Below, piece after piece: positions 1 through 53,145 of a stretch of 53,145 nucleotides of DNA (the first letter of the stretch is position 1; the number at the start of each line of letters is the position of its first letter). Origin of the DNA: Planctomycetota bacterium (lineage in GTDB: Bacteria; Pseudomonadota; Gammaproteobacteria; Eutrophobiales; Eutrophobiaceae). The notes below the pieces were generated by a model, which saw nothing but the letters and a program-made list of their open reading frames with translations, did not search any database and was not told the origin of the DNA. The DNA lies in NCBI GenBank assembly GCA_047638675.1, contig JBLIML010000005.1:1-53145 (forward strand), given 5' to 3'. Made by a program: the position numbers and the translations under genes.

Positions 1-189
1 CTGTGGATCAAGTGTATTGGTAAAGAGTTGGTCGATGTAGGGCCCACCATATTCATTTGGTGGCAGACTAATCCCATGTATAACAATCAAGTCCACCTCG
101 CATCCCGTCGGTCTCTCATCGCAGTTGGGCGATGGCACCTGACGGACCTGGGTTAACCATTGTTTTTTTACATCTAGCGTGATGGACAT
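1..189 (-). CDS. ampD: AmpD (1,6-anhydro-N-acetylmuramyl-L-alanine amidase), first 63 codons only; the gene continues past the left edge
   Basis: My own translation of the minus strand from the ATG (complement of 187-189) gives MSITLDVKKQWLTQVRQVPSPNCDERPTGCEVDLIVIHGISLPPNEYGGPYIDQLFTNTLDPQ. The SPNxxxRP, LIVIHxISLPP and IDQLFTN blocks are the AmpD N-terminus. It is not in the ORF track because it is open-ended. Confidence 0.8.
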   Translation of the reverse strand, partial: MSITLDVKKQWLTQVRQVPSPNCDERPTGCEVDLIVIHGISLPPNEYGGPYIDQLFTNTLDPQ

Positions 190-347
190 AGGGCTTCACA
201 ATACAATCGACAATTCATAATAAATGTATTCGAGAAACCCCTTTTGTCAGTGTAGACGAGAATGACGGAGCCTCGAACTGTACTAATTTGATTCACTTAA
301 CTAGGATGTACCCCATGTATCAATACGTCAACAAGGGAGAATAGTGC

Positions 348-1124
348 ATGTGCCGTCTTGCGGCTTATATCGGACCGGATTTATTCTTGAACAGGCTGCT
401 GGAAGAAAATCCCAACAGTCTCGTCAAACAATCCTGGGCTAGCGAAGAATTGCGGGGCACCACACTTAACGCCGATGGCTTTGGTTTTGGCTGGCATCTG
501 GAGGATGGTAATGCCGCGATTTATACCAGCATTCTGCCCATCTGGTCGGATACCAATCTGACGGGCCTCGGGCAAACTCTTCATAGCCCTCACTGGCTGG
601 CCTACGTGCGAAGCGCGACGCCAGGTCAGGCAGTGAACCAGGCCAATACTCAGCCTTTCAAGCATGACAAGTTCCTGTTTTTACATAACGGCCGTATTGA
701 AAATTTCAACACGGGTCCGCGGACAAGCTTACACCGTCACCTGTCAGCCGAGATTGCCAGTGAGATAGAAGGCAACACTGATTCGGAATATCTCTTCGCC
801 TTATTTAAACAGCATCTCTCTTCAGGCTGTTCCATACAGGAGGCCATCATCGGTGCTTGTGAGGATATAGAAGTCATGATGAGCGATACACCTGCCCTGT
901 TAAACCTGCTTATTTCCGATGGCGATTCAATCTATGCCTGTCGACATGCTATAAACGGCGGCCATTGCCCTTCCCTGTATTACACAGAATCACATCCACA
1001 TTTTCCCGATGCCGTTGTCATTGCTTCCGAGCCATTCTCCCTGGCGGCACATTGGCAGGCGATAAAAGAACACAGCTTGCTAAGAATAAATCCGCAAAGA
1101 GAGATCGAAAAAGACTTTTTATAA
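348..1124 (+). CDS. egtC: Class-II (Ntn) glutamine amidotransferase, EgtC-like amidohydrolase
   Basis: The N-terminus is MCR (nucleophile Cys2). NADGFGFGW and HNGRIENF blocks match the GATase-2/EgtC type. The stop codon overlaps the start of the EgtB-like gene (TAATG at 1122-1126). Confidence 0.7.
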   Translation: MCRLAAYIGPDLFLNRLLEENPNSLVKQSWASEELRGTTLNADGFGFGWHLEDGNAAIYTSILPIWSDTNLTGLGQTLHSPHWLAYVRSATPGQAVNQANTQPFKHDKFLFLHNGRIENFNTGPRTSLHRHLSAEIASEIEGNTDSEYLFALFKQHLSSGCSIQEAIIGACEDIEVMMSDTPALLNLLISDGDSIYACRHAINGGHCPSLYYTESHPHFPDAVVIASEPFSLAAHWQAIKEHSLLRINPQREIEKDFL

Positions 1125-2278
1125 TGCTTGATGAATCTTTGTTACAACTCCGCCAACACCAAAAAAAATTGTTGGAGATAGTAAAAGCGATGTCTAAGGA
1201 TGACATCCTTGCACAGTTTCATGCCGATCTCAGTCCCCCTGGCTGGCATCTTGGTCATTGTGTCTTCACCGAATCTTACTGGTTGCGCGAAGTCGTCATG
1301 GGTAAAGAAATGATCAGCGACGAGCATAAGCAGCTTTACATCCCCGAGCTATCAGTGAAATCACAACGAAGTGAGGCGCTGCCCACTCACAATGCACTTT
1401 TCCAGTGGGCCGCAACTACGCAAGAAGAAAATATGCATTATTTCGGCGAGTTGATGGATAGGGCTTGTGATTCGGATCTGATGCAAAACAACTATTTATT
1501 ATTTTTTCTCAGTCAGCACTATGCCCAGCACATTGAAACCACCAACTACATTCTTACCCAGGGTCATTTACAGGCTGAATCGGAATTCACGGTCACCTCA
1601 CCCTTACAGTCTGCATGTTTGCGAGGGGATTTTGCAGAGATGAAACGAGGTACTTATTCAGTCGGCGCAGTTGATCGACTGCGACACTACGATAATGAGT
1701 GTGCCGAAATGTTTGTTGAACTGGATAGCTTTGAAATTGCACAGCGACCGGTGAGTAATGCCGAGTATCTCGGCTTTATGGAAGCGGGCGCTTATGAGAA
1801 TGCTGCATACTGGAGCGAGGATGCCTGGCTATGGCGTTCTAAACATTCGATTTCACGGCCGCAACATTGGCGAATTGATGAGTCAGAAAACTTTTACGGC
1901 ACCAATGCGAACGGACCCTATACGCTGGAAGCGGATAGCCCGGTTTCCGGCTTGAGTTATCACGAAGCAAGTGCTTTTGCCACCTGGAGCAAAACGCGAT
2001 TGCCACATGAATACGAATGGGAAGTGGCAAAAAAAGCGCACTTACTAGTGTGCTGCGGCCAGGTATGGGAGTGGTGTGAAAACACTCTGCATCCCTATGC
2101 TGGATTTAAAGCCTATCCTTATGAAGGCTATTCTCAACCATGGTTTGATCAAAAACATTTTACCCTGCGTGGTCACAGCGCTTACACCTTGCCGGTAGTT
2201 CAACGGAGTACTTTCCGTAATTTCTATCAGGCCGATAAACGGCATTTTCCTGCGGGTGTTCGATTGCTTGTCAGGTAG
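1124..2278 (+). CDS. egtB: EgtB/OvoA-type sulfoxide synthase (DinB_2 plus FGE-sulfatase/SUMF1 domains)
   Basis: HX3HXE iron motif (HYAQHIE, codons 1517-1537). The C-terminal SUMF1-like blocks are GLSYHEASAFATWS, VWEWCEN and RGHSAYT. I place the start at ATG 1124 (MLDESLLQL...) rather than the ORF-track ATG 965, whose first 53 codons lie inside egtC. Confidence 0.75.
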   Translation: MLDESLLQLRQHQKKLLEIVKAMSKDDILAQFHADLSPPGWHLGHCVFTESYWLREVVMGKEMISDEHKQLYIPELSVKSQRSEALPTHNALFQWAATTQEENMHYFGELMDRACDSDLMQNNYLLFFLSQHYAQHIETTNYILTQGHLQAESEFTVTSPLQSACLRGDFAEMKRGTYSVGAVDRLRHYDNECAEMFVELDSFEIAQRPVSNAEYLGFMEAGAYENAAYWSEDAWLWRSKHSISRPQHWRIDESENFYGTNANGPYTLEADSPVSGLSYHEASAFATWSKTRLPHEYEWEVAKKAHLLVCCGQVWEWCENTLHPYAGFKAYPYEGYSQPWFDQKHFTLRGHSAYTLPVVQRSTFRNFYQADKRHFPAGVRLLVR

Positions 2279-2330
2279 GAACTCTTCGCCCAATTCTCGC
2301 TCCCATCTAACGCCACGGCGAAACTCTCCG

Positions 2331-2407
2331 CCAAAAACACACCCTCCGGGTATAAAGTTACCGAGATCCTTTTACTACTCCTCGGCCGGGGTATATACCC
2401 GGAGGGG
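2331..2407 (-). terminator. Compound hairpin followed by a U-tract on the minus strand. It could be the terminator of the ankyrin gene or the 3' end of a small RNA.
   Basis: 13-bp arms ccctccgggtata (2342-2354) and tatacccggaggg (2394-2406) enclose an inner ccgag/ctcgg stem. Read on the minus strand the stem is followed by tgtgttttt. There is no T-tract on the plus strand. Confidence 0.45.
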
Positions 2408-2535
2408 TACTGGTATAGTGTTGAGACAATCCATTAGTGGCAATAGTTCTGTTGTTTTTCGTGACGTAGTTCCAATTAACCCATCCTGACTTCCAATCGA
2501 GTTCACACTTCGAACGGGTAATGCATAAAAGCTAA

Positions 2536-3027
2536 TCAGCCTGCACTATCTTCCAGTAGCTTAATCAACTTTTTATTTTTAGTTTTCTCTGCCAGAGTGA
2601 TGGCCGTATTTTTTGTTTTATCGGCCAGCGCGACGTCAGCGCCAGCGCCCAATAAGAGATTAATCATTTCGCTATCCTTTACTACCACCGCTATCATCAA
2701 GGCAGTACGGCCCTGAGCATCAACGCCATTTACATTGACTCCTTCGACAAGTAACTCCCTGACAATACCTCGATTGCGAAAAAAGACCGCACTCATCAGA
2801 GCAGAACGGCCTGTAGCATTCGCCGCATTGACATCGCTGCCTTGTGCGATAAGCGTACGCACGGCCTTCAAGTTACCCTGCTTTGCAGCGAGATAAATCG
2901 GTGGCACGGCACCCGCTGTTTCAGCGACTTCTCTAGCATCTTGCGCAAGTGCAAAGGGCATGAAGCTAAAGACAAGCAAAATAGTAAGAAAAAAATTCAG
3001 GAAAACGAGTTTCATTTTTTTGTTCAT
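2536..3027 (-). CDS. Exported ankyrin-repeat protein
   Basis: Signal peptide MNKKMKLVFLNFFLTILLVFSFMPFALA, followed by 3-4 ankyrin repeats (GRSALMSAV..., GRTALMIAV...LLLGAGADV). Confidence 0.85.
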   Translation of the reverse strand: MNKKMKLVFLNFFLTILLVFSFMPFALAQDAREVAETAGAVPPIYLAAKQGNLKAVRTLIAQGSDVNAANATGRSALMSAVFFRNRGIVRELLVEGVNVNGVDAQGRTALMIAVVVKDSEMINLLLGAGADVALADKTKNTAITLAEKTKNKKLIKLLEDSAG

Positions 3028-3136
3028 AGCAGAATTAGCGGCGATTCAGTAGAAAACTAAAGTCGGTTAGCAAATAAATTCATCTATCTCAAACATTAGA
3101 TATTCCGGGCAAGTATAAATATGGCATTATTGTCCG

Positions 3137-3670
3137 ATGCAAGAAGGTCCTACACGCGAGCACGACAATGCAGGAAAATTTGGCAGTGGCATGACCATTG
3201 CCGCCTGGATTATTGTCCTGGCTTTGGCAACGCTATATTTTGATCGTTTTCTGGATCAACAACACAACCCAAATCAAAGCGTTGACACAATAGACACCAA
3301 AGACGCTCGACTGGTGACATTACAGCGAAATCGTCAAGGTCACTATGTCACCACTGGCGAAATAAACGGGGCAAAAGTGCAATTTCTACTTGATACCGGG
3401 GCGACAGATGTCAGCATCCCTGAAAAAATCGCCAGAGCACTGCATTTGCAAAAAGGTCCGGAAGTTGAAGCGATCACTGCAAATGGTGTTGTCGTGGTGT
3501 ACATGACTATGCTGGATCGTATTCAAATCGGCAATATTGTCCTGCATGATGTGCGTGCGAGCATCAATCCTCACATGGATGATGAGGAAATATTATTGGG
3601 AATGACTTTCCTAAAGCATTTAGAATTTACCCAACGCGGCGACGAGCTCATCCTCAGGCAAACTAATTAG
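3137..3670 (+). CDS. Retropepsin-like (clan AA, TIGR02281-type) membrane-anchored aspartic protease
   Basis: One N-terminal TM helix (MTIAAWIIVLALATLYF), the active-site block FLLDTGATDVSIP, and a C-terminal ILLGMTFL block. The exact start is uncertain. Confidence 0.75.
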   Translation: MQEGPTREHDNAGKFGSGMTIAAWIIVLALATLYFDRFLDQQHNPNQSVDTIDTKDARLVTLQRNRQGHYVTTGEINGAKVQFLLDTGATDVSIPEKIARALHLQKGPEVEAITANGVVVVYMTMLDRIQIGNIVLHDVRASINPHMDDEEILLGMTFLKHLEFTQRGDELILRQTN

Positions 3671-3689
3671 GAACACTACACTAAGCACT

Positions 3690-4523
3690 ATGCAACTTCC
3701 TACAGTACTACCTGCCGACATTTCCAGTACAGTACGCCGGGCCTTAAGTGAAGACATTGGTAAAGGCGACCTTACTGGTATGCTAATTTCTGCCGATGCC
3801 AGCGCCGTGGCAGAAGTGATCTGTCGAGAAAAAGCCGTACTCTGTGGCACGGCCTGGTTTGATGAGGTTTTCAAACAACTGAATAAGCGCGCCAGGGTAA
3901 CGTGGACGGCGAACGATGGTGATGCTATTGCTGCTGAACAGCGAGTCTGCGAGATTGTAGGGCCTACTCGAATTTTGTTAAGTGGTGAACGCACCGCGCT
4001 CAATTTTCTGCAGTTACTCTCCGGTACGGCAACCGTCACCCGTAAATTTGTGGAACAGCTTGGCGAAAGTAAAACACGCCTCTTAGACACACGTAAAACG
4101 ATTCCCGGTTTACGCAGCGCGCAAAAATATGCGGTGGCCTGTGGCGGAGGGAAGAATCATCGTATGGGTCTGTATGATGCCATTCTTATTAAAGAGAACC
4201 ATATTCTCGCTGCTGGCAGTATCAAACTAGCTGTCACACAGGCAAAAGAATCCGGCCACGCGGTTGAAGTGGAAGTCGAGGATCTTGATGAACTGAAGCA
4301 GGCAATCGCCTCAGGTGCGGATAGCGTGCTGCTTGATAATTTTGATCTGCAGGCAATGAGTGAAGCGGTTGAGATCAATGCTGGACGATGCAAACTGGAG
4401 GTATCTGGCGGCGTAGAATTTGACACACTCAAAGCCATCGCCGCAACAGGCGTAGATTACATTTCTGTGGGGGCTTTAACCAAGCATTTGCAGGCAGTAG
4501 ATTTTTCCATGCGTTTTATATAA
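3690..4523 (+). CDS. nadC: Nicotinate-nucleotide diphosphorylase (quinolinate phosphoribosyltransferase)
   Basis: Full-length QPRTase pattern: EDIGKGDLT, GERTALNFLQ, TRKTIPGLR, HRMGLYDAILIKENH, KLEVSGG. Confidence 0.95.
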   Translation: MQLPTVLPADISSTVRRALSEDIGKGDLTGMLISADASAVAEVICREKAVLCGTAWFDEVFKQLNKRARVTWTANDGDAIAAEQRVCEIVGPTRILLSGERTALNFLQLLSGTATVTRKFVEQLGESKTRLLDTRKTIPGLRSAQKYAVACGGGKNHRMGLYDAILIKENHILAAGSIKLAVTQAKESGHAVEVEVEDLDELKQAIASGADSVLLDNFDLQAMSEAVEINAGRCKLEVSGGVEFDTLKAIAATGVDYISVGALTKHLQAVDFSMRFI

Positions 4524-4574
4524 GCGGGAACTATCGTTGGCAAGACCTGAATAACAAAATAATAAATTGGCTCC

Positions 4575-5063
4575 TGCGCGGAATCTGTGGGTGAAAACAC
4601 AACAACCCTCTTGAGAATAAAAAATTAAATCCCCGTCATTCCCGCATGTTTTTAGCGGAGAAGTGGTGCATGGACGCACCGTTTACGAAGCTAACGATGG
4701 AAATCCAGTAAACAACCTCTCCCGCACATTTAAGACTAAAAAAAATAAAATCTCGTCATTCCCGCATGTTTTTAGCGGAGAAGTGGTGCATGGACGCACC
4801 GTTTACGGAGCTAAGGATGCAAATCCAGTAAAACAATTTAGTAAGCTACTTTACATTATGAAGGTCTACAAGACGTCATCCGATATTACCCCTGCTTGAT
4901 TATCGGTAAACCATGGAGGGGACAGATTGTTCACTGGATTTGCATCCTTAGCTCCGTTAACAGCACATCCGTGTGCTACTACTCCGCCAAAAGCTTGCGG
5001 GAATGACGGGGTTTTATTTTTTTTCATTCTCAAGAGGACTGCTGTGTTTTAACCCACAGTTTC
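4575..5063. repeat. Foldback REP/MITE-like composite of three copies of a gtcattcccgc-type element: two direct copies and one inverted copy with long terminal inverted repeats
   Basis: Copies A (core 4631-4716) and B (4751-4836) are direct repeats 120 bp apart, with more than 50 nt identical. Copy C (about 4930-5010) is the reverse complement. The outer ends match as inverted repeats: ctgtgggtgaaaacacaacaaccctcttgagaataaaaaa (4584...) against the reverse complement of 5020-5063. The same family recurs at 11064-11096 and 43379-43712. Confidence 0.8.
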
Positions 5064-5113
5064 TACTGAAGATCCAAAAAATAGAAAACACCACCTTGTT
5101 GCATCGTATTTAT

Positions 5114-5974
5114 CTAAAAGCGGTTCTGCTGATAATCCTGAAATGCTTGCATGACTTCCTCTCTTGTATTCATAACAAAGGGGCCGGAACGGGCAACGGC
5201 TTCGTTTAGCGGTCTTCCTGCAACCAGAATAAAACGTGCGTCCGCACCTTCAGCAGAAACCATTACGTTCTTTCCGTTTCCGAGCACGCCCAATTTTTTG
5301 CACTGCAAGTTTTTTTGACCGATGCCTAATTCGCCATCTAGTACGTAGATAAACGCATTGTCATCTTCAGCCAAATCCTGCTGAAATGATTGTCCCTTCG
5401 GCAAAGTAACATCCATAAAAGTCGGATTAACATATTCATTACTTACGGTTCCCCTGACACCCGTGTTGGTCTTGCCGCAAATGACACGGATTTCAGTGCC
5501 GTCTTCGAGCCGGGACAGCGCAATTTCTTCCTCTGGATATTCCTGGTAGACCGGTTCCGTCATTTTCGCCGAAGCGGGAAGATTCACCCAGAGCTGAAAA
5601 CCCATGAGCAAACCTTCTTCCTGTTCCGGCATTTCAGAATGAATGATACCTTTGCCTGCGGTCATCCATTGTACACCGCCAGGTCCGATGATCCCTTCGC
5701 GACCCGTACTGTCTTTATGCCGCATACGACCAGCGATGATATAAGTGACTGTTTCAAAACCACGGTGCGGGTGTGAGGGAAACCCGGCAATGTAATCGTC
5801 GGGCTTATCTGAGCCAAAGGCATCCAACATTAAAAAAGGGTCGAGCATATCCAGTTCTGGCGAACCGATAATTCTCGTGAGCTGAACCCCGGCACCATCG
5901 GAAGCTGCTACGCCATTAACAATCTGAATTAATTCTCGCTCGCTTTTTGGATTGTCATGCATTTTCTTAATCAA
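5114..5974 (-). CDS. Pirin-family bicupin protein
   Basis: HPHRGFETVTY metal motif and GGVQWMTAGKGIIHSE. 286 aa, the typical pirin length. Confidence 0.9.
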   Translation of the reverse strand: MIKKMHDNPKSERELIQIVNGVAASDGAGVQLTRIIGSPELDMLDPFLMLDAFGSDKPDDYIAGFPSHPHRGFETVTYIIAGRMRHKDSTGREGIIGPGGVQWMTAGKGIIHSEMPEQEEGLLMGFQLWVNLPASAKMTEPVYQEYPEEEIALSRLEDGTEIRVICGKTNTGVRGTVSNEYVNPTFMDVTLPKGQSFQQDLAEDDNAFIYVLDGELGIGQKNLQCKKLGVLGNGKNVMVSAEGADARFILVAGRPLNEAVARSGPFVMNTREEVMQAFQDYQQNRF

Positions 5975-5977
5975 AGT

Positions 5978-6607
5978 TTATAACTTACTTTTAACCAATT
6001 CATACACTTCTTCAGTCAATGCCGCGTTACCATCCAATAGACTTTCAAGTTGCTGGCGCCTGTCATTGACAAAGTCTTCGTCCTTGATCGCAGCAATATT
6101 GATGTAGACATTTAAAGCGGCGCTACGCAGTGCGGCGTTAGCGGCCAGCACAGCCACGCCCGCATCGCTGATAACATTGGTGTTTCCCTTCTCAGCCATG
6201 GGTTTACACAGCTTGATAACGTCGCCACAAAGTTTGGCACAGGCAAGCGGTACATCGGTGGCTGACTTCAATGCTGACTGAATTGATGAGAAACGCGCTG
6301 TTTTGTCTTCTTCAGTTTCTTTCGGCAAGCCATAGGCGGCCATCACCTGATCGAAGACCTCGACATCGGCCTTGACCATGTCGGTCAGTTGATGGCGCAG
6401 TTCTTCAGACGCCGCCAGCCATGTCTGCATCTCGGCATCAATCTCCTCGTAGTTCTTTTTACCTATAGTTAAATTGGCAACCATACTCACTAATGCCGCA
6501 GCCATCGCCCCCATGATCGCAGCCGCACTGCCACCGCCAGGGGTCGATGCCTTGCTCGCCAAATCGTCGAGAAAATTCTGCACCGGTTTATCCTTAATCA
6601 TTGTCAA
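5978..6607 (-). CDS. fchA: Methenyl-tetrahydrofolate cyclohydrolase / cyclodeaminase-family protein (FchA-like)
   Basis: FLDDLASKASTPGGGSAAAIMGAMAAALVSMVANLTIGKK and NVISDAGVAVL...LRSAALNVYIN are the hallmark FTCD_C/Fch blocks. It ends 3 nt upstream of the pirin gene. Confidence 0.8.
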   Translation of the reverse strand: MTMIKDKPVQNFLDDLASKASTPGGGSAAAIMGAMAAALVSMVANLTIGKKNYEEIDAEMQTWLAASEELRHQLTDMVKADVEVFDQVMAAYGLPKETEEDKTARFSSIQSALKSATDVPLACAKLCGDVIKLCKPMAEKGNTNVISDAGVAVLAANAALRSAALNVYINIAAIKDEDFVNDRRQQLESLLDGNAALTEEVYELVKSKL

Positions 6608-6876
6608 TTTCTCCTGATTGTTAAATAAAATTTAGAGAAAAACGCCACGAGACCTCTATGCAAGGCGATGGTGTGTCTCGTTAAGTTAAAATTTGAGCAC
6701 GGATAATACTCGCATTGCCCTCACCGAAGCCAAGATTTGTTGTCGCTGGCTTTCGCATCGGTTACCTTTACGGTTCACAAGGGCGTCGACGAAGATGGTG
6801 TAGGTCATGTGATATGGGATGGGCTTGGCAATTCCATGGAAACCCTATAAATAACAATGACCTATTGGAAATATTA

Positions 6877-7734
6877 ATGAAAAAACTCTTGTTTCAGCTA
6901 GATACTGACCAACATCCGTCGGTATTTGACACGGTGGTTGGCTACGATGGCGGCGCCGATCATGTGATCGGTCATGGTAATTGTACTCCCACTAACATTG
7001 CTGCACTTGTCGAGGGGGCGATATTTACCCGCGCGCCAAAAGACAAAAAAAATACGGCCCTGTTTTTGGGCGGCAGCGACATGACCGCAGGCGAAAAATT
7101 ACTGGAGGCAGTCCAACAAAGCTATTTTTCGAATTTTCGTGTCTCCGTTATGCTCGATAGCAACGGCAGCAATACAACCGCTGCCGCTGCCGTCGCAAAA
7201 ATGCTGCTGAGCACGAGTTTAAAAGGTAAAAAGGCGGTTATACTTGCCGGTACGGGACCGGTGGGGCAACGAGCAGCGGTGATGATGGTACGAGAAGGTG
7301 CGTCAGTTTGTATTTCCTCTCGAAAACAATCACGCGCCGCGGAGGCTTGCGCGCACATCAAGACACACTTTGATGTCGATGTCTCAGCTGCTGGTGGTGC
7401 AACTGACGAGGAACGGGCTGAACTTTGTGCTGATGCGCACATTATTTTAGCAACGGGTGCTGCGGGCATTCAGTTACTAACTGAGGAGCATTGGAAAAAT
7501 ATCAGCACTTTGGAAGTTATTGCCGACGCCAACGCGACGCCACCCTTAGGTATTGCTGGCACTGATATGATGGATGAAGGGACAATTAGACATGGAAAGA
7601 TTGTTTGGGGAGCCATTGGCTTTGGCAAATTTAAATTGACACTGCATCGAGCTTGTATTGCCAGATTATTCGAAAGCAATGATCAAGTTTTCGATGCAGA
7701 CGAAATCTTCGCACTTGCTAAAGAGATGGCTTAA
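6877..7734 (+). CDS. mtdA: NADP-dependent methylene-tetrahydromethanopterin/methylene-tetrahydrofolate dehydrogenase (MtdA-like)
   Basis: MKKLLFQLDTDQHPSVFDTVVGYDGGADHV...MLDSNGSNTTAAAAV matches the MtdA N-terminus as I recall it. I place the start at ATG 6877. The 54-codon upstream extension in the ORF track (from 6715) looks non-coding (RRRRWCRSC...). Confidence 0.75.
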   Translation: MKKLLFQLDTDQHPSVFDTVVGYDGGADHVIGHGNCTPTNIAALVEGAIFTRAPKDKKNTALFLGGSDMTAGEKLLEAVQQSYFSNFRVSVMLDSNGSNTTAAAAVAKMLLSTSLKGKKAVILAGTGPVGQRAAVMMVREGASVCISSRKQSRAAEACAHIKTHFDVDVSAAGGATDEERAELCADAHIILATGAAGIQLLTEEHWKNISTLEVIADANATPPLGIAGTDMMDEGTIRHGKIVWGAIGFGKFKLTLHRACIARLFESNDQVFDADEIFALAKEMA

Positions 7735-7761
7735 GTAACAATAATACTAATATTCATAATT

Positions 7762-8955
7762 ATGCTTACATCTTCTTCTTATCGATTCGCTTCGTATCAA
7801 CAATTGAGAATCCACCTCATTACTTTGTTGCTAACGCTTTGTTGTCTGTTTGGACCACTATCGGCTCATGCTCAATCGTATGAAGAAGGCAGAAAAGCTT
7901 ATATAGCTGGAAGCTACAAAAAAGCATTCAAAATCCTTGAGCCCCTTGCCCGGGACGGAGATTCCGAAGCGCAGAAGATGCTAGGTATCATGTACGATTA
8001 CGGACATGGCGTAACAGCAAATTCTGAGAAAGCATTAAGTTGGTATTTACTCTCAGCCGAACAAGGTCATCCTGCTGTGCAGTATCAGGTTGGTGCAAAG
8101 TATTTCCGGGGTGACGGCGTCAAGCAAAACTACCAGGAAGCTGCACGCTGGTGGGAAATGGCCGCAAACGCCGGACAGGTGGATGCACAATTTAATCTGG
8201 GTCTGATGTATTTTCGCGGTTTATCAGTTCCTGCCGATGACAGCAGGGCAGCCAGCCTGTTTAGCAGTGCAGCGGAACAGGGACACGGCCATGCCCAATA
8301 CAGCCTGGCAGTTATGTATGCCTTTGGACGCGGTGTAGACAAAGATTATACCAATGCACTGCAATGGTTCCGGAAATCAGCTGAACAGGGAATCGGACAG
8401 GCGCAATTTAATCTTGGGGTATTTTATGAAAGTGGTTACGGGGTTGATAAGGATATTGCTATCGCCCGGAGCTGGTATGAAAAAGCCGCAGCACAGGGCA
8501 CTTTGGAAGCTGAAAATAAACTACGTGAGTTAGACGCCCCTCCTACCCCCACAGAGAGCGTCGCGATTGAGACAGATGCGAGGACGAATGAGATTTCAGA
8601 TGTTGATGTTGCAGCAGAATATGAGATCAGCAATATTGCTGTCGACGGTATCAAGCGTGAGGCCTGGGTGCTTAGTCAGGCTCCGGAACATTACACCTTA
8701 CAGATTGGCAGTGTCACCCGTGAAGATAATATCGTTAAATTTATCGAGCAAAATGGGATAACAAACGAAGCAGCGTATGTTCAGGTAGTCATCAAGGAAG
8801 TAACTCGCTATAACGCTATTTATGGTGTTTATGGGAACTATGCTGAGGCCAATGCGGCAATCGAAAGTCTACCCAAGGGCCTTCTCAAGATTAAGCCATG
8901 GGTAAGAAGCTTTCGTATTGTGCAACAATTGCTGGGTCAGGATGACAATAATTAA
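7762..8955 (+). CDS. Exported Sel1-repeat protein with a C-terminal SPOR (septal peptidoglycan-binding) domain
   Basis: A signal peptide ending PLSAHAQ, then about six Sel1 repeats (A..W...AA.QG...AQ..LG.MY..G.GV..D). The C-terminal HYTLQIGS...RYNAIYGVYGNYAEANAAIESLP is SPOR-like. Confidence 0.8.
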   Translation: MLTSSSYRFASYQQLRIHLITLLLTLCCLFGPLSAHAQSYEEGRKAYIAGSYKKAFKILEPLARDGDSEAQKMLGIMYDYGHGVTANSEKALSWYLLSAEQGHPAVQYQVGAKYFRGDGVKQNYQEAARWWEMAANAGQVDAQFNLGLMYFRGLSVPADDSRAASLFSSAAEQGHGHAQYSLAVMYAFGRGVDKDYTNALQWFRKSAEQGIGQAQFNLGVFYESGYGVDKDIAIARSWYEKAAAQGTLEAENKLRELDAPPTPTESVAIETDARTNEISDVDVAAEYEISNIAVDGIKREAWVLSQAPEHYTLQIGSVTREDNIVKFIEQNGITNEAAYVQVVIKEVTRYNAIYGVYGNYAEANAAIESLPKGLLKIKPWVRSFRIVQQLLGQDDNN

Positions 8956-8970
8956 GGCTATTCACCTTTA

Positions 8971-9699
8971 ATGCCAGCATTCAAAGAAATATTGTCGGCC
9001 ACCGAAGAAGAACTGGTACAGCGTTTCTACAAGTTACGTGACGACCAAACATTGGCCAAAGAAGATAAACTGAATGCGGTCGCAAAGAGGTTCCAGTTAC
9101 GAGGTGTCCAACTCGTTTGTGCCGTGGGTTTTAATCCCAATGCGCCACAATTAACAGAAATTCTACCCATAATGGGTTTTGATTCATTCGATGAACTTGC
9201 CAGACAACGAAACGATATCTTTTCAAGCGATATCTACAAGCATTTAACCTTTGATAACGTAATTGAGATCTACTCTGCAATAAAAACGAATGCTGAGCTT
9301 CTTCAAATTATGCAGTATTTGTTGAGATCCAGACTTAAGAATATTGAAGGGAAGATTGAAGCTACAGTAAATTCCATGATCATCGAAAAATATAAAGGTG
9401 AGATGCGGGCAATTTATTTCGACCGCATAGCCTCCCTTGATTTCGTCGAACAACGACTGGACGATAAGGACAGTGGATTTCGTGCACTTTTGAATGAAGT
9501 GGCTATTATTATTGAAAGCAAACTTATTCCCACTGGAGATATTTTTTTTCGTGACAGCATTTTTCCTGAAGAAAAACGAAAATTGCTAATCAAGGGATTG
9601 ATTCCCATAGATCTGGTAGAATTGCGCCTTAAAGATGAGAGCATATCCAATGAAGAAAGAAAAATTTTGGTGGAACACCTGAAACTGCATCGGAAATAA
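8971..9699 (+). CDS. Hypothetical protein, paralogue A of a tandem pair
   Basis: 242-aa ORF starting 15 nt after the Sel1-SPOR gene. It aligns end to end with the next ORF through shared blocks: F.EIL.A...LV..FYK, QLVC..GFN, DN...IYS, RL.NIE, FF.D...PEEK, IS.EER..L..HL. I recognise no known family. Confidence 0.6.
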   Translation: MPAFKEILSATEEELVQRFYKLRDDQTLAKEDKLNAVAKRFQLRGVQLVCAVGFNPNAPQLTEILPIMGFDSFDELARQRNDIFSSDIYKHLTFDNVIEIYSAIKTNAELLQIMQYLLRSRLKNIEGKIEATVNSMIIEKYKGEMRAIYFDRIASLDFVEQRLDDKDSGFRALLNEVAIIIESKLIPTGDIFFRDSIFPEEKRKLLIKGLIPIDLVELRLKDESISNEERKILVEHLKLHRK

Positions 9700-9717
9700 A
9701 TTCTGGATAACAAAACT

Positions 9718-10431
9718 ATGATCAGTTTCACTGAAATATTAACTGCGTCTGATGCCGATCTTGTAAAAATATTTTACAAGATTAATCCGGATCCCAACGA
9801 TGATTTTATAATTCGTATCAATAAAATTGCGACACAACTGGAGTTGAATCATACCCAACTCGTTTGTTCTCTAGGCTTTAATCTGCATATCCGGGATTTA
9901 TCAGATATTTTTTCTACTCTGGGATTTCGTTCTTACAAACTTTTATCCTATCGCTGCAATGAGCTTTTCAGTACAGATACTTATAACCAGCTCCCCATCG
10001 ATAATATTCTCGATATTTATTCTGAGCGACTGGAAGATGATGAAATTCTGGATTCGCTACGGAGGATACTCCCAACGCGCCTCGAAAATATCGAAGCGAG
10101 CCTTGATAAAGAGGAAGACGCAGGACATATTTTCAGTTATCGAATGGAAGTGCAGTCCATCTATACCGCCGCAGTTGTTGGACAAGAATTTGCCTCGATG
10201 CGTCTTGAAAAAAACATTAGCAAATTTCGCCAAATTTCCGGCGAGATTGACGTTTGCATAGATCTCGGTTTTTTCCCACCCAGTAACCTGTTCTTTCAGG
10301 ATGATTTGTCACCAGAGGAAAAAGTACTGCTCATAGAAAACGGACATATCACCCCTGACATGGTCAAAAATAGATTACAGAATAAGGATATCAGTGCGGA
10401 AGAGCGCGATATGCTTGAGGATCATCTCTAG
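9718..10431 (+). CDS. Hypothetical protein, paralogue B of a tandem pair
   Basis: 237-aa ORF starting 18 nt after paralogue A, with the same blocks as above. A visibly AT-rich gene. Confidence 0.6.
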   Translation: MISFTEILTASDADLVKIFYKINPDPNDDFIIRINKIATQLELNHTQLVCSLGFNLHIRDLSDIFSTLGFRSYKLLSYRCNELFSTDTYNQLPIDNILDIYSERLEDDEILDSLRRILPTRLENIEASLDKEEDAGHIFSYRMEVQSIYTAAVVGQEFASMRLEKNISKFRQISGEIDVCIDLGFFPPSNLFFQDDLSPEEKVLLIENGHITPDMVKNRLQNKDISAEERDMLEDHL

Positions 10432-10447
10432 TTAGTAAGCACGAGGG

Positions 10448-10485
10448 CGTTCCATGACCCTTCGATTTCGCTCAGGGTGACAATA
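10448..10485 (+). repeat. Left copy of a roughly 38-bp imperfect direct repeat (REP-like ttcgctcagggtgaca element)
   Basis: gcgttccatgacccttcgatttcgctcagggtgacaata is repeated at 10787-10826 as ccgttccgagacccttcgacttcgctcaagggtgacaata. Confidence 0.7.
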
Positions 10486-10544
10486 TTCTTGTCATCTCGA
10501 CTGAAACGGACGCCTACAGCGACGTAGGTGGTAGAAACGCGTCG

Positions 10545-10729
10545 GGACACTCACATGGAAGTGAGTGCTAGAGTCGAGTCTGGACACTCACATGGAAGTG
10601 AGTGCTAGAGTCGAGTCTGGACACTCACATGGAAGTGAGTGGTAGAGTCGAGTCTGGACACTCACATGGAAGTGAGTGGTAGAGTCGAGTCTGGACACTC
10701 ACATGGAAGTGAGTGGTAGAGTCGAGTCT
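10545..10729 (+). repeat. Five head-to-tail copies of a 37-bp unit, each forming a 7-bp hairpin with a GGA loop. Candidate GGA-hairpin ncRNA; see findings.
   Basis: The unit is ggacactcacatggaagtgagtg(c/g)tagagtcgagtct, starting at 10545, 10582, 10619, 10656 and 10693. Units 1-2 differ from units 3-5 by a single C/G. The stem is cactcac/gtgagtg and the loop is atggaa. Confidence 0.95.
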
Positions 10730-10786
10730 GGAACAGAGACCGAGCAGAGACCGAACGGCGTTCGAGAGATCTCACAAACCGCGGCT

Positions 10787-10849
10787 CCGTTCCGAGACCC
10801 TTCGACTTCGCTCAAGGGTGACAATACCTATTCGCTCAGGGTGACAAGA
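10787..10849 (+). repeat. Right copy of the direct repeat, plus an extra partial copy (ttcgctcagggtgacaaga)
   Basis: See the left copy. 10827-10849 repeats the ttcgctcagggtgaca core again. Confidence 0.7.
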
Positions 10850-10896
10850 CCCATTCCTCGGGATGACGATACCCAGCGTTGAGAGTAACAATAGCG

Positions 10897-10925
10897 CTCG
10901 CCCATGCGGCGAGATAATTTATTCG
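10897..10925 (+). terminator. Weak candidate intrinsic terminator downstream of the hairpin array
   Basis: ctcgcc (10897-10902), loc catgc loop, ggcgag (10908-10913), followed by ataatttatt. The stem is only 6 bp and the U-tract is interrupted. Confidence 0.3.
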
Positions 10926-11063
10926 GGAAAATCTCCTGTCATTTTCTGCATTATCTCCATTTCCTTAATCTCTTCAACAAGTTAATTTCTGTTTTAACAG
11001 ACAGAAATAAAACAGGCCGGGTACTTAACCTGAACTCGGAATAAGAGAATTCAGTAACTTAGT

Positions 11064-11096
11064 CGTCATTCCCGCTAAAAACATGCGGGAATGACG
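11064..11096. repeat. Minimal REP hairpin of the gtcattcccgc family
   Basis: cgtcattcccgc taaaaacat gcgggaatgacg: a perfect 12-bp stem with a 9-nt loop. Confidence 0.85.
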
Positions 11097-11202
11097 CTAT
11101 TTCTTTGAATTTGTGAAACTAGTTCTTTAACCCGGGTTCAAGTTACTTAAGTGTTGGGAGAAAAAATGTCCTCCCTTGATCATCCACGCCAGGAAATACG
11201 GA

Positions 11203-13707
11203 ATGCTTTACGCTAGAGTCTTAAAAAATCTGAGATCCACTCCACCATCCCGAGTATGGCGGTCTTTTGTGTTTTCCGTGTTAATTGCAAACTCAACCTC
11301 ATTGATGGCGCAGGCAAGTGAAGAAGTTGTCGTCATTGGCGTAACACCCAACCAGGGGGTGGGTCTGGAAAAAGAAAAAATCCCCTATAACATTCAGTCT
11401 GCCACCAGCGAGGACCTCGAACAGGCTCAAAGTCTTGATCTCACCGATTTTCTAAATCGTAATGTCGGCAGTATCAATATCAACGGTGCCGCCAGCAATC
11501 CTTTGCAGCCGGACGTCCAGTTTCGTGGTTACTCAGCCTCGCCATTATTAGGGCTGGCACAGGGCATTGCCGTTTATCAAAATGGAGTGCGTATCAACGA
11601 ACCTCTGGGTGACTCAGTGAACTGGGATCTACTGCCAGAGTCCGCCATTTATAATATTGATCTTATCGGTGGTGCCAACCCGCTATATGGTTTAAATACG
11701 CTCGGTGGCGCTTTGTCTGTGACAATGAAAAATGGTGTTAATAGCGAGGGACACCATCTAAAAGCCTACGGCGGCTCATTCGGAAGGTTGGTACTCTCTG
11801 CGGAAAGTGGTGGTCACAATGACAACTTTAGCTACTACGGGAATGTACATTATTTTGATGAAGATGGCTGGCGTGAACAATCACCCTCTGAGGCAATAAA
11901 TTTTTATGGCAGTGTTGGCTGGCAAGATCAACTGTCCGAACTTAATCTTAATTTCCAGCATGGGAATACGGAGCTCTTTGGCAATGGCCCCCTTCCAGTG
12001 GAATTACTCGCGATTGACCGACGGACCGTTTTTACAGCGCCGGATATCACGGAAAACAAGCTGTACATGTTCAGCCTGGACGGTGCCCATTCTTTTTCTG
12101 ATGATCTGCAGGTCAACGGTAATGTTTTTTATCGTCGCAACAAGACCCACTCTTTTAATGGCGATGGTTCAGAATTTTCTATTTGTAATCTCGGCGCTAC
12201 TGACACCCTGCTTGAAGGGCTTGAAGAAGAGAGTCTTGAGGCTATTGGCATGGATACTGATGATGTTTGCCAAAACCAGTTTACAGACGCAAACGCACTT
12301 GAAAACTTCTTGAATACCGCCGCAACGGCGACAGGAAATAGCGAGCAGTTTAATATCCAGGACCTCAGCGATGAATTATCAGGTAGCGGCGTCTTGTCTG
12401 ATCAAGCCATTAATAATATTAGTGATCGTAATCAGGCCAGCTACGGCACAGATTTACAAATGACATTTATGCAGGATCTGTTTGACCGCAACAATCTATT
12501 CATCGCCGGCCTGGCGTATTTCAAAGGCAAATCAAAATTCCATTCCATACTTGAACTCGCCGGACTCGATCCTCTTAGCCGAAGCACACTTGGCCTGAGT
12601 ACAGGTATTATCGTCGACGAGGCGGCTACCGACATTGAAACGTTTTCCGAAACTATGAGTTTTTACCTCTCTGATACCATCGATATAAACCGACAACTCA
12701 GTCTTACCTTTGCTGGCCGGATAAATAACACGCGAATTAAACTTGCAGACCAGTCCGGCGATCGAGCGGAATTAAATGGTGAACATGATTTTTTTCGCGT
12801 CAATCCTGCTGTTGGGCTTACCTACAAGGCCAATAAAACGATGAGTCTTTATGCCAGTTACAATGAATCATCAAGGGCTCCGACGCCAATCGAACTCAGC
12901 TGTAACGATAGAATATTCAGCGTCGCCATCGCCGCCGCCATCGCCGCTGGCGATGATCCGGATGATGTCAATTTCGAATGTCGTCTACCAAATGCCTTTC
13001 TTGCCGATCCGCCTCTGGAACAGGTTGTCACCCGAAGTGTTGAAGTGGGTGTTCGCGGACAAATTAGAGATACCGACTATCATCTGGGATTTTTCCGCTC
13101 CATCAATAAAAATGACATCTTGTTCCAGACCACAGGGCGTTCCACCGGTCTGTTCGCCAATGTGGATGAAACTCAACGATTGGGAATTGAGACCAGGGCT
13201 AGCGGACATTGGGGCAAACTCGACTGGTTTACGGCCTATAGCTATCTTGAGGCTACCTTTGAGGATACCTTTAAAGTGCTTAGCCCAAACCATCCCCTGG
13301 CAGACGACGATGGTGAAATTGACGTCAAGCCTGGCGATCGTCTTCCCGGTCTACCGAGACACAATTTGAAATTAGGCGCCGACTACTATTTCAATGACAA
13401 CATAAGTATTGGCTTCGATGTGTCGTACCGCTCCGATCAAATTTTACGTGGCGATGAATCCAATCAGGTAGACGAACTGACTGGCTACGCGCTTATGAAC
13501 TTGCGTGGTCGATATCGCATCAATCCACACCTTGAATTTTTTGCCCGTATAAACAATGTTTTCGATAAGGATTACGAAAACTTTGGCCTGCTCGGCGAAG
13601 AGCCCAGCGAAGTGGATGTGCCGCTATTTGAAAACTTCGAAAATCCCAGGTTTGTCGGCCCAGGCGCGCCACGAGCAGGATTTGTGGGCATCAAGCTTAG
13701 TTTATAA
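11203..13707 (+). CDS. TonB-dependent outer-membrane receptor
   Basis: Signal peptide ending SLMAQA, a plug-domain start EEVVVIGV, a long beta-barrel, and a C-terminal ...GFVGIKLSL. I prefer ATG 11203 (aggaa RBS 9 nt upstream) over the TTG at 11176 in the ORF track. Confidence 0.9.
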   Translation: MLYARVLKNLRSTPPSRVWRSFVFSVLIANSTSLMAQASEEVVVIGVTPNQGVGLEKEKIPYNIQSATSEDLEQAQSLDLTDFLNRNVGSININGAASNPLQPDVQFRGYSASPLLGLAQGIAVYQNGVRINEPLGDSVNWDLLPESAIYNIDLIGGANPLYGLNTLGGALSVTMKNGVNSEGHHLKAYGGSFGRLVLSAESGGHNDNFSYYGNVHYFDEDGWREQSPSEAINFYGSVGWQDQLSELNLNFQHGNTELFGNGPLPVELLAIDRRTVFTAPDITENKLYMFSLDGAHSFSDDLQVNGNVFYRRNKTHSFNGDGSEFSICNLGATDTLLEGLEEESLEAIGMDTDDVCQNQFTDANALENFLNTAATATGNSEQFNIQDLSDELSGSGVLSDQAINNISDRNQASYGTDLQMTFMQDLFDRNNLFIAGLAYFKGKSKFHSILELAGLDPLSRSTLGLSTGIIVDEAATDIETFSETMSFYLSDTIDINRQLSLTFAGRINNTRIKLADQSGDRAELNGEHDFFRVNPAVGLTYKANKTMSLYASYNESSRAPTPIELSCNDRIFSVAIAAAIAAGDDPDDVNFECRLPNAFLADPPLEQVVTRSVEVGVRGQIRDTDYHLGFFRSINKNDILFQTTGRSTGLFANVDETQRLGIETRASGHWGKLDWFTAYSYLEATFEDTFKVLSPNHPLADDDGEIDVKPGDRLPGLPRHNLKLGADYYFNDNISIGFDVSYRSDQILRGDESNQVDELTGYALMNLRGRYRINPHLEFFARINNVFDKDYENFGLLGEEPSEVDVPLFENFENPRFVGPGAPRAGFVGIKLSL

Positions 13708-13950
13708 TCTTCTACTTGGCATTGACAAGTTAACGGAAAAATCACCGTTTTGGCTAAGGTTCGTATTCGCGCATAAAAATCAACTTGCTGATTATCATAG
13801 CTATCTATTTTTCAATCTAGTATGAAAAATCAAGAAGTGCCTGGTTTTTAGTTGACCTGTCATTACATGAGATCGCATTGGAAAATAAGGACGGCGGCAC
13901 CAGCTGGCGTAGAACTTGAAAACCGGTGTAAAAAAATATTTATCAGATCC

Positions 13951-13980
13951 ACAAAAAACGCCCCTGAAAGGGGGCGTTCA
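13951..13980 (-). terminator. Intrinsic terminator of the PEP-CTERM gene
   Basis: The minus-strand transcript reads aacgcccc-ctttc-ggggcgtt followed by ttttgt. The stem is 8 bp and GC-rich, 30 nt after the stop at 14011-14013. Confidence 0.8.
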
Positions 13981-14010
13981 AGGAATAACAAAACGACTAG
14001 CTAAATTGGT

Positions 14011-14724
14011 TCAGGCTTTACGCTTCTTAAATCCCAGTCCAGCCAGGCCCAGGCCTAAAAGTGCCAGGGTCACAGGTTCCGGTGCGGAAGTCGTAATATA
14101 TTCATCAAAACGAAGTGAATCGTAGCCCCGACCACCCGCATCAAGATTCTGGATTGCCACCCCTCTGAATGCCATTGTAGATGCGAAAATGAGGTCCCCA
14201 CCCAGTAAAATGCTAATGTCATCTACCAGGGAACCCATGGCGTCTTAGAAAAACAGTCAGGTTGACCCGCCGTTGTTACCAACTATCGTCAAGCCCAATT
14301 CGATGATGTCGTAATAAAATAACAAGGCTACTACTCCCTCACCAATATCATCAATGGTTGTGCCACCTGCGAGTCCGAACACAAAGTCAAAGTCAGTGCC
14401 AAATATTATAGAAGCAACTCCTGTGCTCGCCGCACCACCCGCGTATAACGAAAGTGGACTTGTGGGCAAACCAGAATAAGATTCGAAGCCGGAAACACCT
14501 GGGTCAACGACAGTCAGACCGGCAAAAGTCTCAGCGACGTTTACGCCGTTTCCATCATAAAAAGACGTAGAAGAAGAATTCAAACCACCGAAGTCTTCCA
14601 TAAGTGTCGCCGATGATGTCCCACTGGAGACGGTGATGGGAAGAGAAAGTGCCATCGTGCTCGTCAGAGCAAGAGTCGCGCCCATGGCAACCTTCATAAT
14701 CTTAATTAGAATTTTGTTTTCCAT
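14011..14724 (-). pseudogene. PEP-CTERM-anchored secreted protein interrupted by two in-frame stop codons
   Basis: The upstream ORF (14257-14724) has a signal peptide (MKVAMGATLALTSTMALSLP) and ends at TGA 14257-14259. The downstream ORF (14011-14238) is in the same frame and carries the PEP-CTERM sorting signal PEPVTLALLGLGLAGLGFKKRKA. A second in-frame stop, TAA, lies at 14245-14247. Confidence 0.7.
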
Positions 14725-15094
14725 AAATCTACGGCCTCAGTTAATCCGATATATTTGTTAAATCCATTAGTTTCTGAAGTAATAATAAGCAATTAATGTG
14801 CCAAAGATAATAGTCATCAAAAACAGGTGCTTATATTTTGCCTCGATGCCTTTTGTAAAATATTCCGACAACTTCACAATGTCCCTGACTGCGCCAGAAA
14901 ATAATTATCCGTTTAAATACTAATATTTAGAACGGTACTGAGAAGACTCATCAAAGTGTAAAGAAGTCCGACATCATTTTAGATATTTGAGCAGAAATGA
15001 CGAGCTGAGCCCTGTTATCTTTTAGAAAAACGGTACACACGCTCCCGTAAAGTCACACCAATGCCTAATGACAAGAAAAACATGTTCACCTTAG

Positions 15095-15670
15095 AAGGAC
15101 ATATTATTTCAAACCTCAGACCGTTCCACGGGCCTATTCGTCAATGTGGATAAAACTCAACGTCCGGCTTTAGAGACGACGATCGAAGGGCAATGGGGAA
15201 AAGCTGACTGGTTTGCTGCTTACAGATTGCTTGAAGCATCCTTCGAAGACGACCTTAAAGTGCTAAGTCCTGTTGATATTTTTGCTGATGAAGGGGATTA
15301 AATTCAAGTCAGTGCTGGCGAACGTCTTCCCGGGTTGCCAATATATAATTTGAAAGTTGGTGCGGATTATTGTTTTAATGACAAAAGCAGCCTGGGATTC
15401 GACGTGCTATATAATTCCAATCAAGTTTTACGTGGCGATTCATCCAATCAGGCAGATAAATTCTCCCCTTATGCGGTCATAAACCTATGCGGGCGACATC
15501 GTTTCTATTCACACATGGAATTTTTCGCACGCGTGAATAATGTTTATGACAAAGATTACGAAAACTTCGATCTGCTGAGTGAAGCGCTTTCTCAGGTCGA
15601 TATACGACTTTTTACTGAATTCGAAAACCAGCGATTTGTTGGCCCCGGAGTCCGAGGTTTGTCTTCATGA
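15095..15670 (+). pseudogene. Relic of the C-terminal ~190 aa of a TonB-dependent receptor, paralogous to 11203-13707
   Basis: My own translation gives KDILFQTSDRSTGLFVNVDKTQRPALETTIEGQWGKADWFAAYRLLEASFEDDLKVLSPVDIFADEGD*IQVSAGERLPGLPIYNLKVGADY... It aligns with NDILFQTTGRSTGLFANVDETQRLGIETRASGHWGKLDWFTAYSYLEATFEDTFKVLSP...GDRLPGLPRHNLKLGADY of the intact receptor. There is an in-frame TAA at 15299-15301, no N-terminal 650 aa, and a divergent C-terminal end. Confidence 0.85.
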
Positions 15671-15798
15671 GCATAAGACTGAATTTATAAATTGCTATCA
15701 TCTTCTTCATTTCGTGTCTTGGGTTAGATGATTGATGCATAATGTGCCTGTCATGAAAAAAAATGCTTCCCGTATTTTGCCTTTAGTCCTTATTTAAA

Positions 15799-17973
15799 AT
15801 GACAATACAACAAAAAACCTTTTTCATAATTTTGTTCGGATTAGCAAGCACCATCGGCGTTATTTATACAATATCCAAGGGCATTGTAAGCTCAAGCTTT
15901 CAACAATTGGAAAGCAAATACGTGCGGGCAAATACGCAGCGTGCGTTTCAGATATTGGTAAATGAACTGGACCACATGTCTACCTTTGCTCAATCTCAAT
16001 CTGAATTGGAAATGTTTTTTCTAAACCTCGACCAGTCCGATGATAAAAGAATACAGGAAATTCTTGCCGACAGTAGTCCCGCTTTCCAAAGATTCAATCT
16101 CATTGCATTTTTTGATCATAACGGAACTCTTTCATACGGCCATTTTAAAAAAGAATATCAGACTGATTTATATTCCTTGCCTGCAAGTTGGCAGACAAAC
16201 ATGTCTCCCGAACATCCCTTATTTATTCCCAGAGACAATAAAGGCCGTTCAAACGGTTTAATGAAAATGCCTGATGATAGCGCTATTTTTATTAATTCAA
16301 AAATCATCAGAAAAAATACCCTGAATAAGACACCCAATGGAACCCTGATATTGGGCCAGACAATTGAACTAAAAATAATTCAACGCCTGGTTCAAGTATC
16401 AAAAACATCAATGAACCTGCTTACCTTCGATGAAGCCTTGTCTGAAAAAAGTAATAGCGACTTTTATAAATCACTGAGCATCAACGCTCCTTTCCAGGTG
16501 CGCATTATTGACGAACAAACAATTAATGGTTTTCTTCTTTTAAAAGACATTCGCAATCAGCCAGCTTTTGTATTGAAAATTTCCTTCCCAAGAGATATTT
16601 ATCTACAAGGTGAAATCACCCTGGATTATTACACAAATTTATTAGTGTTAATCGGCATTGCAACTATTTTATTTGTTCTTCTGTTAATGAATCAACTGGT
16701 GTTATCCAGGCTAAATCGCCTCAGTCGCGGAATAAAAAAAGTACAGGCAAGCGGTGACCTAAAAAATCACATAGAAATCAATGGTGATGATGAATTCAAT
16801 TACCTGGCCAGGATATTTAATGAGTTGCTTGATAGTTTGCAATTATCGCGAGAGGAATTGGAAATACAAATTGACGAGCGAATTACCGTAGAAAAAGAAA
16901 TTCGTAAAAGCCATAGTCTTTATAATCAAGCTGAATTAATCGGCAAACTCGGACATTGGGAATGGGATTTGACCAATGACCGTCTTATTTCGTGTTCTGA
17001 ACAATTTGCCCATATATATGATCTGACAATTGATGAGGCAGTGATCCGTTTTTTCAGTGAGAATAAATTACTTGAGTCAGTTCACGAAGATGATAGAGCA
17101 CACGTAAAAGCTCGATTGAAGGAAGCCTTTGATAATAAACAATCTCTGAATTTAGAATATAGAATAATCTCTTCGTCAGGAGAGCTCCGTCATGTCCATC
17201 AAATGGGCCGGGTACTACTAGACCGCAATAATACTACGGAAATATCCGTTGGCACCCTGCAGGATATAACTAAACAAAAAGAAGCCCAGGATAAACTCGA
17301 GTCGTATCAAAATAAACTTCGATTGTTAATGTCTGAAATAGTACTGGTTGAAGAAAAGGAACGGCGGCGTATTTCGATAGAGTTGCATGACAATACCATA
17401 CAAAATCTAGGCCTGTCCAAATTTAGATTGTCAGTATTTAAAAACACTTTAGGCAAAGACACACCGACGATTATATTGGACCAAGTTATTAAAACAATTG
17501 ACAAGGCAATTAAGGATATTCGCAATCTAATTTTTGAGTTAAGTCCACCGATACTTTATGAATTAGGGTTCGTGCCGGCAATTGAGTGGTTGGCAGAAAA
17601 GTTTTATTTGGAGAGAGGCCTGGTTTGCACAGTAAAAGATGACGGAGAAAATAAACTTCTTGATGTTACTACCAGTGTTATGTTATTTCAGATCATACGA
17701 GAGTTGCTGCTTAATATAGTCAAGCACGCAAAAGCAGACCATGCGATCATCACCATTTATTGTGTTGAGAAACGAATCAAGATTGAAGTGAGCGATGATG
17801 GCATTGGTTTCGATATTTCCTCAATGGAAAAATCCATTGTCGTACCACAAGGATATGGTCTATTCAGCATCAGGGAAAGATTGAGTACGCTGGGAGAGAA
17901 GCTTGTAATAGAATCAAATCGCGGATCTGGTACAAAGATTAGCTTTGCTGCACCACTTACACCGACAGACTGA
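15799..17973 (+). CDS. Sensor histidine kinase (large extracytoplasmic sensor, HAMP, PAS, HisKA_3, HATPase_c)
   Basis: Two TM segments (FFIILFGLASTIGVIYTI and LLVLIGIATILFVLLLMNQLVL) bracket a region of about 250 aa. PAS block GHWEWDL...EYRIISSSGELRHVH. H-box RRRISIELHDNTIQNL (NarX/DegS type). ATPase blocks DDGIGFD and GYGLFSIRERL...GSGTKISF. Confidence 0.9.
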   Translation: MTIQQKTFFIILFGLASTIGVIYTISKGIVSSSFQQLESKYVRANTQRAFQILVNELDHMSTFAQSQSELEMFFLNLDQSDDKRIQEILADSSPAFQRFNLIAFFDHNGTLSYGHFKKEYQTDLYSLPASWQTNMSPEHPLFIPRDNKGRSNGLMKMPDDSAIFINSKIIRKNTLNKTPNGTLILGQTIELKIIQRLVQVSKTSMNLLTFDEALSEKSNSDFYKSLSINAPFQVRIIDEQTINGFLLLKDIRNQPAFVLKISFPRDIYLQGEITLDYYTNLLVLIGIATILFVLLLMNQLVLSRLNRLSRGIKKVQASGDLKNHIEINGDDEFNYLARIFNELLDSLQLSREELEIQIDERITVEKEIRKSHSLYNQAELIGKLGHWEWDLTNDRLISCSEQFAHIYDLTIDEAVIRFFSENKLLESVHEDDRAHVKARLKEAFDNKQSLNLEYRIISSSGELRHVHQMGRVLLDRNNTTEISVGTLQDITKQKEAQDKLESYQNKLRLLMSEIVLVEEKERRRISIELHDNTIQNLGLSKFRLSVFKNTLGKDTPTIILDQVIKTIDKAIKDIRNLIFELSPPILYELGFVPAIEWLAEKFYLERGLVCTVKDDGENKLLDVTTSVMLFQIIRELLLNIVKHAKADHAIITIYCVEKRIKIEVSDDGIGFDISSMEKSIVVPQGYGLFSIRERLSTLGEKLVIESNRGSGTKISFAAPLTPTD

Positions 17974-17981
17974 GATTTTAT

Positions 17982-18635
17982 ATGACCCAACGCATTCTGA
18001 TTGCAGATGACCATCAAATTTTTCGTGAGGGTCTTTGCTCCTTACTAAAAACGCTAGAGGACGTCGAAATATTGGGTGAAGCGGATAACGGTCGATCCCT
18101 GATTGACATGGTCAAAAAATCGCCGCCCGATATGGTTATACTCGACGTGGCTATGCCTGGCATGAACGGTGTTGATGCCGCCAGACAGATAAAAGCCTTC
18201 GACGACAAAATCAAAGTGCTCGCACTTTCCATGCATTCAGATAGCCGATTTGTGAAGCAAATGTTACAGGCAGGGGCATCAGGTTATTTGTTAAAAGATT
18301 GTGCTTTTGAAGAACTGACTCTTGCCATGCAAACCATTGCTAATGAACAAATCTATTTGAGCCCCGGTGTTACCAATCTCGTCGTCAAAGATTACCTCCA
18401 TCACCTCTCAGAGGGTAACACTGCCAGTCCTGAAATATTGACACCACGGGAAAGAGAAACCTTACAATTGCTTGCAGAAGGGAACTCTACTGGCCAAATT
18501 GCAAAATTACTCAATATAAGTAGCAAAACAGTGGAGACCCATCGGCGGCAAATCATGAACAAACTGGCGCTAAAAAGTATTGCGGAATTAACAAAATATG
18601 CCATTCGTGAGGGCATCACCTTGCTGGGTGAATAA
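17982..18635 (+). CDS. NarL/FixJ-family response regulator (REC plus LuxR-type HTH)
   Basis: ILIADDHQIFREGL...MVILDVAMPGMNG receiver domain. C-terminal LTPRERETLQLLAEGNSTGQIAKLLNISSKTVETHRRQIMNKL. Confidence 0.95.
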   Translation: MTQRILIADDHQIFREGLCSLLKTLEDVEILGEADNGRSLIDMVKKSPPDMVILDVAMPGMNGVDAARQIKAFDDKIKVLALSMHSDSRFVKQMLQAGASGYLLKDCAFEELTLAMQTIANEQIYLSPGVTNLVVKDYLHHLSEGNTASPEILTPRERETLQLLAEGNSTGQIAKLLNISSKTVETHRRQIMNKLALKSIAELTKYAIREGITLLGE

Positions 18636-18792
18636 GGCCTTCTGTTTCCCCGCTGGCATACATTTGCCGTGATTTTATAGCTTTTACCCTTCTCTAAGGT
18701 ATTCAGAGGCCAAATATCAGTCAACTCCTGATAGTCATTGACACTTAAACCAACTATGCTGTAGGTGTCTGGAACACTAACTAATACAAGTT

Positions 18793-19203
18793 ATGCTAAT
18801 GAAAACCACACGTGGATTTACCTTAATTGAACTGATGATCGTTGTTGCGATTATCGCCATAATGGCCGCAGTTGGCTATCCCTCCTATCTAACATCGGTA
18901 ACCAAAGCACGGCGCTCAGATGCACAACAACTTATGCTGGATGTGGTTAATCGAGAAGAACAGGTGTTGATTGACCAACGCACTTATGGCTTTAATTTTA
19001 CTACTTTGGGCATTGTTAAGGAAGATTGGACATGTGTCGCCGCCAACTGCACCAATGACTTTTATACCGTCACCCTGGTTGGAGCTATTACTGATGTCCC
19101 GCCAGTCTATACTGTGACGGCAACTCCCTCTGGCACACAGACCGCTGATGGTGTCCTGACTATCAACAATACGGGTGCCAAAACACCCGCTGACAAGTGG
19201 TAA
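18793..19203 (+). CDS. pilE: Type IV pilin-like protein PilE
   Basis: Class III signal (MLMKTTRG|FTLIELMIVVAIIAIMAAVGYPSY) followed by KARRSDAQQ, typical of PilE. Confidence 0.85.
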   Translation: MLMKTTRGFTLIELMIVVAIIAIMAAVGYPSYLTSVTKARRSDAQQLMLDVVNREEQVLIDQRTYGFNFTTLGIVKEDWTCVAANCTNDFYTVTLVGAITDVPPVYTVTATPSGTQTADGVLTINNTGAKTPADKW

Positions 19204-19207
19204 TTAG

Positions 19208-19771
19208 ATGGCGCGACAGTTACACATTTTATCGGTATTTCCTTTGCCAGGAAAACTAGCCTCCCTTAGACGGAGCAGTGGCTTTACCATAATTGAATTA
19301 CTGATCACGGTTTCAATAGCAGGTACGCTAATGGCGATAGGACTCCCTTCCTTGCAAAATTTTTTATTGACGCAGAAAGTCAGAACGGCGACGTCCGACA
19401 TACATGTTGGTCTGTTACTTGCCCGCAGCGAAGCGATTAAGCGTAATACTGATGTTGAACTCGATAGAAACACAACAAGCTGGACTGGTGGTTGGAACGT
19501 AGAGATTAAGTCAAGCGGTTCCATTATCAGGACACAAGACGCGTTTAACGGCTTAACCATTACTTGTAATACCAATGCTGATGCTGCTGCCGAAGCCTGT
19601 CCCGCAACCGTTGAACTCTCCCGGACTGGACGCCCAACGACCTTTACTGAGTTTCGCGTTTTTGTAAATGGCAATACAAGTATCGCTGCGCGCTGTCTTT
19701 CATTGCGCTTAAGTGGCGTGCCACGCATTACAATGGATACCGATCAAGACAGCAGCGACGGGTGTGACTAA
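19208..19771 (+). CDS. GspH/FimT/FimU-family minor pilin
   Basis: SGFTIIELLITVSIAGTLMAIGLPSLQNFL... prepilin N-terminus followed by a GspH-like body. The leader is unusually long if ATG 19208 is used, so the start is uncertain. Confidence 0.75.
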   Translation: MARQLHILSVFPLPGKLASLRRSSGFTIIELLITVSIAGTLMAIGLPSLQNFLLTQKVRTATSDIHVGLLLARSEAIKRNTDVELDRNTTSWTGGWNVEIKSSGSIIRTQDAFNGLTITCNTNADAAAEACPATVELSRTGRPTTFTEFRVFVNGNTSIAARCLSLRLSGVPRITMDTDQDSSDGCD

Positions 19772-20388
19772 TGAAAAGAACCTTAGTAATACGAACCCAT
19801 TCCGGGTTCTCAATGATAGAAATTTTAATAGCCCTGTTTGTGACACTGATTGGTCTTCTCGGGATCGGGGCCTTACAGGCAAAAGCTCAACAAGCGGAAT
19901 TTGAGTCTTATCAACGGGCTCAGGCCCTGGTGATTCTGTCGGATATTGTAGACCGTGTTAACATCAATCGATCTACCATCGCCTGTTTTGCCATCACCAC
20001 TAACACCACCACGGGCTTGCCATTTCTGGGTGCCACAGGCACAGGTCATCTTGGAACACCTACCTGTGCGGCCAGCACCACGACTTATAACACTCAGGCG
20101 GTTGCCACATTAAATGCCATTGATTCCTTGTTGCTGGGTAGCGCCGAACGATTGTCCGGTGCCAATGTCGGCGCGATGATCGGCGCCAGGGCCTGCCTCT
20201 CTTACGATGCTAGTACCGAATTAAGCGCTGTTGCTGGAACGGGTTATTTCACGGTGGTCATAAGCTGGCAAGCATTGTCTGATTTACCCGTACCCCTTAA
20301 TAAGAACTGTGCTAACACGCTATACGGCGATTTGACAAAACGCCGTGCGATTTCAACCCGTTTTCGCGTGGCCAATTTATTCGGGTAA
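19771..20388 (+). CDS. pilV: Type IV pilus minor pilin PilV
   Basis: HSGFSMIEILIALFVTLIGLLGIGALQAKA...YQRAQA. The start overlaps the previous stop (TAATG at 19769-19773). Confidence 0.85.
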   Translation: MKRTLVIRTHSGFSMIEILIALFVTLIGLLGIGALQAKAQQAEFESYQRAQALVILSDIVDRVNINRSTIACFAITTNTTTGLPFLGATGTGHLGTPTCAASTTTYNTQAVATLNAIDSLLLGSAERLSGANVGAMIGARACLSYDASTELSAVAGTGYFTVVISWQALSDLPVPLNKNCANTLYGDLTKRRAISTRFRVANLFG

Positions 20389-20394
20389 ATAGCT

Positions 20395-21564
20395 ATGATT
20401 ATGGATCTGTATAAAAGTAACCAACAGAGCGGCGTAACACTTGTCGAGCTGTTAGTCGCAATCTCCATTGGTGCCTTCATGATGCTCGGCCTGACAACCA
20501 CCTTTCAAAACTCAAGCAGAGCCCAGCGTGCCCTGGTCAAGTCGAATGAGCTAATAGAAAACGGTCGTTATGCCATCAGCATTTTGTATGAGGATCTGCG
20601 ACATGCTGGTTATTATGGGCATTTTTATAACCTTGGTAACCCGCTGGCGAACTTGCCCGATCCATGTGAGATAGGTAACCTTGCTTCACTAAGAGCTAGC
20701 ATGGCAATCCCCGTGCAAAGCTACACTTCGGCGGATTTGGCCACCGCAGCAGTCATCGCTAGTACCCCTAATACCTGTGCTGGGACATGGTTGACTGCGG
20801 CTAATCTGGCAGTGGGTTCTGACATTCTGGTGATACGCCGTGCCGATACAGCTGTTTTTACCGGTACGCCTAATCCGGGCGAAGTCTATCTACAGTCAAA
20901 TGTCCTTAATGCGAATTTATTGGAGGGTAATATCAGTGCGACGGTTCCTCCCACTTCGCCTGTGCCGACAGTGGGTGCCCCTGGACTTGCCGCTGATAAT
21001 ACGACAACCAATTTACTCAAGTATCCCAGTAAAACCGGCGATGCGACGATAGCAGAGACACGTAGTTTTCATGTTCACGTGTATTTTGTCGCGCCCTGTA
21101 GCTTTGGTAGCGGTGCCAATGGCATATGTGCCGGCGGTGATGATGCTATCCCCACTCTCAAACGTCTGGAGTTGGGTTCAGATGGTTCCGACCCAACAAT
21201 GAATATCGTACCTCTTGTTGAAGGCATCGAATTCATGAAGCTGGAATACGGCATTGATTCGACACCCACTACGACGAATCCCGTCACCGGCTTGCAGGGC
21301 GACGGCATTCCAGACTTTTATGTGCCCAGCGCGAGCACGACCCAACTCCCCATGGCGGTCTCATTCAGAATTCATTTGCTAGTGAGGGCCACAGAGGAGG
21401 CAAGCGGTCATGCCGACACCAAACAATACGTGTTACCGCCAGTGCCGGCGGCACCCACGGTTCCGATCCTGACCACAGCAACCGGCGATAAATTCAAACG
21501 TCATATTTTTACAACCGAGGTACGCCCCATGAACTTAAGCGGGCGAAGAGAGATACCCGAATGA
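20395..21564 (+). CDS. pilW: Type IV pilus minor pilin / assembly protein PilW
   Basis: QSGVTLVELLVAISIGAFMMLGL...ENGRYAISILYEDLRHAGYYG is the PilW signature N-terminus. Confidence 0.8.
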   Translation: MIMDLYKSNQQSGVTLVELLVAISIGAFMMLGLTTTFQNSSRAQRALVKSNELIENGRYAISILYEDLRHAGYYGHFYNLGNPLANLPDPCEIGNLASLRASMAIPVQSYTSADLATAAVIASTPNTCAGTWLTAANLAVGSDILVIRRADTAVFTGTPNPGEVYLQSNVLNANLLEGNISATVPPTSPVPTVGAPGLAADNTTTNLLKYPSKTGDATIAETRSFHVHVYFVAPCSFGSGANGICAGGDDAIPTLKRLELGSDGSDPTMNIVPLVEGIEFMKLEYGIDSTPTTTNPVTGLQGDGIPDFYVPSASTTQLPMAVSFRIHLLVRATEEASGHADTKQYVLPPVPAAPTVPILTTATGDKFKRHIFTTEVRPMNLSGRREIPE

Positions 21565-21995
21565 ATTTAGCCAAAAAACAGAGCGGTACAGTATTGTTCA
21601 TTGCACTGATATTCCTGGTCATCATGACCTTGTACGCTGTTTCTTCTATAAATATGAGCACCACCAACCTGAAAATTGTCGGTAATATGCAAGCCATCAA
21701 AGAGATGGATGCAGATGCCCAGGATGCCATTGAGCAAACACTCAGTGATATGAATCAATTTAGCCTGACCCCCGCTGCCAGTACTGTAAGTGGTGCAATA
21801 GGGTCTGTTGACGTTGCCACCCCAGAATGTATCCAGAGTCGAACCGCTACCGGCTACAGCGCCGTGGCTGGCGACATCATCCCTGAAGACAACACCTGGG
21901 AATTGACGGCAACCGTCAGTGACAGCGTCACAGGTGCAGCTTCAACAATTCATCAAGGCGTGGAAATACGCATGTTGGCAGGTAACTGCCCTTAA
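21561..21995 (+). CDS. pilX: Type IV pilus minor pilin PilX
   Basis: KKQSGTVLFIALIFLVIMTLYAVSSINMSTTNLKIVGNMQ (PilX_N type). ATGA overlap with pilW at 21561-21564. Confidence 0.75.
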   Translation: MNLAKKQSGTVLFIALIFLVIMTLYAVSSINMSTTNLKIVGNMQAIKEMDADAQDAIEQTLSDMNQFSLTPAASTVSGAIGSVDVATPECIQSRTATGYSAVAGDIIPEDNTWELTATVSDSVTGAASTIHQGVEIRMLAGNCP

Positions 21996-22022
21996 TTTCT
22001 ATTTCTAATCAGGAGTACTCCT

Positions 22023-25000
22023 ATGCGCTATTTTTCAATAATTCAGAAAAATACCCGATTACAGGCATTTCTTACGACCTTGCTGTTAACAGTGTGCGCG
22101 GGCATACCACAGACCTATGCTGATTTTGACCCGGTTAACGATGATACGGACATTTTTCTCTCTAATCCCAATGTGCCCGCTCAGCGCCCGAATATTTTAA
22201 TCTTCCTGGATAACACAGCTAACTGGAACACGGCCTTTGATAATGAAAAAAGCGCTTTGGTAGGTGTTGTTAACAACTTGTCAGATCAATTTAATGTCGG
22301 TCTGTTGATGTTCCCGGAAACTGGCGGTGATAACGATAGCATCGATGGAGCCTATATTCGCTTTGCCGTGCGGCAAATGACGAACGCTAATAAAACCGTT
22401 CTCTCAAACCTGGTAAACGGCCTCAATAAAATAGCCGACAAAGGCAATAACGCCAGTCCGGCACAGGGCATGATTGAAATCCACCGCTATCTGTCCGGCG
22501 GGACTTCGCGTGCCGGTCACGGCAAGGTTAAAACGGATTATGCCAGTAATACTGATGAGCCTGGTGGGCACCCGGCTACCAATGCGGGTTTAGGAGGACA
22601 TGCCCTGCCGGCATCTCCAACCGCCAGTTCTACCTATACCTCGCCCATTGCTGATTCATGTCAAAGTAATTTTATGATTTATATCAGCAATGGTCCGGCC
22701 GGTGAAAATGCTTCTGGATTGTCCGTAGCGGAAGCGGATCTGGCAGCGCAAGGCTACGATACAAGCAGTGTCATTGGCCTGACGCCCAGCGGTCAACAGG
22801 GTAACTGGATGGATGAATGGGCCAAATACATGGCCAATGCGGACGTCAGTCCGCTCGGTGGTAGTCAGAACCTAACCTCGTATGTGGTCGAGGTAGATCC
22901 GGGACTGACAGGTCAGGGCCCGAACATGACTGCACTGATGGAGAGCGTTGCCTTAAATGGTAATGGTGAATATTTTGCCGTATCAAGTGGCAATGCAGGT
23001 ACCGCTATCGTCAATGCCCTGAACCAGATATTTACAGAGATACAGGCAGTAAATAGTGTATTCGCCTCGAGTACCCTGCCTGTCAGTGTCAACGTCCGTG
23101 GCACCAACCTGAATCAGGTATACATCGGTGTGTTCCGACCTGATGAAAACAAAAGTCCACGTTGGTTTGGTAATTTAAAAATGTACCAACTGGGCTTTAA
23201 TACCTCAACCAGTACATTGTTCCTCTCCGATGCGGCAGGCGGCGAGGCGGAAAACCCGGAGACCGGCTTTATCAATTCCAGCGCTCCCAGCTTCTGGACC
23301 ACAGCGAGTACCTACTGGTCTTACCGTACCGCAGATGAAAACGGCGCTGGTGGTTCCTCTGATTTACCTGATGGTGACCTGGTGGAAAAGGGTGGCGCCG
23401 CACAAAATCTGCGACTGGATTTTGCAGCGACGCAAGCGGGTCGCGATTTGTACACCTGCACGGGCGCCTGCACAGATGGCTCGAGCTTATCCTCTACCCC
23501 GTTTGCTACTACCAATACCGATATTACTAATGTCGCGCTTGGATTGGGCAGCACAGCGGTATCTCCTTTAACAGGCTTCGTAACCCAAACCGGCCTTGCC
23601 ATCACCGACACCTTCACCGTTACTTCTGCCAGTACTTCTACAGGAGGTCTCACCACTACCCTGTCGACGGATGCTGTGGGTCAGACGATTACAGCGCTGA
23701 GTTCGAGTAACAGTACGGTTATTACTGCAGCTAATGACGGCTCCATTTCGCAGAGCTTTGATGGTTTAAACCGCGCCACTGGCAACCCCAAAAATCCTGT
23801 AGAAGCCACTATTAATGGTCATGGTTATAGCACGGGCACCGTGGTTACCATCGCTGGTGTCAGTGCCTCTGAATACAACGGTACCTTTAGCATTATCAAA
23901 GTCGATAATAATGTTTTTAAATACGATACAGGTAACAGTAATCCTGCTAATAGCCCGATCTTTGCCAGCGCCACAGCAACGACCACGTCATCCATTCTTA
24001 CCGTTACTGCGCCCGGCCATGGGCTGACGGATCCAGGCACCGATGGGAACATTACACTTACCGGAATCGCGCCGACCGATTATAACGCAACATACAGTAG
24101 CTGGAGTGTGATTGGTGATAATATCTCCATCACCCTGGCATCGCCCCTGGCGTCGATTACGTCCTTTGCTAGCGCAAGAATCATCGGTGGCGCCTCCGTA
24201 GTTGCGATGGCAACTGTACCAAGCCATGGTTATAGCACCAATAATTCTGTCATTATCAATGGTGCCACACAAACTGGCTATAATGGAACGCGTACGATTA
24301 CGGTTATCGACGCTAATAGATTTAGATTCCCCGTTGCCTCTTTAATTGCCGCGGATAACAGCGGTACTGCGAAAGCATTTGTCGGGAATGCCACTGTTAC
24401 GGCCACCGCAACTGCCCATGGCTTCACTAATGGACAAGTTGTCACCATAGCCGGCACTGTCGATACCGGTTACGGTGGGGCCTTCGCTATTTCCAATGCG
24501 ACCGCGAACACTTTTGAATACACTACCCTGGCGCGACCTGCGAACACTGGCAGTCCCGTCACAGTGGCGGCGGGTGTTACAACCACCGCGAGCGCGGTTA
24601 TCCCCGGACATAAATTTGTCGTAGGCGACAATGTGGACTTCAGCGGAGCAACACCCACTGACTATAACCAGACAACTGCCAACATCGACACTGTTGTCGG
24701 CGATACCGTCACCTACTCGGTGGCTCCCGCGACACCAACAGCGGCCACAAGTCCATTTATTGTTAAGCGAACACTCCCAACCGCTTATGCGACCCTCACC
24801 GGACACGGTTATTTATCGTTAGGTCAGATCACAATCCAGGGTGCTGACCAAGGTGGCTATAATAAGAGTGATGCAATTATCACGGTGCTTGATGCCGATA
24901 ACTTTAGATACCTGATCCCGGCTAATGTAAATGCTGATGCCACCGGCACTATTACGGCTTCCATAAAAACGACGACGGCAACGGCGAGAGCAGTGGCACA

Positions 25001-27029
25001 TGGTTTTGCAACAAGCGACGTTGTCTCTATCGCAGGTGCATCGCCAACGGCCTTTAATGGCGCTTCTTTAACTATCACAAAAATAGACGATGATACTTTT
25101 ACCTATACCCTTCCTTCTGCGCAAGGTGATGCCTCCGGCAGTATCCTCGCGGCAAGTGGTACTGGCTCTGCCAGCGCCCGTAGCAACTTGATTGAATGGG
25201 TCAGGGGAGCTGATAACTTTGAAGATGAAAACGCGGATACCACAGTCAGCAGTCCCTACGATATACGCACTTCATCGCATGGTGACGTATTGCACTCACG
25301 TCCGGCGGTGGTCAACTACAATCGACATGGTAACGACGATGACGTCTATATCTTCTACGGTGCTAATGACGGTATCTTTCGTGGTGTAAAGGGAGGCTTT
25401 AATCAAAGCCTTGCCCTCCAACCCTTACCAGGTCATGAGGACTGGGGCTTTATCCCAGAAGAGTTCTTCGGAAGCCTGCAACGCCTGCGTAACAACGAGC
25501 CGACTATCAGTAGCAGCAATAAGAAGGCATATTTTGCCGATGGCACGATTGGTGTGCTGGTAGAAGACAATAGTGGCCCGGGTGGAGCCACTACGCCTGA
25601 CGAAAAACTGGATACAAGCGTTGATAACAACGCCAATCCTGACAGGGTGTTCTTATATGTCTCAATGCGCCGCGGTGGACGCTTCATCTATGCCCTTGAT
25701 GTGAGTGACCCCAGTGATCCCAAGCTATTGTGGAAAAAAAGCAATGCCGATACCGGTTTTGGTGAGTTAGGTCAAACCTGGTCGGCGCCAAGGGTGTTAT
25801 CGCTGGCCATTGACACAGACGGTGCTGGTCTGCTTGATGATGATGACGTGGAGGATGTTGTCATGTTCGGCGCAGGTTATGACCCGACGGTGGAAGATAT
25901 AGACCCAACGACTATCACCGCGGTGAGTTCATCCACAGTCACTGTCGGTGCTTCCACTTATAGCCGCACCATGGGCCGCGGGATTTTTGTTGTCGATGCA
26001 GTCACCGGTACGCCAATCTGGCAGGCAGGTCCAGCGCTTCCCGCCGGCGGCCTTCCAGCACATCCCTATGTCGCAGTAGTTGGGATGGATTATGCCATTC
26101 CATCTGATATTGCTGTGATAACTGACGCCAATGGTTCTATCGATAATCGTGCCTATGTCGGCGATACCGGTGGAAACATATGGCGCGTTGATATGGCTGA
26201 TACCAATGTCAGCAACTGGACCGTGACCAAGTTGGCGTCCGTTGCTGATGTAGATGGTACGCCCGCCCTTGCCGAAGGCATGCGTAAGTTCCTCTTCCCA
26301 CCGGATGTGGTTTATTCCGCTGATGGTTACGACGCCGTACTCATTGGCAGTGGTGATCGTGAACATCCCTTTGATTCTGAGGTCGAAAACCGCTTTTATA
26401 TGTTTAAGGACACGGGCACCTCTCCCGAGGCAGATATCGATACGACAGAAGATAATGATGCCGGTACGACGACTGCAGCCCCCGCCAACCAGCCCACTAT
26501 TGTTGAATCAGATCTGTTTGATGCAACCTTTAATTGTTTGCAAGACGCCAGCGCCTGTGCCACTGACCCAGGTGTTAACGATACAAACGGAGATCTTGTC
26601 GTTGACCAGGCCGATGCGGAAGCAATCATAGCGGCTGGTAGAGGATGGTATATCACCCTCGGTAACGGAGAAAAGGTTGTAGGAAATGCTGTCACGCTAA
26701 ATGCCGTCACCTTTTTTAACACCAACCAGCCCGAATCGACAGCCGATGTTACCGATTGCTCTAGTAATCTGGGTATCGCTCGTCAATATAAAGTGGTGTT
26801 CGATAATGCGACCGCCATTGCGGATGAGAATATCGATGGTTCTACCGACGCTGCGGATCGAAGTAATGTGCACGCTGGTGGTGGCTATCTACCCTCACCG
26901 GTGCCTGTAGTGGTGAAAATAGACGGCAAGGTTCACGTCGGTATTATTTCCGGTGTGGCCGTTGATGAGCCGCCGGGCACACTCCTCGATGCCAGACTCA
27001 GGAAATTCTGGTACAAGGAAATAGAGTAA
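22023..27029 (+). CDS. pilY1: PilY1/PilC-family type IV pilus tip adhesin / biogenesis factor, unusually long at 1668 aa
   Basis: Signal peptide, then an N-terminal vWA-like region (ILIFLDNTANWN). C-terminal PilY1 propeller blocks: GDVLHSRPAVVNY, FYGANDGIFRGV, GGRFIYALDVSDPSDPKLLWK, GQTWSAPRV, VMFGAGYD, AYVGDTGGNIWRVDM, GWYITLGNGEKVVGNAV. RBS aggag lies 8 nt upstream. Confidence 0.9.
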   Translation: MRYFSIIQKNTRLQAFLTTLLLTVCAGIPQTYADFDPVNDDTDIFLSNPNVPAQRPNILIFLDNTANWNTAFDNEKSALVGVVNNLSDQFNVGLLMFPETGGDNDSIDGAYIRFAVRQMTNANKTVLSNLVNGLNKIADKGNNASPAQGMIEIHRYLSGGTSRAGHGKVKTDYASNTDEPGGHPATNAGLGGHALPASPTASSTYTSPIADSCQSNFMIYISNGPAGENASGLSVAEADLAAQGYDTSSVIGLTPSGQQGNWMDEWAKYMANADVSPLGGSQNLTSYVVEVDPGLTGQGPNMTALMESVALNGNGEYFAVSSGNAGTAIVNALNQIFTEIQAVNSVFASSTLPVSVNVRGTNLNQVYIGVFRPDENKSPRWFGNLKMYQLGFNTSTSTLFLSDAAGGEAENPETGFINSSAPSFWTTASTYWSYRTADENGAGGSSDLPDGDLVEKGGAAQNLRLDFAATQAGRDLYTCTGACTDGSSLSSTPFATTNTDITNVALGLGSTAVSPLTGFVTQTGLAITDTFTVTSASTSTGGLTTTLSTDAVGQTITALSSSNSTVITAANDGSISQSFDGLNRATGNPKNPVEATINGHGYSTGTVVTIAGVSASEYNGTFSIIKVDNNVFKYDTGNSNPANSPIFASATATTTSSILTVTAPGHGLTDPGTDGNITLTGIAPTDYNATYSSWSVIGDNISITLASPLASITSFASARIIGGASVVAMATVPSHGYSTNNSVIINGATQTGYNGTRTITVIDANRFRFPVASLIAADNSGTAKAFVGNATVTATATAHGFTNGQVVTIAGTVDTGYGGAFAISNATANTFEYTTLARPANTGSPVTVAAGVTTTASAVIPGHKFVVGDNVDFSGATPTDYNQTTANIDTVVGDTVTYSVAPATPTAATSPFIVKRTLPTAYATLTGHGYLSLGQITIQGADQGGYNKSDAIITVLDADNFRYLIPANVNADATGTITASIKTTTATARAVAHGFATSDVVSIAGASPTAFNGASLTITKIDDDTFTYTLPSAQGDASGSILAASGTGSASARSNLIEWVRGADNFEDENADTTVSSPYDIRTSSHGDVLHSRPAVVNYNRHGNDDDVYIFYGANDGIFRGVKGGFNQSLALQPLPGHEDWGFIPEEFFGSLQRLRNNEPTISSSNKKAYFADGTIGVLVEDNSGPGGATTPDEKLDTSVDNNANPDRVFLYVSMRRGGRFIYALDVSDPSDPKLLWKKSNADTGFGELGQTWSAPRVLSLAIDTDGAGLLDDDDVEDVVMFGAGYDPTVEDIDPTTITAVSSSTVTVGASTYSRTMGRGIFVVDAVTGTPIWQAGPALPAGGLPAHPYVAVVGMDYAIPSDIAVITDANGSIDNRAYVGDTGGNIWRVDMADTNVSNWTVTKLASVADVDGTPALAEGMRKFLFPPDVVYSADGYDAVLIGSGDREHPFDSEVENRFYMFKDTGTSPEADIDTTEDNDAGTTTAAPANQPTIVESDLFDATFNCLQDASACATDPGVNDTNGDLVVDQADAEAIIAAGRGWYITLGNGEKVVGNAVTLNAVTFFNTNQPESTADVTDCSSNLGIARQYKVVFDNATAIADENIDGSTDAADRSNVHAGGGYLPSPVPVVVKIDGKVHVGIISGVAVDEPPGTLLDARLRKFWYKEIE
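23805..25142 (+). repeat. Seven tandem ~65-aa protein repeats inside pilY1 (aa 595-1040)
   Basis: The HG motif recurs at residues 600, 666, 735, 799, 863, 928 and 993. Consensus: A....HG(Y/F)..G..V.I.GA.....YNG....I..V....F.Y. Examples: ATINGHGYSTGTVVTIAGVSASEYNGTFSIIKVDNNVFKY and ARAVAHGFATSDVVSIAGASPTAFNGASLTITKIDDDTFTY. Confidence 0.85.
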
Positions 27030-27036
27030 CAAAGCA

Positions 27037-27546
27037 ATGTCAGCGCTGGAGTTGAATATGACACAAAGATTACTCAGCACAAAAGTGGTGAGAATGATTT
27101 ACGGTAGATCACTCTTTTTACTAGTGGCATTTTGCTTTGTCATAACAAACAACGCTATGGCTACCGCGATGTATAAATGGGTCGACGCCGAGGGTAATAC
27201 AAATTATACGCAGAAGCGCCCAACAGCAGATACTGTATTTACCTCCATTAATCCACCGAGCGAATTTGATTCAGAACGTTCTCAAAAGGATTTGGAGAAA
27301 ACACAAAAATATCTGGGTGATTCGCGCGAACAGCGTCAGAAAAAAGCAGAGGAAAAGCAACGGGCAATTGAGGATAAAGCTATTCAAACTAAAAATTGTG
27401 AACAAGCTAAAAGCAGACTGGCTACCTACACAAAACCCAGAGTGAAATTATTACAAGAAGACGGCAGTCGGGTCAGAGCTACAGAAGAAGTCCGTCAGGC
27501 GCAAATTGCGGAATCTCAGAAATTGATTACAGAGTTTTGCAAGTAG
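27037..27546 (+). CDS. DUF4124-domain protein
   Basis: A signal-like segment followed by MYKWVDAEGNTNYTQKRP, the DUF4124 signature, and a charged coiled C-terminus. The true start may be the internal ATG at 27094 (MIYGRS...). Confidence 0.75.
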   Translation: MSALELNMTQRLLSTKVVRMIYGRSLFLLVAFCFVITNNAMATAMYKWVDAEGNTNYTQKRPTADTVFTSINPPSEFDSERSQKDLEKTQKYLGDSREQRQKKAEEKQRAIEDKAIQTKNCEQAKSRLATYTKPRVKLLQEDGSRVRATEEVRQAQIAESQKLITEFCK

Positions 27547-27737
27547 ACTCGATATCGAATTCATGACAGGTACTCAAAATATAGCAATCGCTTGAATATT
27601 TCGCGCGATGATGGGTGTGAAAATTCGAAGTACTTGTATATATCAAATATTAATTCACTGAAATTTGTTTTCTGTCCGCAGTGGAGAATGAACAAAATAA
27701 CCTTAGCGTAAAGAATTAATACGTCATTGATTTTAAA

Positions 27738-27813
<76 letters not shown>

Positions 27814-27830
27814 TATATTTCAGGAAGCGC

Positions 27831-27859
27831 ATTATAGAAGAGCTTGGGCTATCTCTCAA
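27831..27859 (-). promoter_or_regulatory. Sigma70 promoter of tRNA-Thr
   Basis: On the minus strand: TTGAGA (27854-27859), a 17-nt spacer, TATAAT (27831-27836), then the GC-rich discriminator gcgcttcc. The mature 5' end of the tRNA lies 17 nt after the -10 box. Confidence 0.65.
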
Positions 27860-28007
27860 GACTTAGCAGCCTGATTGCGCCTATTTTGCTGCGATACAAT
27901 TACAGGAGTGAGTTGACTCAAATAGTATTGATATCGCCGTTACCGGAATAGACAATCTTAAACTTTATGAAGAGGAATTTCAGATTATGAAAAGTAATCT
28001 CACGGCA

Positions 28008-28136
28008 TTATTCCCAAGTTTTTTCTTTTTTACCCTCGGCATCGACCCATTTGTACATTTCTGCATACGCGACTGAAGTGGAGAGAGAAATTGCCGCTAA
28101 CAACAGGAATTGGGCGGGAAATAGTATTATGCTCAT
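28008..28136 (-). CDS. 42-aa ORF resembling a truncated DUF4124 N-terminus; possibly a gene fragment
   Basis: My own translation gives MSIILFPAQFLLLAAISLSTSVAYAEMYKWVDAEGKKEKTWE*. This is a signal peptide plus a YKWVDAEG motif. 27 of 29 nt are identical to the same motif in the gene at 27037. It is below the ORF-track size cut-off. Confidence 0.35.
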   Translation of the reverse strand: MSIILFPAQFLLLAAISLSTSVAYAEMYKWVDAEGKKEKTWE

Positions 28137-28291
28137 GAAATCGGGTGTTTTCTGAGATGGAGTTAACATAAATAAAGCCTATAATTTGTCTCGTATATAT
28201 ATGATTATATGATTAAATGAAGGTTCCCGGATAAACATTTAGTCATTACTACCAACCACGGGTAGTTCCTTCACGTTCAGAGGAAGCGCTT

Positions 28292-28750
28292 ATGAAACAG
28301 TTAACACCAATTCCTGCTTTTATTGTTCTTTTACTTTGCTCAAACATCTCATGGGCGACAGACATACGCGAATGTGAAGATGAATTGGGTGAAAGGTCTT
28401 TCCAAAAATACTGTCCTGCGGGAAGTAAGTTTCTTGGTGAGATAACTTACTCTGGCAAATCGCCTAAATCAAAAGTCGTTTTGCCGGCGCTCGTGCTCTA
28501 CTCTGTGCCTGAATGTGAAGTCTGCGATCTTACGCGCTCGGATCTCTCCGAGAAAAATATTGCTTTCACGGAGAAAAACATAAAAGACAATGGTGAACTG
28601 CAGCTGGAATTAAAGACAAAAACAGGCGGTGAATTAAGAGTACCTGTCTTGTTAATTGGTGAACAGGTGATAACGGGCTATGACGCCGCAAACCTGAAAA
28701 TAGCACTTACCAAAGCAGGCTATATAGTCGAAGATAATCCTGAAGAATAA
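28292..28750 (+). CDS. Exported glutaredoxin-family protein
   Basis: Signal peptide (MKQLTPIPAFIVLLLCSNISWA), a CxxC motif (VLYSVPECEVCD) and a glutaredoxin C-terminal pattern (RVPVLLIGEQVITGYD). Confidence 0.7.
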   Translation: MKQLTPIPAFIVLLLCSNISWATDIRECEDELGERSFQKYCPAGSKFLGEITYSGKSPKSKVVLPALVLYSVPECEVCDLTRSDLSEKNIAFTEKNIKDNGELQLELKTKTGGELRVPVLLIGEQVITGYDAANLKIALTKAGYIVEDNPEE

Positions 28751-28764
28751 ATTGGTAGATCCCC

Positions 28765-29703
28765 TTAGAGAGCCAGTTCTTTGGGCAGGGAAAAAACAAC
28801 CGTTTCCCTGATACCTGGGGCTTCAATCACGACATCGGCGCCCCATTCCTTAATTTTGTTGATAACTTCCTCGACCAGCACCTGTGGTGCGGATGCCCCG
28901 GCTGTTAAACCAATTTTATCTTTACCCTCTATCCATTCACGTTGTATTTCAGAGGCATTGTCAATCAGGTAGGATGGCACGCCGACTTTTTGTGAGATTT
29001 CCATTAAGCGGGTTGAGTTGGAACTGTTTTGTGAACCAACCACCAGGATAACCTCACACACGGAGGTTAGCTTCTTGACTGCATCCTGGCGATTTTGAGT
29101 CGCATAACAAATATCCTCTTTTTTAGGTCCAACAATCTCTGGAAATCTTTCACGTAGCGCATCAATCACCTCTGCCGTGTCGTCCATAGACAAGGTTGTC
29201 TGTGTAACAAACGCCAGGAAGTCGGGTCTTTTAACCTGCATACGTTTTACATCTTCAACTGACTCCACCAGATACATACCACCATCGCCATTCTTGCTGC
29301 GATATTGACCTAGTGTGCCTTCCACCTCCGGATGGCCTGCGTGTCCGATTAAAATACATTCCCTTCCCTCATCCTGGTAGTGACCCACTTCCATATGAAC
29401 TTTGGTCACCAAAGGGCAAATAGCATCGAATATTCGTAAGCTGCGTCTCGCTGCCTCCTCCCTGACGGCCTTGGCCACGCCGTGCGCACTGAAGATAACC
29501 GTCGCATCGTCTGGCACTTCGTCCAGCTCTTCAACAAAAACAGCACCTTTGCCACGTAATGACTCAACCACATATTTATTGTGAACCACCTCGTGTCGTA
29601 CATAGACCGGCGCACCAAAAATCTCCAGGGCACGTTCAACTATTTCAATGGCGCGATCTACCCCGGCACAAAAACCCCGTGGGTTGGCTAATGTAATTTG
29701 CAT
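28765..29703 (-). CDS. ispH: 4-hydroxy-3-methylbut-2-enyl diphosphate reductase
   Basis: [23 protein letters not shown]..., full-length LytB/IspH pattern, 312 aa. Confidence 0.97.
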
Positions 29704-29799
29704 ATCACTATCCTTTATTGCTACTTAGAAGAAGATAAAGCGAAATTATCGCCTAATCTATGGGTAATTAATACTGGGAGTCTCACATTCTTTTTTCTC

Positions 29800-30315
29800 T
29801 CAATTAGAAGAACGCGGCTTCTTTGAACTCATTTCAGCTTGATCAAACCAGATGGCATCGATAATCAACATTCCAGCGCCCACACAAATAGCAGAATCGG
29901 CTACGTTAAATGCTGGCCAATACCATTTATCGTAATAGACCTGGATAAAGTCGATAACATAGCCAAGACTGACACGATCCCAAAGGTTTCCGAGGGCACC
30001 GCCTAGCACCAGTGCAAGGGCGACAGCTAACCATCTTCTTTGTGCCGGCAAAGTACTCAACCAATAGATCAAAGCGATACTGACTCCACTGGTCAGTATA
30101 ATGAAAAACCACCTTTGCCACCCCCCTGCCTGACTCAGGAAACTGAAGGCAGCACCGGTATTATGCACCAGTGTCAGATTAAATCCGTAGATGATTTCGT
30201 TGGCCTGTTGATACACCAGATATTTTGTTGCGGCATTTTTGCTTACCTGATCACAAATAATAATAAGCAATGAAAGCCACATCCACTTTAGGGAATTACT
30301 GCCCTTCATCAACAA
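29800..30315 (-). CDS. lspA: Lipoprotein signal peptidase (signal peptidase II)
   Basis: Four TM helices, with NTGAAFSF and FNVADSAI blocks. It overlaps the ileS stop by 7 nt. Confidence 0.95.
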
Positions 30316-33104
30316 TACTTCCTGGTTTCACCGTCACCATCGATATTCTCAACACAGCGGCCGCATAGTTCCGGGTGCGCGGAGTCACTGCCAACATCTT
30401 CTCTGTGGTGCCAACACCGAATACATTTCTCATGCTGTGACGGTCTTACCTTAAGAAATAATCCTTCCAGCTCGCCTGTCACCGCGTCATCAGGTCGTTC
30501 ACTTTCATCATGAACACTTGCATAAGATGTGATAAACACAAAACGTAATTCATCCTCCAGTGTTTCAAGAATTTTTTTAAGTTCACTGTTCGCATAGATC
30601 TGGACTTCCGCATCAAGGGATGAACCTATGGCGCCGGTAACACGTAATTTTTCCAGTTCTTTACTGACTTCTTCTCTCACCATAATTATTTTCGGCCAGC
30701 ATTCGTCTGTTTTTTCAGATCCCGGCATTTGCTGATACCACTCTTCGAAAAAAACAGACTCACCACGTTCACCTGGCAAGTGCTGCCAAATCTCTTCTGC
30801 TGTAAAACTCAGTATAGGCGATAACCAGCGCGTAAATGCTTCGGCGATGTGATACATCGTCGTCTGTGCAGAACGTCGAGCAAGACTCTCAGACTGACAG
30901 GTATACATGCGATCTTTAATTATATCGAGGTAGAAACCGCCCAGTGTGACGACACAATAGTGATGCAGTGCCTGATAAATCTGGTGAAACTGATAGGACT
31001 CGTAGGCTTCAATGATTTCTTCCTGCAATTCGGCAGTTTGCTCTAGTATCCATCTGTCCAGATACAGAAGATCATCCATCTTCATACAATCGCTGCTCGG
31101 ATCAAATCCATGCAAATTGGAGAGCAAATATCGAGCGGTGTTGCGGATCCGGCGATAGGCATCTGCCATGCGAGTCAGGATCTCATCAGAGACACTCATC
31201 TCAGCACGATAATCGGTCGCCGCAACCCAAAGTCTTAATACATCGCCACCGAGAGTCTTCATTATTTTCTGAGGGGCGACGACATTGCCACGCGACTTGG
31301 ACATTTTCATGCCTTTTGCATCGACTGTAAATCCGTGAGTCAACACACCCTTATAAGGCGCGCAGTCGTTCATGGCGATAGACGTCAATAAAGAAGACTG
31401 GAACCAGCCTCGATGTTGATCTGAACCTTCCAGATACAAATCCGCGGGAAAACTCAGACGATCATCCTGTTTCAGAACTGACGCATGAGTGACTCCGGAG
31501 TCAAACCACACATCCAGCGTGTCGGTGACCTTGGCATACTTTGCAGCGTCATCACCTAATAATTCCTGGGGATCCAGATCAAACCAGGCGTCAATACCGC
31601 CCTCCTCGATTCGCCGCGCCACCTTTTCCAATAATTGTGAGGTATCCGGATGTAGTTCCTGTGTTTCACGATGGATAAACACAGCGATGGGCACACCCCA
31701 TGTGCGTTGTCGGGAAATACACCAGTCTGGTCGATTATTAACCATACCTTCAATGCGTTCTTCACCCCATGAGGGTTCCCACGCTACGTCTTTAATAGCC
31801 TCAAGTGCATTCGCCCGTAGGCCATTTGCATCCATGCTGATGAACCACTGTGGCGTGGAACGAAAAATGATGGGGGTCTTATGTCGCCAGCAATGTGGAT
31901 AACTGTGCGTCAATTTTTCATTGTGTACGAGAGTTGATTTTTCTTGCAGCACATCGATGATGGCGGCATTGGCCTTAAAAACATGTTCGCCCGCAAACAA
32001 TTCGGTATCAGCGAGGAAACAACCATTGTCACCTACGGGGTTAACAACCTCAAGACCATAACGATTACCGACAATGAAGTCATCCTGACCATGTGCTGGT
32101 GCGGTATGTACCGCACCGGTACCCGCTTCAAGATTGACATGATCGCCCAAAATAACCGGCACACGGCGATCGTAAAAGGGATGCTGAAGTTGTAGGCCTT
32201 CCAAATCGGCACCCTTGCATTCAGCCAGTATTTGATGCGCGTCGAAACCGTAACGTTGCAAGGCCGATTGACAAAGCCCTTCCGCCAAAATCAGAACCTC
32301 ATCGCCAACGTCAACCAGGGCATAGTTAAGATCAGCATGTAGAGCCACTGCCTGGTTGGCTGGCAAGGTCCACGGCGTCGTCGTCCAAATAACGACTGAA
32401 ACAGACCCGGATATATTGTCCACAGAAAATCTTTTTAGCAGGTCTGACTTATCGACAAGGCCAAAGCGTACATCAATCGACGGCGATTCCTTATTCTCAT
32501 ATTCAACTTCCGCTTCTGCCAGCGCCGAGCCACAATCAGTACACCAGTGCACGGGCTTGACACCTTTTTGCAGATGACCTTTCTCAATTATCTTCCCCAA
32601 GGATCTGACGATATTCGCCTCGGTATCAAAAGCCATTGTCAGGTAGGGACGCTGCCAGTCACCGAAGATCCCGAGTCGTTTAAAATCTTCTCTCTGCTTT
32701 TCAACCTGCTTTTGAGCATAATCACGACAGGCATTTCTAAACTCACTCGCCTGTACTTTATGACCCGCCTTGCCCACTTTTTTCTCCACCATTAATTCGA
32801 TTGGTAGACCATGACAATCCCAACCAGGCACATAGGGTGCATCCTTACCGCCGAGGCCCTGTGACTTAATAATGATGTCTTTGAGAATTTTGTTTACCGC
32901 ATGGCCAATATGTATATCACCATTGGCGTAGGGAGGCCCATCGTGAAGAATGAATGTCGGTTTACCGGCTTTGATTTCTCTAATTTTTCCATAGAGATCC
33001 ATCTCTTCCCAATGTTTAAGCATCGTGGGTTCGCGCTGAGCCAGGTTACCCTTCATAGGAAAGCCGGTAGTCGGAAGATTTAATGTGTCTTTATAGTTAC
33101 TCAT
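30309..33104 (-). CDS. ileS: Isoleucine--tRNA ligase
   Basis: [14 protein letters not shown] (HIGH), KMSKSRGN (KMSKS), and a C-terminal zinc-finger CIRCWHH...CGRC. 931 aa. Confidence 0.98.
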
Positions 33105-33179
33105 TAACTTTTACAGGGTTCAATTTTTTTGCCTGGTTTTGATAATGTACTGTGATTTTTTAAACATTTAAAAAAACAA

Positions 33180-34145
33180 TTATGTCGCATAATTAATTTC
33201 GCCAAAAAAATCTCTGGCGGCCTGTGAATCTATCGCAATCTGATCGACAAGCTGATCGATTGAAGTGAATTTTTTCTCATCACGTAATCGTTTAAAAAAC
33301 TCGACGCTGATATGTTTCCCGTAAATTTCTTTATTGAAGTCAAATAAATGCGCCTCCAACAGTAACTTCTTCTCATCAAACACGGGTCGCGTACCTAAAT
33401 TTGCGACACCCAAATGTGTGGAATCATCCACCCCTTTAATACTGACGGCGAATACGCCGCGAATAGGTACATAACGTTTGCTGAGATCAATATTCGCCGT
33501 TGGAAATCCCAGTTCACGACCACGCTTTGCCCCATGAACGACGCGTCCACTAATACTAAAATAACGCCCCAATAGTATTTGTGCTTCTTCGAAATGACTG
33601 TTTACGAGCTTTTCCCGAATGGCACTACTACTAACCCGATCACCGTCGAGCATATGAGTTTCGGTAGGGATCACATCAAAACCTAACTGCTTACCAAATG
33701 CCTCCAGAGTGTGAATATCCCCTTGCCTGCCTTTACCAAACTTAAAATCATCGCCAATGATGAGTCGTTTAACACCCAGATCTTCTGACAATATTTGTTT
33801 TACAAACTGCTCCGCCGATAAATCGGCAATTGCATCCTGGAAACGAAGGCATAACACACGATCAATGTCCTGCAGCTTTAGTATTTCCAGCTTTTCTCTA
33901 AAACTGGTTAAACGGGTTGGCGCGTCTCCCGATCTAAAAAACTCCTGCGGGTGAGGTTCAAACGTTATAACGAGAGCGGGCAAATCCAGCACTTCGGCAT
34001 GTCGCTTGAGTTGCCTCAGTACCGCCTGATGACCCAAATGCACGCCATCATAGTTGCCAATGGTGGCAACACAGCCATGATGACGTGATTTTAGATTATA
34101 CGAATATCGAATCAGTTCCATTTTTGTTAGCTCATTTACCTTCAC
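33180..34145 (-). CDS. ribF: Bifunctional riboflavin kinase / FAD synthetase
   Basis: GNYDGVHLGHQAV (FAD synthetase), GFPTANI and EAHLFDF (riboflavin kinase). The start is more likely the internal ATG at 34121 (MELIRYS...). Confidence 0.95.
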   Translation of the reverse strand: MKVNELTKMELIRYSYNLKSRHHGCVATIGNYDGVHLGHQAVLRQLKRHAEVLDLPALVITFEPHPQEFFRSGDAPTRLTSFREKLEILKLQDIDRVLCLRFQDAIADLSAEQFVKQILSEDLGVKRLIIGDDFKFGKGRQGDIHTLEAFGKQLGFDVIPTETHMLDGDRVSSSAIREKLVNSHFEEAQILLGRYFSISGRVVHGAKRGRELGFPTANIDLSKRYVPIRGVFAVSIKGVDDSTHLGVANLGTRPVFDEKKLLLEAHLFDFNKEIYGKHISVEFFKRLRDEKKFTSIDQLVDQIAIDSQAARDFFGEINYAT

Positions 34146-34609
34146 ATATTGGCTGAAATGCCATTTCGTGTATCCGAATATGGACAGTTCATAATTTTGG
34201 ATAATTGTTCACAACGCCGACTATCACGCGCAATGATGCCTTAAAAAGACAATCATAATCATATCAACCAAAACGGGTGAAATTAGCAGAAATAGCGCAA
34301 GCCAGGCAAGCTATGATGACAAAAACCAACATAGTAACTTTACTGCGGTAAATGAGCCAATCCCTTTGATGGATAATTCTCTCACTCTAAGACGAGATAG
34401 TAAGTGTATTGGCCCCATTTATCTATCCGCAACGATATCCGTAAGTCTGGAAAAAGGAGGTTCTGCTTAGAAGTAGACCTTACTTCCCGACGCCAATTCC
34501 TGAGATGAGCCCATCAACACAACTCAAGTGGACTGAGAATAAACTGATGTCGCTAATTTAACTTTGCAGGACTTGCCTGAATTGGCATATTGGCGCGGAC
34601 TTCACGATC

Positions 34610-35620
34610 TTATTCATCAGATGATTGGGAGGACAAGTTAAGCAGTCGTACAAATTCATGCCGCCAGGCTGTTGAAGCCTTATCCGACTGTGTACTAGCC
34701 AACGCTTTGGGTGTTAGCGGCAATACGCCCGACACTTTTTCTAACATCACTTTATCTTCGTTCCCTATGGTTCGATCAAAGGCGATGACGTCCTCAGCAG
34801 ATACACTGAAATCATCATTTCGCCAGACGACAAAAGTGAAATATGAGTTGAGATCATCGATTGGCGTCGTTAGCAGTAAAATAATGTGCTCAAGACCAGT
34901 GTGGTAGGCAATCGTGCTGCGTACGGCAAAAGGTAGAAAAAAACCCGTGCTCATGACGCGACTGACGGTCTCCCCTGCCTGTCCAGAAATCAGCGTAGCT
35001 GCACCTGGGTTATCCGCAACAACGTCGTACTGATAGCCATAATAGCCACCCTCGAGCATCTTCAGTTCTATTTCATCAATCCGCGTACGCTGATTGTTTC
35101 CAAAGGTGCCTGTATGCACCCAGGGAAAATGCGCCACATCAAGAAAATTGTCGGTCATCCTCGTTGCCGAGGCGTGCCAGGCCTGTACAGGATTATTGAT
35201 ACGTCTGAATGCAGGATTGCCTTCCTGGCTTATCGCCGGTAACTCTGCCGGATTATCACCCAAACACACCCAGACCAGGCCATATTGCACCCGGGTATTA
35301 ATACAGGCGAGATGTCCGTTTCCGGGGATCGGAAAATCCGGATCAGCGGAAGGAATGGCGACGCAGCGGCCACCTGCACCGAAGGCCCATCCGTGATAAA
35401 TACAGCTAAGCACGCCTTTATCCAAAGACCCTGCGGACAAGGGCGCCTGCCGATGTGGACAGCGGTCGGGAGCCGCAATAACCTGGTTTTTCGTGTCGCG
35501 ATAAATCACAATATTTTCATTCAGAACCGTGCGTCCGACCGGCCCCTGATCCAGTTCATGTTCGCTTGCCGCGACATACCAGTGATCGCGAAGCGCGGGG
35601 TTTTCAGAAAAGATTGTCAT
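34610..35620 (-). CDS. Rieske [2Fe-2S] non-haem iron oxygenase (VanA/KshA/PaO-like, single component)
   Basis: Rieske CPHRQAPL...CIYHGWAF, and the mononuclear-iron block DNFLDVAHFPWVH. Confidence 0.85.
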   Translation of the reverse strand: MTIFSENPALRDHWYVAASEHELDQGPVGRTVLNENIVIYRDTKNQVIAAPDRCPHRQAPLSAGSLDKGVLSCIYHGWAFGAGGRCVAIPSADPDFPIPGNGHLACINTRVQYGLVWVCLGDNPAELPAISQEGNPAFRRINNPVQAWHASATRMTDNFLDVAHFPWVHTGTFGNNQRTRIDEIELKMLEGGYYGYQYDVVADNPGAATLISGQAGETVSRVMSTGFFLPFAVRSTIAYHTGLEHIILLLTTPIDDLNSYFTFVVWRNDDFSVSAEDVIAFDRTIGNEDKVMLEKVSGVLPLTPKALASTQSDKASTAWRHEFVRLLNLSSQSSDE

Positions 35621-35666
35621 TGAGTAATTCCTCGACTAACCAGGATTTGATTTAGTGTCCCAAAAC

Positions 35667-36056
35667 TTAGGAACTGCAACTCACCTGCTTCTGATAGGAC
35701 AGGCCATCCCAATAATCACTTCTCTTAGTGATCAACCCGTCTTGTACAAAAACAATCATGACTCCGCGTATTTCAATCGGCCGATCTTTGTCTATTGCAC
35801 GCATTGTATAGGTCACGGCGGCACGATTATCCGCTTCAATGATTTCTTCAACTGAATAGTGGAGGTTTTTAAAGGTGCCTAGAAAACCGGCCAGTCTTTG
35901 CTGGTAAATTTCTCGTCCTCGACAGGCTACGCCCAATTCACCTACCTGGTCATTCTCAAAGTCTTCAGAGACATGAGAGGCTATTTCAGCAGGATCCCCA
36001 CTGTCAAAAGACGAGAGATAGCTTTGTACCAATTCTCTCGCTGTCATATTATCCAC
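35667..36056 (-). CDS. SnoaL-like / NTF2-fold protein (ester-cyclase family)
   Basis: 129 aa. ELVQSYLSSFDSGD...YSVEEIIEADNRAAVTYTM...ITKRSDYWD is the typical SnoaL_2 layout. Confidence 0.7.
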   Translation of the reverse strand: MDNMTARELVQSYLSSFDSGDPAEIASHVSEDFENDQVGELGVACRGREIYQQRLAGFLGTFKNLHYSVEEIIEADNRAAVTYTMRAIDKDRPIEIRGVMIVFVQDGLITKRSDYWDGLSYQKQVSCSS

Positions 36057-36410
36057 ACTCCCATAAAGGCAGTATCGTAGCTACGTCTTCTCTCAGGGCA
36101 AATCTTGTCACGCTTGATTTGATGGGAATTAGGCATTTCTTCTCTCAGGCACAGGTCAATAGAATCAAAACAGATATCCGTTATTTATCAGCATAACGCG
36201 TATCAGTCTAAATGTTCTTGCACAAATCCGCCCGCCAACTTTAGTTTTTGTTCGCCGTTTCTCTTATAGAACGCTTACCAAGGGCCTAAAGGCGAAATCC
36301 TTCATTCAAGGTCGCAGGCTTTAACCAATTTATGGTGCGCATCTGGACAAGAATAGCCTTATGCTCAGGGCTAGTATGGCTGAGCACATCAAAAATGAAG
36401 AGTAACTAGC

Positions 36411-37601
36411 ATGCTTTCATCAAAATTGACCGACGAATTTTTCGACAAACTGGACAGCTCTGTATTGCCGATCGAAGACGCGGAAACATTGCCACCGTTT
36501 TGCTACACCAGTGAGGAGTTTTATAACTTTGAGAAAGAAGCCGTGTTCAATCATGAGTGGTTGTGTGTCGGCCGTGTCTCACAGCTTGCTGAAAAAGGCG
36601 ATTACTTTACTACCTCGATAATTGGCGAACCGCTCATTATAAGTCGCGATCTCAAGGGAGAATTGCGCGCCATGTCAGCCGTATGTCAACATCGTGCGAT
36701 GCTGGTTGCGGAAGGTCATGGCAATGCTCGCGGCTTCGTATGTCCCTATCATCATTGGACTTACTCTCTTGATGGCTCTTTGACAAACGGGCCTGCCATG
36801 GATAAGACCTGCAATTTCAGCAAAAACGATGTTCGTCTCCCGGCATTGAAAGTCGAAATCTGGCTGGGATTTATTTTTGTCAATTTCGATCATGATGCAG
36901 CACCTCTCGCGCCTAGACTAAAATACATAGAAGAGGCCGTAGAACGTTATGATTTTTCCAGCGCCGAAGCCGTGGGATCCGCTATAACGAGCGAGTTTCC
37001 CTGGAACTGGAAAGTAATGTTTGAAAACAATAATGACGGCTATCATGCCAATCGTTTACACCAGGGCCCTCTTCATGATTTTATCCCCAGCGCTCGGGCA
37101 TCATTCCCTAAATTGCCGGATGATACAGGTGGTTATCTCCGATACAACGGTACGCTACACAAAGACGCAAGTTTTAACGCTACGCAAAGAGCCGTGCTCC
37201 CTGTGTTTCCTGGACTCACCGATGAAGATCGTAACCAGGTGATCTTCGCCAATATTCCACCGACCCTGTCATTGGTACTCACAAGTGAGATGGTGATTTA
37301 TTTAATCGTCCGTGCCACGGGACCGGAGACCAATGCAATGGATGTCGGTGAACTGGTCGCACCAGGTGCTCAAGATGATCCCGCATTTGAACACCGACTG
37401 GAATTGATCAATTCAGCGGCAGGAAAAATCATGGCACAAGATCAGCACGTTGATGAACTCGTCCAGGTCGGACTGCGCTCCCGCTTCGCTGTTCGGGGAC
37501 GTTACTCCTGGCAGGAAGGCGCCCAGATGGATTTGAATCGATGGTTGGTGCCGCGTTATCAATCCTGTTGGAAAGCGATGCGTGAGCCGCGGAAAAATTA
37601 A
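36411..37601 (+). CDS. Rieske oxygenase alpha subunit (homomeric GbcA/CntA/OxoO-like type, no beta subunit)
   Basis: CQHRAMLV...CPYHHWTY Rieske motif. NNNDGYHANRLH iron motif. The N-terminal LPPFCYTSEEFYNFEKEAVF is typical of the family. Confidence 0.85.
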   Translation: MLSSKLTDEFFDKLDSSVLPIEDAETLPPFCYTSEEFYNFEKEAVFNHEWLCVGRVSQLAEKGDYFTTSIIGEPLIISRDLKGELRAMSAVCQHRAMLVAEGHGNARGFVCPYHHWTYSLDGSLTNGPAMDKTCNFSKNDVRLPALKVEIWLGFIFVNFDHDAAPLAPRLKYIEEAVERYDFSSAEAVGSAITSEFPWNWKVMFENNNDGYHANRLHQGPLHDFIPSARASFPKLPDDTGGYLRYNGTLHKDASFNATQRAVLPVFPGLTDEDRNQVIFANIPPTLSLVLTSEMVIYLIVRATGPETNAMDVGELVAPGAQDDPAFEHRLELINSAAGKIMAQDQHVDELVQVGLRSRFAVRGRYSWQEGAQMDLNRWLVPRYQSCWKAMREPRKN

Positions 37602-37740
37602 TACCTCCTCGGCTCATTAAATTGTGTTGTTTTTATAAGACAAATATATGAAGCCGATGTAAAAGCGATAGTTGAGAAGCGTCCTAGATAGCCAGAGATA
37701 CTTCAGTTACGATAAGCATTCAACTACAGTAATTTTGTCA

Positions 37741-37781
37741 AACAATGGGGCGCATTCGTGCAAACCCCTTTGTTGTTTTTA
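37741..37781 (+). terminator. Terminator or attenuator-like hairpin between the Rieske gene and the TonB receptor gene
   Basis: aacaatgggg-cgcattcgtgcaaa-cccctttgtt followed by gttttt. The stem has one T-T mismatch and the loop has an inner gca/tgc stem. Confidence 0.5.
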
Positions 37782-37829
37782 TCACAAACTTCAGTAAGTT
37801 ACTCGTTCACAGCTAATGGGGGTTGATTC

Positions 37830-40142
37830 ATGGGTAAGATAAAGATTCACACGCATCGCGCACTTGTATCGTTCATCACGGTATTAACACTTTTAGGTGT
37901 TATTTCATCGACTAATGCTACGACTTTAGCGCTAGAAGAAATCACCGTCACCGCGCGTAAACGCGAAGTCACTTTGCAAGACGCCGCCATCGCGGTTTCA
38001 GTCGTCTCTGGCGCGGATTTCGATAGATCAAACATTGTAAAATTAGATAACTTCAATGGCTATACTCCCGGCTTGATTGTGGCAAAGAATGATGGTGCTG
38101 GCCGGGTAGTCACAATTCGGGGTATCGGTTGGGAAACCGCCCAAAATATTGCCTCACAACCCAGCGTACTTACTTACATTGACGGAATCTATCTGGCGAA
38201 TCCGCTTTCAATGGGACTGGATCTGGGCGAGCTGGAACGCGTGGAAGTCTTTCGAGGCCCTCAGGGTACAGAATTCGGCCAGGGCACCACCGGCGGCGCT
38301 ATCAACCTGGTCACTAAAAAGCCAGTGCTTGGAGAAGCCAGTGGTTATGCCGAATTTGGCTACGGCACTTTTAATACTACCAATGCGAGGGGCGCCGTCA
38401 ATTTCCCCCTCGGCGACAGATCGGCAATACGTGCGTCTATCCAAAAATACGATCATGATGGCTTCGCTGAAATTAAAGGCGGAGCACTCGACGGCTATGA
38501 CCTGGACGATGCCGATTCCATTACCGGAAAAGTGTCGTGGTTATTCGAGCCTACTGAAAATTTTTCGATTCTCGCGCAAGGATTCATTCATGACTCCGAT
38601 CAACATGCCGCAGCGCAAAAGAACATCGACGATCCCAACCCGGATCCACGAAAACTTACGCAGGATTTCCCTGGTATCTTTAAACTAGAGAACAAAAGTG
38701 TGTCGCTGACAATGGAGTGGGAAACCCCGATAGGTGTGACCATAAAATCGTTGACGGGCTATCAGAAACTGAAAAAGCGTCAATCGGAAGACGGTGATCG
38801 CCTGACAGAAGCAACAGTCGCAATTGACAGGTTGGGATTCTTCAGTTTCGACAACTGGGATGTACTGCCTTTCTGGGACAACGATTCCAAAGCCTTCAGT
38901 CAGGAAATCAACGCTACCTATAACAGTGATAAACTTGATTGGGTCGTTGGCGCCTACTATCTGGACCATGACAATTTCAATGACTTCCTCGAGGCAACCG
39001 CCCCAGCGCCATTCTCTGCGTCCGCCGCCGCCCTGGAAAATCCCAGTGTAGCCAACCTGCCGCCATTCGCCTCCGCATTAAATTTCAACGAAACGCGAAC
39101 GGTCGCACGGGAAGATCTTGCGATATATGCCCAGGCCACTTATCGGTTTACCGACATGTACGCGGTAACGGGTGGCGTGCGTTATCAGGATGAGAAACAA
39201 AGAGATTTTGGTACTCAATTTTTCGGTATCTTTGGCGGCTTCGATAGAGATACAAACGACTCGAAAGTCACATGGAAAGTCGGTGCTGACGTCAATCTTA
39301 CCGAAAACAATATGATCTATGGTCTTGTATCGACGGGCTGGAAAAACGGCGGTACCAATCCAGGTGCCATTACTGGCGGCGCCATATTTCTAGATGCCGC
39401 CTTCAAACCTGAAGAAGTCACATCTTATGAGATCGGTAGTCGGAACACGTTTATGGATGGCAGACTGAGACTGAATATCACCGCTTTTTATTACGATCAC
39501 GAACACCTTCAGTATATTTTCGAAGATCCAGTCCCCTTTGGCGGTGGTACCAACACGATTCCGAAACTCGAAGAATATGGTGTCGAAACAGAATTCAGTT
39601 TTAAGATGGCAGAAGACTGGCAATTAGATGGCATGTTTGCCTGGCAAGATGGCAAGTTTAAAGGGGACACCTTTGCTCTGGATCCGATTGATTTTCGTGA
39701 GGCACTTGGACCAGGCGTGGGGCTGTTTACCGGAGGCGGCTTTGGCACACGATTTGGTCTGGCGACGACCAACAACCTCAATGGTAATGAACCACCAAAA
39801 TTACCTAGTATTATGGCCAGACTCAGTTTGACCAACACCTATGCTTTTTCTGATGGGGCCGTGTTGAGTTCAAGAGTGGAATACCTCCACCGCGGAGAAA
39901 TGCAATCCCGTGTCTTTAACAATCCTTTATTTGACACCGTTCCCAGTTACGATGTTGTCAATCTGAATTTTGCCTATGACATGGCTAACCGACCCGTCAC
40001 TTTTAACCTGGTGATTTCCAATGTCTTTGATGAGGACGGCATCAACAATGTCTTCAACAACCCTTTCGGGATTTGGTCAACGAGCAACGAATATATCCCA
40101 CCACGTGAAGTCATTGGTTCGGTGCGTTATAGCTGGGATTAG
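37830..40142 (+). CDS. TonB-dependent outer-membrane receptor
   Basis: Signal peptide, then LEEITVTARKRE at the plug start, FRGPQGTEFGQGTTGGAINLVTKKP, and a C-terminal ...VIGSVRYSWD. Confidence 0.92.
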   Translation: MGKIKIHTHRALVSFITVLTLLGVISSTNATTLALEEITVTARKREVTLQDAAIAVSVVSGADFDRSNIVKLDNFNGYTPGLIVAKNDGAGRVVTIRGIGWETAQNIASQPSVLTYIDGIYLANPLSMGLDLGELERVEVFRGPQGTEFGQGTTGGAINLVTKKPVLGEASGYAEFGYGTFNTTNARGAVNFPLGDRSAIRASIQKYDHDGFAEIKGGALDGYDLDDADSITGKVSWLFEPTENFSILAQGFIHDSDQHAAAQKNIDDPNPDPRKLTQDFPGIFKLENKSVSLTMEWETPIGVTIKSLTGYQKLKKRQSEDGDRLTEATVAIDRLGFFSFDNWDVLPFWDNDSKAFSQEINATYNSDKLDWVVGAYYLDHDNFNDFLEATAPAPFSASAAALENPSVANLPPFASALNFNETRTVAREDLAIYAQATYRFTDMYAVTGGVRYQDEKQRDFGTQFFGIFGGFDRDTNDSKVTWKVGADVNLTENNMIYGLVSTGWKNGGTNPGAITGGAIFLDAAFKPEEVTSYEIGSRNTFMDGRLRLNITAFYYDHEHLQYIFEDPVPFGGGTNTIPKLEEYGVETEFSFKMAEDWQLDGMFAWQDGKFKGDTFALDPIDFREALGPGVGLFTGGGFGTRFGLATTNNLNGNEPPKLPSIMARLSLTNTYAFSDGAVLSSRVEYLHRGEMQSRVFNNPLFDTVPSYDVVNLNFAYDMANRPVTFNLVISNVFDEDGINNVFNNPFGIWSTSNEYIPPREVIGSVRYSWD

Positions 40143-40168
40143 AACAAACAAAAGCTGTTATCGATGTC

Positions 40169-40199
40169 AGCCCGGAGCAATTCATGCTCCGGGCTTATT
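40169..40199 (+). terminator. Intrinsic terminator after the receptor gene
   Basis: agcccggagc-aattcat-gctccgggct (10-bp stem) followed by tattg. The U-tract is weak. Confidence 0.55.
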
Positions 40200-40279
40200 G
40201 ACTGCATGAAGGTGGAAGATTTTAATGAGAACACAAATTGTGGCCTCAAGCTTGAAGCACGTCGTAAATTATCACTCAT

Positions 40280-41278
40280 ATGTCTGACGCCATAGCTAAA
40301 GACCATATCCCTGTTATCGAACTTGGCCCGTCCTTTTTCAATGACAGTGGTCATGATGCCGTTGCGGATCAAATAGCCCATGCCTGCGAAACCCTTGGCT
40401 TTTTAATAGTGACTGGGCATTCCGTAGCCAAAGCAACTATCGATAACATGATTGACTCCTCCGTAGCTTTCTTCACCCAAGCGATAGAAGCACGAGTCAG
40501 GGCTATGCCTCCGAGCCCCTATGTCTTTCGCGGCTATTTCCCTTCTGAAGCGTCTGCATTAGCCGCAAGTCTTGATATCGAAACACCTGGTGATCTTTGT
40601 GAAGTCTATTGTATTAATCGTTTTGATGATCCAGAAGATGCGGCCCGAGCAGGAATGAATAAAGATCGAGAAATGTTTTTCGCTCCCAATATCTGGCCGG
40701 AGGACGTCGCGGACTTTAAGCGTGCCTGGATAACTTATTATTCCGCTATGGAAAGTCTTACAAATCATTTGCTCACTCTGATGGCAAAGGCCTTGAATTT
40801 GCCGAATGACTGGTTCGATCCTTTTTGCGATCAACACACAACTAATCTGGTAGCGAATTACTATCCACCGCAAAAGTCAGTGCCGCAACCCGACCAACTT
40901 CGCCGCGGCGCGCACACCGATTACGGGAGCCTTTCTATTCTTTATCAAACACACGACTCTGGTGGTCTGCAGGTGCAGACAAAAGACGGCAATTGGCTGG
41001 ATGTTCCGTATATTGAGGATAGCTTCGTCATCAATATTGGTGACCTACTGGCTGTATGGACGAATGATCGATGGGTATCCACAATGCACCGCGTAATTAA
41101 CCCGCAACGCGAGAGGGCCGATGAATCGCGTATGTCTGCGGTATTCTTCCATCAACCTAACTTTGACTCGAGAATAGAGTGCATTCCAACATGCACGTCC
41201 CCTGACAAGCCTCCACAGTACCCGCCAACTAGTGCAGGAGAGTGGATATTAGCAAAATTACAGAAAAGCGTAGATTGA
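40280..41278 (+). CDS. 2-oxoglutarate/Fe(II)-dependent oxygenase (isopenicillin-N-synthase-like)
   Basis: DIOX_N-like N-terminus (IPVIELGP), an HxD motif in GAHTDYGSLSIL, and a distal His in WVSTMHRV. Confidence 0.85.
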   Translation: MSDAIAKDHIPVIELGPSFFNDSGHDAVADQIAHACETLGFLIVTGHSVAKATIDNMIDSSVAFFTQAIEARVRAMPPSPYVFRGYFPSEASALAASLDIETPGDLCEVYCINRFDDPEDAARAGMNKDREMFFAPNIWPEDVADFKRAWITYYSAMESLTNHLLTLMAKALNLPNDWFDPFCDQHTTNLVANYYPPQKSVPQPDQLRRGAHTDYGSLSILYQTHDSGGLQVQTKDGNWLDVPYIEDSFVINIGDLLAVWTNDRWVSTMHRVINPQRERADESRMSAVFFHQPNFDSRIECIPTCTSPDKPPQYPPTSAGEWILAKLQKSVD

Positions 41279-41340
41279 GAAACTAATAATTCTTTAGTGG
41301 CTCGCATTACAGGTAACATTAAATTTAGGAGACAGCGAAT

Positions 41341-41820
41341 ATGAGCACCGAAAAATCGAATTACGAATTTCGTCCAAAACAACAAGCCTGGACTCATCTC
41401 GCCTTGCATGTAAATGACATCGACAAGGTCATTGCCTGGTATGAAGAATTTACCCATCTGAGTCTATTATTCAAAGAGGAAGATGAAGACGGCTACGGTG
41501 CCTGGCTGGGTGATAAAACCCAGAGCAAAAGTCCCTTTATTCTGGTACTGGCGCAATTTTTTGAAGGACATGATCCCTTTGCTCCGATAAAACACCCAAC
41601 ACTCGGACCCTTTGCACACATTGGTATTGAAGTCCCGGACAAGCAAGGCGTTGACGATATCGCAGCCAAAGCGAAAGAAGCCGGTTGCCTCATCCTCGGA
41701 CCACAGCAAATGCCAAAACGTATTGGCTACATCTGCTTTCTCCGCGATCCGGAAGGCAACATGGTTGAGTTTTCCTATGACCAGGGTATCTACGAAAAGG
41801 CCCGCGAAGTTTGGGGCTAA
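41341..41820 (+). CDS. VOC (glyoxalase/bleomycin-resistance/dioxygenase) family protein
   Basis: WTHLALHVNDIDKVIAWYEE...HIGIEV...FLRDPEGNMVEF, the paired beta-alpha-beta-beta-beta pattern. Confidence 0.8.
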   Translation: MSTEKSNYEFRPKQQAWTHLALHVNDIDKVIAWYEEFTHLSLLFKEEDEDGYGAWLGDKTQSKSPFILVLAQFFEGHDPFAPIKHPTLGPFAHIGIEVPDKQGVDDIAAKAKEAGCLILGPQQMPKRIGYICFLRDPEGNMVEFSYDQGIYEKAREVWG

Positions 41821-41879
41821 GACGGCTGATTTACTGTCTATTTATTAGACGTCTTAGACATCGCTAATATTGTATTTTT

Positions 41880-41915
41880 GCCACGGACGCCTACATGGAT
41901 GTAGGCGTCTGTGGC
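41880..41915. repeat. Palindromic REP-like hairpin between convergent genes
   Basis: gccacggacgcctac-atggat-gtaggcgtctgtggc. It shares ggacgcctaca...gtagg with 10509-10530. No U-tract follows it on either strand. Confidence 0.7.
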
Positions 41916-41946
41916 AATAAAAGTTCTAAGCAAGTCAATATAATAG

Positions 41947-43344
41947 TTATAGCACCGGATACTTAGCCTTATCCGGCAAACCAGATCTCGCAGTAATGGC
42001 TTCACCCATCCGCTGTGCATCCGCCCAAAGTTTATCTTCATCGATAGTGATGCAATGACCGTCCTCAACCACAACTTTTCCATCGACCAGCACAGTATGC
42101 ACGCCCCGTCCGTCTGCCGACCAGACTAACTGATTTATTACGTTCAGAAGAGGACGCCATTCAGGTCGATCAGTATCGTGCAGAACAAGATCGGCTTTCT
42201 TACCTGGCTCAAGCGAGCCGATTTGATCCTCCATCAGTAAAGTACGAGCACCACCCAATGTCGCCATTTCGAAAGCTTTCTCCGCAGGGAACATTTGAGG
42301 ATCCATTCTGGCATCCTTAAAAAGTCCAGCCACAAGATAAGTGGCACGCATGAGATCGGAATAGTTGGACGCATTGTTGCCATCGATGCCGATGGAAACA
42401 TTGATACCTTTCTGTACCATTTCCGGAAACTTACCGACCTGGGTAATGCCATAAGCGACCTTTAATGCTGTCGTCGGACAATGTGCCACATTGATGCCAG
42501 CGGCAGCCATCACATCAATTTCCTGATCGTCCACACGTACGCAATGTGTAATAGCACAATTACGATCTAACACACCAATTTCGGCTAAATGAATCATGGG
42601 ACGTTGACCAAATTCGGCAGTAAATCCATCTGGGTCGGTATTGGCCGGGGACATATGAAAACTTAAACCGACTTTATGTTCATCTGAGAGTGTCTTTGCC
42701 GCACGCCAAAGAGGATCACTACAGGTAGTGTGACCAACAAGAATACTCCACGCAGAAATACGATCGTCAGGCTTATTATATTTTTCCAACTGCCGCTGCA
42801 AATTAGCAATAGCCTGATCCGTACTTTGCCGGTAAACCGATGGCTCTGGTGGCAGATCCCAAATCCATTTTCCAACGCGACCGCGTATACCTGTTTCTAC
42901 CAGCCCCTCAATCACGTCATCGAGGTAATTGATCGTACCGGCTTCTAGAAAACTCGTTGTGCCGCTTCGTAACATTTCCACTGCTGCCAATTGACCTGAA
43001 ACTTTTTCTTCCTCAGCATTCGCAACCGAATAAAGCGTACATAACCAATAGAAAACATTTTCTTCAAAAGATGCATCATCCGGTACATAGCCTCGTGTGA
43101 TGGGCTCGCCTGTTATATGAATATGCGTGTTGATAAGCCCGGGTGTCACCACGAAACGATCGCCGCCAATTCGGCTCGCTGGTTTATATTTTTTTTCTAA
43201 ATCGACGGTTTTGCCAACATCGATAATTTTATCCTTCACGATAGCGACAGAACCGCGATGAATAATATCGCGCGTCTCATTCATCGTAACGACATACCAG
43301 GCATCTACCAGTACATCGATTTCTTTTTGTGCTGTTTCCGACAT
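41947..43344 (-). CDS. Metal-dependent amidohydrolase (TRZ/ATZ, SAH/MTA-deaminase-like subfamily)
   Basis: GLINTHIHITGE (HxH), and the ...HCV..., IGIDGNNASN and ADLVLHD blocks. 465 aa. Confidence 0.85.
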   Translation of the reverse strand: MSETAQKEIDVLVDAWYVVTMNETRDIIHRGSVAIVKDKIIDVGKTVDLEKKYKPASRIGGDRFVVTPGLINTHIHITGEPITRGYVPDDASFEENVFYWLCTLYSVANAEEEKVSGQLAAVEMLRSGTTSFLEAGTINYLDDVIEGLVETGIRGRVGKWIWDLPPEPSVYRQSTDQAIANLQRQLEKYNKPDDRISAWSILVGHTTCSDPLWRAAKTLSDEHKVGLSFHMSPANTDPDGFTAEFGQRPMIHLAEIGVLDRNCAITHCVRVDDQEIDVMAAAGINVAHCPTTALKVAYGITQVGKFPEMVQKGINVSIGIDGNNASNYSDLMRATYLVAGLFKDARMDPQMFPAEKAFEMATLGGARTLLMEDQIGSLEPGKKADLVLHDTDRPEWRPLLNVINQLVWSADGRGVHTVLVDGKVVVEDGHCITIDEDKLWADAQRMGEAITARSGLPDKAKYPVL

Positions 43345-43378
43345 GAGTGTGTTCCTCTTATTTATTTTTCTAGCTCTT

Positions 43379-43712
43379 CCGCAGAATCTGTGGGTGAAAA
43401 TATACTATTCTTTTGAGCCTGGAAAAACAAAGCTCGTCATTCCCGCGTGCTTTTGGCGGAGAAGTGCTACAAGAACATAACGTGTACCTAGCTAAGGATG
43501 CAATTGCAGTTATACAATTGATTCTATATAAAAAGCTCGTCATTCCCGCGTGCTTTTGGCGGGAATCCAGATATACAATTGATTCAATTTAATTCGTACC
43601 AGCATTTACACAAGCGTCTACTCATTTATCCTGATCCCTCTATCTCCATGGACTTCCATCCTTTGGTTCGTAAACGCTGCTCCGCCAAAAGCACGCGGGA
43701 ATGACGGCGTTC
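43379..43712. repeat. Second cluster of the gtcattcccgc REP family: long form, short form and an inverted copy
   Basis: Same 5' flank as at 4575 (gcagaatctgtgggtgaaaa...ttgag...). The long copy starts at 43432. The short perfect hairpin is cgtcattcccgcgtgcttttggcgggaatccag at about 43537-43570. The inverted copy is ccgccaaaagcacgcgggaatgacg at about 43682-43707. Confidence 0.8.
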
Positions 43713-43729
43713 TTTAACTTCCTTTCCTG

Positions 43730-44827
43730 TTAATCCATAGATTCTGCTGAAGACCCATTTTTCTTACTTGCTACGTAAACCATATTAAAGCCAATGGGCT
43801 CGATCATCCGGATGGCTTCAAGCGCCTGACTCGACAACCACGCATGCATCTGCTCATGGGTAAGAATGCAACCGCGTAAAGTATTCGCCAACATGGTCAT
43901 GCCCATGTGCACGCCGAAGGCATTCAGTTTGCGATCATTATCGGCAAAGTAGTCGGCGACTAATAATTTACCGCCGGGTCTTAGCGCATTGACCGCGCGT
44001 GAAATCAGACCCTGCGCTAACTCCGGTCCCTCTGTACGACAGATATGACCCAGTGCAATGAGATCATAACTTTCTTCTTCAAACGGTGTATCGTGAAAGT
44101 TACCAGGGCGAAACTCACATCGCGCTGATAGGCCTCGTTCTTCAACCATGGTTTCAGCAAGTCCGATCACTTCAGGTAAATCGTTAATGACGGCAGTCGA
44201 GTTCGGCGATTGCTCCATTGCGGCTATCGCCCAGGGCGCACAGCCCGCACCAACATCGAGGATTCGCATATCAGGTATTCGCTGCCAACCCAGACGCCAA
44301 CCCAAACGAGTGGCCACTCTATGTTGTGTTGGAAAAGTTGCCTTCACTAATGGCCCGTAAAAACCAGCCATGTCGCCTTCTATCGGCTCGCCAACTTTGC
44401 CTTCGCGAATGGTCTCCGCCAGATTAATCCAGTTTTCCAAAGGACCCGGTGAGACTCGCACGAGTGAAGCCATAGACGCTGCGCCATTGCGGCATAAATA
44501 GCGCTCTGCCGTTTCGGTTAGTTCATATTCATCATGAAGTTGGTCAAGAAAACCAAGCGTCACCATACAATCCAGCAAATGTTGCAGGTGATTTGCCGAC
44601 ACTTCAAGATGCCCGGCAAGCACTTCCGCTTTTTGCTTGCCTCGCTCTTCAAGAGCATCAAAAATACCCAGATCGATAGCCGCCACCAGCATCCAATAGG
44701 TATTGCCAGCGGTGATAACCGCCCACACAGGCCCAGAGGGCGGCGGCTTGTAGTCGCGCCATGGCCGGCCCGTGTGCGCCATCGTGTGACTTTTCTTAAT
44801 TTCGGGATAGGGAGGATCAGCGCTCAT
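43730..44827 (-). CDS. SAM-dependent O-methyltransferase (family 2, with N-terminal dimerisation/winged-helix domain)
   Basis: ILDVGAGCAPWAIAAM motif I, and an N-terminal LVAAIDLGIFDALEE... dimerisation region. I place the start at ATG 44827 (MSADPPYP...) because the ORF-track start at 44983 overlaps the upstream gene by about 150 nt. Confidence 0.8.
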   Translation of the reverse strand: MSADPPYPEIKKSHTMAHTGRPWRDYKPPPSGPVWAVITAGNTYWMLVAAIDLGIFDALEERGKQKAEVLAGHLEVSANHLQHLLDCMVTLGFLDQLHDEYELTETAERYLCRNGAASMASLVRVSPGPLENWINLAETIREGKVGEPIEGDMAGFYGPLVKATFPTQHRVATRLGWRLGWQRIPDMRILDVGAGCAPWAIAAMEQSPNSTAVINDLPEVIGLAETMVEERGLSARCEFRPGNFHDTPFEEESYDLIALGHICRTEGPELAQGLISRAVNALRPGGKLLVADYFADNDRKLNAFGVHMGMTMLANTLRGCILTHEQMHAWLSSQALEAIRMIEPIGFNMVYVASKKNGSSAESMD

Positions 44828-44834
44828 AATTTGC

Positions 44835-45869
44835 TCAAGGCTCAAGAATAATCTTGCCGAAAAAATCGCCGCTAAGCAGTTTGTCCTGAGCCTGGGCCCC
44901 ATCGGCCAGAGGGAAAACGCTGTCCACGACCGCCTGAAAATCACTTTCACAATATTGTGCCCAGGCGGGAGCAAATTCCTCATAACGATAAGGATCGGAT
45001 CCCATTATCCGTAAACCCATGTGATACATATAACCAAGATTAGGGATGACAGGAGAATTTCCAGAGGTACCGCCACAATTTACCAGACGGCCTCGTGGTG
45101 CCATTGAAAACATGGACGCCGCCCATAAGGCCTCACCCACGTGATCAAATACAACGTTTACGCCCTTACCCTCTGTAAGTTCCCGTGCCCAGGCAGCAAC
45201 ATCCGTTGCACGGTTGTTGCAGGCATGATCGGCGCCCAACTCGAGTGCCCGTTCACATTTTTTTTCACTACCGGCAGTGGCAAGCACTCTTGCCCCCGCC
45301 TGCTTTGCCCATTGAATGCCGGCCATAGACACGCCGCTACCTGCGGCATGGATCAACAGGGTTTCACCTCCCTGGAGTTCCGCTACATCGAAGAGCGCAT
45401 GATGGGCTGTCATCCAGGCGGTAGGAAACATGACGGCGTGATGCCAGGACATCGTATCGGGGATGGAATACAGATGCGTTTCCGGGGCAAGACACAATTC
45501 AGCATAGCCACCGGCAACGTTAGCGCCTAATACGCCGAGCTCACCATAGAGATCGCCCATACCAGAGAGCTTTGATTTCTCAGGCACTTCGCTAAGAGAA
45601 GGGTCGACCAGTACACGATCACCCAATTTTACCATGCTAACCTCTTCACCAATCTCAATCACGGTACCCGCGATATCCATCCCGGAAATATGCGGTAAAG
45701 TGAAACCGGGCATGGTAAACCAGCCATTGCGCTGGATTGCATCCAGATGATTGACTGTGCTTGCCGCTACCCTGACGACAACATCACGAGCGCCTGGTTT
45801 GGGATCAGGCTCGTCTCGATATTGTAATACCTGCGGTCCACCTGGCTGTTCATAGATTAAAGCCTTCAT
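44835..45869 (-). CDS. Zinc-type/MDR-family NAD(P)H-dependent oxidoreductase (quinone-oxidoreductase-like)
   Basis: MKALIYEQPGGPQVLQY...VRVAASTVNHLD...GMDIAGTVIEIGEEV...LIHAAGSGVSMAGIQWAK. Confidence 0.88.
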   Translation of the reverse strand: MKALIYEQPGGPQVLQYRDEPDPKPGARDVVVRVAASTVNHLDAIQRNGWFTMPGFTLPHISGMDIAGTVIEIGEEVSMVKLGDRVLVDPSLSEVPEKSKLSGMGDLYGELGVLGANVAGGYAELCLAPETHLYSIPDTMSWHHAVMFPTAWMTAHHALFDVAELQGGETLLIHAAGSGVSMAGIQWAKQAGARVLATAGSEKKCERALELGADHACNNRATDVAAWARELTEGKGVNVVFDHVGEALWAASMFSMAPRGRLVNCGGTSGNSPVIPNLGYMYHMGLRIMGSDPYRYEEFAPAWAQYCESDFQAVVDSVFPLADGAQAQDKLLSGDFFGKIILEP

Positions 45870-46263
45870 AGGCCTTCCTGCAGGTTGACCTGGATATTAG
45901 AAAGAGCCTTTGAAGGCAAAAAATAGCCATGACAATTCAACACAGTAAATAGGGATGTATCAAGATAGGGCATCGTATTATTTCCAGTATGATGTTAAAT
46001 GCACAATAAACACTACTCATATTAGCTTATCATCCAGGGCGCCTATAATGTCTTGCGCAGGTGCGCCCGAATTGTTGTCAATCACAGAGTCCTGAAGTGG
46101 GATCATTCAGCATTCAGTTCAATTCAAATACCTTGCACAACGAAAAAAGTATTATCTGCACCGCTTTACTTCGGATAAGCGTTTTATTCAAGCTAAACTC
46201 TAACAAACATTTCGACTAATATAGAGCCATGATTGCTAATTACAGAATGCCAGGGAATCGAAA

Positions 46264-47226
46264 TTGAAAGTCTGGCGATTCACGACGGAATCTTTTCCCC
46301 CGCTTGAACGACACCAGGCCTGGCAAGACGCCATGAAGCGTTTATACCTGCCGGTGGGTGATTTGCCAGAAAATCAGCACTTTCATGGTTCTGTTTCCTG
46401 TCATGTTTCTCCTTTGGGTATGGAATTTGCCCTGATCGACGCGGCCGGACACGAAATATCCGGCAAGTATTTGGAGCAACCGAACGCGATTTGGCTGGTG
46501 TTGATACTGGAAGGAAGAGCGCAATTAATACATGACAATAATTCGTTTGATCTGCAGTCGGGCGATATTGCCTATGGTCCCTGCCGTACCGAGGCAACTA
46601 TGCGCTTCCCCATAGATTTTCGCGTATTGCATGTGAGAATCCCCCGTTTGACACTCAGTCCCCGCGTGATCGCGCCCCTGTCCCTGAAGATCGGACATCT
46701 AAACGCCAGAACCGGAATTGATCATATCTTTGCCGGCATGTTGCGTGCCCTCGCAGAAACGCTGGAGGATATTACCTCAAGTCAACTGCGTCCCGTTGAG
46801 CTGGCGTTAACGGAGTTTCTAATCACCAGTCTGGGCGGGGAAAAGACGGTATTCGGCCTGGGGGGAGCCGCCGGTGCCAGGGCCTCCCATCTCCACCGAA
46901 TTTGTCAGAGTATTGAAACCATGCTCAGCGATCCCGCTTTAAACCTTAATTATGTGGCACAGGTACATGGCGTCTCCACGCGTTATTTACAGAAGCTATT
47001 TACCGGAGCGGACATGAGCTTCAGCCAGTATTTACGCAGTCGCAGACTGGATCGATGTCGTGCGGATCTGATTAGTCCTCTACACAGCCAACTCTCTATT
47101 TCCGAAATATGTTTCCGTTGGGGATTCAACGGTTCCGCGCACTTCAGTCGGGTATTTCGGAATAAGTACGATATATCTCCCCGTGAATACCGCCGAAACA
47201 ATGGACAGGCAGTTCAAGCTGACTAG
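46264..47226 (+). CDS. AraC-family transcriptional regulator
   Basis: C-terminal double HTH (YVAQVHGVSTRYLQKLF...ISEICFRWGFNGSAHFSRVFRNKYDISPREYR). TTG start as given in the ORF track. Divergent from the dehydrogenase-methyltransferase operon. Confidence 0.9.
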   Translation: MKVWRFTTESFPPLERHQAWQDAMKRLYLPVGDLPENQHFHGSVSCHVSPLGMEFALIDAAGHEISGKYLEQPNAIWLVLILEGRAQLIHDNNSFDLQSGDIAYGPCRTEATMRFPIDFRVLHVRIPRLTLSPRVIAPLSLKIGHLNARTGIDHIFAGMLRALAETLEDITSSQLRPVELALTEFLITSLGGEKTVFGLGGAAGARASHLHRICQSIETMLSDPALNLNYVAQVHGVSTRYLQKLFTGADMSFSQYLRSRRLDRCRADLISPLHSQLSISEICFRWGFNGSAHFSRVFRNKYDISPREYRRNNGQAVQAD

Positions 47227-47409
47227 CGAGCTATTTCCTGAGCTGTGTGATTAACAACTATTCGGGCGCATGTGGGCAAGACAGATGGCTGGCAATGTAA
47301 GATAAGCTGTCTTCAATGTGCAGGTTTAGAATGTGGCGAAGACATACTGTCTGTCCAACTGTTAATAAATTAACGAAAAACTACAAGCTAACAAACAGGA
47401 GATGCAACC

Positions 47410-47901
47410 ATGTCTTACCCCAATGCTTTAATTTTTGTCGATCTTAGTTCTGACGATCCTTCCGCCGCTGGCAAATTCTACGCCGAGGTTTTCGGTTGGG
47501 TGAATGAAGGTCGACCGGAAGGCGTGTACCATCGTTTGGTACCCGGTCAAAATTTTCGTAACCCGGATGGCTCGGAGAGCCAGATCGGCAATCTCCACCT
47601 TGGCATTTCCAATTCGAATAATGCACGTCCCTACCCTGATCCTGAAGGCGCTGATCCGCGGCATTTAAGCAAAGATGGGCGTAAAGCGAGAATTTGGATC
47701 ATGGTGAGTGACGATGACACACCCGAACGCATCCTCGATGCCGCCGAGAAATTGGGAGCGGAAATTCTCTGGCGAGATCATTACTGGTCGGAGTTCAATG
47801 GTTACAACTATGCATTTCGTGATCCCTGGGGAAACGAGATCGTGCTCTGGGGCAAAGCCGGCGAAAATCCACAAGTACCAGACAATTTTACTCGGGAATA
47901 A
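47410..47901 (+). CDS. VOC-family protein
   Basis: AGKFYAEVFGW...YAFRDPWGNEIVLW, a glyoxalase-fold pattern. Confidence 0.75.
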   Translation: MSYPNALIFVDLSSDDPSAAGKFYAEVFGWVNEGRPEGVYHRLVPGQNFRNPDGSESQIGNLHLGISNSNNARPYPDPEGADPRHLSKDGRKARIWIMVSDDDTPERILDAAEKLGAEILWRDHYWSEFNGYNYAFRDPWGNEIVLWGKAGENPQVPDNFTRE

Positions 47902-47970
47902 TTTTGTTGATTATCTTGAAACAAATCCTTTAAACGATTGTTTCCCGTAAAATAACTTGTCATATCTTCT

Positions 47971-49233
47971 ATGACGAATTCCTTCACCATCGAACGCTGG
48001 TTCTTGTTTGGCATTGTCAGTTTTATCTTTTTCCTGATAATTGGAGCGACCTTCGGCTCCCTCGGGGTTGCTCTGCCCTCCATGCTTTTAGAACTGGGCT
48101 GGAGCTGGCCCCAGGCTGGAACGGGCTTCACTATTTTAGCTCTGTTAACGGGCATCACTGCATTAATCCCAGCGTGGATGCTCCGACGTTTCGGTATCAA
48201 GTCCACCTACGGAACCGGCGGCCTCGTCATGACCTGTGGTTTTGTCTTACTCGCCACCTGCCACAGTATTACTCAGTTTTATCTTGCAACAGCCTTATTG
48301 GGCTACGGCTTTAGTCATTGCGCAACCGTGCCGGCCGTGCATATGTTAAATAACTGGATGCCTGACAAACGATCACTGGCAATCGGTTGGTACATGACGA
48401 TCGGCGGACTGGGCGGTGTGGCAGGTCCATTACTTGTTACCAGCGTTGAGTCGGCAACAGGGTCCTGGCGCATGTATTGGTGGTTGGTCGCAGCTTCGAT
48501 GTTTTTAATTACGCTAGTCGCCGTAATTTTTGTCAAAGCCGAGCCTGATAGAAAACTAAAGGACGAAGAAGTAGCCGATCCTTTATTCGAAAAGCAATCA
48601 GAGCGAGTGTATAAAACAGCAACAGACTGGAACTACAGGGATGTGGTTCTTTGTCCACAGTACTATGTCATTGTTGCGGCCATGAGCATGACCCTGTTTT
48701 GTACCGTCACGATGAGTGCCTGGGCGGTAGTACATATGGGAACATTCGGCGTATCGACGGCGATTGCTGCAACCGCTATGAGTTCACAGGCATTACTGAA
48801 TGCGGCATCCCGGGCCTTTGGCGGCATTCTCGCTACTCGCATAGATCCAAAATGGTTACTCGTATCTGCTTTGCTAGCAGAGGTTATTGGAATGATGGGC
48901 TTATCTATTGCAGATAACCCTGTAATGATTGCCCTGTTCGTTTTCGGCGAAGGCTATGGTTTTGGCATGTGCCTGTTTGCAACCACCATATTGCTTTTTA
49001 ATTATTTCGGTCCGAAACAAAACCCCGAAATATTAGGTACCTTGAATCTTATAACAACGGTCGCAATGGTGGGGCCGGTACTGGCAGGTTATATCGGGTA
49101 TACCTATGGTGGTTTTGGTATCGTCTTTCAGGGATACGCCTTTTTTCTACTACTTATCGCTGTGGCCGTGGCCATGATGCGTCCACCAACGGCAAAACAA
49201 GTCGACATCGTTGCGACGAATACTACTAAATAG
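47971..49233 (+). CDS. MFS transporter
   Basis: 420 aa with about 12 hydrophobic helices, and a central charged loop (EPDRKLKDEEVADPLFEKQSERVYK). Confidence 0.88.
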   Translation: MTNSFTIERWFLFGIVSFIFFLIIGATFGSLGVALPSMLLELGWSWPQAGTGFTILALLTGITALIPAWMLRRFGIKSTYGTGGLVMTCGFVLLATCHSITQFYLATALLGYGFSHCATVPAVHMLNNWMPDKRSLAIGWYMTIGGLGGVAGPLLVTSVESATGSWRMYWWLVAASMFLITLVAVIFVKAEPDRKLKDEEVADPLFEKQSERVYKTATDWNYRDVVLCPQYYVIVAAMSMTLFCTVTMSAWAVVHMGTFGVSTAIAATAMSSQALLNAASRAFGGILATRIDPKWLLVSALLAEVIGMMGLSIADNPVMIALFVFGEGYGFGMCLFATTILLFNYFGPKQNPEILGTLNLITTVAMVGPVLAGYIGYTYGGFGIVFQGYAFFLLLIAVAVAMMRPPTAKQVDIVATNTTK

Positions 49234-49332
49234 TCTGCAATAAAAAATTAATAGAGCAAATTGACCTTCTATTTTAATGCGTTTTCATTTTTGTTGATTT
49301 AGATCAATTACATTTAACACTCAGCCTATAAG

Positions 49333-49989
49333 ATGCAATCTCATCTAAAATGTCTGGGTGATTTCAACATGAATGAGCATCAAGAGCACAATAAATACCA
49401 GCAGAGATATTTCAGCGATAACATCGATGTTTTTCGGGAAGAAATTCCTGGTGATGTGAAGCAACGGACAGAGGCTATTGTAGCCGCTGCGCAGTTGACA
49501 CCACGGGATCGGGTTCTGGATGTTGGGACCGGACTGGGTGTATTAATCCCTTATTTCCAAGGCTACCATGTGAATGAAATCGTCGGTTGTGATTTAAATT
49601 CGTCCATGCTGGCCGAAGCCCGGCAAAAATATCCTGCACTCAGGTTTTGGCATGGAGATTTTATAGACCTCCCACAAAGTCTTGGTTTATTTGATGCCGT
49701 GTTCTTCAATGCCATGTTCGGCAATGTCTGGGACCAACGGGCGGCCCTGATAAAAGCCGCCACTCTTTTGAAAAAAGGCGGGCGTATCATTATCAGTCAC
49801 CCCATGGGGGCATCGTTTGCAGAAGAACTACACCAGCAGGATTCAAAAATGGTTTTACACCCTCTTCCCGGCCGGGCACAGCTTGACGAAATGATTCGGT
49901 GTTTGACTCTCAAGGTGCAGCTTTTCAGGGATGACTACGACTTATATATCGTCGTACTACGCTTACTCGACATCCAAAGCCAACGTTGA
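49333..49989 (+). CDS. Class I SAM-dependent methyltransferase
   Basis: VLDVGTGLGVLIPYF motif I and ...LLKKGGRIIISHP. The start may be ATG 49369. Confidence 0.8.
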   Translation: MQSHLKCLGDFNMNEHQEHNKYQQRYFSDNIDVFREEIPGDVKQRTEAIVAAAQLTPRDRVLDVGTGLGVLIPYFQGYHVNEIVGCDLNSSMLAEARQKYPALRFWHGDFIDLPQSLGLFDAVFFNAMFGNVWDQRAALIKAATLLKKGGRIIISHPMGASFAEELHQQDSKMVLHPLPGRAQLDEMIRCLTLKVQLFRDDYDLYIVVLRLLDIQSQR

Positions 49990-50031
49990 AATCGTGTAGT
50001 CAACATCAGGGTCGCAGCATAACGAACTAGC

Positions 50032-51588
50032 TTAGTGAGTTTCAATTTCTCCGAATCCACCACCACCCGGTGTATGCATTAACACTTCATCGTTTTTCAG
50101 CATGGCTTTTTTGCTGGCCTGTAATGTGGCTTCACCGTTTATTAAAAAGGAACCTGCTGTACCGGGCTCTCCTCCCTGCAATCCACCTGCCTGAATTCTT
50201 AAACGACTGGGGATCGCGTTTAATAACCAGTCATTGCCTGTGCGCATACGAAAACCAATTCGCTGCCCGTCACCACCCTTGTGTTTGCCCTTACCGCCGG
50301 TGCCCGGCAACAACTCCTTGCAACTGAATTCTATCGGTATCGATGCTTCAAGCACTTCGATGGGAACGGCCGATACCCCAGTTGGATAGCATGTCGCTGA
50401 GAGTCCTGGCTTGGTGGCACGCGCGCCCATACCGCCTGAATAATTAAACATGGAACTCGTGAAAGGTCGATTGTCCTTGTCACGTCCCTGGATCTGCATC
50501 GTCCACACAGCACCTGAACCTTCCGCTAACACTTTCTCGGGCATAATTGCGGACAGGGCGTTGAGTATGGGAAAAGGTACATACATACCGACGACGTGAC
50601 GCGCATTCACGGGCACTGGATACTCAGCGTTGACAATACAATTGTCCGGCAATTTCACTTTGATTGGGGTTAGACTGCCAGCATTATTGGGTAGATCCGG
50701 ATTGAGCACACTACGTACAGCGAAAGTACTGTAGGCATGCGTATAGGCGGGTACAACATTGATACCATGTTTGCTTGGGCCGGAACTACCAGCAAAGTCG
50801 ATAATGATCTCGCCCAAATCAGTGTCAATGGTTACCGCTGTCTTCAACACGATCTCATCACCACCTGGCACATCGAAAGAGGTTTTACCATGATAGGTAC
50901 CCGCCGCCAATTTTCGAATATCTGCACGAGTTGCCTCTTCCGAACGCTGGATGATCTCTTCAGAAAGTTCCTTTATATCCTCCAGATTATAGCGATCGCA
51001 CATCGCGTTTAAGCGTTCACCGCCCATTTTACCGCTGGAAAGTTGCGCGGAGAGATCGCCAAAAATGGCGTCTGGTGTTCGCACATTGTGTTTGATCACA
51101 TCGTGCAAAGTCCTGTTAGGTTTACCCGCTTCATATAACTTGAGAGGTGGGATCCACAAACCTTCCTCATGAATATCACGCGCACCTGCGCCTATGCCAT
51201 AGCCACCGATGTCGGTGTGATGAATAGTCGAGCCTGCGTAGCCAATCAATTTACCTTTTCTAAAGATAGGGGTGAGTAAGGTGATGTCGAAAAAATGCCC
51301 TGCCGACAGCCAGGGATCGTTCGTGATCAACACATCTTCCGGTACGAGTTCTTCAGCTGGGATGATATCTAAAATATTTTGAGCGGCAGCGGCAAGCGAA
51401 TTAATATGCCCCGGTGTCCCCGCCAGGCCTTGTGAGACCATACGCGCATCGGCGTCAAATATACCCGTTGCCAGATCGCCTGCCTCTCGCACAATCGGAC
51501 TAAAAGCCGTCCGTTGCAGAGCCTTTGCCTGCTCACTGACAATGCTGATCAAATTGCCCCACATGATTTCCAGTTCTATGCCATCCAT
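50032..51588 (-). CDS. hyuB: Hydantoinase B / oxoprolinase-family subunit
   Basis: MDGIELEIMWGNLISIVSEQAKALQRTAFSPIVREAGDLATGIFD..., full-length Hydantoinase_B pattern. Confidence 0.9.
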   Translation of the reverse strand: MDGIELEIMWGNLISIVSEQAKALQRTAFSPIVREAGDLATGIFDADARMVSQGLAGTPGHINSLAAAAQNILDIIPAEELVPEDVLITNDPWLSAGHFFDITLLTPIFRKGKLIGYAGSTIHHTDIGGYGIGAGARDIHEEGLWIPPLKLYEAGKPNRTLHDVIKHNVRTPDAIFGDLSAQLSSGKMGGERLNAMCDRYNLEDIKELSEEIIQRSEEATRADIRKLAAGTYHGKTSFDVPGGDEIVLKTAVTIDTDLGEIIIDFAGSSGPSKHGINVVPAYTHAYSTFAVRSVLNPDLPNNAGSLTPIKVKLPDNCIVNAEYPVPVNARHVVGMYVPFPILNALSAIMPEKVLAEGSGAVWTMQIQGRDKDNRPFTSSMFNYSGGMGARATKPGLSATCYPTGVSAVPIEVLEASIPIEFSCKELLPGTGGKGKHKGGDGQRIGFRMRTGNDWLLNAIPSRLRIQAGGLQGGEPGTAGSFLINGEATLQASKKAMLKNDEVLMHTPGGGGFGEIETH

Positions 51589-51589
51589 C

Positions 51590-53145
51590 TTATTTTTCCT
51601 CCTGTCTATTTGCGATTATGCTGCCGTCTTCGTCAATCGTCATGCGCCAGCCAGGTAAAATGAATACCGTTGTCTCCCGCTCTTCGATAATAACCGGCCC
51701 ATCGATAAGCTGCTTAACTGAAAGTGCAGAGCGGTCGTAGACAGGTACTTCAATGTACTTATGATCAAAATAAACCCGACGTGTTTGTTTCGCCTCGCCC
51801 GGTGTTTGTGCCATGCTGACTTTCGCCTCACGGCCTGTCTCACCGCCATGTGCCGTTATTCGCCAACTCACTGTCTCCACATCCATATCATCCAGGCGCA
51901 CACCATAAAGTTTTTCGTAAGCTTTATCATAGCGTGCGCGAATGTCTTTCGGATCTTTCGTATCACAGGGATCGCCGTCGAAAACGACAGTGACTTCAGT
52001 TTGCTGACCACAATAGCGCATGTCAGAGGAATACAGATATTCAATGGAATCCTGATCCATGCCTGCCTCCATCAAGGCCTGTTGTCCCTCATCCATCATG
52101 CTTTTAATTAATCCAGCAACGGTGTCCCAGTTGATTTCATTCAGGCGAGACAAACCACCACGTGCAAGATCCAGACGTGCAGGTGTCACCAGGGTACCAA
52201 AGGCACTTAACACGCTGGCCATAGGCGGATAGATCACACGTGAACTATCGAGTTGTTCAGCGACGTAACAGGCATGTACAGGTCCTGCACCACCAAAGGC
52301 GAGCAAGGGCAAGCCTCGGTAATTCACTCCACGCTCTGTTGCGTGCGCGCGCGCAGCGGCGGCCATGGATTCACCGACCACACTAAAAATACCGTAGGCC
52401 GCATCGAGGCTTGAGACTTTTAAGCCATCTGCAAGACCTTGCATAGCACGCCCGGCCGCTTCCAGATCCAGTTGCATGTCCCCGCCAAGAAAATTATCCG
52501 CATCCAATATCCCCAGCACAACATCCGCATCGGTGACGCAGGGATGCGTACCACCGCGACCATAACAGGCTGGACCGGGATCGGAACCTGCACTGTCGGG
52601 GCCAACTTTTAACAGACCTAATTCATTCATCCGGGCAATCGAACCGCCGCCAGCACCGATCTCTATCATGTCGATAGAGGGCACCGTAATCGGCATGCCA
52701 CTTCCCGGTTTAAATCGATAGCGGCGGTCTACCTCAAAATCACCGCTAACAAGAGGTTGCCCTTGTTGAATAAGGCAAGCCTTTGCCGTCGTTCCACCCA
52801 TATCAAAGGAAATTAGATTTTCGATGCCATATTTTTTGGCTATATGCCCGGCCACCAGTGCGCCGGCGGCAGGACCTGATTCAATCATTCGCACGGGATT
52901 GTTACCGGCGACACGGGCACCGACAACACCCCCGTTTGAGAGCATGATTAGCGGTTCTTGTTCACGGCCCCCCTTTTTCATTTTTTCAATCAGGGCATCA
53001 AGATAGGGACGGGAAATGGGCAAGGTGTACGCATTGACGGCTGTTGTACTGGTACGCAGATACTCACGCATTTGCGGTGCGACATCGCTGGAAAGGGAGA
53101 CAAAAATATCGGGCGCGGTTTCATTTAATACGCGTCGAACAATTT
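51590..53145 (-). CDS. hyuA: Hydantoinase A / oxoprolinase-family subunit, 5'-truncated by the window edge
   Basis: FDMGGTTAK and IEIGAGGGSIA blocks. The frame stays open upstream of the ORF-track Met (…IVRRVLNETAPDIFVSLSSDVAPQMREYLR...) up to position 53145. It ends 1 nt before hyuB. Confidence 0.88.
   Translation of the reverse strand, partial: IVRRVLNETAPDIFVSLSSDVAPQMREYLRTSTTAVNAYTLPISRPYLDALIEKMKKGGREQEPLIMLSNGGVVGARVAGNNPVRMIESGPAAGALVAGHIAKKYGIENLISFDMGGTTAKACLIQQGQPLVSGDFEVDRRYRFKPGSGMPITVPSIDMIEIGAGGGSIARMNELGLLKVGPDSAGSDPGPACYGRGGTHPCVTDADVVLGILDADNFLGGDMQLDLEAAGRAMQGLADGLKVSSLDAAYGIFSVVGESMAAAARAHATERGVNYRGLPLLAFGGAGPVHACYVAEQLDSSRVIYPPMASVLSAFGTLVTPARLDLARGGLSRLNEINWDTVAGLIKSMMDEGQQALMEAGMDQDSIEYLYSSDMRYCGQQTEVTVVFDGDPCDTKDPKDIRARYDKAYEKLYGVRLDDMDVETVSWRITAHGGETGREAKVSMAQTPGEAKQTRRVYFDHKYIEVPVYDRSALSVKQLIDGPVIIEERETTVFILPGWRMTIDEDGSIIANRQEEK

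Follow-up and report, generated by a model that had tools for sequence, protein, structure and literature searches.

The array of five tandem 37-bp units at positions 10545–10729 (plus strand) of the window, the 53,145-nucleotide stretch of DNA analysed in this study, is very probably a variable-number tandem repeat (VNTR) in which the leading hairpin module of a twin-hairpin repeat, itself small, mobile and dispersed, has recently been amplified in tandem; the array is probably located in the 3' untranslated region (UTR) of the upstream operon and transcribed passively.

Tandem Repeats Finder delimited the array as 10528–10732, with a period of 37, 5.5 copies, 96% matches and a score of 368. 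The units start at 10545, 10582, 10619, 10656 and 10693, and the sole difference among them is position 24, which is C, C, G, G and G in order, in agreement with the five tandem hairpins with one SNP described by an earlier, sequence-only reading. Each unit comprises an A module, GGA-CACUCAC-AUGGAA-GUGAGUG-(C/G)UAGA, followed by the 5' arm of a B module (GUCGAGUCU), and the unit junctions are ACGCGTCG followed by GGAC, TCGAGTCT followed by GGAC and TCGAGTCT followed by GGAA. The fold of a single unit showed the 7-bp stem (CACUCAC/GUGAGUG) and the AUGGAA loop that had been proposed, with -11.1 kcal/mol. The 23-nt core GGACACTCACATGGAAGTGAGTG was present five times in the window, with no other site at ≤3 mismatches, and 0 of 100 shuffles contained a match to it. 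Ten GGA motifs were counted inside 10545–10729 and the eleventh at 10730, with no TCC, confirming the tally of 11 on the plus strand and none on the minus strand.

The array is flanked by further modules. Unit 0 (10508–10544, plus strand; 37.1 bits with model R1) is an older, diverged A module, in which the stem (CGCCUAC/GUAGGUG) has changed in a compensatory manner and contains one G-U pair, and the loop, AGCGAC, has lost the GGA; it corresponds to the degenerate zeroth unit with a non-GGA loop previously recognised. The array is closed by the sole complete B module (10722–10747, plus strand), UCGAGUCU-GGAACAG-AGACCGA-GCAG, which folds into a hairpin whose loop contains GGA (fold of 10693–10760).

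The linkers of the array are almost self-complementary, and therefore the equilibrium fold of the whole array is an inter-unit zipper of -103.7 kcal/mol, versus -53 kcal/mol for five local hairpins. The loop GGAs were unpaired in both folds (P ~0.8–1.0). The second GGA of each unit is present in the linker as claimed, but not fully single-stranded: in the ensemble it was paired in part, and the first G had a probability of being unpaired of 0.04–0.11 in units 2–5.

A coding array was rejected by inspection, since 37 is not divisible by 3 and TGA and TAG (TGA on the reverse strand) shut every frame within three units. A CRISPR array was also rejected, because the units directly abut at period 37, with no unique spacers.

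Two JGI metagenome contigs (L001 and L002) matched the whole intergenic region, but with four units (C, C, G, G) instead of five. Near-identical head-to-tail units, differing in number between near-identical contigs, are those of a VNTR or minisatellite, as the sequence-only reading had suspected; the four-versus-five difference could instead represent the collapse of a 185-bp repeat during assembly of short-read metagenomes. In syntenic relatives (receptor 74–78% identical) the spacer measured 182–209 bp versus 771 bp in the window, a comparison covering two relative loci known by gene coordinates only. The alignment with three relatives having DNA, one of them without the two upstream genes, was restricted to 10915–11000, and the spacers of these three contained no repeat. 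The exact 20-mer of the unit core was absent from 185,579 GTDB species representatives, and GTDB relatives of the receptor (≤66% identity) carried no comparable array upstream, being too distant to inform. By these comparisons, the array is recent, copy-number-variable and lineage-specific, and is not a conserved sRNA locus.

The gene preceding the array (9718–10431, plus strand) encodes 237 aa and is, on the basis of its ORF and synteny, the last of a conserved Sel1/SPOR-242aa-237aa operon; its product had no Pfam and no NCBIfam match. A repeat-rich block begins 14 nt past its stop codon. The left edge of this insertion is the first copy of the direct repeat D2 (CGTTCCATGACCCTTCGATTTCGCTCAGGGTGACAA; 10448–10483, plus strand) and the right edge comprises the second copy (10788–10824) and a partial third copy (10831–10847), together spanning 10788–10847 of the plus strand. 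The only terminator-like candidate, 170 nt 3' of the array, is the hairpin CUCGCC-CAUGC-GGCGAG followed by AUAAUUUAUU (10897–10913, plus strand); its 6-bp stem is weak, as had been noted. Its position matches that of a hairpin in relatives L029 and L031, directly before the conserved promoter block of the receptor, and it is likely the terminator of the upstream operon. The sole intergenic part kept in relatives (TTCGGGAAAATCTCCTGTCATTTTCTGCATTATCTCCATTTCC...TCAACAAGTTAA; 10915–11000, plus strand, by alignment) is presumed to be the promoter/operator of the TonB-dependent receptor gene, which encodes 834 aa at 11203–13707 (plus strand). Repeat analysis also detected a perfect 12-bp palindrome, CGTCATTCCCGC-N9-GCGGGAATGACG, at 11064–11096 (no strand assigned), a member of a second, unrelated dispersed repeat family in the source genome.

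The amplification may be reconstructed as follows. One A+B copy, with the older degenerate A module (unit 0) ahead of it, would have been present in a lineage-specific repeat-rich block of ~450 bp, bounded by the stop codon and the terminator-like hairpin of the upstream operon. The GTCnGGA microhomology of its two ends would then have allowed the 37-nt GGAC-to-GUCU segment to duplicate, through unequal exchange or replication slippage, with subsequent expansion to 4–5 copies; the unit junctions and the almost self-complementary linkers provide a substrate for slippage. The array would most likely be read passively, in sense, within the 3' UTR of the operon; this placement is indicated by the stretch from stop codon to array, where no terminator-like site occurs, and by the hairpin at 10897–10913, placed as in L029 and L031.

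The unit belongs to a family whose canonical element, of ~48–55 nt, consists of an A module and then a B module. The A module is (G)GAC-stem-A(N)GGA(Y)-stem-GGAGGUAG, with GGUAG as linker, and the B module is stem-(C/U)(A/U)GGAAC or GCAGGAGCA-stem-(C)CGAG. Longer loci comprise several A and B modules on one strand, and the module maps of 11 loci are mosaics with tandem internal modules variable in number. A solitary hairpin of the same family, UUGCCAC-GGACGCCUAC-AUGGAU-GUAGGCGUC-U-GUGGCAA, is located in a convergent intergenic region of the window at 41878–41917 (plus strand), with a fold of -33.7 kcal/mol (z = -10.4).

Copies were widely dispersed, occurring in chromosomes, plasmids and prophages of gammaproteobacteria. 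A free-loop pattern scan of metagenomes recovered 10 contigs with at least six flank contexts, in all cases amid diverged A/B hairpins; one genome carried four family loci within ~16 kb. Family copies were also found in a GTDB gammaproteobacterial MAG, in Pseudoalteromonas chromids (1–5 each) and in 14 IMG/VR contigs. P2-like tail or capsid genes lay beside the copy in all five IMG/VR contigs checked, three of which had it inside a tail-gene cluster; INPHARED phage records gave no family match. The BREX gene pglX of Moellerella and pglX of an Escherichia coli plasmid differed by a clean 48-nt in-frame insertion with gapless flanks; of 5426 E. coli genomes, only two had the same allele. Another copy was in frame within an HNH_2 ORF. 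The hosts range from 40 to 67% GC, and every identifiable one is a gammaproteobacterium. Copies occur in both orientations, also within ORFs; with respect to co-oriented neighbour genes, eight were sense and four antisense (p = 0.39, not significant). A sense bias would in any event not separate RNA function from lagging-strand-targeted insertion of single-stranded DNA.

The copies thus have the features of a dispersed repeat, in that their flanks are unrelated, whether copies of one genome or of different genomes are compared, and in that presence/absence varies at homologous sites (pglX and the intergenic region of the window). The twin-hairpin element is, to judge from these presence/absence comparisons and from its dispersal through metagenome contigs, a MAG, chromids and prophage tail operons, besides the in-frame pglX insertion, a mobile one. 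A MITE was rejected, as the ends of the element (ACGAC... and ...CCGAG) are not inverted repeats. At the pglX junction, a 3-nt GAC ambiguity was seen but no clear duplication of the target site. No mobilisation gene was detected by Pfam scan beside L060, a locus with three copies (its neighbours gave only sspB, rsgA and a Dam methylase), and no transposase, including RAYT, among the larger window ORFs scanned against Pfam. The full-text search with four 13–14-nt consensus strings retrieved no relevant paper, and neither did CsrA plus REP; with no Rfam family at threshold and no paper found, the family looks undescribed.

Several lines of evidence indicated selection on the fold. All 19 distinct matches to a pattern with unconstrained stem triplets were complementary, representing nine different stems, and the stems of the B modules covary too. 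In the A-module alignment, double changes were found in 5 of 7 pairs versus 0–2 in slid controls, and the G-U pairs of the family hairpins are valid on the GGA strand only. The loop A(N)GGA(Y) is constant family-wide while the stems covary. Since stems covary and GGA loops are fixed, the folded single strand of the family is, on this comparative evidence, under selection, and what is selected is a GGA-presenting hairpin and not a chance loop. The ligand responsible could be CsrA/RsmA on RNA or, equally, the enzyme mobilising the element as single-stranded DNA. The conservation of the ANGGAN loop in hosts of 40–67% GC, together with a sub-threshold RsmY match of one locus (L037), suggests an RNA-level function and is left unexplained by a purely selfish repeat.

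To our knowledge, CsrA/RsmA is near-universal in gammaproteobacteria, the group to which all the identifiable hosts belong. It is possible, although we regard it as doubtful, that the transcribed array acts as a functional CsrA/RsmA-binding 3' UTR or mRNA-borne sponge, a proposal compatible with its origin as an amplified mobile repeat. The five optimal GGA hairpins and the B-module hairpin would then bind several CsrA dimers, resulting in CsrA titration or in Csr control of the upstream operon or of the receptor gene. The CsrA SELEX consensus is RUACARGGAUGU, with ACA and GGA 100% conserved (PMC4347634). The unit core UCACAUGGAAGU retains both motifs, with GGA in the hairpin loop, so that the fit to the CsrA/RsmE consensus first pointed out in the sequence-only reading stands, and related copies (ACAUGGAUGU) differ from it by one mismatch. 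In favour of the sponge are also the loop GGAs left unpaired in the ensemble, the constant loops on covarying stems with G-U pairs valid solely on the GGA strand, and the sense orientation of the array, which follows a stop codon and precedes a terminator-like hairpin. L037 aligned hairpin-for-hairpin with RsmY, at 28.8 bits versus a gathering score of 57, and in this alignment the terminator hairpin of the model was down to four aligned pairs, with 16 positions absent. Against it, nothing credible as csrA was found in the 53-kb window (tblastn), the family lies antisense to both neighbours at about 4 of the 12 loci that were informative, copies are also located inside ORFs, unit 0 has lost its GGA, and recognition by a mobilisation enzyme could equally keep the loops. 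In addition, the copy at 724210–724259 of chr2 of P. fuliginea BSW20308 is absent from the published CsrA RIP-seq sRNA/target lists, as are its neighbours D172_RS20420 and D172_RS20425 (PMC11882849); this check covered one of the four copies on chr2.

For the family as a whole, an even more tentative proposal is that the A+B twin hairpin is a mobile CsrA/RsmA-binding cassette spreading via gammaproteobacterial chromosomes, chromids, plasmids and P2-like prophages. The two GGA loops of the element are ~27 nt apart, a spacing that would suit one CsrA dimer.

A stand-alone sRNA gene of the CsrB/RsmY/RsmZ type, with its own GacA/UvrY-dependent promoter and terminator, was the proposal of the sequence-only reading and is now considered very unlikely. 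It would account for eleven GGA on one strand and zero on the other, for loops fitting the CsrA/RsmE consensus (A/U)CANGGANG(U/A) and for the sub-threshold RsmY similarity of the relative L037. However, no sigma-70-like plus-strand promoter was detected between 10432 and 10545. No GacA/UvrY box (TGTAAG-N6-CTTACA) at ≤3 mismatches was present within 445 nt upstream, as previously noted, nor upstream of nine other family loci, and matches window-wide were at chance. Three other family loci had neither a plus-strand promoter (consensus scan for sigma-70-like sites) nor a terminator. No Csr-clan Rfam match was obtained in the window at the gathering score, or at E ≤ 10 in 10300–11300, and scans of 10 metagenome and six viral loci yielded nothing but the L037 match. 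The nearest terminator-like hairpin is the weak one 170 nt downstream, the locus is missing in syntenic relatives, and the units form a mobile dispersed repeat, near-identical and variable in copy number, whereas known Csr sRNAs have diverged repeats. The array appears to lack both a promoter and a regulon signature of its own, and the sRNA-gene proposal is largely refuted on sequence grounds.

The family resembles the RsmY/CsrB RNAs (Rfam clan CL00106, including TwoAYGGAY) in presenting several GGA in short loops of one strand, and many A-module loops are AYGGAY, as in TwoAYGGAY. It differs from them in that all its matches are below the gathering score, the window array giving none, in having no GacA box or promoter of its own, and in its many copies per genome, in both orientations, in ORFs and prophages.

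The possibility that the array is a set of DNA operators, in which a dimeric regulator of the receptor gene would recognise CACTCAC-N6-GTGAGTG (7-6-7) at 37-bp intervals, or the repeats would provide phase-variable promoter spacing, is highly improbable. Perfect inverted repeats in variable copy number do lie upstream of a receptor gene, but ~185 bp, including the terminator-like hairpin, separate the end of the array from the conserved promoter block downstream, and the same receptor is regulated in relatives without the array. Covarying stems argue against sequence-specific recognition of double-stranded DNA, and the family shows no association with receptor genes.

ToxI consists of 5.5 repeats of 36 nt, and the repeats of type III toxin–antitoxin systems measure 34–45 nt. 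An antitoxin RNA of this type, processed by and inhibiting a ToxN-type endoribonuclease, is scarcely credible here, given that the resemblance lies in the geometry (~5.5 tandem units of ~36–37 nt, 37 nt in the array, in non-coding DNA), while the array lacks a neighbouring toxin gene (the next gene downstream is that of the TonB-dependent receptor, not a ToxN/AbiQ-like ORF), the upstream genes are kept in relatives without the array and the unit comes from a dispersed family.

As an amplified module of a dispersed repeat, the array is best compared with other intergenic hairpin repeats. REP/BIME sequences are species-specific, with conserved stems, and the associated RAYTs are Y1 HUH transposases. 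Like them, the array family has short hairpins in mosaics, often 3' of genes, with strand-specific G-T/G-U pairs and a GTAG-type tetranucleotide beside the hairpin, here GGUAG/GGUAC after every A module and before the next hairpin. Unlike them, it keeps loops and linkers across hosts of 40–67% GC while the stems vary, its modules are direct and not alternating in orientation, no RAYT gene is found in the window, and copies lie in frame in ORFs. The sequence-only reading had stated that it would be contradicted by an array that was one of many REP-like copies with random loops; copies are indeed many, yet their loops are non-random.

The BOX elements of Streptococcus pneumoniae have the structure boxA-(boxB)n-boxC, with modules of 45–59 nt and loops without a conserved protein-binding-like motif. 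The likeness lies in a dispersed, mostly intergenic modular mosaic with one hairpin module tandem in variable number, in the highly structured RNA and in the lack of a transposase of its own. BOX belongs to another phylum and shows no sequence similarity, whereas the array family keeps ANGGAN loops on varying stems and has a minimal element of only ~48 nt. Rickettsia palindromic elements, of 100–150 bp, are found in Rickettsia only and have no GGA-loop motif. They are likewise short mobile hairpin repeats inserted in frame without destroying the gene, here pglX and HNH_2, but the array-family element is ~48 nt long, carries the GGA-loop motif and has gammaproteobacteria as its identifiable hosts.

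The array is therefore an object of an ordinary kind, a hairpin-repeat module that is intergenic and has expanded locally, and should not carry a Csr/Rsm sRNA-gene annotation. The family, on the other hand, unites features seldom joined: a size of ~48 nt, demonstrated insertion (among phage tail genes and, in frame, into the gene of a BREX methyltransferase), a wide host range, and covarying stems with constant loops that fit the CsrA SELEX consensus. Either outcome for the ligand is testable in cultured Pseudoalteromonas strains bearing copies. If the ligand is a mobilisation enzyme, the family would represent an unrecognised mechanism moving hairpin DNA; if it is CsrA, a mobile route for distributing post-transcriptional regulatory sites. 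Were the element indeed a mobile CsrA/RsmA-binding cassette, new transcripts would be wired into the Csr/Rsm regulon, or phages and selfish DNA would tap or titrate a host regulator, and the five-unit array would be a locally amplified, high-capacity CsrA trap on the 3' UTR of an mRNA.

The window contained one strong tandem array (10528-10732; period 37, 5.5 copies, 96% matches with Tandem Repeats Finder). In the register of the sequence-only reading its five units started at 10545, 10582, 10619, 10656 and 10693, and the sole difference among them was position 24 (C, C, G, G, G). The 23-nt unit core was present five times, with no further copy in the window at up to three mismatches and none in shuffled sequences. 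Each unit formed a hairpin with a 7-bp stem (CACUCAC/GUGAGUG) and the loop AUGGAA (-11.1 kcal/mol). GGA occurred ten times within 10545-10729, with an eleventh at 10730, and TCC was not found. A diverged unit 0 (10508-10544) maintained its stem by compensatory changes and one G-U pair, and its loop, AGCGAC, was without GGA. Repeat detection, unit comparison and folding confirmed what had been described from the sequence alone: five near-identical 37-bp GGA-loop hairpins with one SNP, 11 GGA motifs on the plus strand and none on the minus strand, and a degenerate zeroth unit with a non-GGA loop. The linkers (AGAGUCGAGUCU) were close to self-complementary and, because of this, the predicted equilibrium fold was a long inter-unit zipper (-103.7 kcal/mol vs -53 kcal/mol for five local hairpins); loop GGAs were unpaired in both folds. 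A coding unit was rejected by inspection, as 37 is not a multiple of 3 and stop codons shut all frames within three units.

The array was located in a 771-bp intergenic region, between a Sel1/SPOR-242aa-237aa operon, whose last gene ends at 10431, and a TonB-dependent receptor gene (11203-13707). The remainder of the window was an ordinary gammaproteobacterial chromosome with H4MPT-type C1 genes, type IV minor pilins, ileS-lspA-ispH and ribF; csrA was not found in the 53-kb window, nor was any Pfam match to a transposase among the larger ORFs scanned. The C1-transfer genes (FTCD_C cyclohydrolase-like and Mpt_N dehydrogenase) and the minor-pilin operon, including a ComP_DUS-like pilin, were recorded within 5978-7734 and 18793-27029; a 1668-aa ORF of this operon has counterparts in syntenic relatives with PilY1 (T4P_PilY1) and VWA_2 hits.

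Two JGI metagenome contigs encoded the same 237-aa protein as the window, and their intergenic region was exactly that of the window save for a unit count of four (C, C, G, G), one fewer. The next-closest receptors were 74-78% identical. Four syntenic loci, two of which gave gene coordinates only and no DNA, kept the gene order with a spacer of just 182-209 bp vs 771 bp in the window, and a fifth relative locus (L030) was without the two upstream genes. Alignment to the three relatives with DNA showed a single intergenic stretch in common, 10915-11000. Judged from these comparisons, the array lacks conservation and differs in unit number (unless the four-unit metagenome assemblies collapsed the repeat), which bears out the earlier suspicion of a recent VNTR rather than a conserved sRNA; the array behaved as both a VNTR and a dispersed repeat in the respective tests. 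At the start of the conserved block is a short palindrome, C(A/G)GGAAAATCTCCTG, and the block is likely the promoter/operator of the receptor gene. The hairpin at 10897-10913 is likely the terminator of the upstream operon. Two relatives, L029 and L031, have a short hairpin in the same place, directly 5' of the conserved block, and therefore the repeat-rich block at ~10445-10895 would be inserted between the operon stop codon and this terminator, in the 3' UTR and in sense orientation.

The intergenic region around the array collects repeats. Hairpin-forming direct repeats named D2, CGTTCC..GACCCTTCGAyTTCGCTCA(A)GGGTGACAA, flank the array 340 bp apart (10448-10483, 10788-10824 and 10831-10847), with no further copy in the window or the fetched loci. 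Another dispersed family, not related to the array (CGTCATTCCCGC-N9-GCGG(A/G)GAAGTG, often with an A-rich run 5'), had at least seven copies in 53 kb (4634, 4754, 5007(-), 11064-11096, 43436, 43538 and 43705(-)); one copy, a perfect 12-bp palindrome with a T-rich tail after it (11064-11096), lies ~107 nt ahead of the called receptor start (11203).

The unit core was absent from GTDB species genomes. A scan of metagenome contigs with fixed stems and free loop recovered 10 contigs with at least six different flank contexts, and around every hit there were further hairpins of two kinds, the A module, (G)GAC-stem-A(N)GGA(Y)-stem-G(GA)GGUA(G/C), and the B module, stem-(C/U)(A/U)GGAAC-stem-CGAG. In the A stem, the linker and most of B, the last unit of the window plus its tail agreed with the single-copy A+B element of these contigs; the loop was AUGGAA in the window vs AUGGAU in the element. 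On the basis of this match, the array is read as an in-place amplification of an A module plus the 5' arm of B; the junctions (...GTCG|GGAC, ...GTCT|GGAC and ...GTCT|GGAA) show a GTCnGGA microhomology that would be suited to slippage. With a covariance model built on the A hairpin, one more family member was detected in the window, a lone copy at 41878-41917 (-33.7 kcal/mol, z = -10.4). A GTDB gammaproteobacterial MAG had a four-hairpin copy directly 3' of a stop codon, and two overlapping contigs carried four family loci in ~16 kb of one genome, in both orientations. One of these four (metagenome locus L038, 2382-2430 (+)) lies within an HNH_2 ORF (1879-2847) and keeps its reading frame; there, an A module and a degenerate B occupy a linker of the 322-aa endonuclease, before the HNH domain (residues 217-266).

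Locus L060 showed three A+B copies, 4295-4345(-), 4517-4570(-) and 4890-4945(+), within 1.3 kb of non-coding DNA that separates rsgA from a dam-type methylase gene. An inverted repeat of ~85 nt, formed by two of the copies, encloses roughly 260 bp and may constitute a larger composite element. Another, conserved module, AATCACTCCGACyTGmCGTGCAAGGAT...(covarying hairpin)...TAATGTCGCAAGCA, without Rfam match, was present in metagenome loci L033 (980-1050), L035 (2660-2735) and L036 (1780-1850), directly 5' of GGA-hairpin arrays at two unrelated loci, and TATAAT precedes it in L033 and L035.

An IMG/VR scan with the A consensus and free stem triplets yielded 14 contigs (GC 0.49-0.67), with a B hairpin after every hit, though the pattern did not demand it. 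All five contigs whose neighbouring genes were scanned have P2-like structural genes; the copy was inside the tail-gene cluster in three of the five (baseplate J/gpI gap; tape measure/gpU gap; 5' of tape measure and at the gpU end) and inside a large capsid-domain ORF in a fourth. One host was phiCTX-like, i.e. Pseudomonas-like. BLAST against PLSDB detected the element in six Pseudoalteromonas chromids (1-5 copies per chromid) and within pglX, the BREX-1 methyltransferase gene, on Moellerella and Salmonella plasmids; among 5426 E. coli genomes, two (ZF31 and ZF34, on the chromosome) had the same pglX allele. The five independent best-scoring PLSDB sites were all downstream of a co-oriented gene, at 46-130 nt where the gene was annotated or readable. 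The pglX of Moellerella wisconsensis pW18-2-a (L057, 2501-2548) carries a 48-nt in-frame A+B insertion (16 codons, DDCMDAGGRATQDAKA), and an E. coli plasmid allele of 77% identity is without it, with flanks aligning gap-free on both sides. This clean insert is direct evidence of insertion. Neither terminal inverted repeats nor a mobilisation gene were seen at the copies examined.

The folded strand is under selection, as judged from covariation. In 19 of 19 distinct sequences recovered with the free-stem pattern the stem triplets were complementary, with nine different stems; this set is the unbiased test, since the A alignment, with double changes at 5 of 7 pairs vs 0-2 in slid controls, had been preselected for at least four pairs. 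B stems also covary (e.g. GCAAC/GUUGC, GUAAU/AUUAC, GUAAC/GUUAC and ACAAU/AUUGU), and G-U pairs are valid on the GGA strand only. Loops were nearly always A(U/G/C/A)GGA(U/C), with AUGAAU, AUGGUU and unit 0 as exceptions; this conservation could be explained by an enzyme recognising the hairpins as single-stranded DNA as well as by CsrA.

Binding of CsrA to the array with a regulatory effect, which is compatible with an amplified mobile element, is possible but doubtful. The SELEX consensus RUACARGGAUGU has invariant ACA and GGA, with GGA in a hairpin loop (PMC4347634); the CACUCAC copies of the family read ACAUGGAUGU and those of the window ACAUGGAAGU, so the loop fit to the CsrA consensus claimed earlier is a real motif match. 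Family member L037 also resembles RsmY hairpin for hairpin at 28.8 bits, short of the gathering score (57) and with the terminator hairpin of the model cut to four aligned pairs. Some features speak against an RNA role being obligatory for the family: roughly one in three informative copies runs antisense to both flanking genes, and some copies sit inside ORFs. Moreover, CsrA RIP-seq data have been published for a copy-bearing strain, P. fuliginea BSW20308, and the sole copy placed there (L058 20001-20050, chr2, 724210-724259, between uracil-DNA glycosylase and bile acid:Na+ symporter genes) is absent from the published target lists; the chromid of this strain has four copies. A dedicated CsrB-like gene is highly improbable: the CsrB/RsmY/RsmZ-type stand-alone sponge sRNA first proposed lacks a promoter, a GacA/UvrY box 5' of the array (its absence, reported before, was verified by scan), a Csr-clan match and conservation, the array behaves as a VNTR, and among the Csr-sRNA tests run only that for GGA motifs was positive. 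Three others failed, and the terminator test gave a single weak candidate, the hairpin at 10897-10913, 170 nt after the array.

The array also failed the tests for MITE, type III TA array and CRISPR. Among known elements, pneumococcal BOX, whose tandem boxB varies in number, is nearest in behaviour, followed by REP/BIME, with a GTAG-type motif beside hairpins; Rickettsia RPE is an analogue for in-frame insertion, and RsmY, CsrB and TwoAYGGAY have a similar RNA architecture. The A/B family appears undescribed, because no Rfam family matched at threshold and full-text search for the consensus strings returned no relevant paper. The family is mobile and widespread, and the array is probably an amplified module of this mobile hairpin element, passively transcribed.

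Follow-up and report, generated by a model that had tools for sequence, protein, structure and literature searches.

The window (the whole stretch of DNA that was analysed, 53,145 nucleotides) encodes, within a fimT/pilV/pilW/pilX operon, a PilY1 protein with an insert of ~540 aa, placed exactly at the junction of its N-terminal half, which holds a vWA-like domain, and its propeller. The insert consists of a Ser/Thr-rich segment and seven small tandem barrels (Table 1). This seven-barrel build is a real, old and clade-typical variant of a known protein. We propose, at a probability of about one half, that, at the pilus tip, the insert serves as a tightly linked, load-bearing stalk or arm, which may also bind glycans weakly.

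PilY1 is the adhesin and mechanosensor at the tip of type IVa pili, and what the pilus sticks to is believed to depend on the variable N-terminal part of the protein. The 1668-aa length given in an initial annotation of this DNA was correct, and the product was identified as PilY1 because (i) its C-terminal part reached 32.1 bits with Pfam T4P_PilY1 (PF05567; cut-off 28.1); (ii) the C-domain profile matched Pseudomonas aeruginosa PilY1 (3HX6) at E 1.9e-8; and (iii) the gene lies in a minor-pilin operon. The Pfam match was missed in the full-length scan and required that aa 1041-1668 be scanned separately. The same minor-pilin and pilY1 gene order was found at a syntenic locus of a metagenome-assembled genome (L002), and the closest C-domain homologue among GTDB representatives shares 67% identity. 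As annotated, the start of the C-terminal domain, LIEWVRGADNFEDEN...GDVLHSRPAVV, follows the repeats (from aa 1056 on), and the propeller also holds LIEWVRG.

Like P. aeruginosa PilY1 (PA4554; 3HX6), the window protein is encoded after fimT/U-pilV-pilW-pilX-type minor pilins and combines an N-terminal vWA-like domain with a C-terminal modified beta-propeller. The motif GD(I/V)xxSxP of the first blade and the calcium-loop region, YxGDxxGNxWRxD, are shared as well. In both proteins an inter-domain region lies just before the propeller; that of P. aeruginosa is functional (PMC11891296). The P. aeruginosa protein is shorter (~1161 aa), however, and its junction is a 141-residue stretch with an RGD and a calcium site, whereas that of the window protein is the 540-aa insert. 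No RGD motif was seen when the translation of the window PilY1 was read by eye. The calcium loop is a variant: TDANGSIDNRAYVGDTGGNIWRVD aligns to DNNSDGVADYAYAGDLQGNLWRFD of 3HX6, but the liganding positions differ (DANGSIDNR in the window PilY1 vs. DNNSDGVAD, D851-D859, in P. aeruginosa).

Table 1. Features of the pilY1 locus in the window, with coordinates, strand and the basis of each assignment.
Feature	Coordinates	Strand	Basis or remark
Minor-pilin cluster upstream of pilY1, as a whole	18793..21995	+	same cluster as pilY1
ComP_DUS/N_methyl pilin gene	18793..19203	+	upstream of pilY1
GspH/FimT-like pilin gene	19208..19771	+	upstream of pilY1
PilV-like pilin gene	19771..20388	+	N_methyl + Tt1218-like; upstream of pilY1
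PilW gene	20395..21564	+	PF16074; upstream of pilY1
PilX gene	21561..21995	+	PilX_N; directly before pilY1
pilY1 ORF, 1668 aa + stop	22023..27029	+	Pfam T4P_PilY1 over C-terminal part; matches P. aeruginosa 3HX6
Probable type I signal peptide, aa 1-33	22023..22121	+	...GIPQTYA\DFDP (\, end of the signal peptide); read from sequence by eye
vWA-like alpha/beta domain, aa ~55-345	22185..23057	+	DNTAN replacing DxSxS MIDAS; AF2, Foldseek
Remainder of N-terminal half, aa 346-510	23058..23552	+	ends at insertion point; invariant alignment columns, N-anchor
Ser/Thr-rich, beta-rich segment, aa 511-587	23553..23783	+	first part of insert; composition, AF2, conservation
Barrel repeat R1, aa 588-653	23784..23981	+	leave-one-out 51.0 bits
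Barrel repeat R2, aa 654-722	23982..24188	+	leave-one-out 22.4 bits
Barrel repeat R3, aa 723-786	24189..24380	+	leave-one-out 54.2 bits
Barrel repeat R4, aa 787-850	24381..24572	+	leave-one-out 43.7 bits
Barrel repeat R5, aa 851-915	24573..24767	+	HK replacing HG; leave-one-out 40.7 bits
Barrel repeat R6, aa 916-980	24768..24962	+	repeat HMM
Barrel repeat R7, aa 981-1045	24963..25157	+	adjoins propeller; repeat HMM, AF2, Foldseek
PilY1 beta-propeller domain, aa 1046-1668	25158..27026	+	PF05567 32.1 bits; 3HX6 E 1.9e-8

In the N-terminal half, AF2 placed a helix at aa 10-26, within the probable signal peptide, and then a domain of alternating strands and helices (pLDDT mostly 80-93). Foldseek matched this domain to the vWF A1/A3 and integrin I domains (probability 1.0) and also to Streptococcus sanguinis PilB, all at TM 0.6-0.7 (target-normalised). 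The vWA-like domain of the initial annotation is therefore recovered by fold; by sequence it is barely detectable, since Pfam, NCBIfam and PDB profile searches did not demonstrate it and Pfam VWA matched 1 of 10 orthologues (E 4e-4). The MIDAS position holds D63-N-T-A-N67, which is not DxSxS and is invariant or nearly so in the orthologues. The remainder of this half (aa 346-510) had pLDDT values <60 in a model built without the C-domain. It overlaps the best-conserved stretch of the whole protein, aa 343-402 (AVNSVFAS..RWFGNLKMY), which, judging from the model, may pack on the propeller. If so, the two ends of the insert would lie next to each other, and it would form a side arm instead of an in-line spacer.

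In 26 homologues that lack the repeats, only 0-18 aa separate the anchors that flank the insert, so the excess length is a module inserted at the N/C junction (aa 511-1049), between the vWA-like and propeller domains as first proposed. A search with an HMM of the seven units found exactly seven copies in PilY1, in agreement with the seven diverged repeats of 64-69 aa originally described, and no further copy when the window was translated in all six frames. In leave-one-out tests the units scored 22.4 to 58.9 bits, compared with a maximum of 15.3 in shuffles (500 per unit). The repeats occupy aa 588-1045 (23784-25157), and the earlier limits (23805-25142, aa 595-1040) lie just inside. The seven His residues listed earlier (600, 666, 735, 799, 863, 928 and 993) are in place, but the pair at 863-864 is HK rather than HG. 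The most diverged copy, R2, has a 3-aa insertion after HGLT, and R7 is the most conserved.

Pairwise identity between the repeat units is 25-35%. No tandem repeat was found at the DNA level, where a 35-nt core alone matched (63-71%), and the copies are thus diverged in DNA as well, in line with the initial annotation. R1, R2, R5, R6 and R7 are positionally orthologous across homologues; for R6, the best match was the same position in 20 of 24. On the C-domain tree, 45 proteins of the same build (1590-1875 aa) form one clade, here called 7L, with members in Gammaproteobacteria, Betaproteobacteria and Magnetococcales, nearly all of them from metagenome-assembled genomes. The old duplication claimed in the initial annotation is upheld by the absence of a DNA tandem repeat, the positional orthology and the single clade; the rarity that it implied is not. 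All homologues with at least about 49% C-domain identity and a gene complete in its contig are 1582-1776 aa long and have 5-7 detected repeats in the same place, so that similar length is the norm of the clade. The window gene is a typical member, and the finding is ordinary for this window. Recent slippage or an assembly artefact was ruled out by the lack of a DNA tandem repeat, by positional orthology and by the intact frames of the 45 orthologues.

Other PilY1 clades have three to six barrels or none. A site that tolerates 0, 3, 4, 5, 6 or 7 barrels among clades, and a domain that has been inserted promiscuously into many unrelated proteins, would suit a neutral or nearly neutral expansion, in which the barrels are baggage from a phage-like source, tolerated at a permissive site and lacking any specific role. 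The number, order and total length of the insert (529-641 aa in 7L) are, however, kept across the three lineages, with positional orthology and intact reading frames, and R7 equals the N-terminal half in conservation. We consider such an expansion very improbable. Both R7 and the N-terminal half are more conserved than R1-R6, whose conservation between orthologues is largely limited to family-wide core positions. This pattern of sequence conservation is consistent with most barrels being structural and R7 serving as an interface.

The fold of the barrels was analyzed with a single-domain AF2 model of R7 (pLDDT 81). The best matches among solved structures were the endosialidase barrels (4hiz, 1v0e and 3gvk; Foldseek TM 0.64-0.73, 28-32% identity, probability 1.0), and the second-best relative was E1 FCCH (TM 0.65-0.75). 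Phage structural proteins in BFVD matched at TM 0.8-0.86. The PHROG family phrog_9998, a phage family of unknown function, matched four stretches of the module at E 6e-28, with the match limited to its barrel-bearing part (profile positions ~40-113 of 401), and phrog_584 (major tail protein) was matched by the module over the corresponding N-terminal part. The likeness to small barrels of phage virions and to E1 FCCH noted at the outset is borne out by these matches and by the E1_FCCH profile.

Neither of the two nearest Pfam families includes the barrels. With End_beta_barrel (PF12195), R7 scored 20-22 bits and homologues 28-30, under the curated cut-off of 35, and the endosialidase barrel profile matched at E 0.005. 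The barrels form a family related to PF12195, not a member of it, because their similarity in fold and profile is the best of all solved structures although the score is below the cut-off. E1_FCCH (PF16190) reached 32.4 bits summed against a cut-off of 29.5, with no single repeat or stretch passing alone, and no E1 adenylation or catalytic-cysteine domain was found in the window PilY1; here the barrels share the fold class, not family membership. TAL effector repeats were also retrieved (PDB profile, E down to 1e-20). These hits, 15-24 matches of ~2 bits summed, rest on one 17-aa motif (HGLTPxQVVAIA vs. HGFxxGxxVTIAG) and are an artefact: TAL repeats are alpha-helical with 34 aa, whereas the window repeats have a period of 64-69 aa and an all-beta model.

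No dedicated Pfam or NCBIfam model matches the repeats, and our literature search found no paper linking PilY1 to FCCH, endosialidase-barrel or matching Pfam domain names; on these searches, the module is not one already catalogued as a common PilY1 insertion. According to a survey, vWFA and DUF4114 were the only conserved domains that had been identified in PilY1 N-terminal parts (PMC13190605, 2026). The present data define a third, widespread PilY1 build, with a beta-rich segment and seven endosialidase/FCCH-type barrels at the N/C junction. The sister clades with 3-6 barrels or none amount to a natural deletion series, in which the effects of tip geometry, reach and load path on adhesion and surface sensing could be compared. 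The build also connects pilus tips with a phage-associated domain family that is very large and lacks a curated model. This barrel family comprises 11,530 clusters at 50% identity, mostly phage virion proteins, and domains of this type decorate the exterior of the tails, baseplates and connectors of many phages, and are also found on giant surface proteins bearing PA14, CotH and LTD domains. To our knowledge, the family has no known function outside the endosialidases.

The phage endosialidases (K1F gp17 and phi92) share the HG...V.F/I...G...F.(Y/V) pattern with the window repeat. Their barrel is single, nested in the catalytic sialidase propeller of a tailspike, and binds polysialic acid, whereas the window barrels are seven in tandem, outside the propeller, without a catalytic domain, in a pilus protein. 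That these are the closest solved relatives speaks for an array of barrels that are mainly ligand-binding, analogous to the endosialidase polysialic-acid site and to carbohydrate-binding phage decoration domains. Such an array would provide multivalent, low-affinity polysaccharide binding at the pilus tip. Its ligands could be exopolysaccharide made by the cell itself or by a neighbour, or glycans of a host or of particles. The K1F barrel holds one of three polysialic-acid sites (PMC12632334). When K1F gp17 (aa 440-492) was aligned to the repeat profile (15.8 bits), the site residues S460 and S468 fell at profile positions 24 and 32, inside the A-G...Y-N-G motif, which is the best conserved of the family; six of the seven window repeats have it, and it is retained across orthologues. 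The concentration of the family in virion proteins that face outward, and in giant surface proteins, points in the same direction. So does Myxococcus xanthus, in which PilY1.1 and PilY1.2 are suggested to bind exopolysaccharide via an added domain; there, too, a putative sugar-binding domain is joined to the conserved propeller, but it is DUF4114, at a different position and not in a tandem array (PMC13190605).

Against mainly ligand-binding barrels, the conserved H, G and YNG positions fall in turns, where their role may be structural only, K1F has Ser and not Asn at the aligned position, and R1-R6 are poorly conserved between orthologues beyond the core positions. We know of no ligand for any member of the barrel family other than the endosialidases. 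Ligand binding as the main role of the array is possible, although we hold it doubtful.

The Ser/Thr-rich segment had been described as a low-complexity linker. It is Ser/Thr-rich (41% Ser+Thr in aa 511-587), but not a floppy linker: its length is kept (75-96 aa in sequences with all seven barrels detected), its pattern is conserved in 28 orthologues, and AF2 predicts 11 short strands (pLDDT 65-89). About seven [VI]TxL[ST]-like motifs, ~10 aa apart, were counted by eye. A degenerate eighth barrel was ruled out (hhalign probability 0.1%).

A segment of ~80 aa that keeps its length and pattern, and for which beta structure and not disorder is predicted, could run back along the seven barrels as in a hairpin. 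The resulting spike would emerge from the PilY1 body and return to it in the same place, with R1 as its distal tip and the vWA head remaining beside the propeller. This closed arrangement would be in keeping with the abutting insert ends in repeat-less homologues, with the match between the by-eye count of ~7 periodic motifs and the number of barrels, and with aa 343-402 being modelled as though the partner C-domain were missing. However, the 3-6-barrel clades have a ~9-aa connection at each end of the array and no Ser/Thr segment. The segment is consequently not a general requirement of barrel arrays, and a segment length that scales with barrel number (one strand per barrel) is unsupported. 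Barrel number is invariant within 7L, so no correlation with segment length is available there either. We judge the hairpin-like spike to be rather improbable. A bolder reading by analogy, which we regard as unlikely, is that the insert might be a fixed-geometry, phage-type receptor-binding arm, with the conserved H...A-G...Y-N-G surface as a general glycan pocket. If this were true, the whole barrel family (~11,500 clusters) would be a lectin-like decoration domain, and 7L PilY1 would present seven barrels braced by the beta-rich segment as a multivalent polysaccharide hook.

The reading that we prefer, a load-bearing stalk or arm, starts from the joints. The barrels appear to be joined by 2-4 residues each, with one strand continuous from R6 into R7. 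Because the joints are this short, seven head-to-tail barrels would form a tightly linked rod, on the order of 15-20 nm by an estimate from seven ~60-residue barrels. A model of the N-terminal half with the insert gave good per-domain pLDDT and a pTM of 0.39, that is, no confident fixed bend between domains. With the C-terminal propeller docked on the minor pilins, the rod would hold the adhesive part of PilY1 at a distance from the pilus tip and would lie in the path of the retraction force, like the tandem beta-domain stalks of other adhesins. In a likely secondary role, the barrels would bind surface glycans weakly and multivalently.

Tandem beta-domain adhesin stalks (Ig-like/Big, Rib and SHIRT) consist of small all-beta domains arranged head to tail with very short linkers. 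They sit between the anchoring and adhesive parts, and their copy number often varies between strains. The proposed stalk of 7L would differ from them in fold family and in a number fixed at seven across bacterial classes. The insert would also occupy the inter-domain place of the P. aeruginosa PilY1 stretch (501-641, between vWA and propeller) that acts as a low-force mechanosensitive, integrin-binding element (PMC11891296).

FCCH-type domains of siphophage tail tubes (gp39 of NBD2 and gp13 of MED16) belong to the same class of small six-stranded barrels and likewise lie at the surface of an extracellular filament. They point outward there, in alternation with Ig-like decoration domains (PMC13576161). 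They are present in one copy per tail tube subunit and arrayed by helical assembly, whereas the window protein has seven per chain.

Two further observations concern the geometry and the surface of the arrays. The ~9-aa end connections in the 3-6-barrel clades are awkward for a simple linear spacer and count against an in-line rod. The coincidence of the best-conserved barrel motif with the K1F ligand site counts against pure spacing and favours binding.

A scan of the full-length protein against Pfam did not detect T4P_PilY1. The C-terminal 628 aa on their own passed this model (32.1 bits vs. a cut-off of 28.1), and a C-domain profile matched the structure of P. aeruginosa PilY1 (3HX6, E 1.9e-8); both the first-blade motif and the calcium-loop region (TDANGSIDNRAYVGDTGGNIWRVD) were aligned. 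On these two matches, the protein is a PilY1. The calcium loop reads DNNSDGVAD in P. aeruginosa PilY1, but DANGSIDNR here, where Arg occupies the last of the liganding positions.

The initial annotation had reported seven ~65-residue repeats inserted in this protein. The seven units were combined into a profile, which found exactly seven copies in the protein and none elsewhere in the window. When each unit was left out in turn, it scored 22–59 bits against the profile of the other six, and the best of 500 shuffles reached ≤15 bits, confirming the seven repeats (R1 to R7, aa 588–1045). Identity between units is 25–35%. The His residues are at aa 600, 666, 735, 799, 863, 928 and 993 as first listed, but the motif at 863 is HK, not HG.

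To delimit the insert, 80 loci encoding C-domain relatives (one genome per species) were retrieved, the PilY1 ORFs were reconstructed and the barrel-like repeats counted, and each protein was anchored on window aa 440–510 and 1050–1125. In the repeat-less homologues (n = 26; complete genes mostly encode 1005–1199 aa) the anchors were 0–18 residues apart. Because the anchors abut in these proteins, the window insert corresponds to aa 511–1049. It comprises a Ser/Thr-rich segment and the seven barrels, and directly precedes the LIEWVRG...GDVLHSRPAVV start of the C-domain. The same place in P. aeruginosa PilY1 is occupied by residues 501–641, an integrin-binding, low-force mechanosensitive stretch (PMC11891296).

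The Ser/Thr-rich segment (41% Ser+Thr) had been taken for a low-complexity linker, a label that does not hold. Its length is 75–96 aa in those proteins of the long-segment, seven-barrel clade (7L) in which all seven barrels were detected, and about seven [VI]TxL[ST]-like motifs with ~10-residue spacing are kept in 28 aligned orthologues. In the AlphaFold2 (AF2) model of aa 1–1060 it forms 11 short strands (pLDDT 65–89), so it is predicted to be beta-structured rather than floppy. The number of motifs (about seven) equals the number of barrels. The segment was rejected as a degenerate barrel (hhalign probability 0.1%).

Pfam E1_FCCH reached 32.4 bits summed across the whole module, with no individual stretch passing, and End_beta_barrel (phage endosialidase) gave 20–22 bits, below its cut-off of 35; NCBIfam gave no match for the module. 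R7 was modelled with AF2 on an alignment of 68 rows, drawn from repeats of the window protein and others, and came out as an all-beta domain (mean pLDDT 81). Foldseek against the PDB placed endosialidase barrels at the top (phi92 4hiz, K1F 1v0e and 3gvk; TM 0.64–0.73, identity 28–32%, probability 1.0), followed by E1 FCCH domains and the N-terminal barrels of V-ATPase A/B subunits. The repeat sequence profile also detected endosialidases (E 0.005–0.08 in a PDB profile search), and when the K1F gp17 barrel (aa 440–492) was aligned to it, the HG, V.F, G and F.V landmarks coincided. The likeness proposed at the outset, to a small phage-virion barrel that sometimes matches E1 FCCH, was therefore correct. 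TAL-effector matches in the PDB profile search (E down to 1e-20) were discarded as an artefact that arises when 15–24 matches of ~2 bits, all hitting a single 17-residue motif, are added up. The motif of the repeats, HG(F/L)xxGxxVxIAG, mimics the TAL repeat core HGLTPxQVVAIA and can mislead automated annotation of the domain.

The barrel domain family is very large, uncurated and phage-associated. A module search of a word-indexed database returned 105 proteins, all ≤802 aa, among them phage head-closure (P22 gp10-like), baseplate-wedge/J-like and tail proteins with 1–3 copies as insertions; the module also matched phrog_9998 (E 6e-28). Across 1.84 billion cluster representatives, a full HMMER scan detected the domain in 11,530 proteins at E ≤ 1e-3, of which 3,958 reached E ≤ 1e-10, with up to 19 copies (in a 4855-aa protein) and with PA14, CotH and LTD among the co-occurring domains. 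In BFVD, the model matched cyanophage structural proteins, baseplate J-like proteins, tail sheath, tail protein I and short tail fibres (TM 0.8–0.86). On siphophage tail tube proteins the FCCH domain is an outward-facing decoration, as seen by cryo-EM in 2026, and alternates with Ig-like domains within one family (PMC13576161).

Of the 150 top-scoring representatives, 143 had not been returned before, and 31 of these were PilY1s with 4–7 barrels. All homologues with at least about 49% C-domain identity and a gene complete in its contig are 1582–1776 aa long, with 5–7 detected barrels in the same place, so that the unusual length implied by the initial annotation is the norm in this clade. In proteins with apparently six barrels and a 150–190-aa "linker" the insert has the same overall length, suggesting that their first barrel has degenerated. 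In a neighbour-joining tree of 92 C-domains, all 45 long-segment, seven-barrel proteins formed a single clade with Magnetococcales, Gammaproteobacteria (including the window) and Betaproteobacteria sub-clades; clades with 3–6 barrels and only ~9-aa connections were interspersed with repeat-less ones (among them Undibacterium, Cupriavidus, Ralstonia and Polaromonas). For R1, R2, R5, R6 and R7, the best-matching repeat in most homologues is the one in the equivalent position (20 of 24 homologues for R6 and for R7), so the array is older than the split of these lineages. The DNA of the array contains no tandem repeat, its sole match being a 35-nt core with 63–71% identity, and the old duplication first proposed is thus borne out on both counts. 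Ancient and typical of its clade, the module is no peculiarity of this gene. That the insert is neutral baggage is very improbable in our estimate.

The syntenic locus of MAG GCA_054184285.1 also carries this gene, with seven or more barrels. There the orthologue (1916–6761) is in four pieces separated by 10-N scaffold gaps, one within the array, and each piece has its own annotation as a partial protein; fragmentation of this kind may conceal the architecture in databases. The module is not a catalogued PilY1 insertion, since no curated model covers it and a literature search found no paper mentioning the barrel domain in PilY1. According to a 2026 survey, vWFA and DUF4114 are the only conserved domains identified so far in PilY1 N-terminal parts (PMC13190605). 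PilY1 is a known protein family, of which the seven-barrel form is a variant not described before.

The AF2 model of aa 1–1060 had a mean pLDDT of 76 and a pTM of 0.39, so that relative domain orientation is not fixed by it. Sequence methods were unable to confirm a vWA identity for the N-terminal domain. The "vWA-like" label was upheld by fold: an alpha/beta domain at aa ~55–345 (pLDDT mostly 80–93) matched vWF A1/A3, integrin I domains and the S. sanguinis pilin PilB vWA module (target-normalised TM 0.6–0.7). vWA domains carry a DxSxS MIDAS motif, whereas this position is D-N-T-A-N here, invariant or nearly so among orthologues; judging by these residues, the metal dependence of the head may differ from the usual one.

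The barrels (pLDDT about 75–91) are separated by 2–4 residues from last to first strand, and a continuous strand (aa 978–989) spans R6 into R7. Seven tightly linked small barrels between the adhesive half and the pilin-docking propeller would most simply form a rod, by our estimate 15–20 nm long, that would extend the pilus tip and bear load during retraction. We give this stalk reading a probability of roughly one half. Between orthologues, R1–R6 keep mainly family-wide core positions, and the vWA half and R7 (aa 981–1045, next to the propeller) are more conserved; this pattern would be expected if most barrels were structural and R7 served as an interface. A lectin-like array as the primary role, the main rival, is possible but clearly less probable: the K1F barrel provides one of three polysialic-acid sites (PMC12632334), and site residues S460 and S468 fall on the A-G...Y-N-G motif, the best conserved in the family. 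Within the N-terminal half, conservation is highest at aa 343–402 (AVNSVFASSTLPVSVNVRGTNLNQVYIGVFRPD..K.PRWFGNLKMY), a stretch with many invariant columns and a pLDDT <60 when the C-terminal domain is omitted. This stretch may need that domain, as part of the propeller or packed on it. Packing would change the insert topology to a closed side arm braced by the beta-rich Ser/Thr segment, an arrangement we consider unlikely.

Coordinates of the PilY1 features and neighbouring genes in the window
Feature	Position (nt)	Strand	Residues	Remark
155-aa ORF	14257–14724	-	155 aa	between TonB-dependent receptor gene and sensor kinase
Sensor kinase and response regulator	15799–18635			immediately upstream of pilin genes
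ComP_DUS-type-domain pilin	18793–19203			head of minor-pilin cluster
pilY1 ORF	22023–27029	+	1668 aa	last large gene of type IVa pilus minor-pilin cluster
MIDAS position	22209–22223		aa 63–67	
Conserved stretch	23049–23228		aa 343–402	
Insert	23553–25169		aa 511–1049	
Ser/Thr-rich segment	23553–23783		aa 511–587	before repeats
Calcium-loop region	~26130–26200			aligns with P. aeruginosa PilY1 site
DUF4124 protein	27037–27546			after pilY1
tRNA-Thr(CGT)	27738–27813	-		after DUF4124 protein

The cluster runs from the ComP_DUS/N-methyl pilin through a GspH/FimT-like pilin, a PilV-like pilin, PilW and PilX to pilY1. No pilY2- or pilE-like gene follows pilY1 in the window; the DUF4124 protein and tRNA-Thr are there instead, then a glutaredoxin-like protein and ispH-lspA-ileS (opposite strand). 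The kinase (CHASE4-HAMP-PAS-HisKA_3) and its neighbouring regulator, which by sequence looks like a NarL/LuxR-type protein, lie in the lowest-GC stretch of the window (GC 0.376). In Pseudomonas, fimS-algR lies upstream of fimU-pilVWXY1; the placement here is reminiscent of it, yet the pair is of a different family. The 155-aa ORF, with no Pfam match, has a signal-like N-terminus and is rich in Gly/Ser/Thr.
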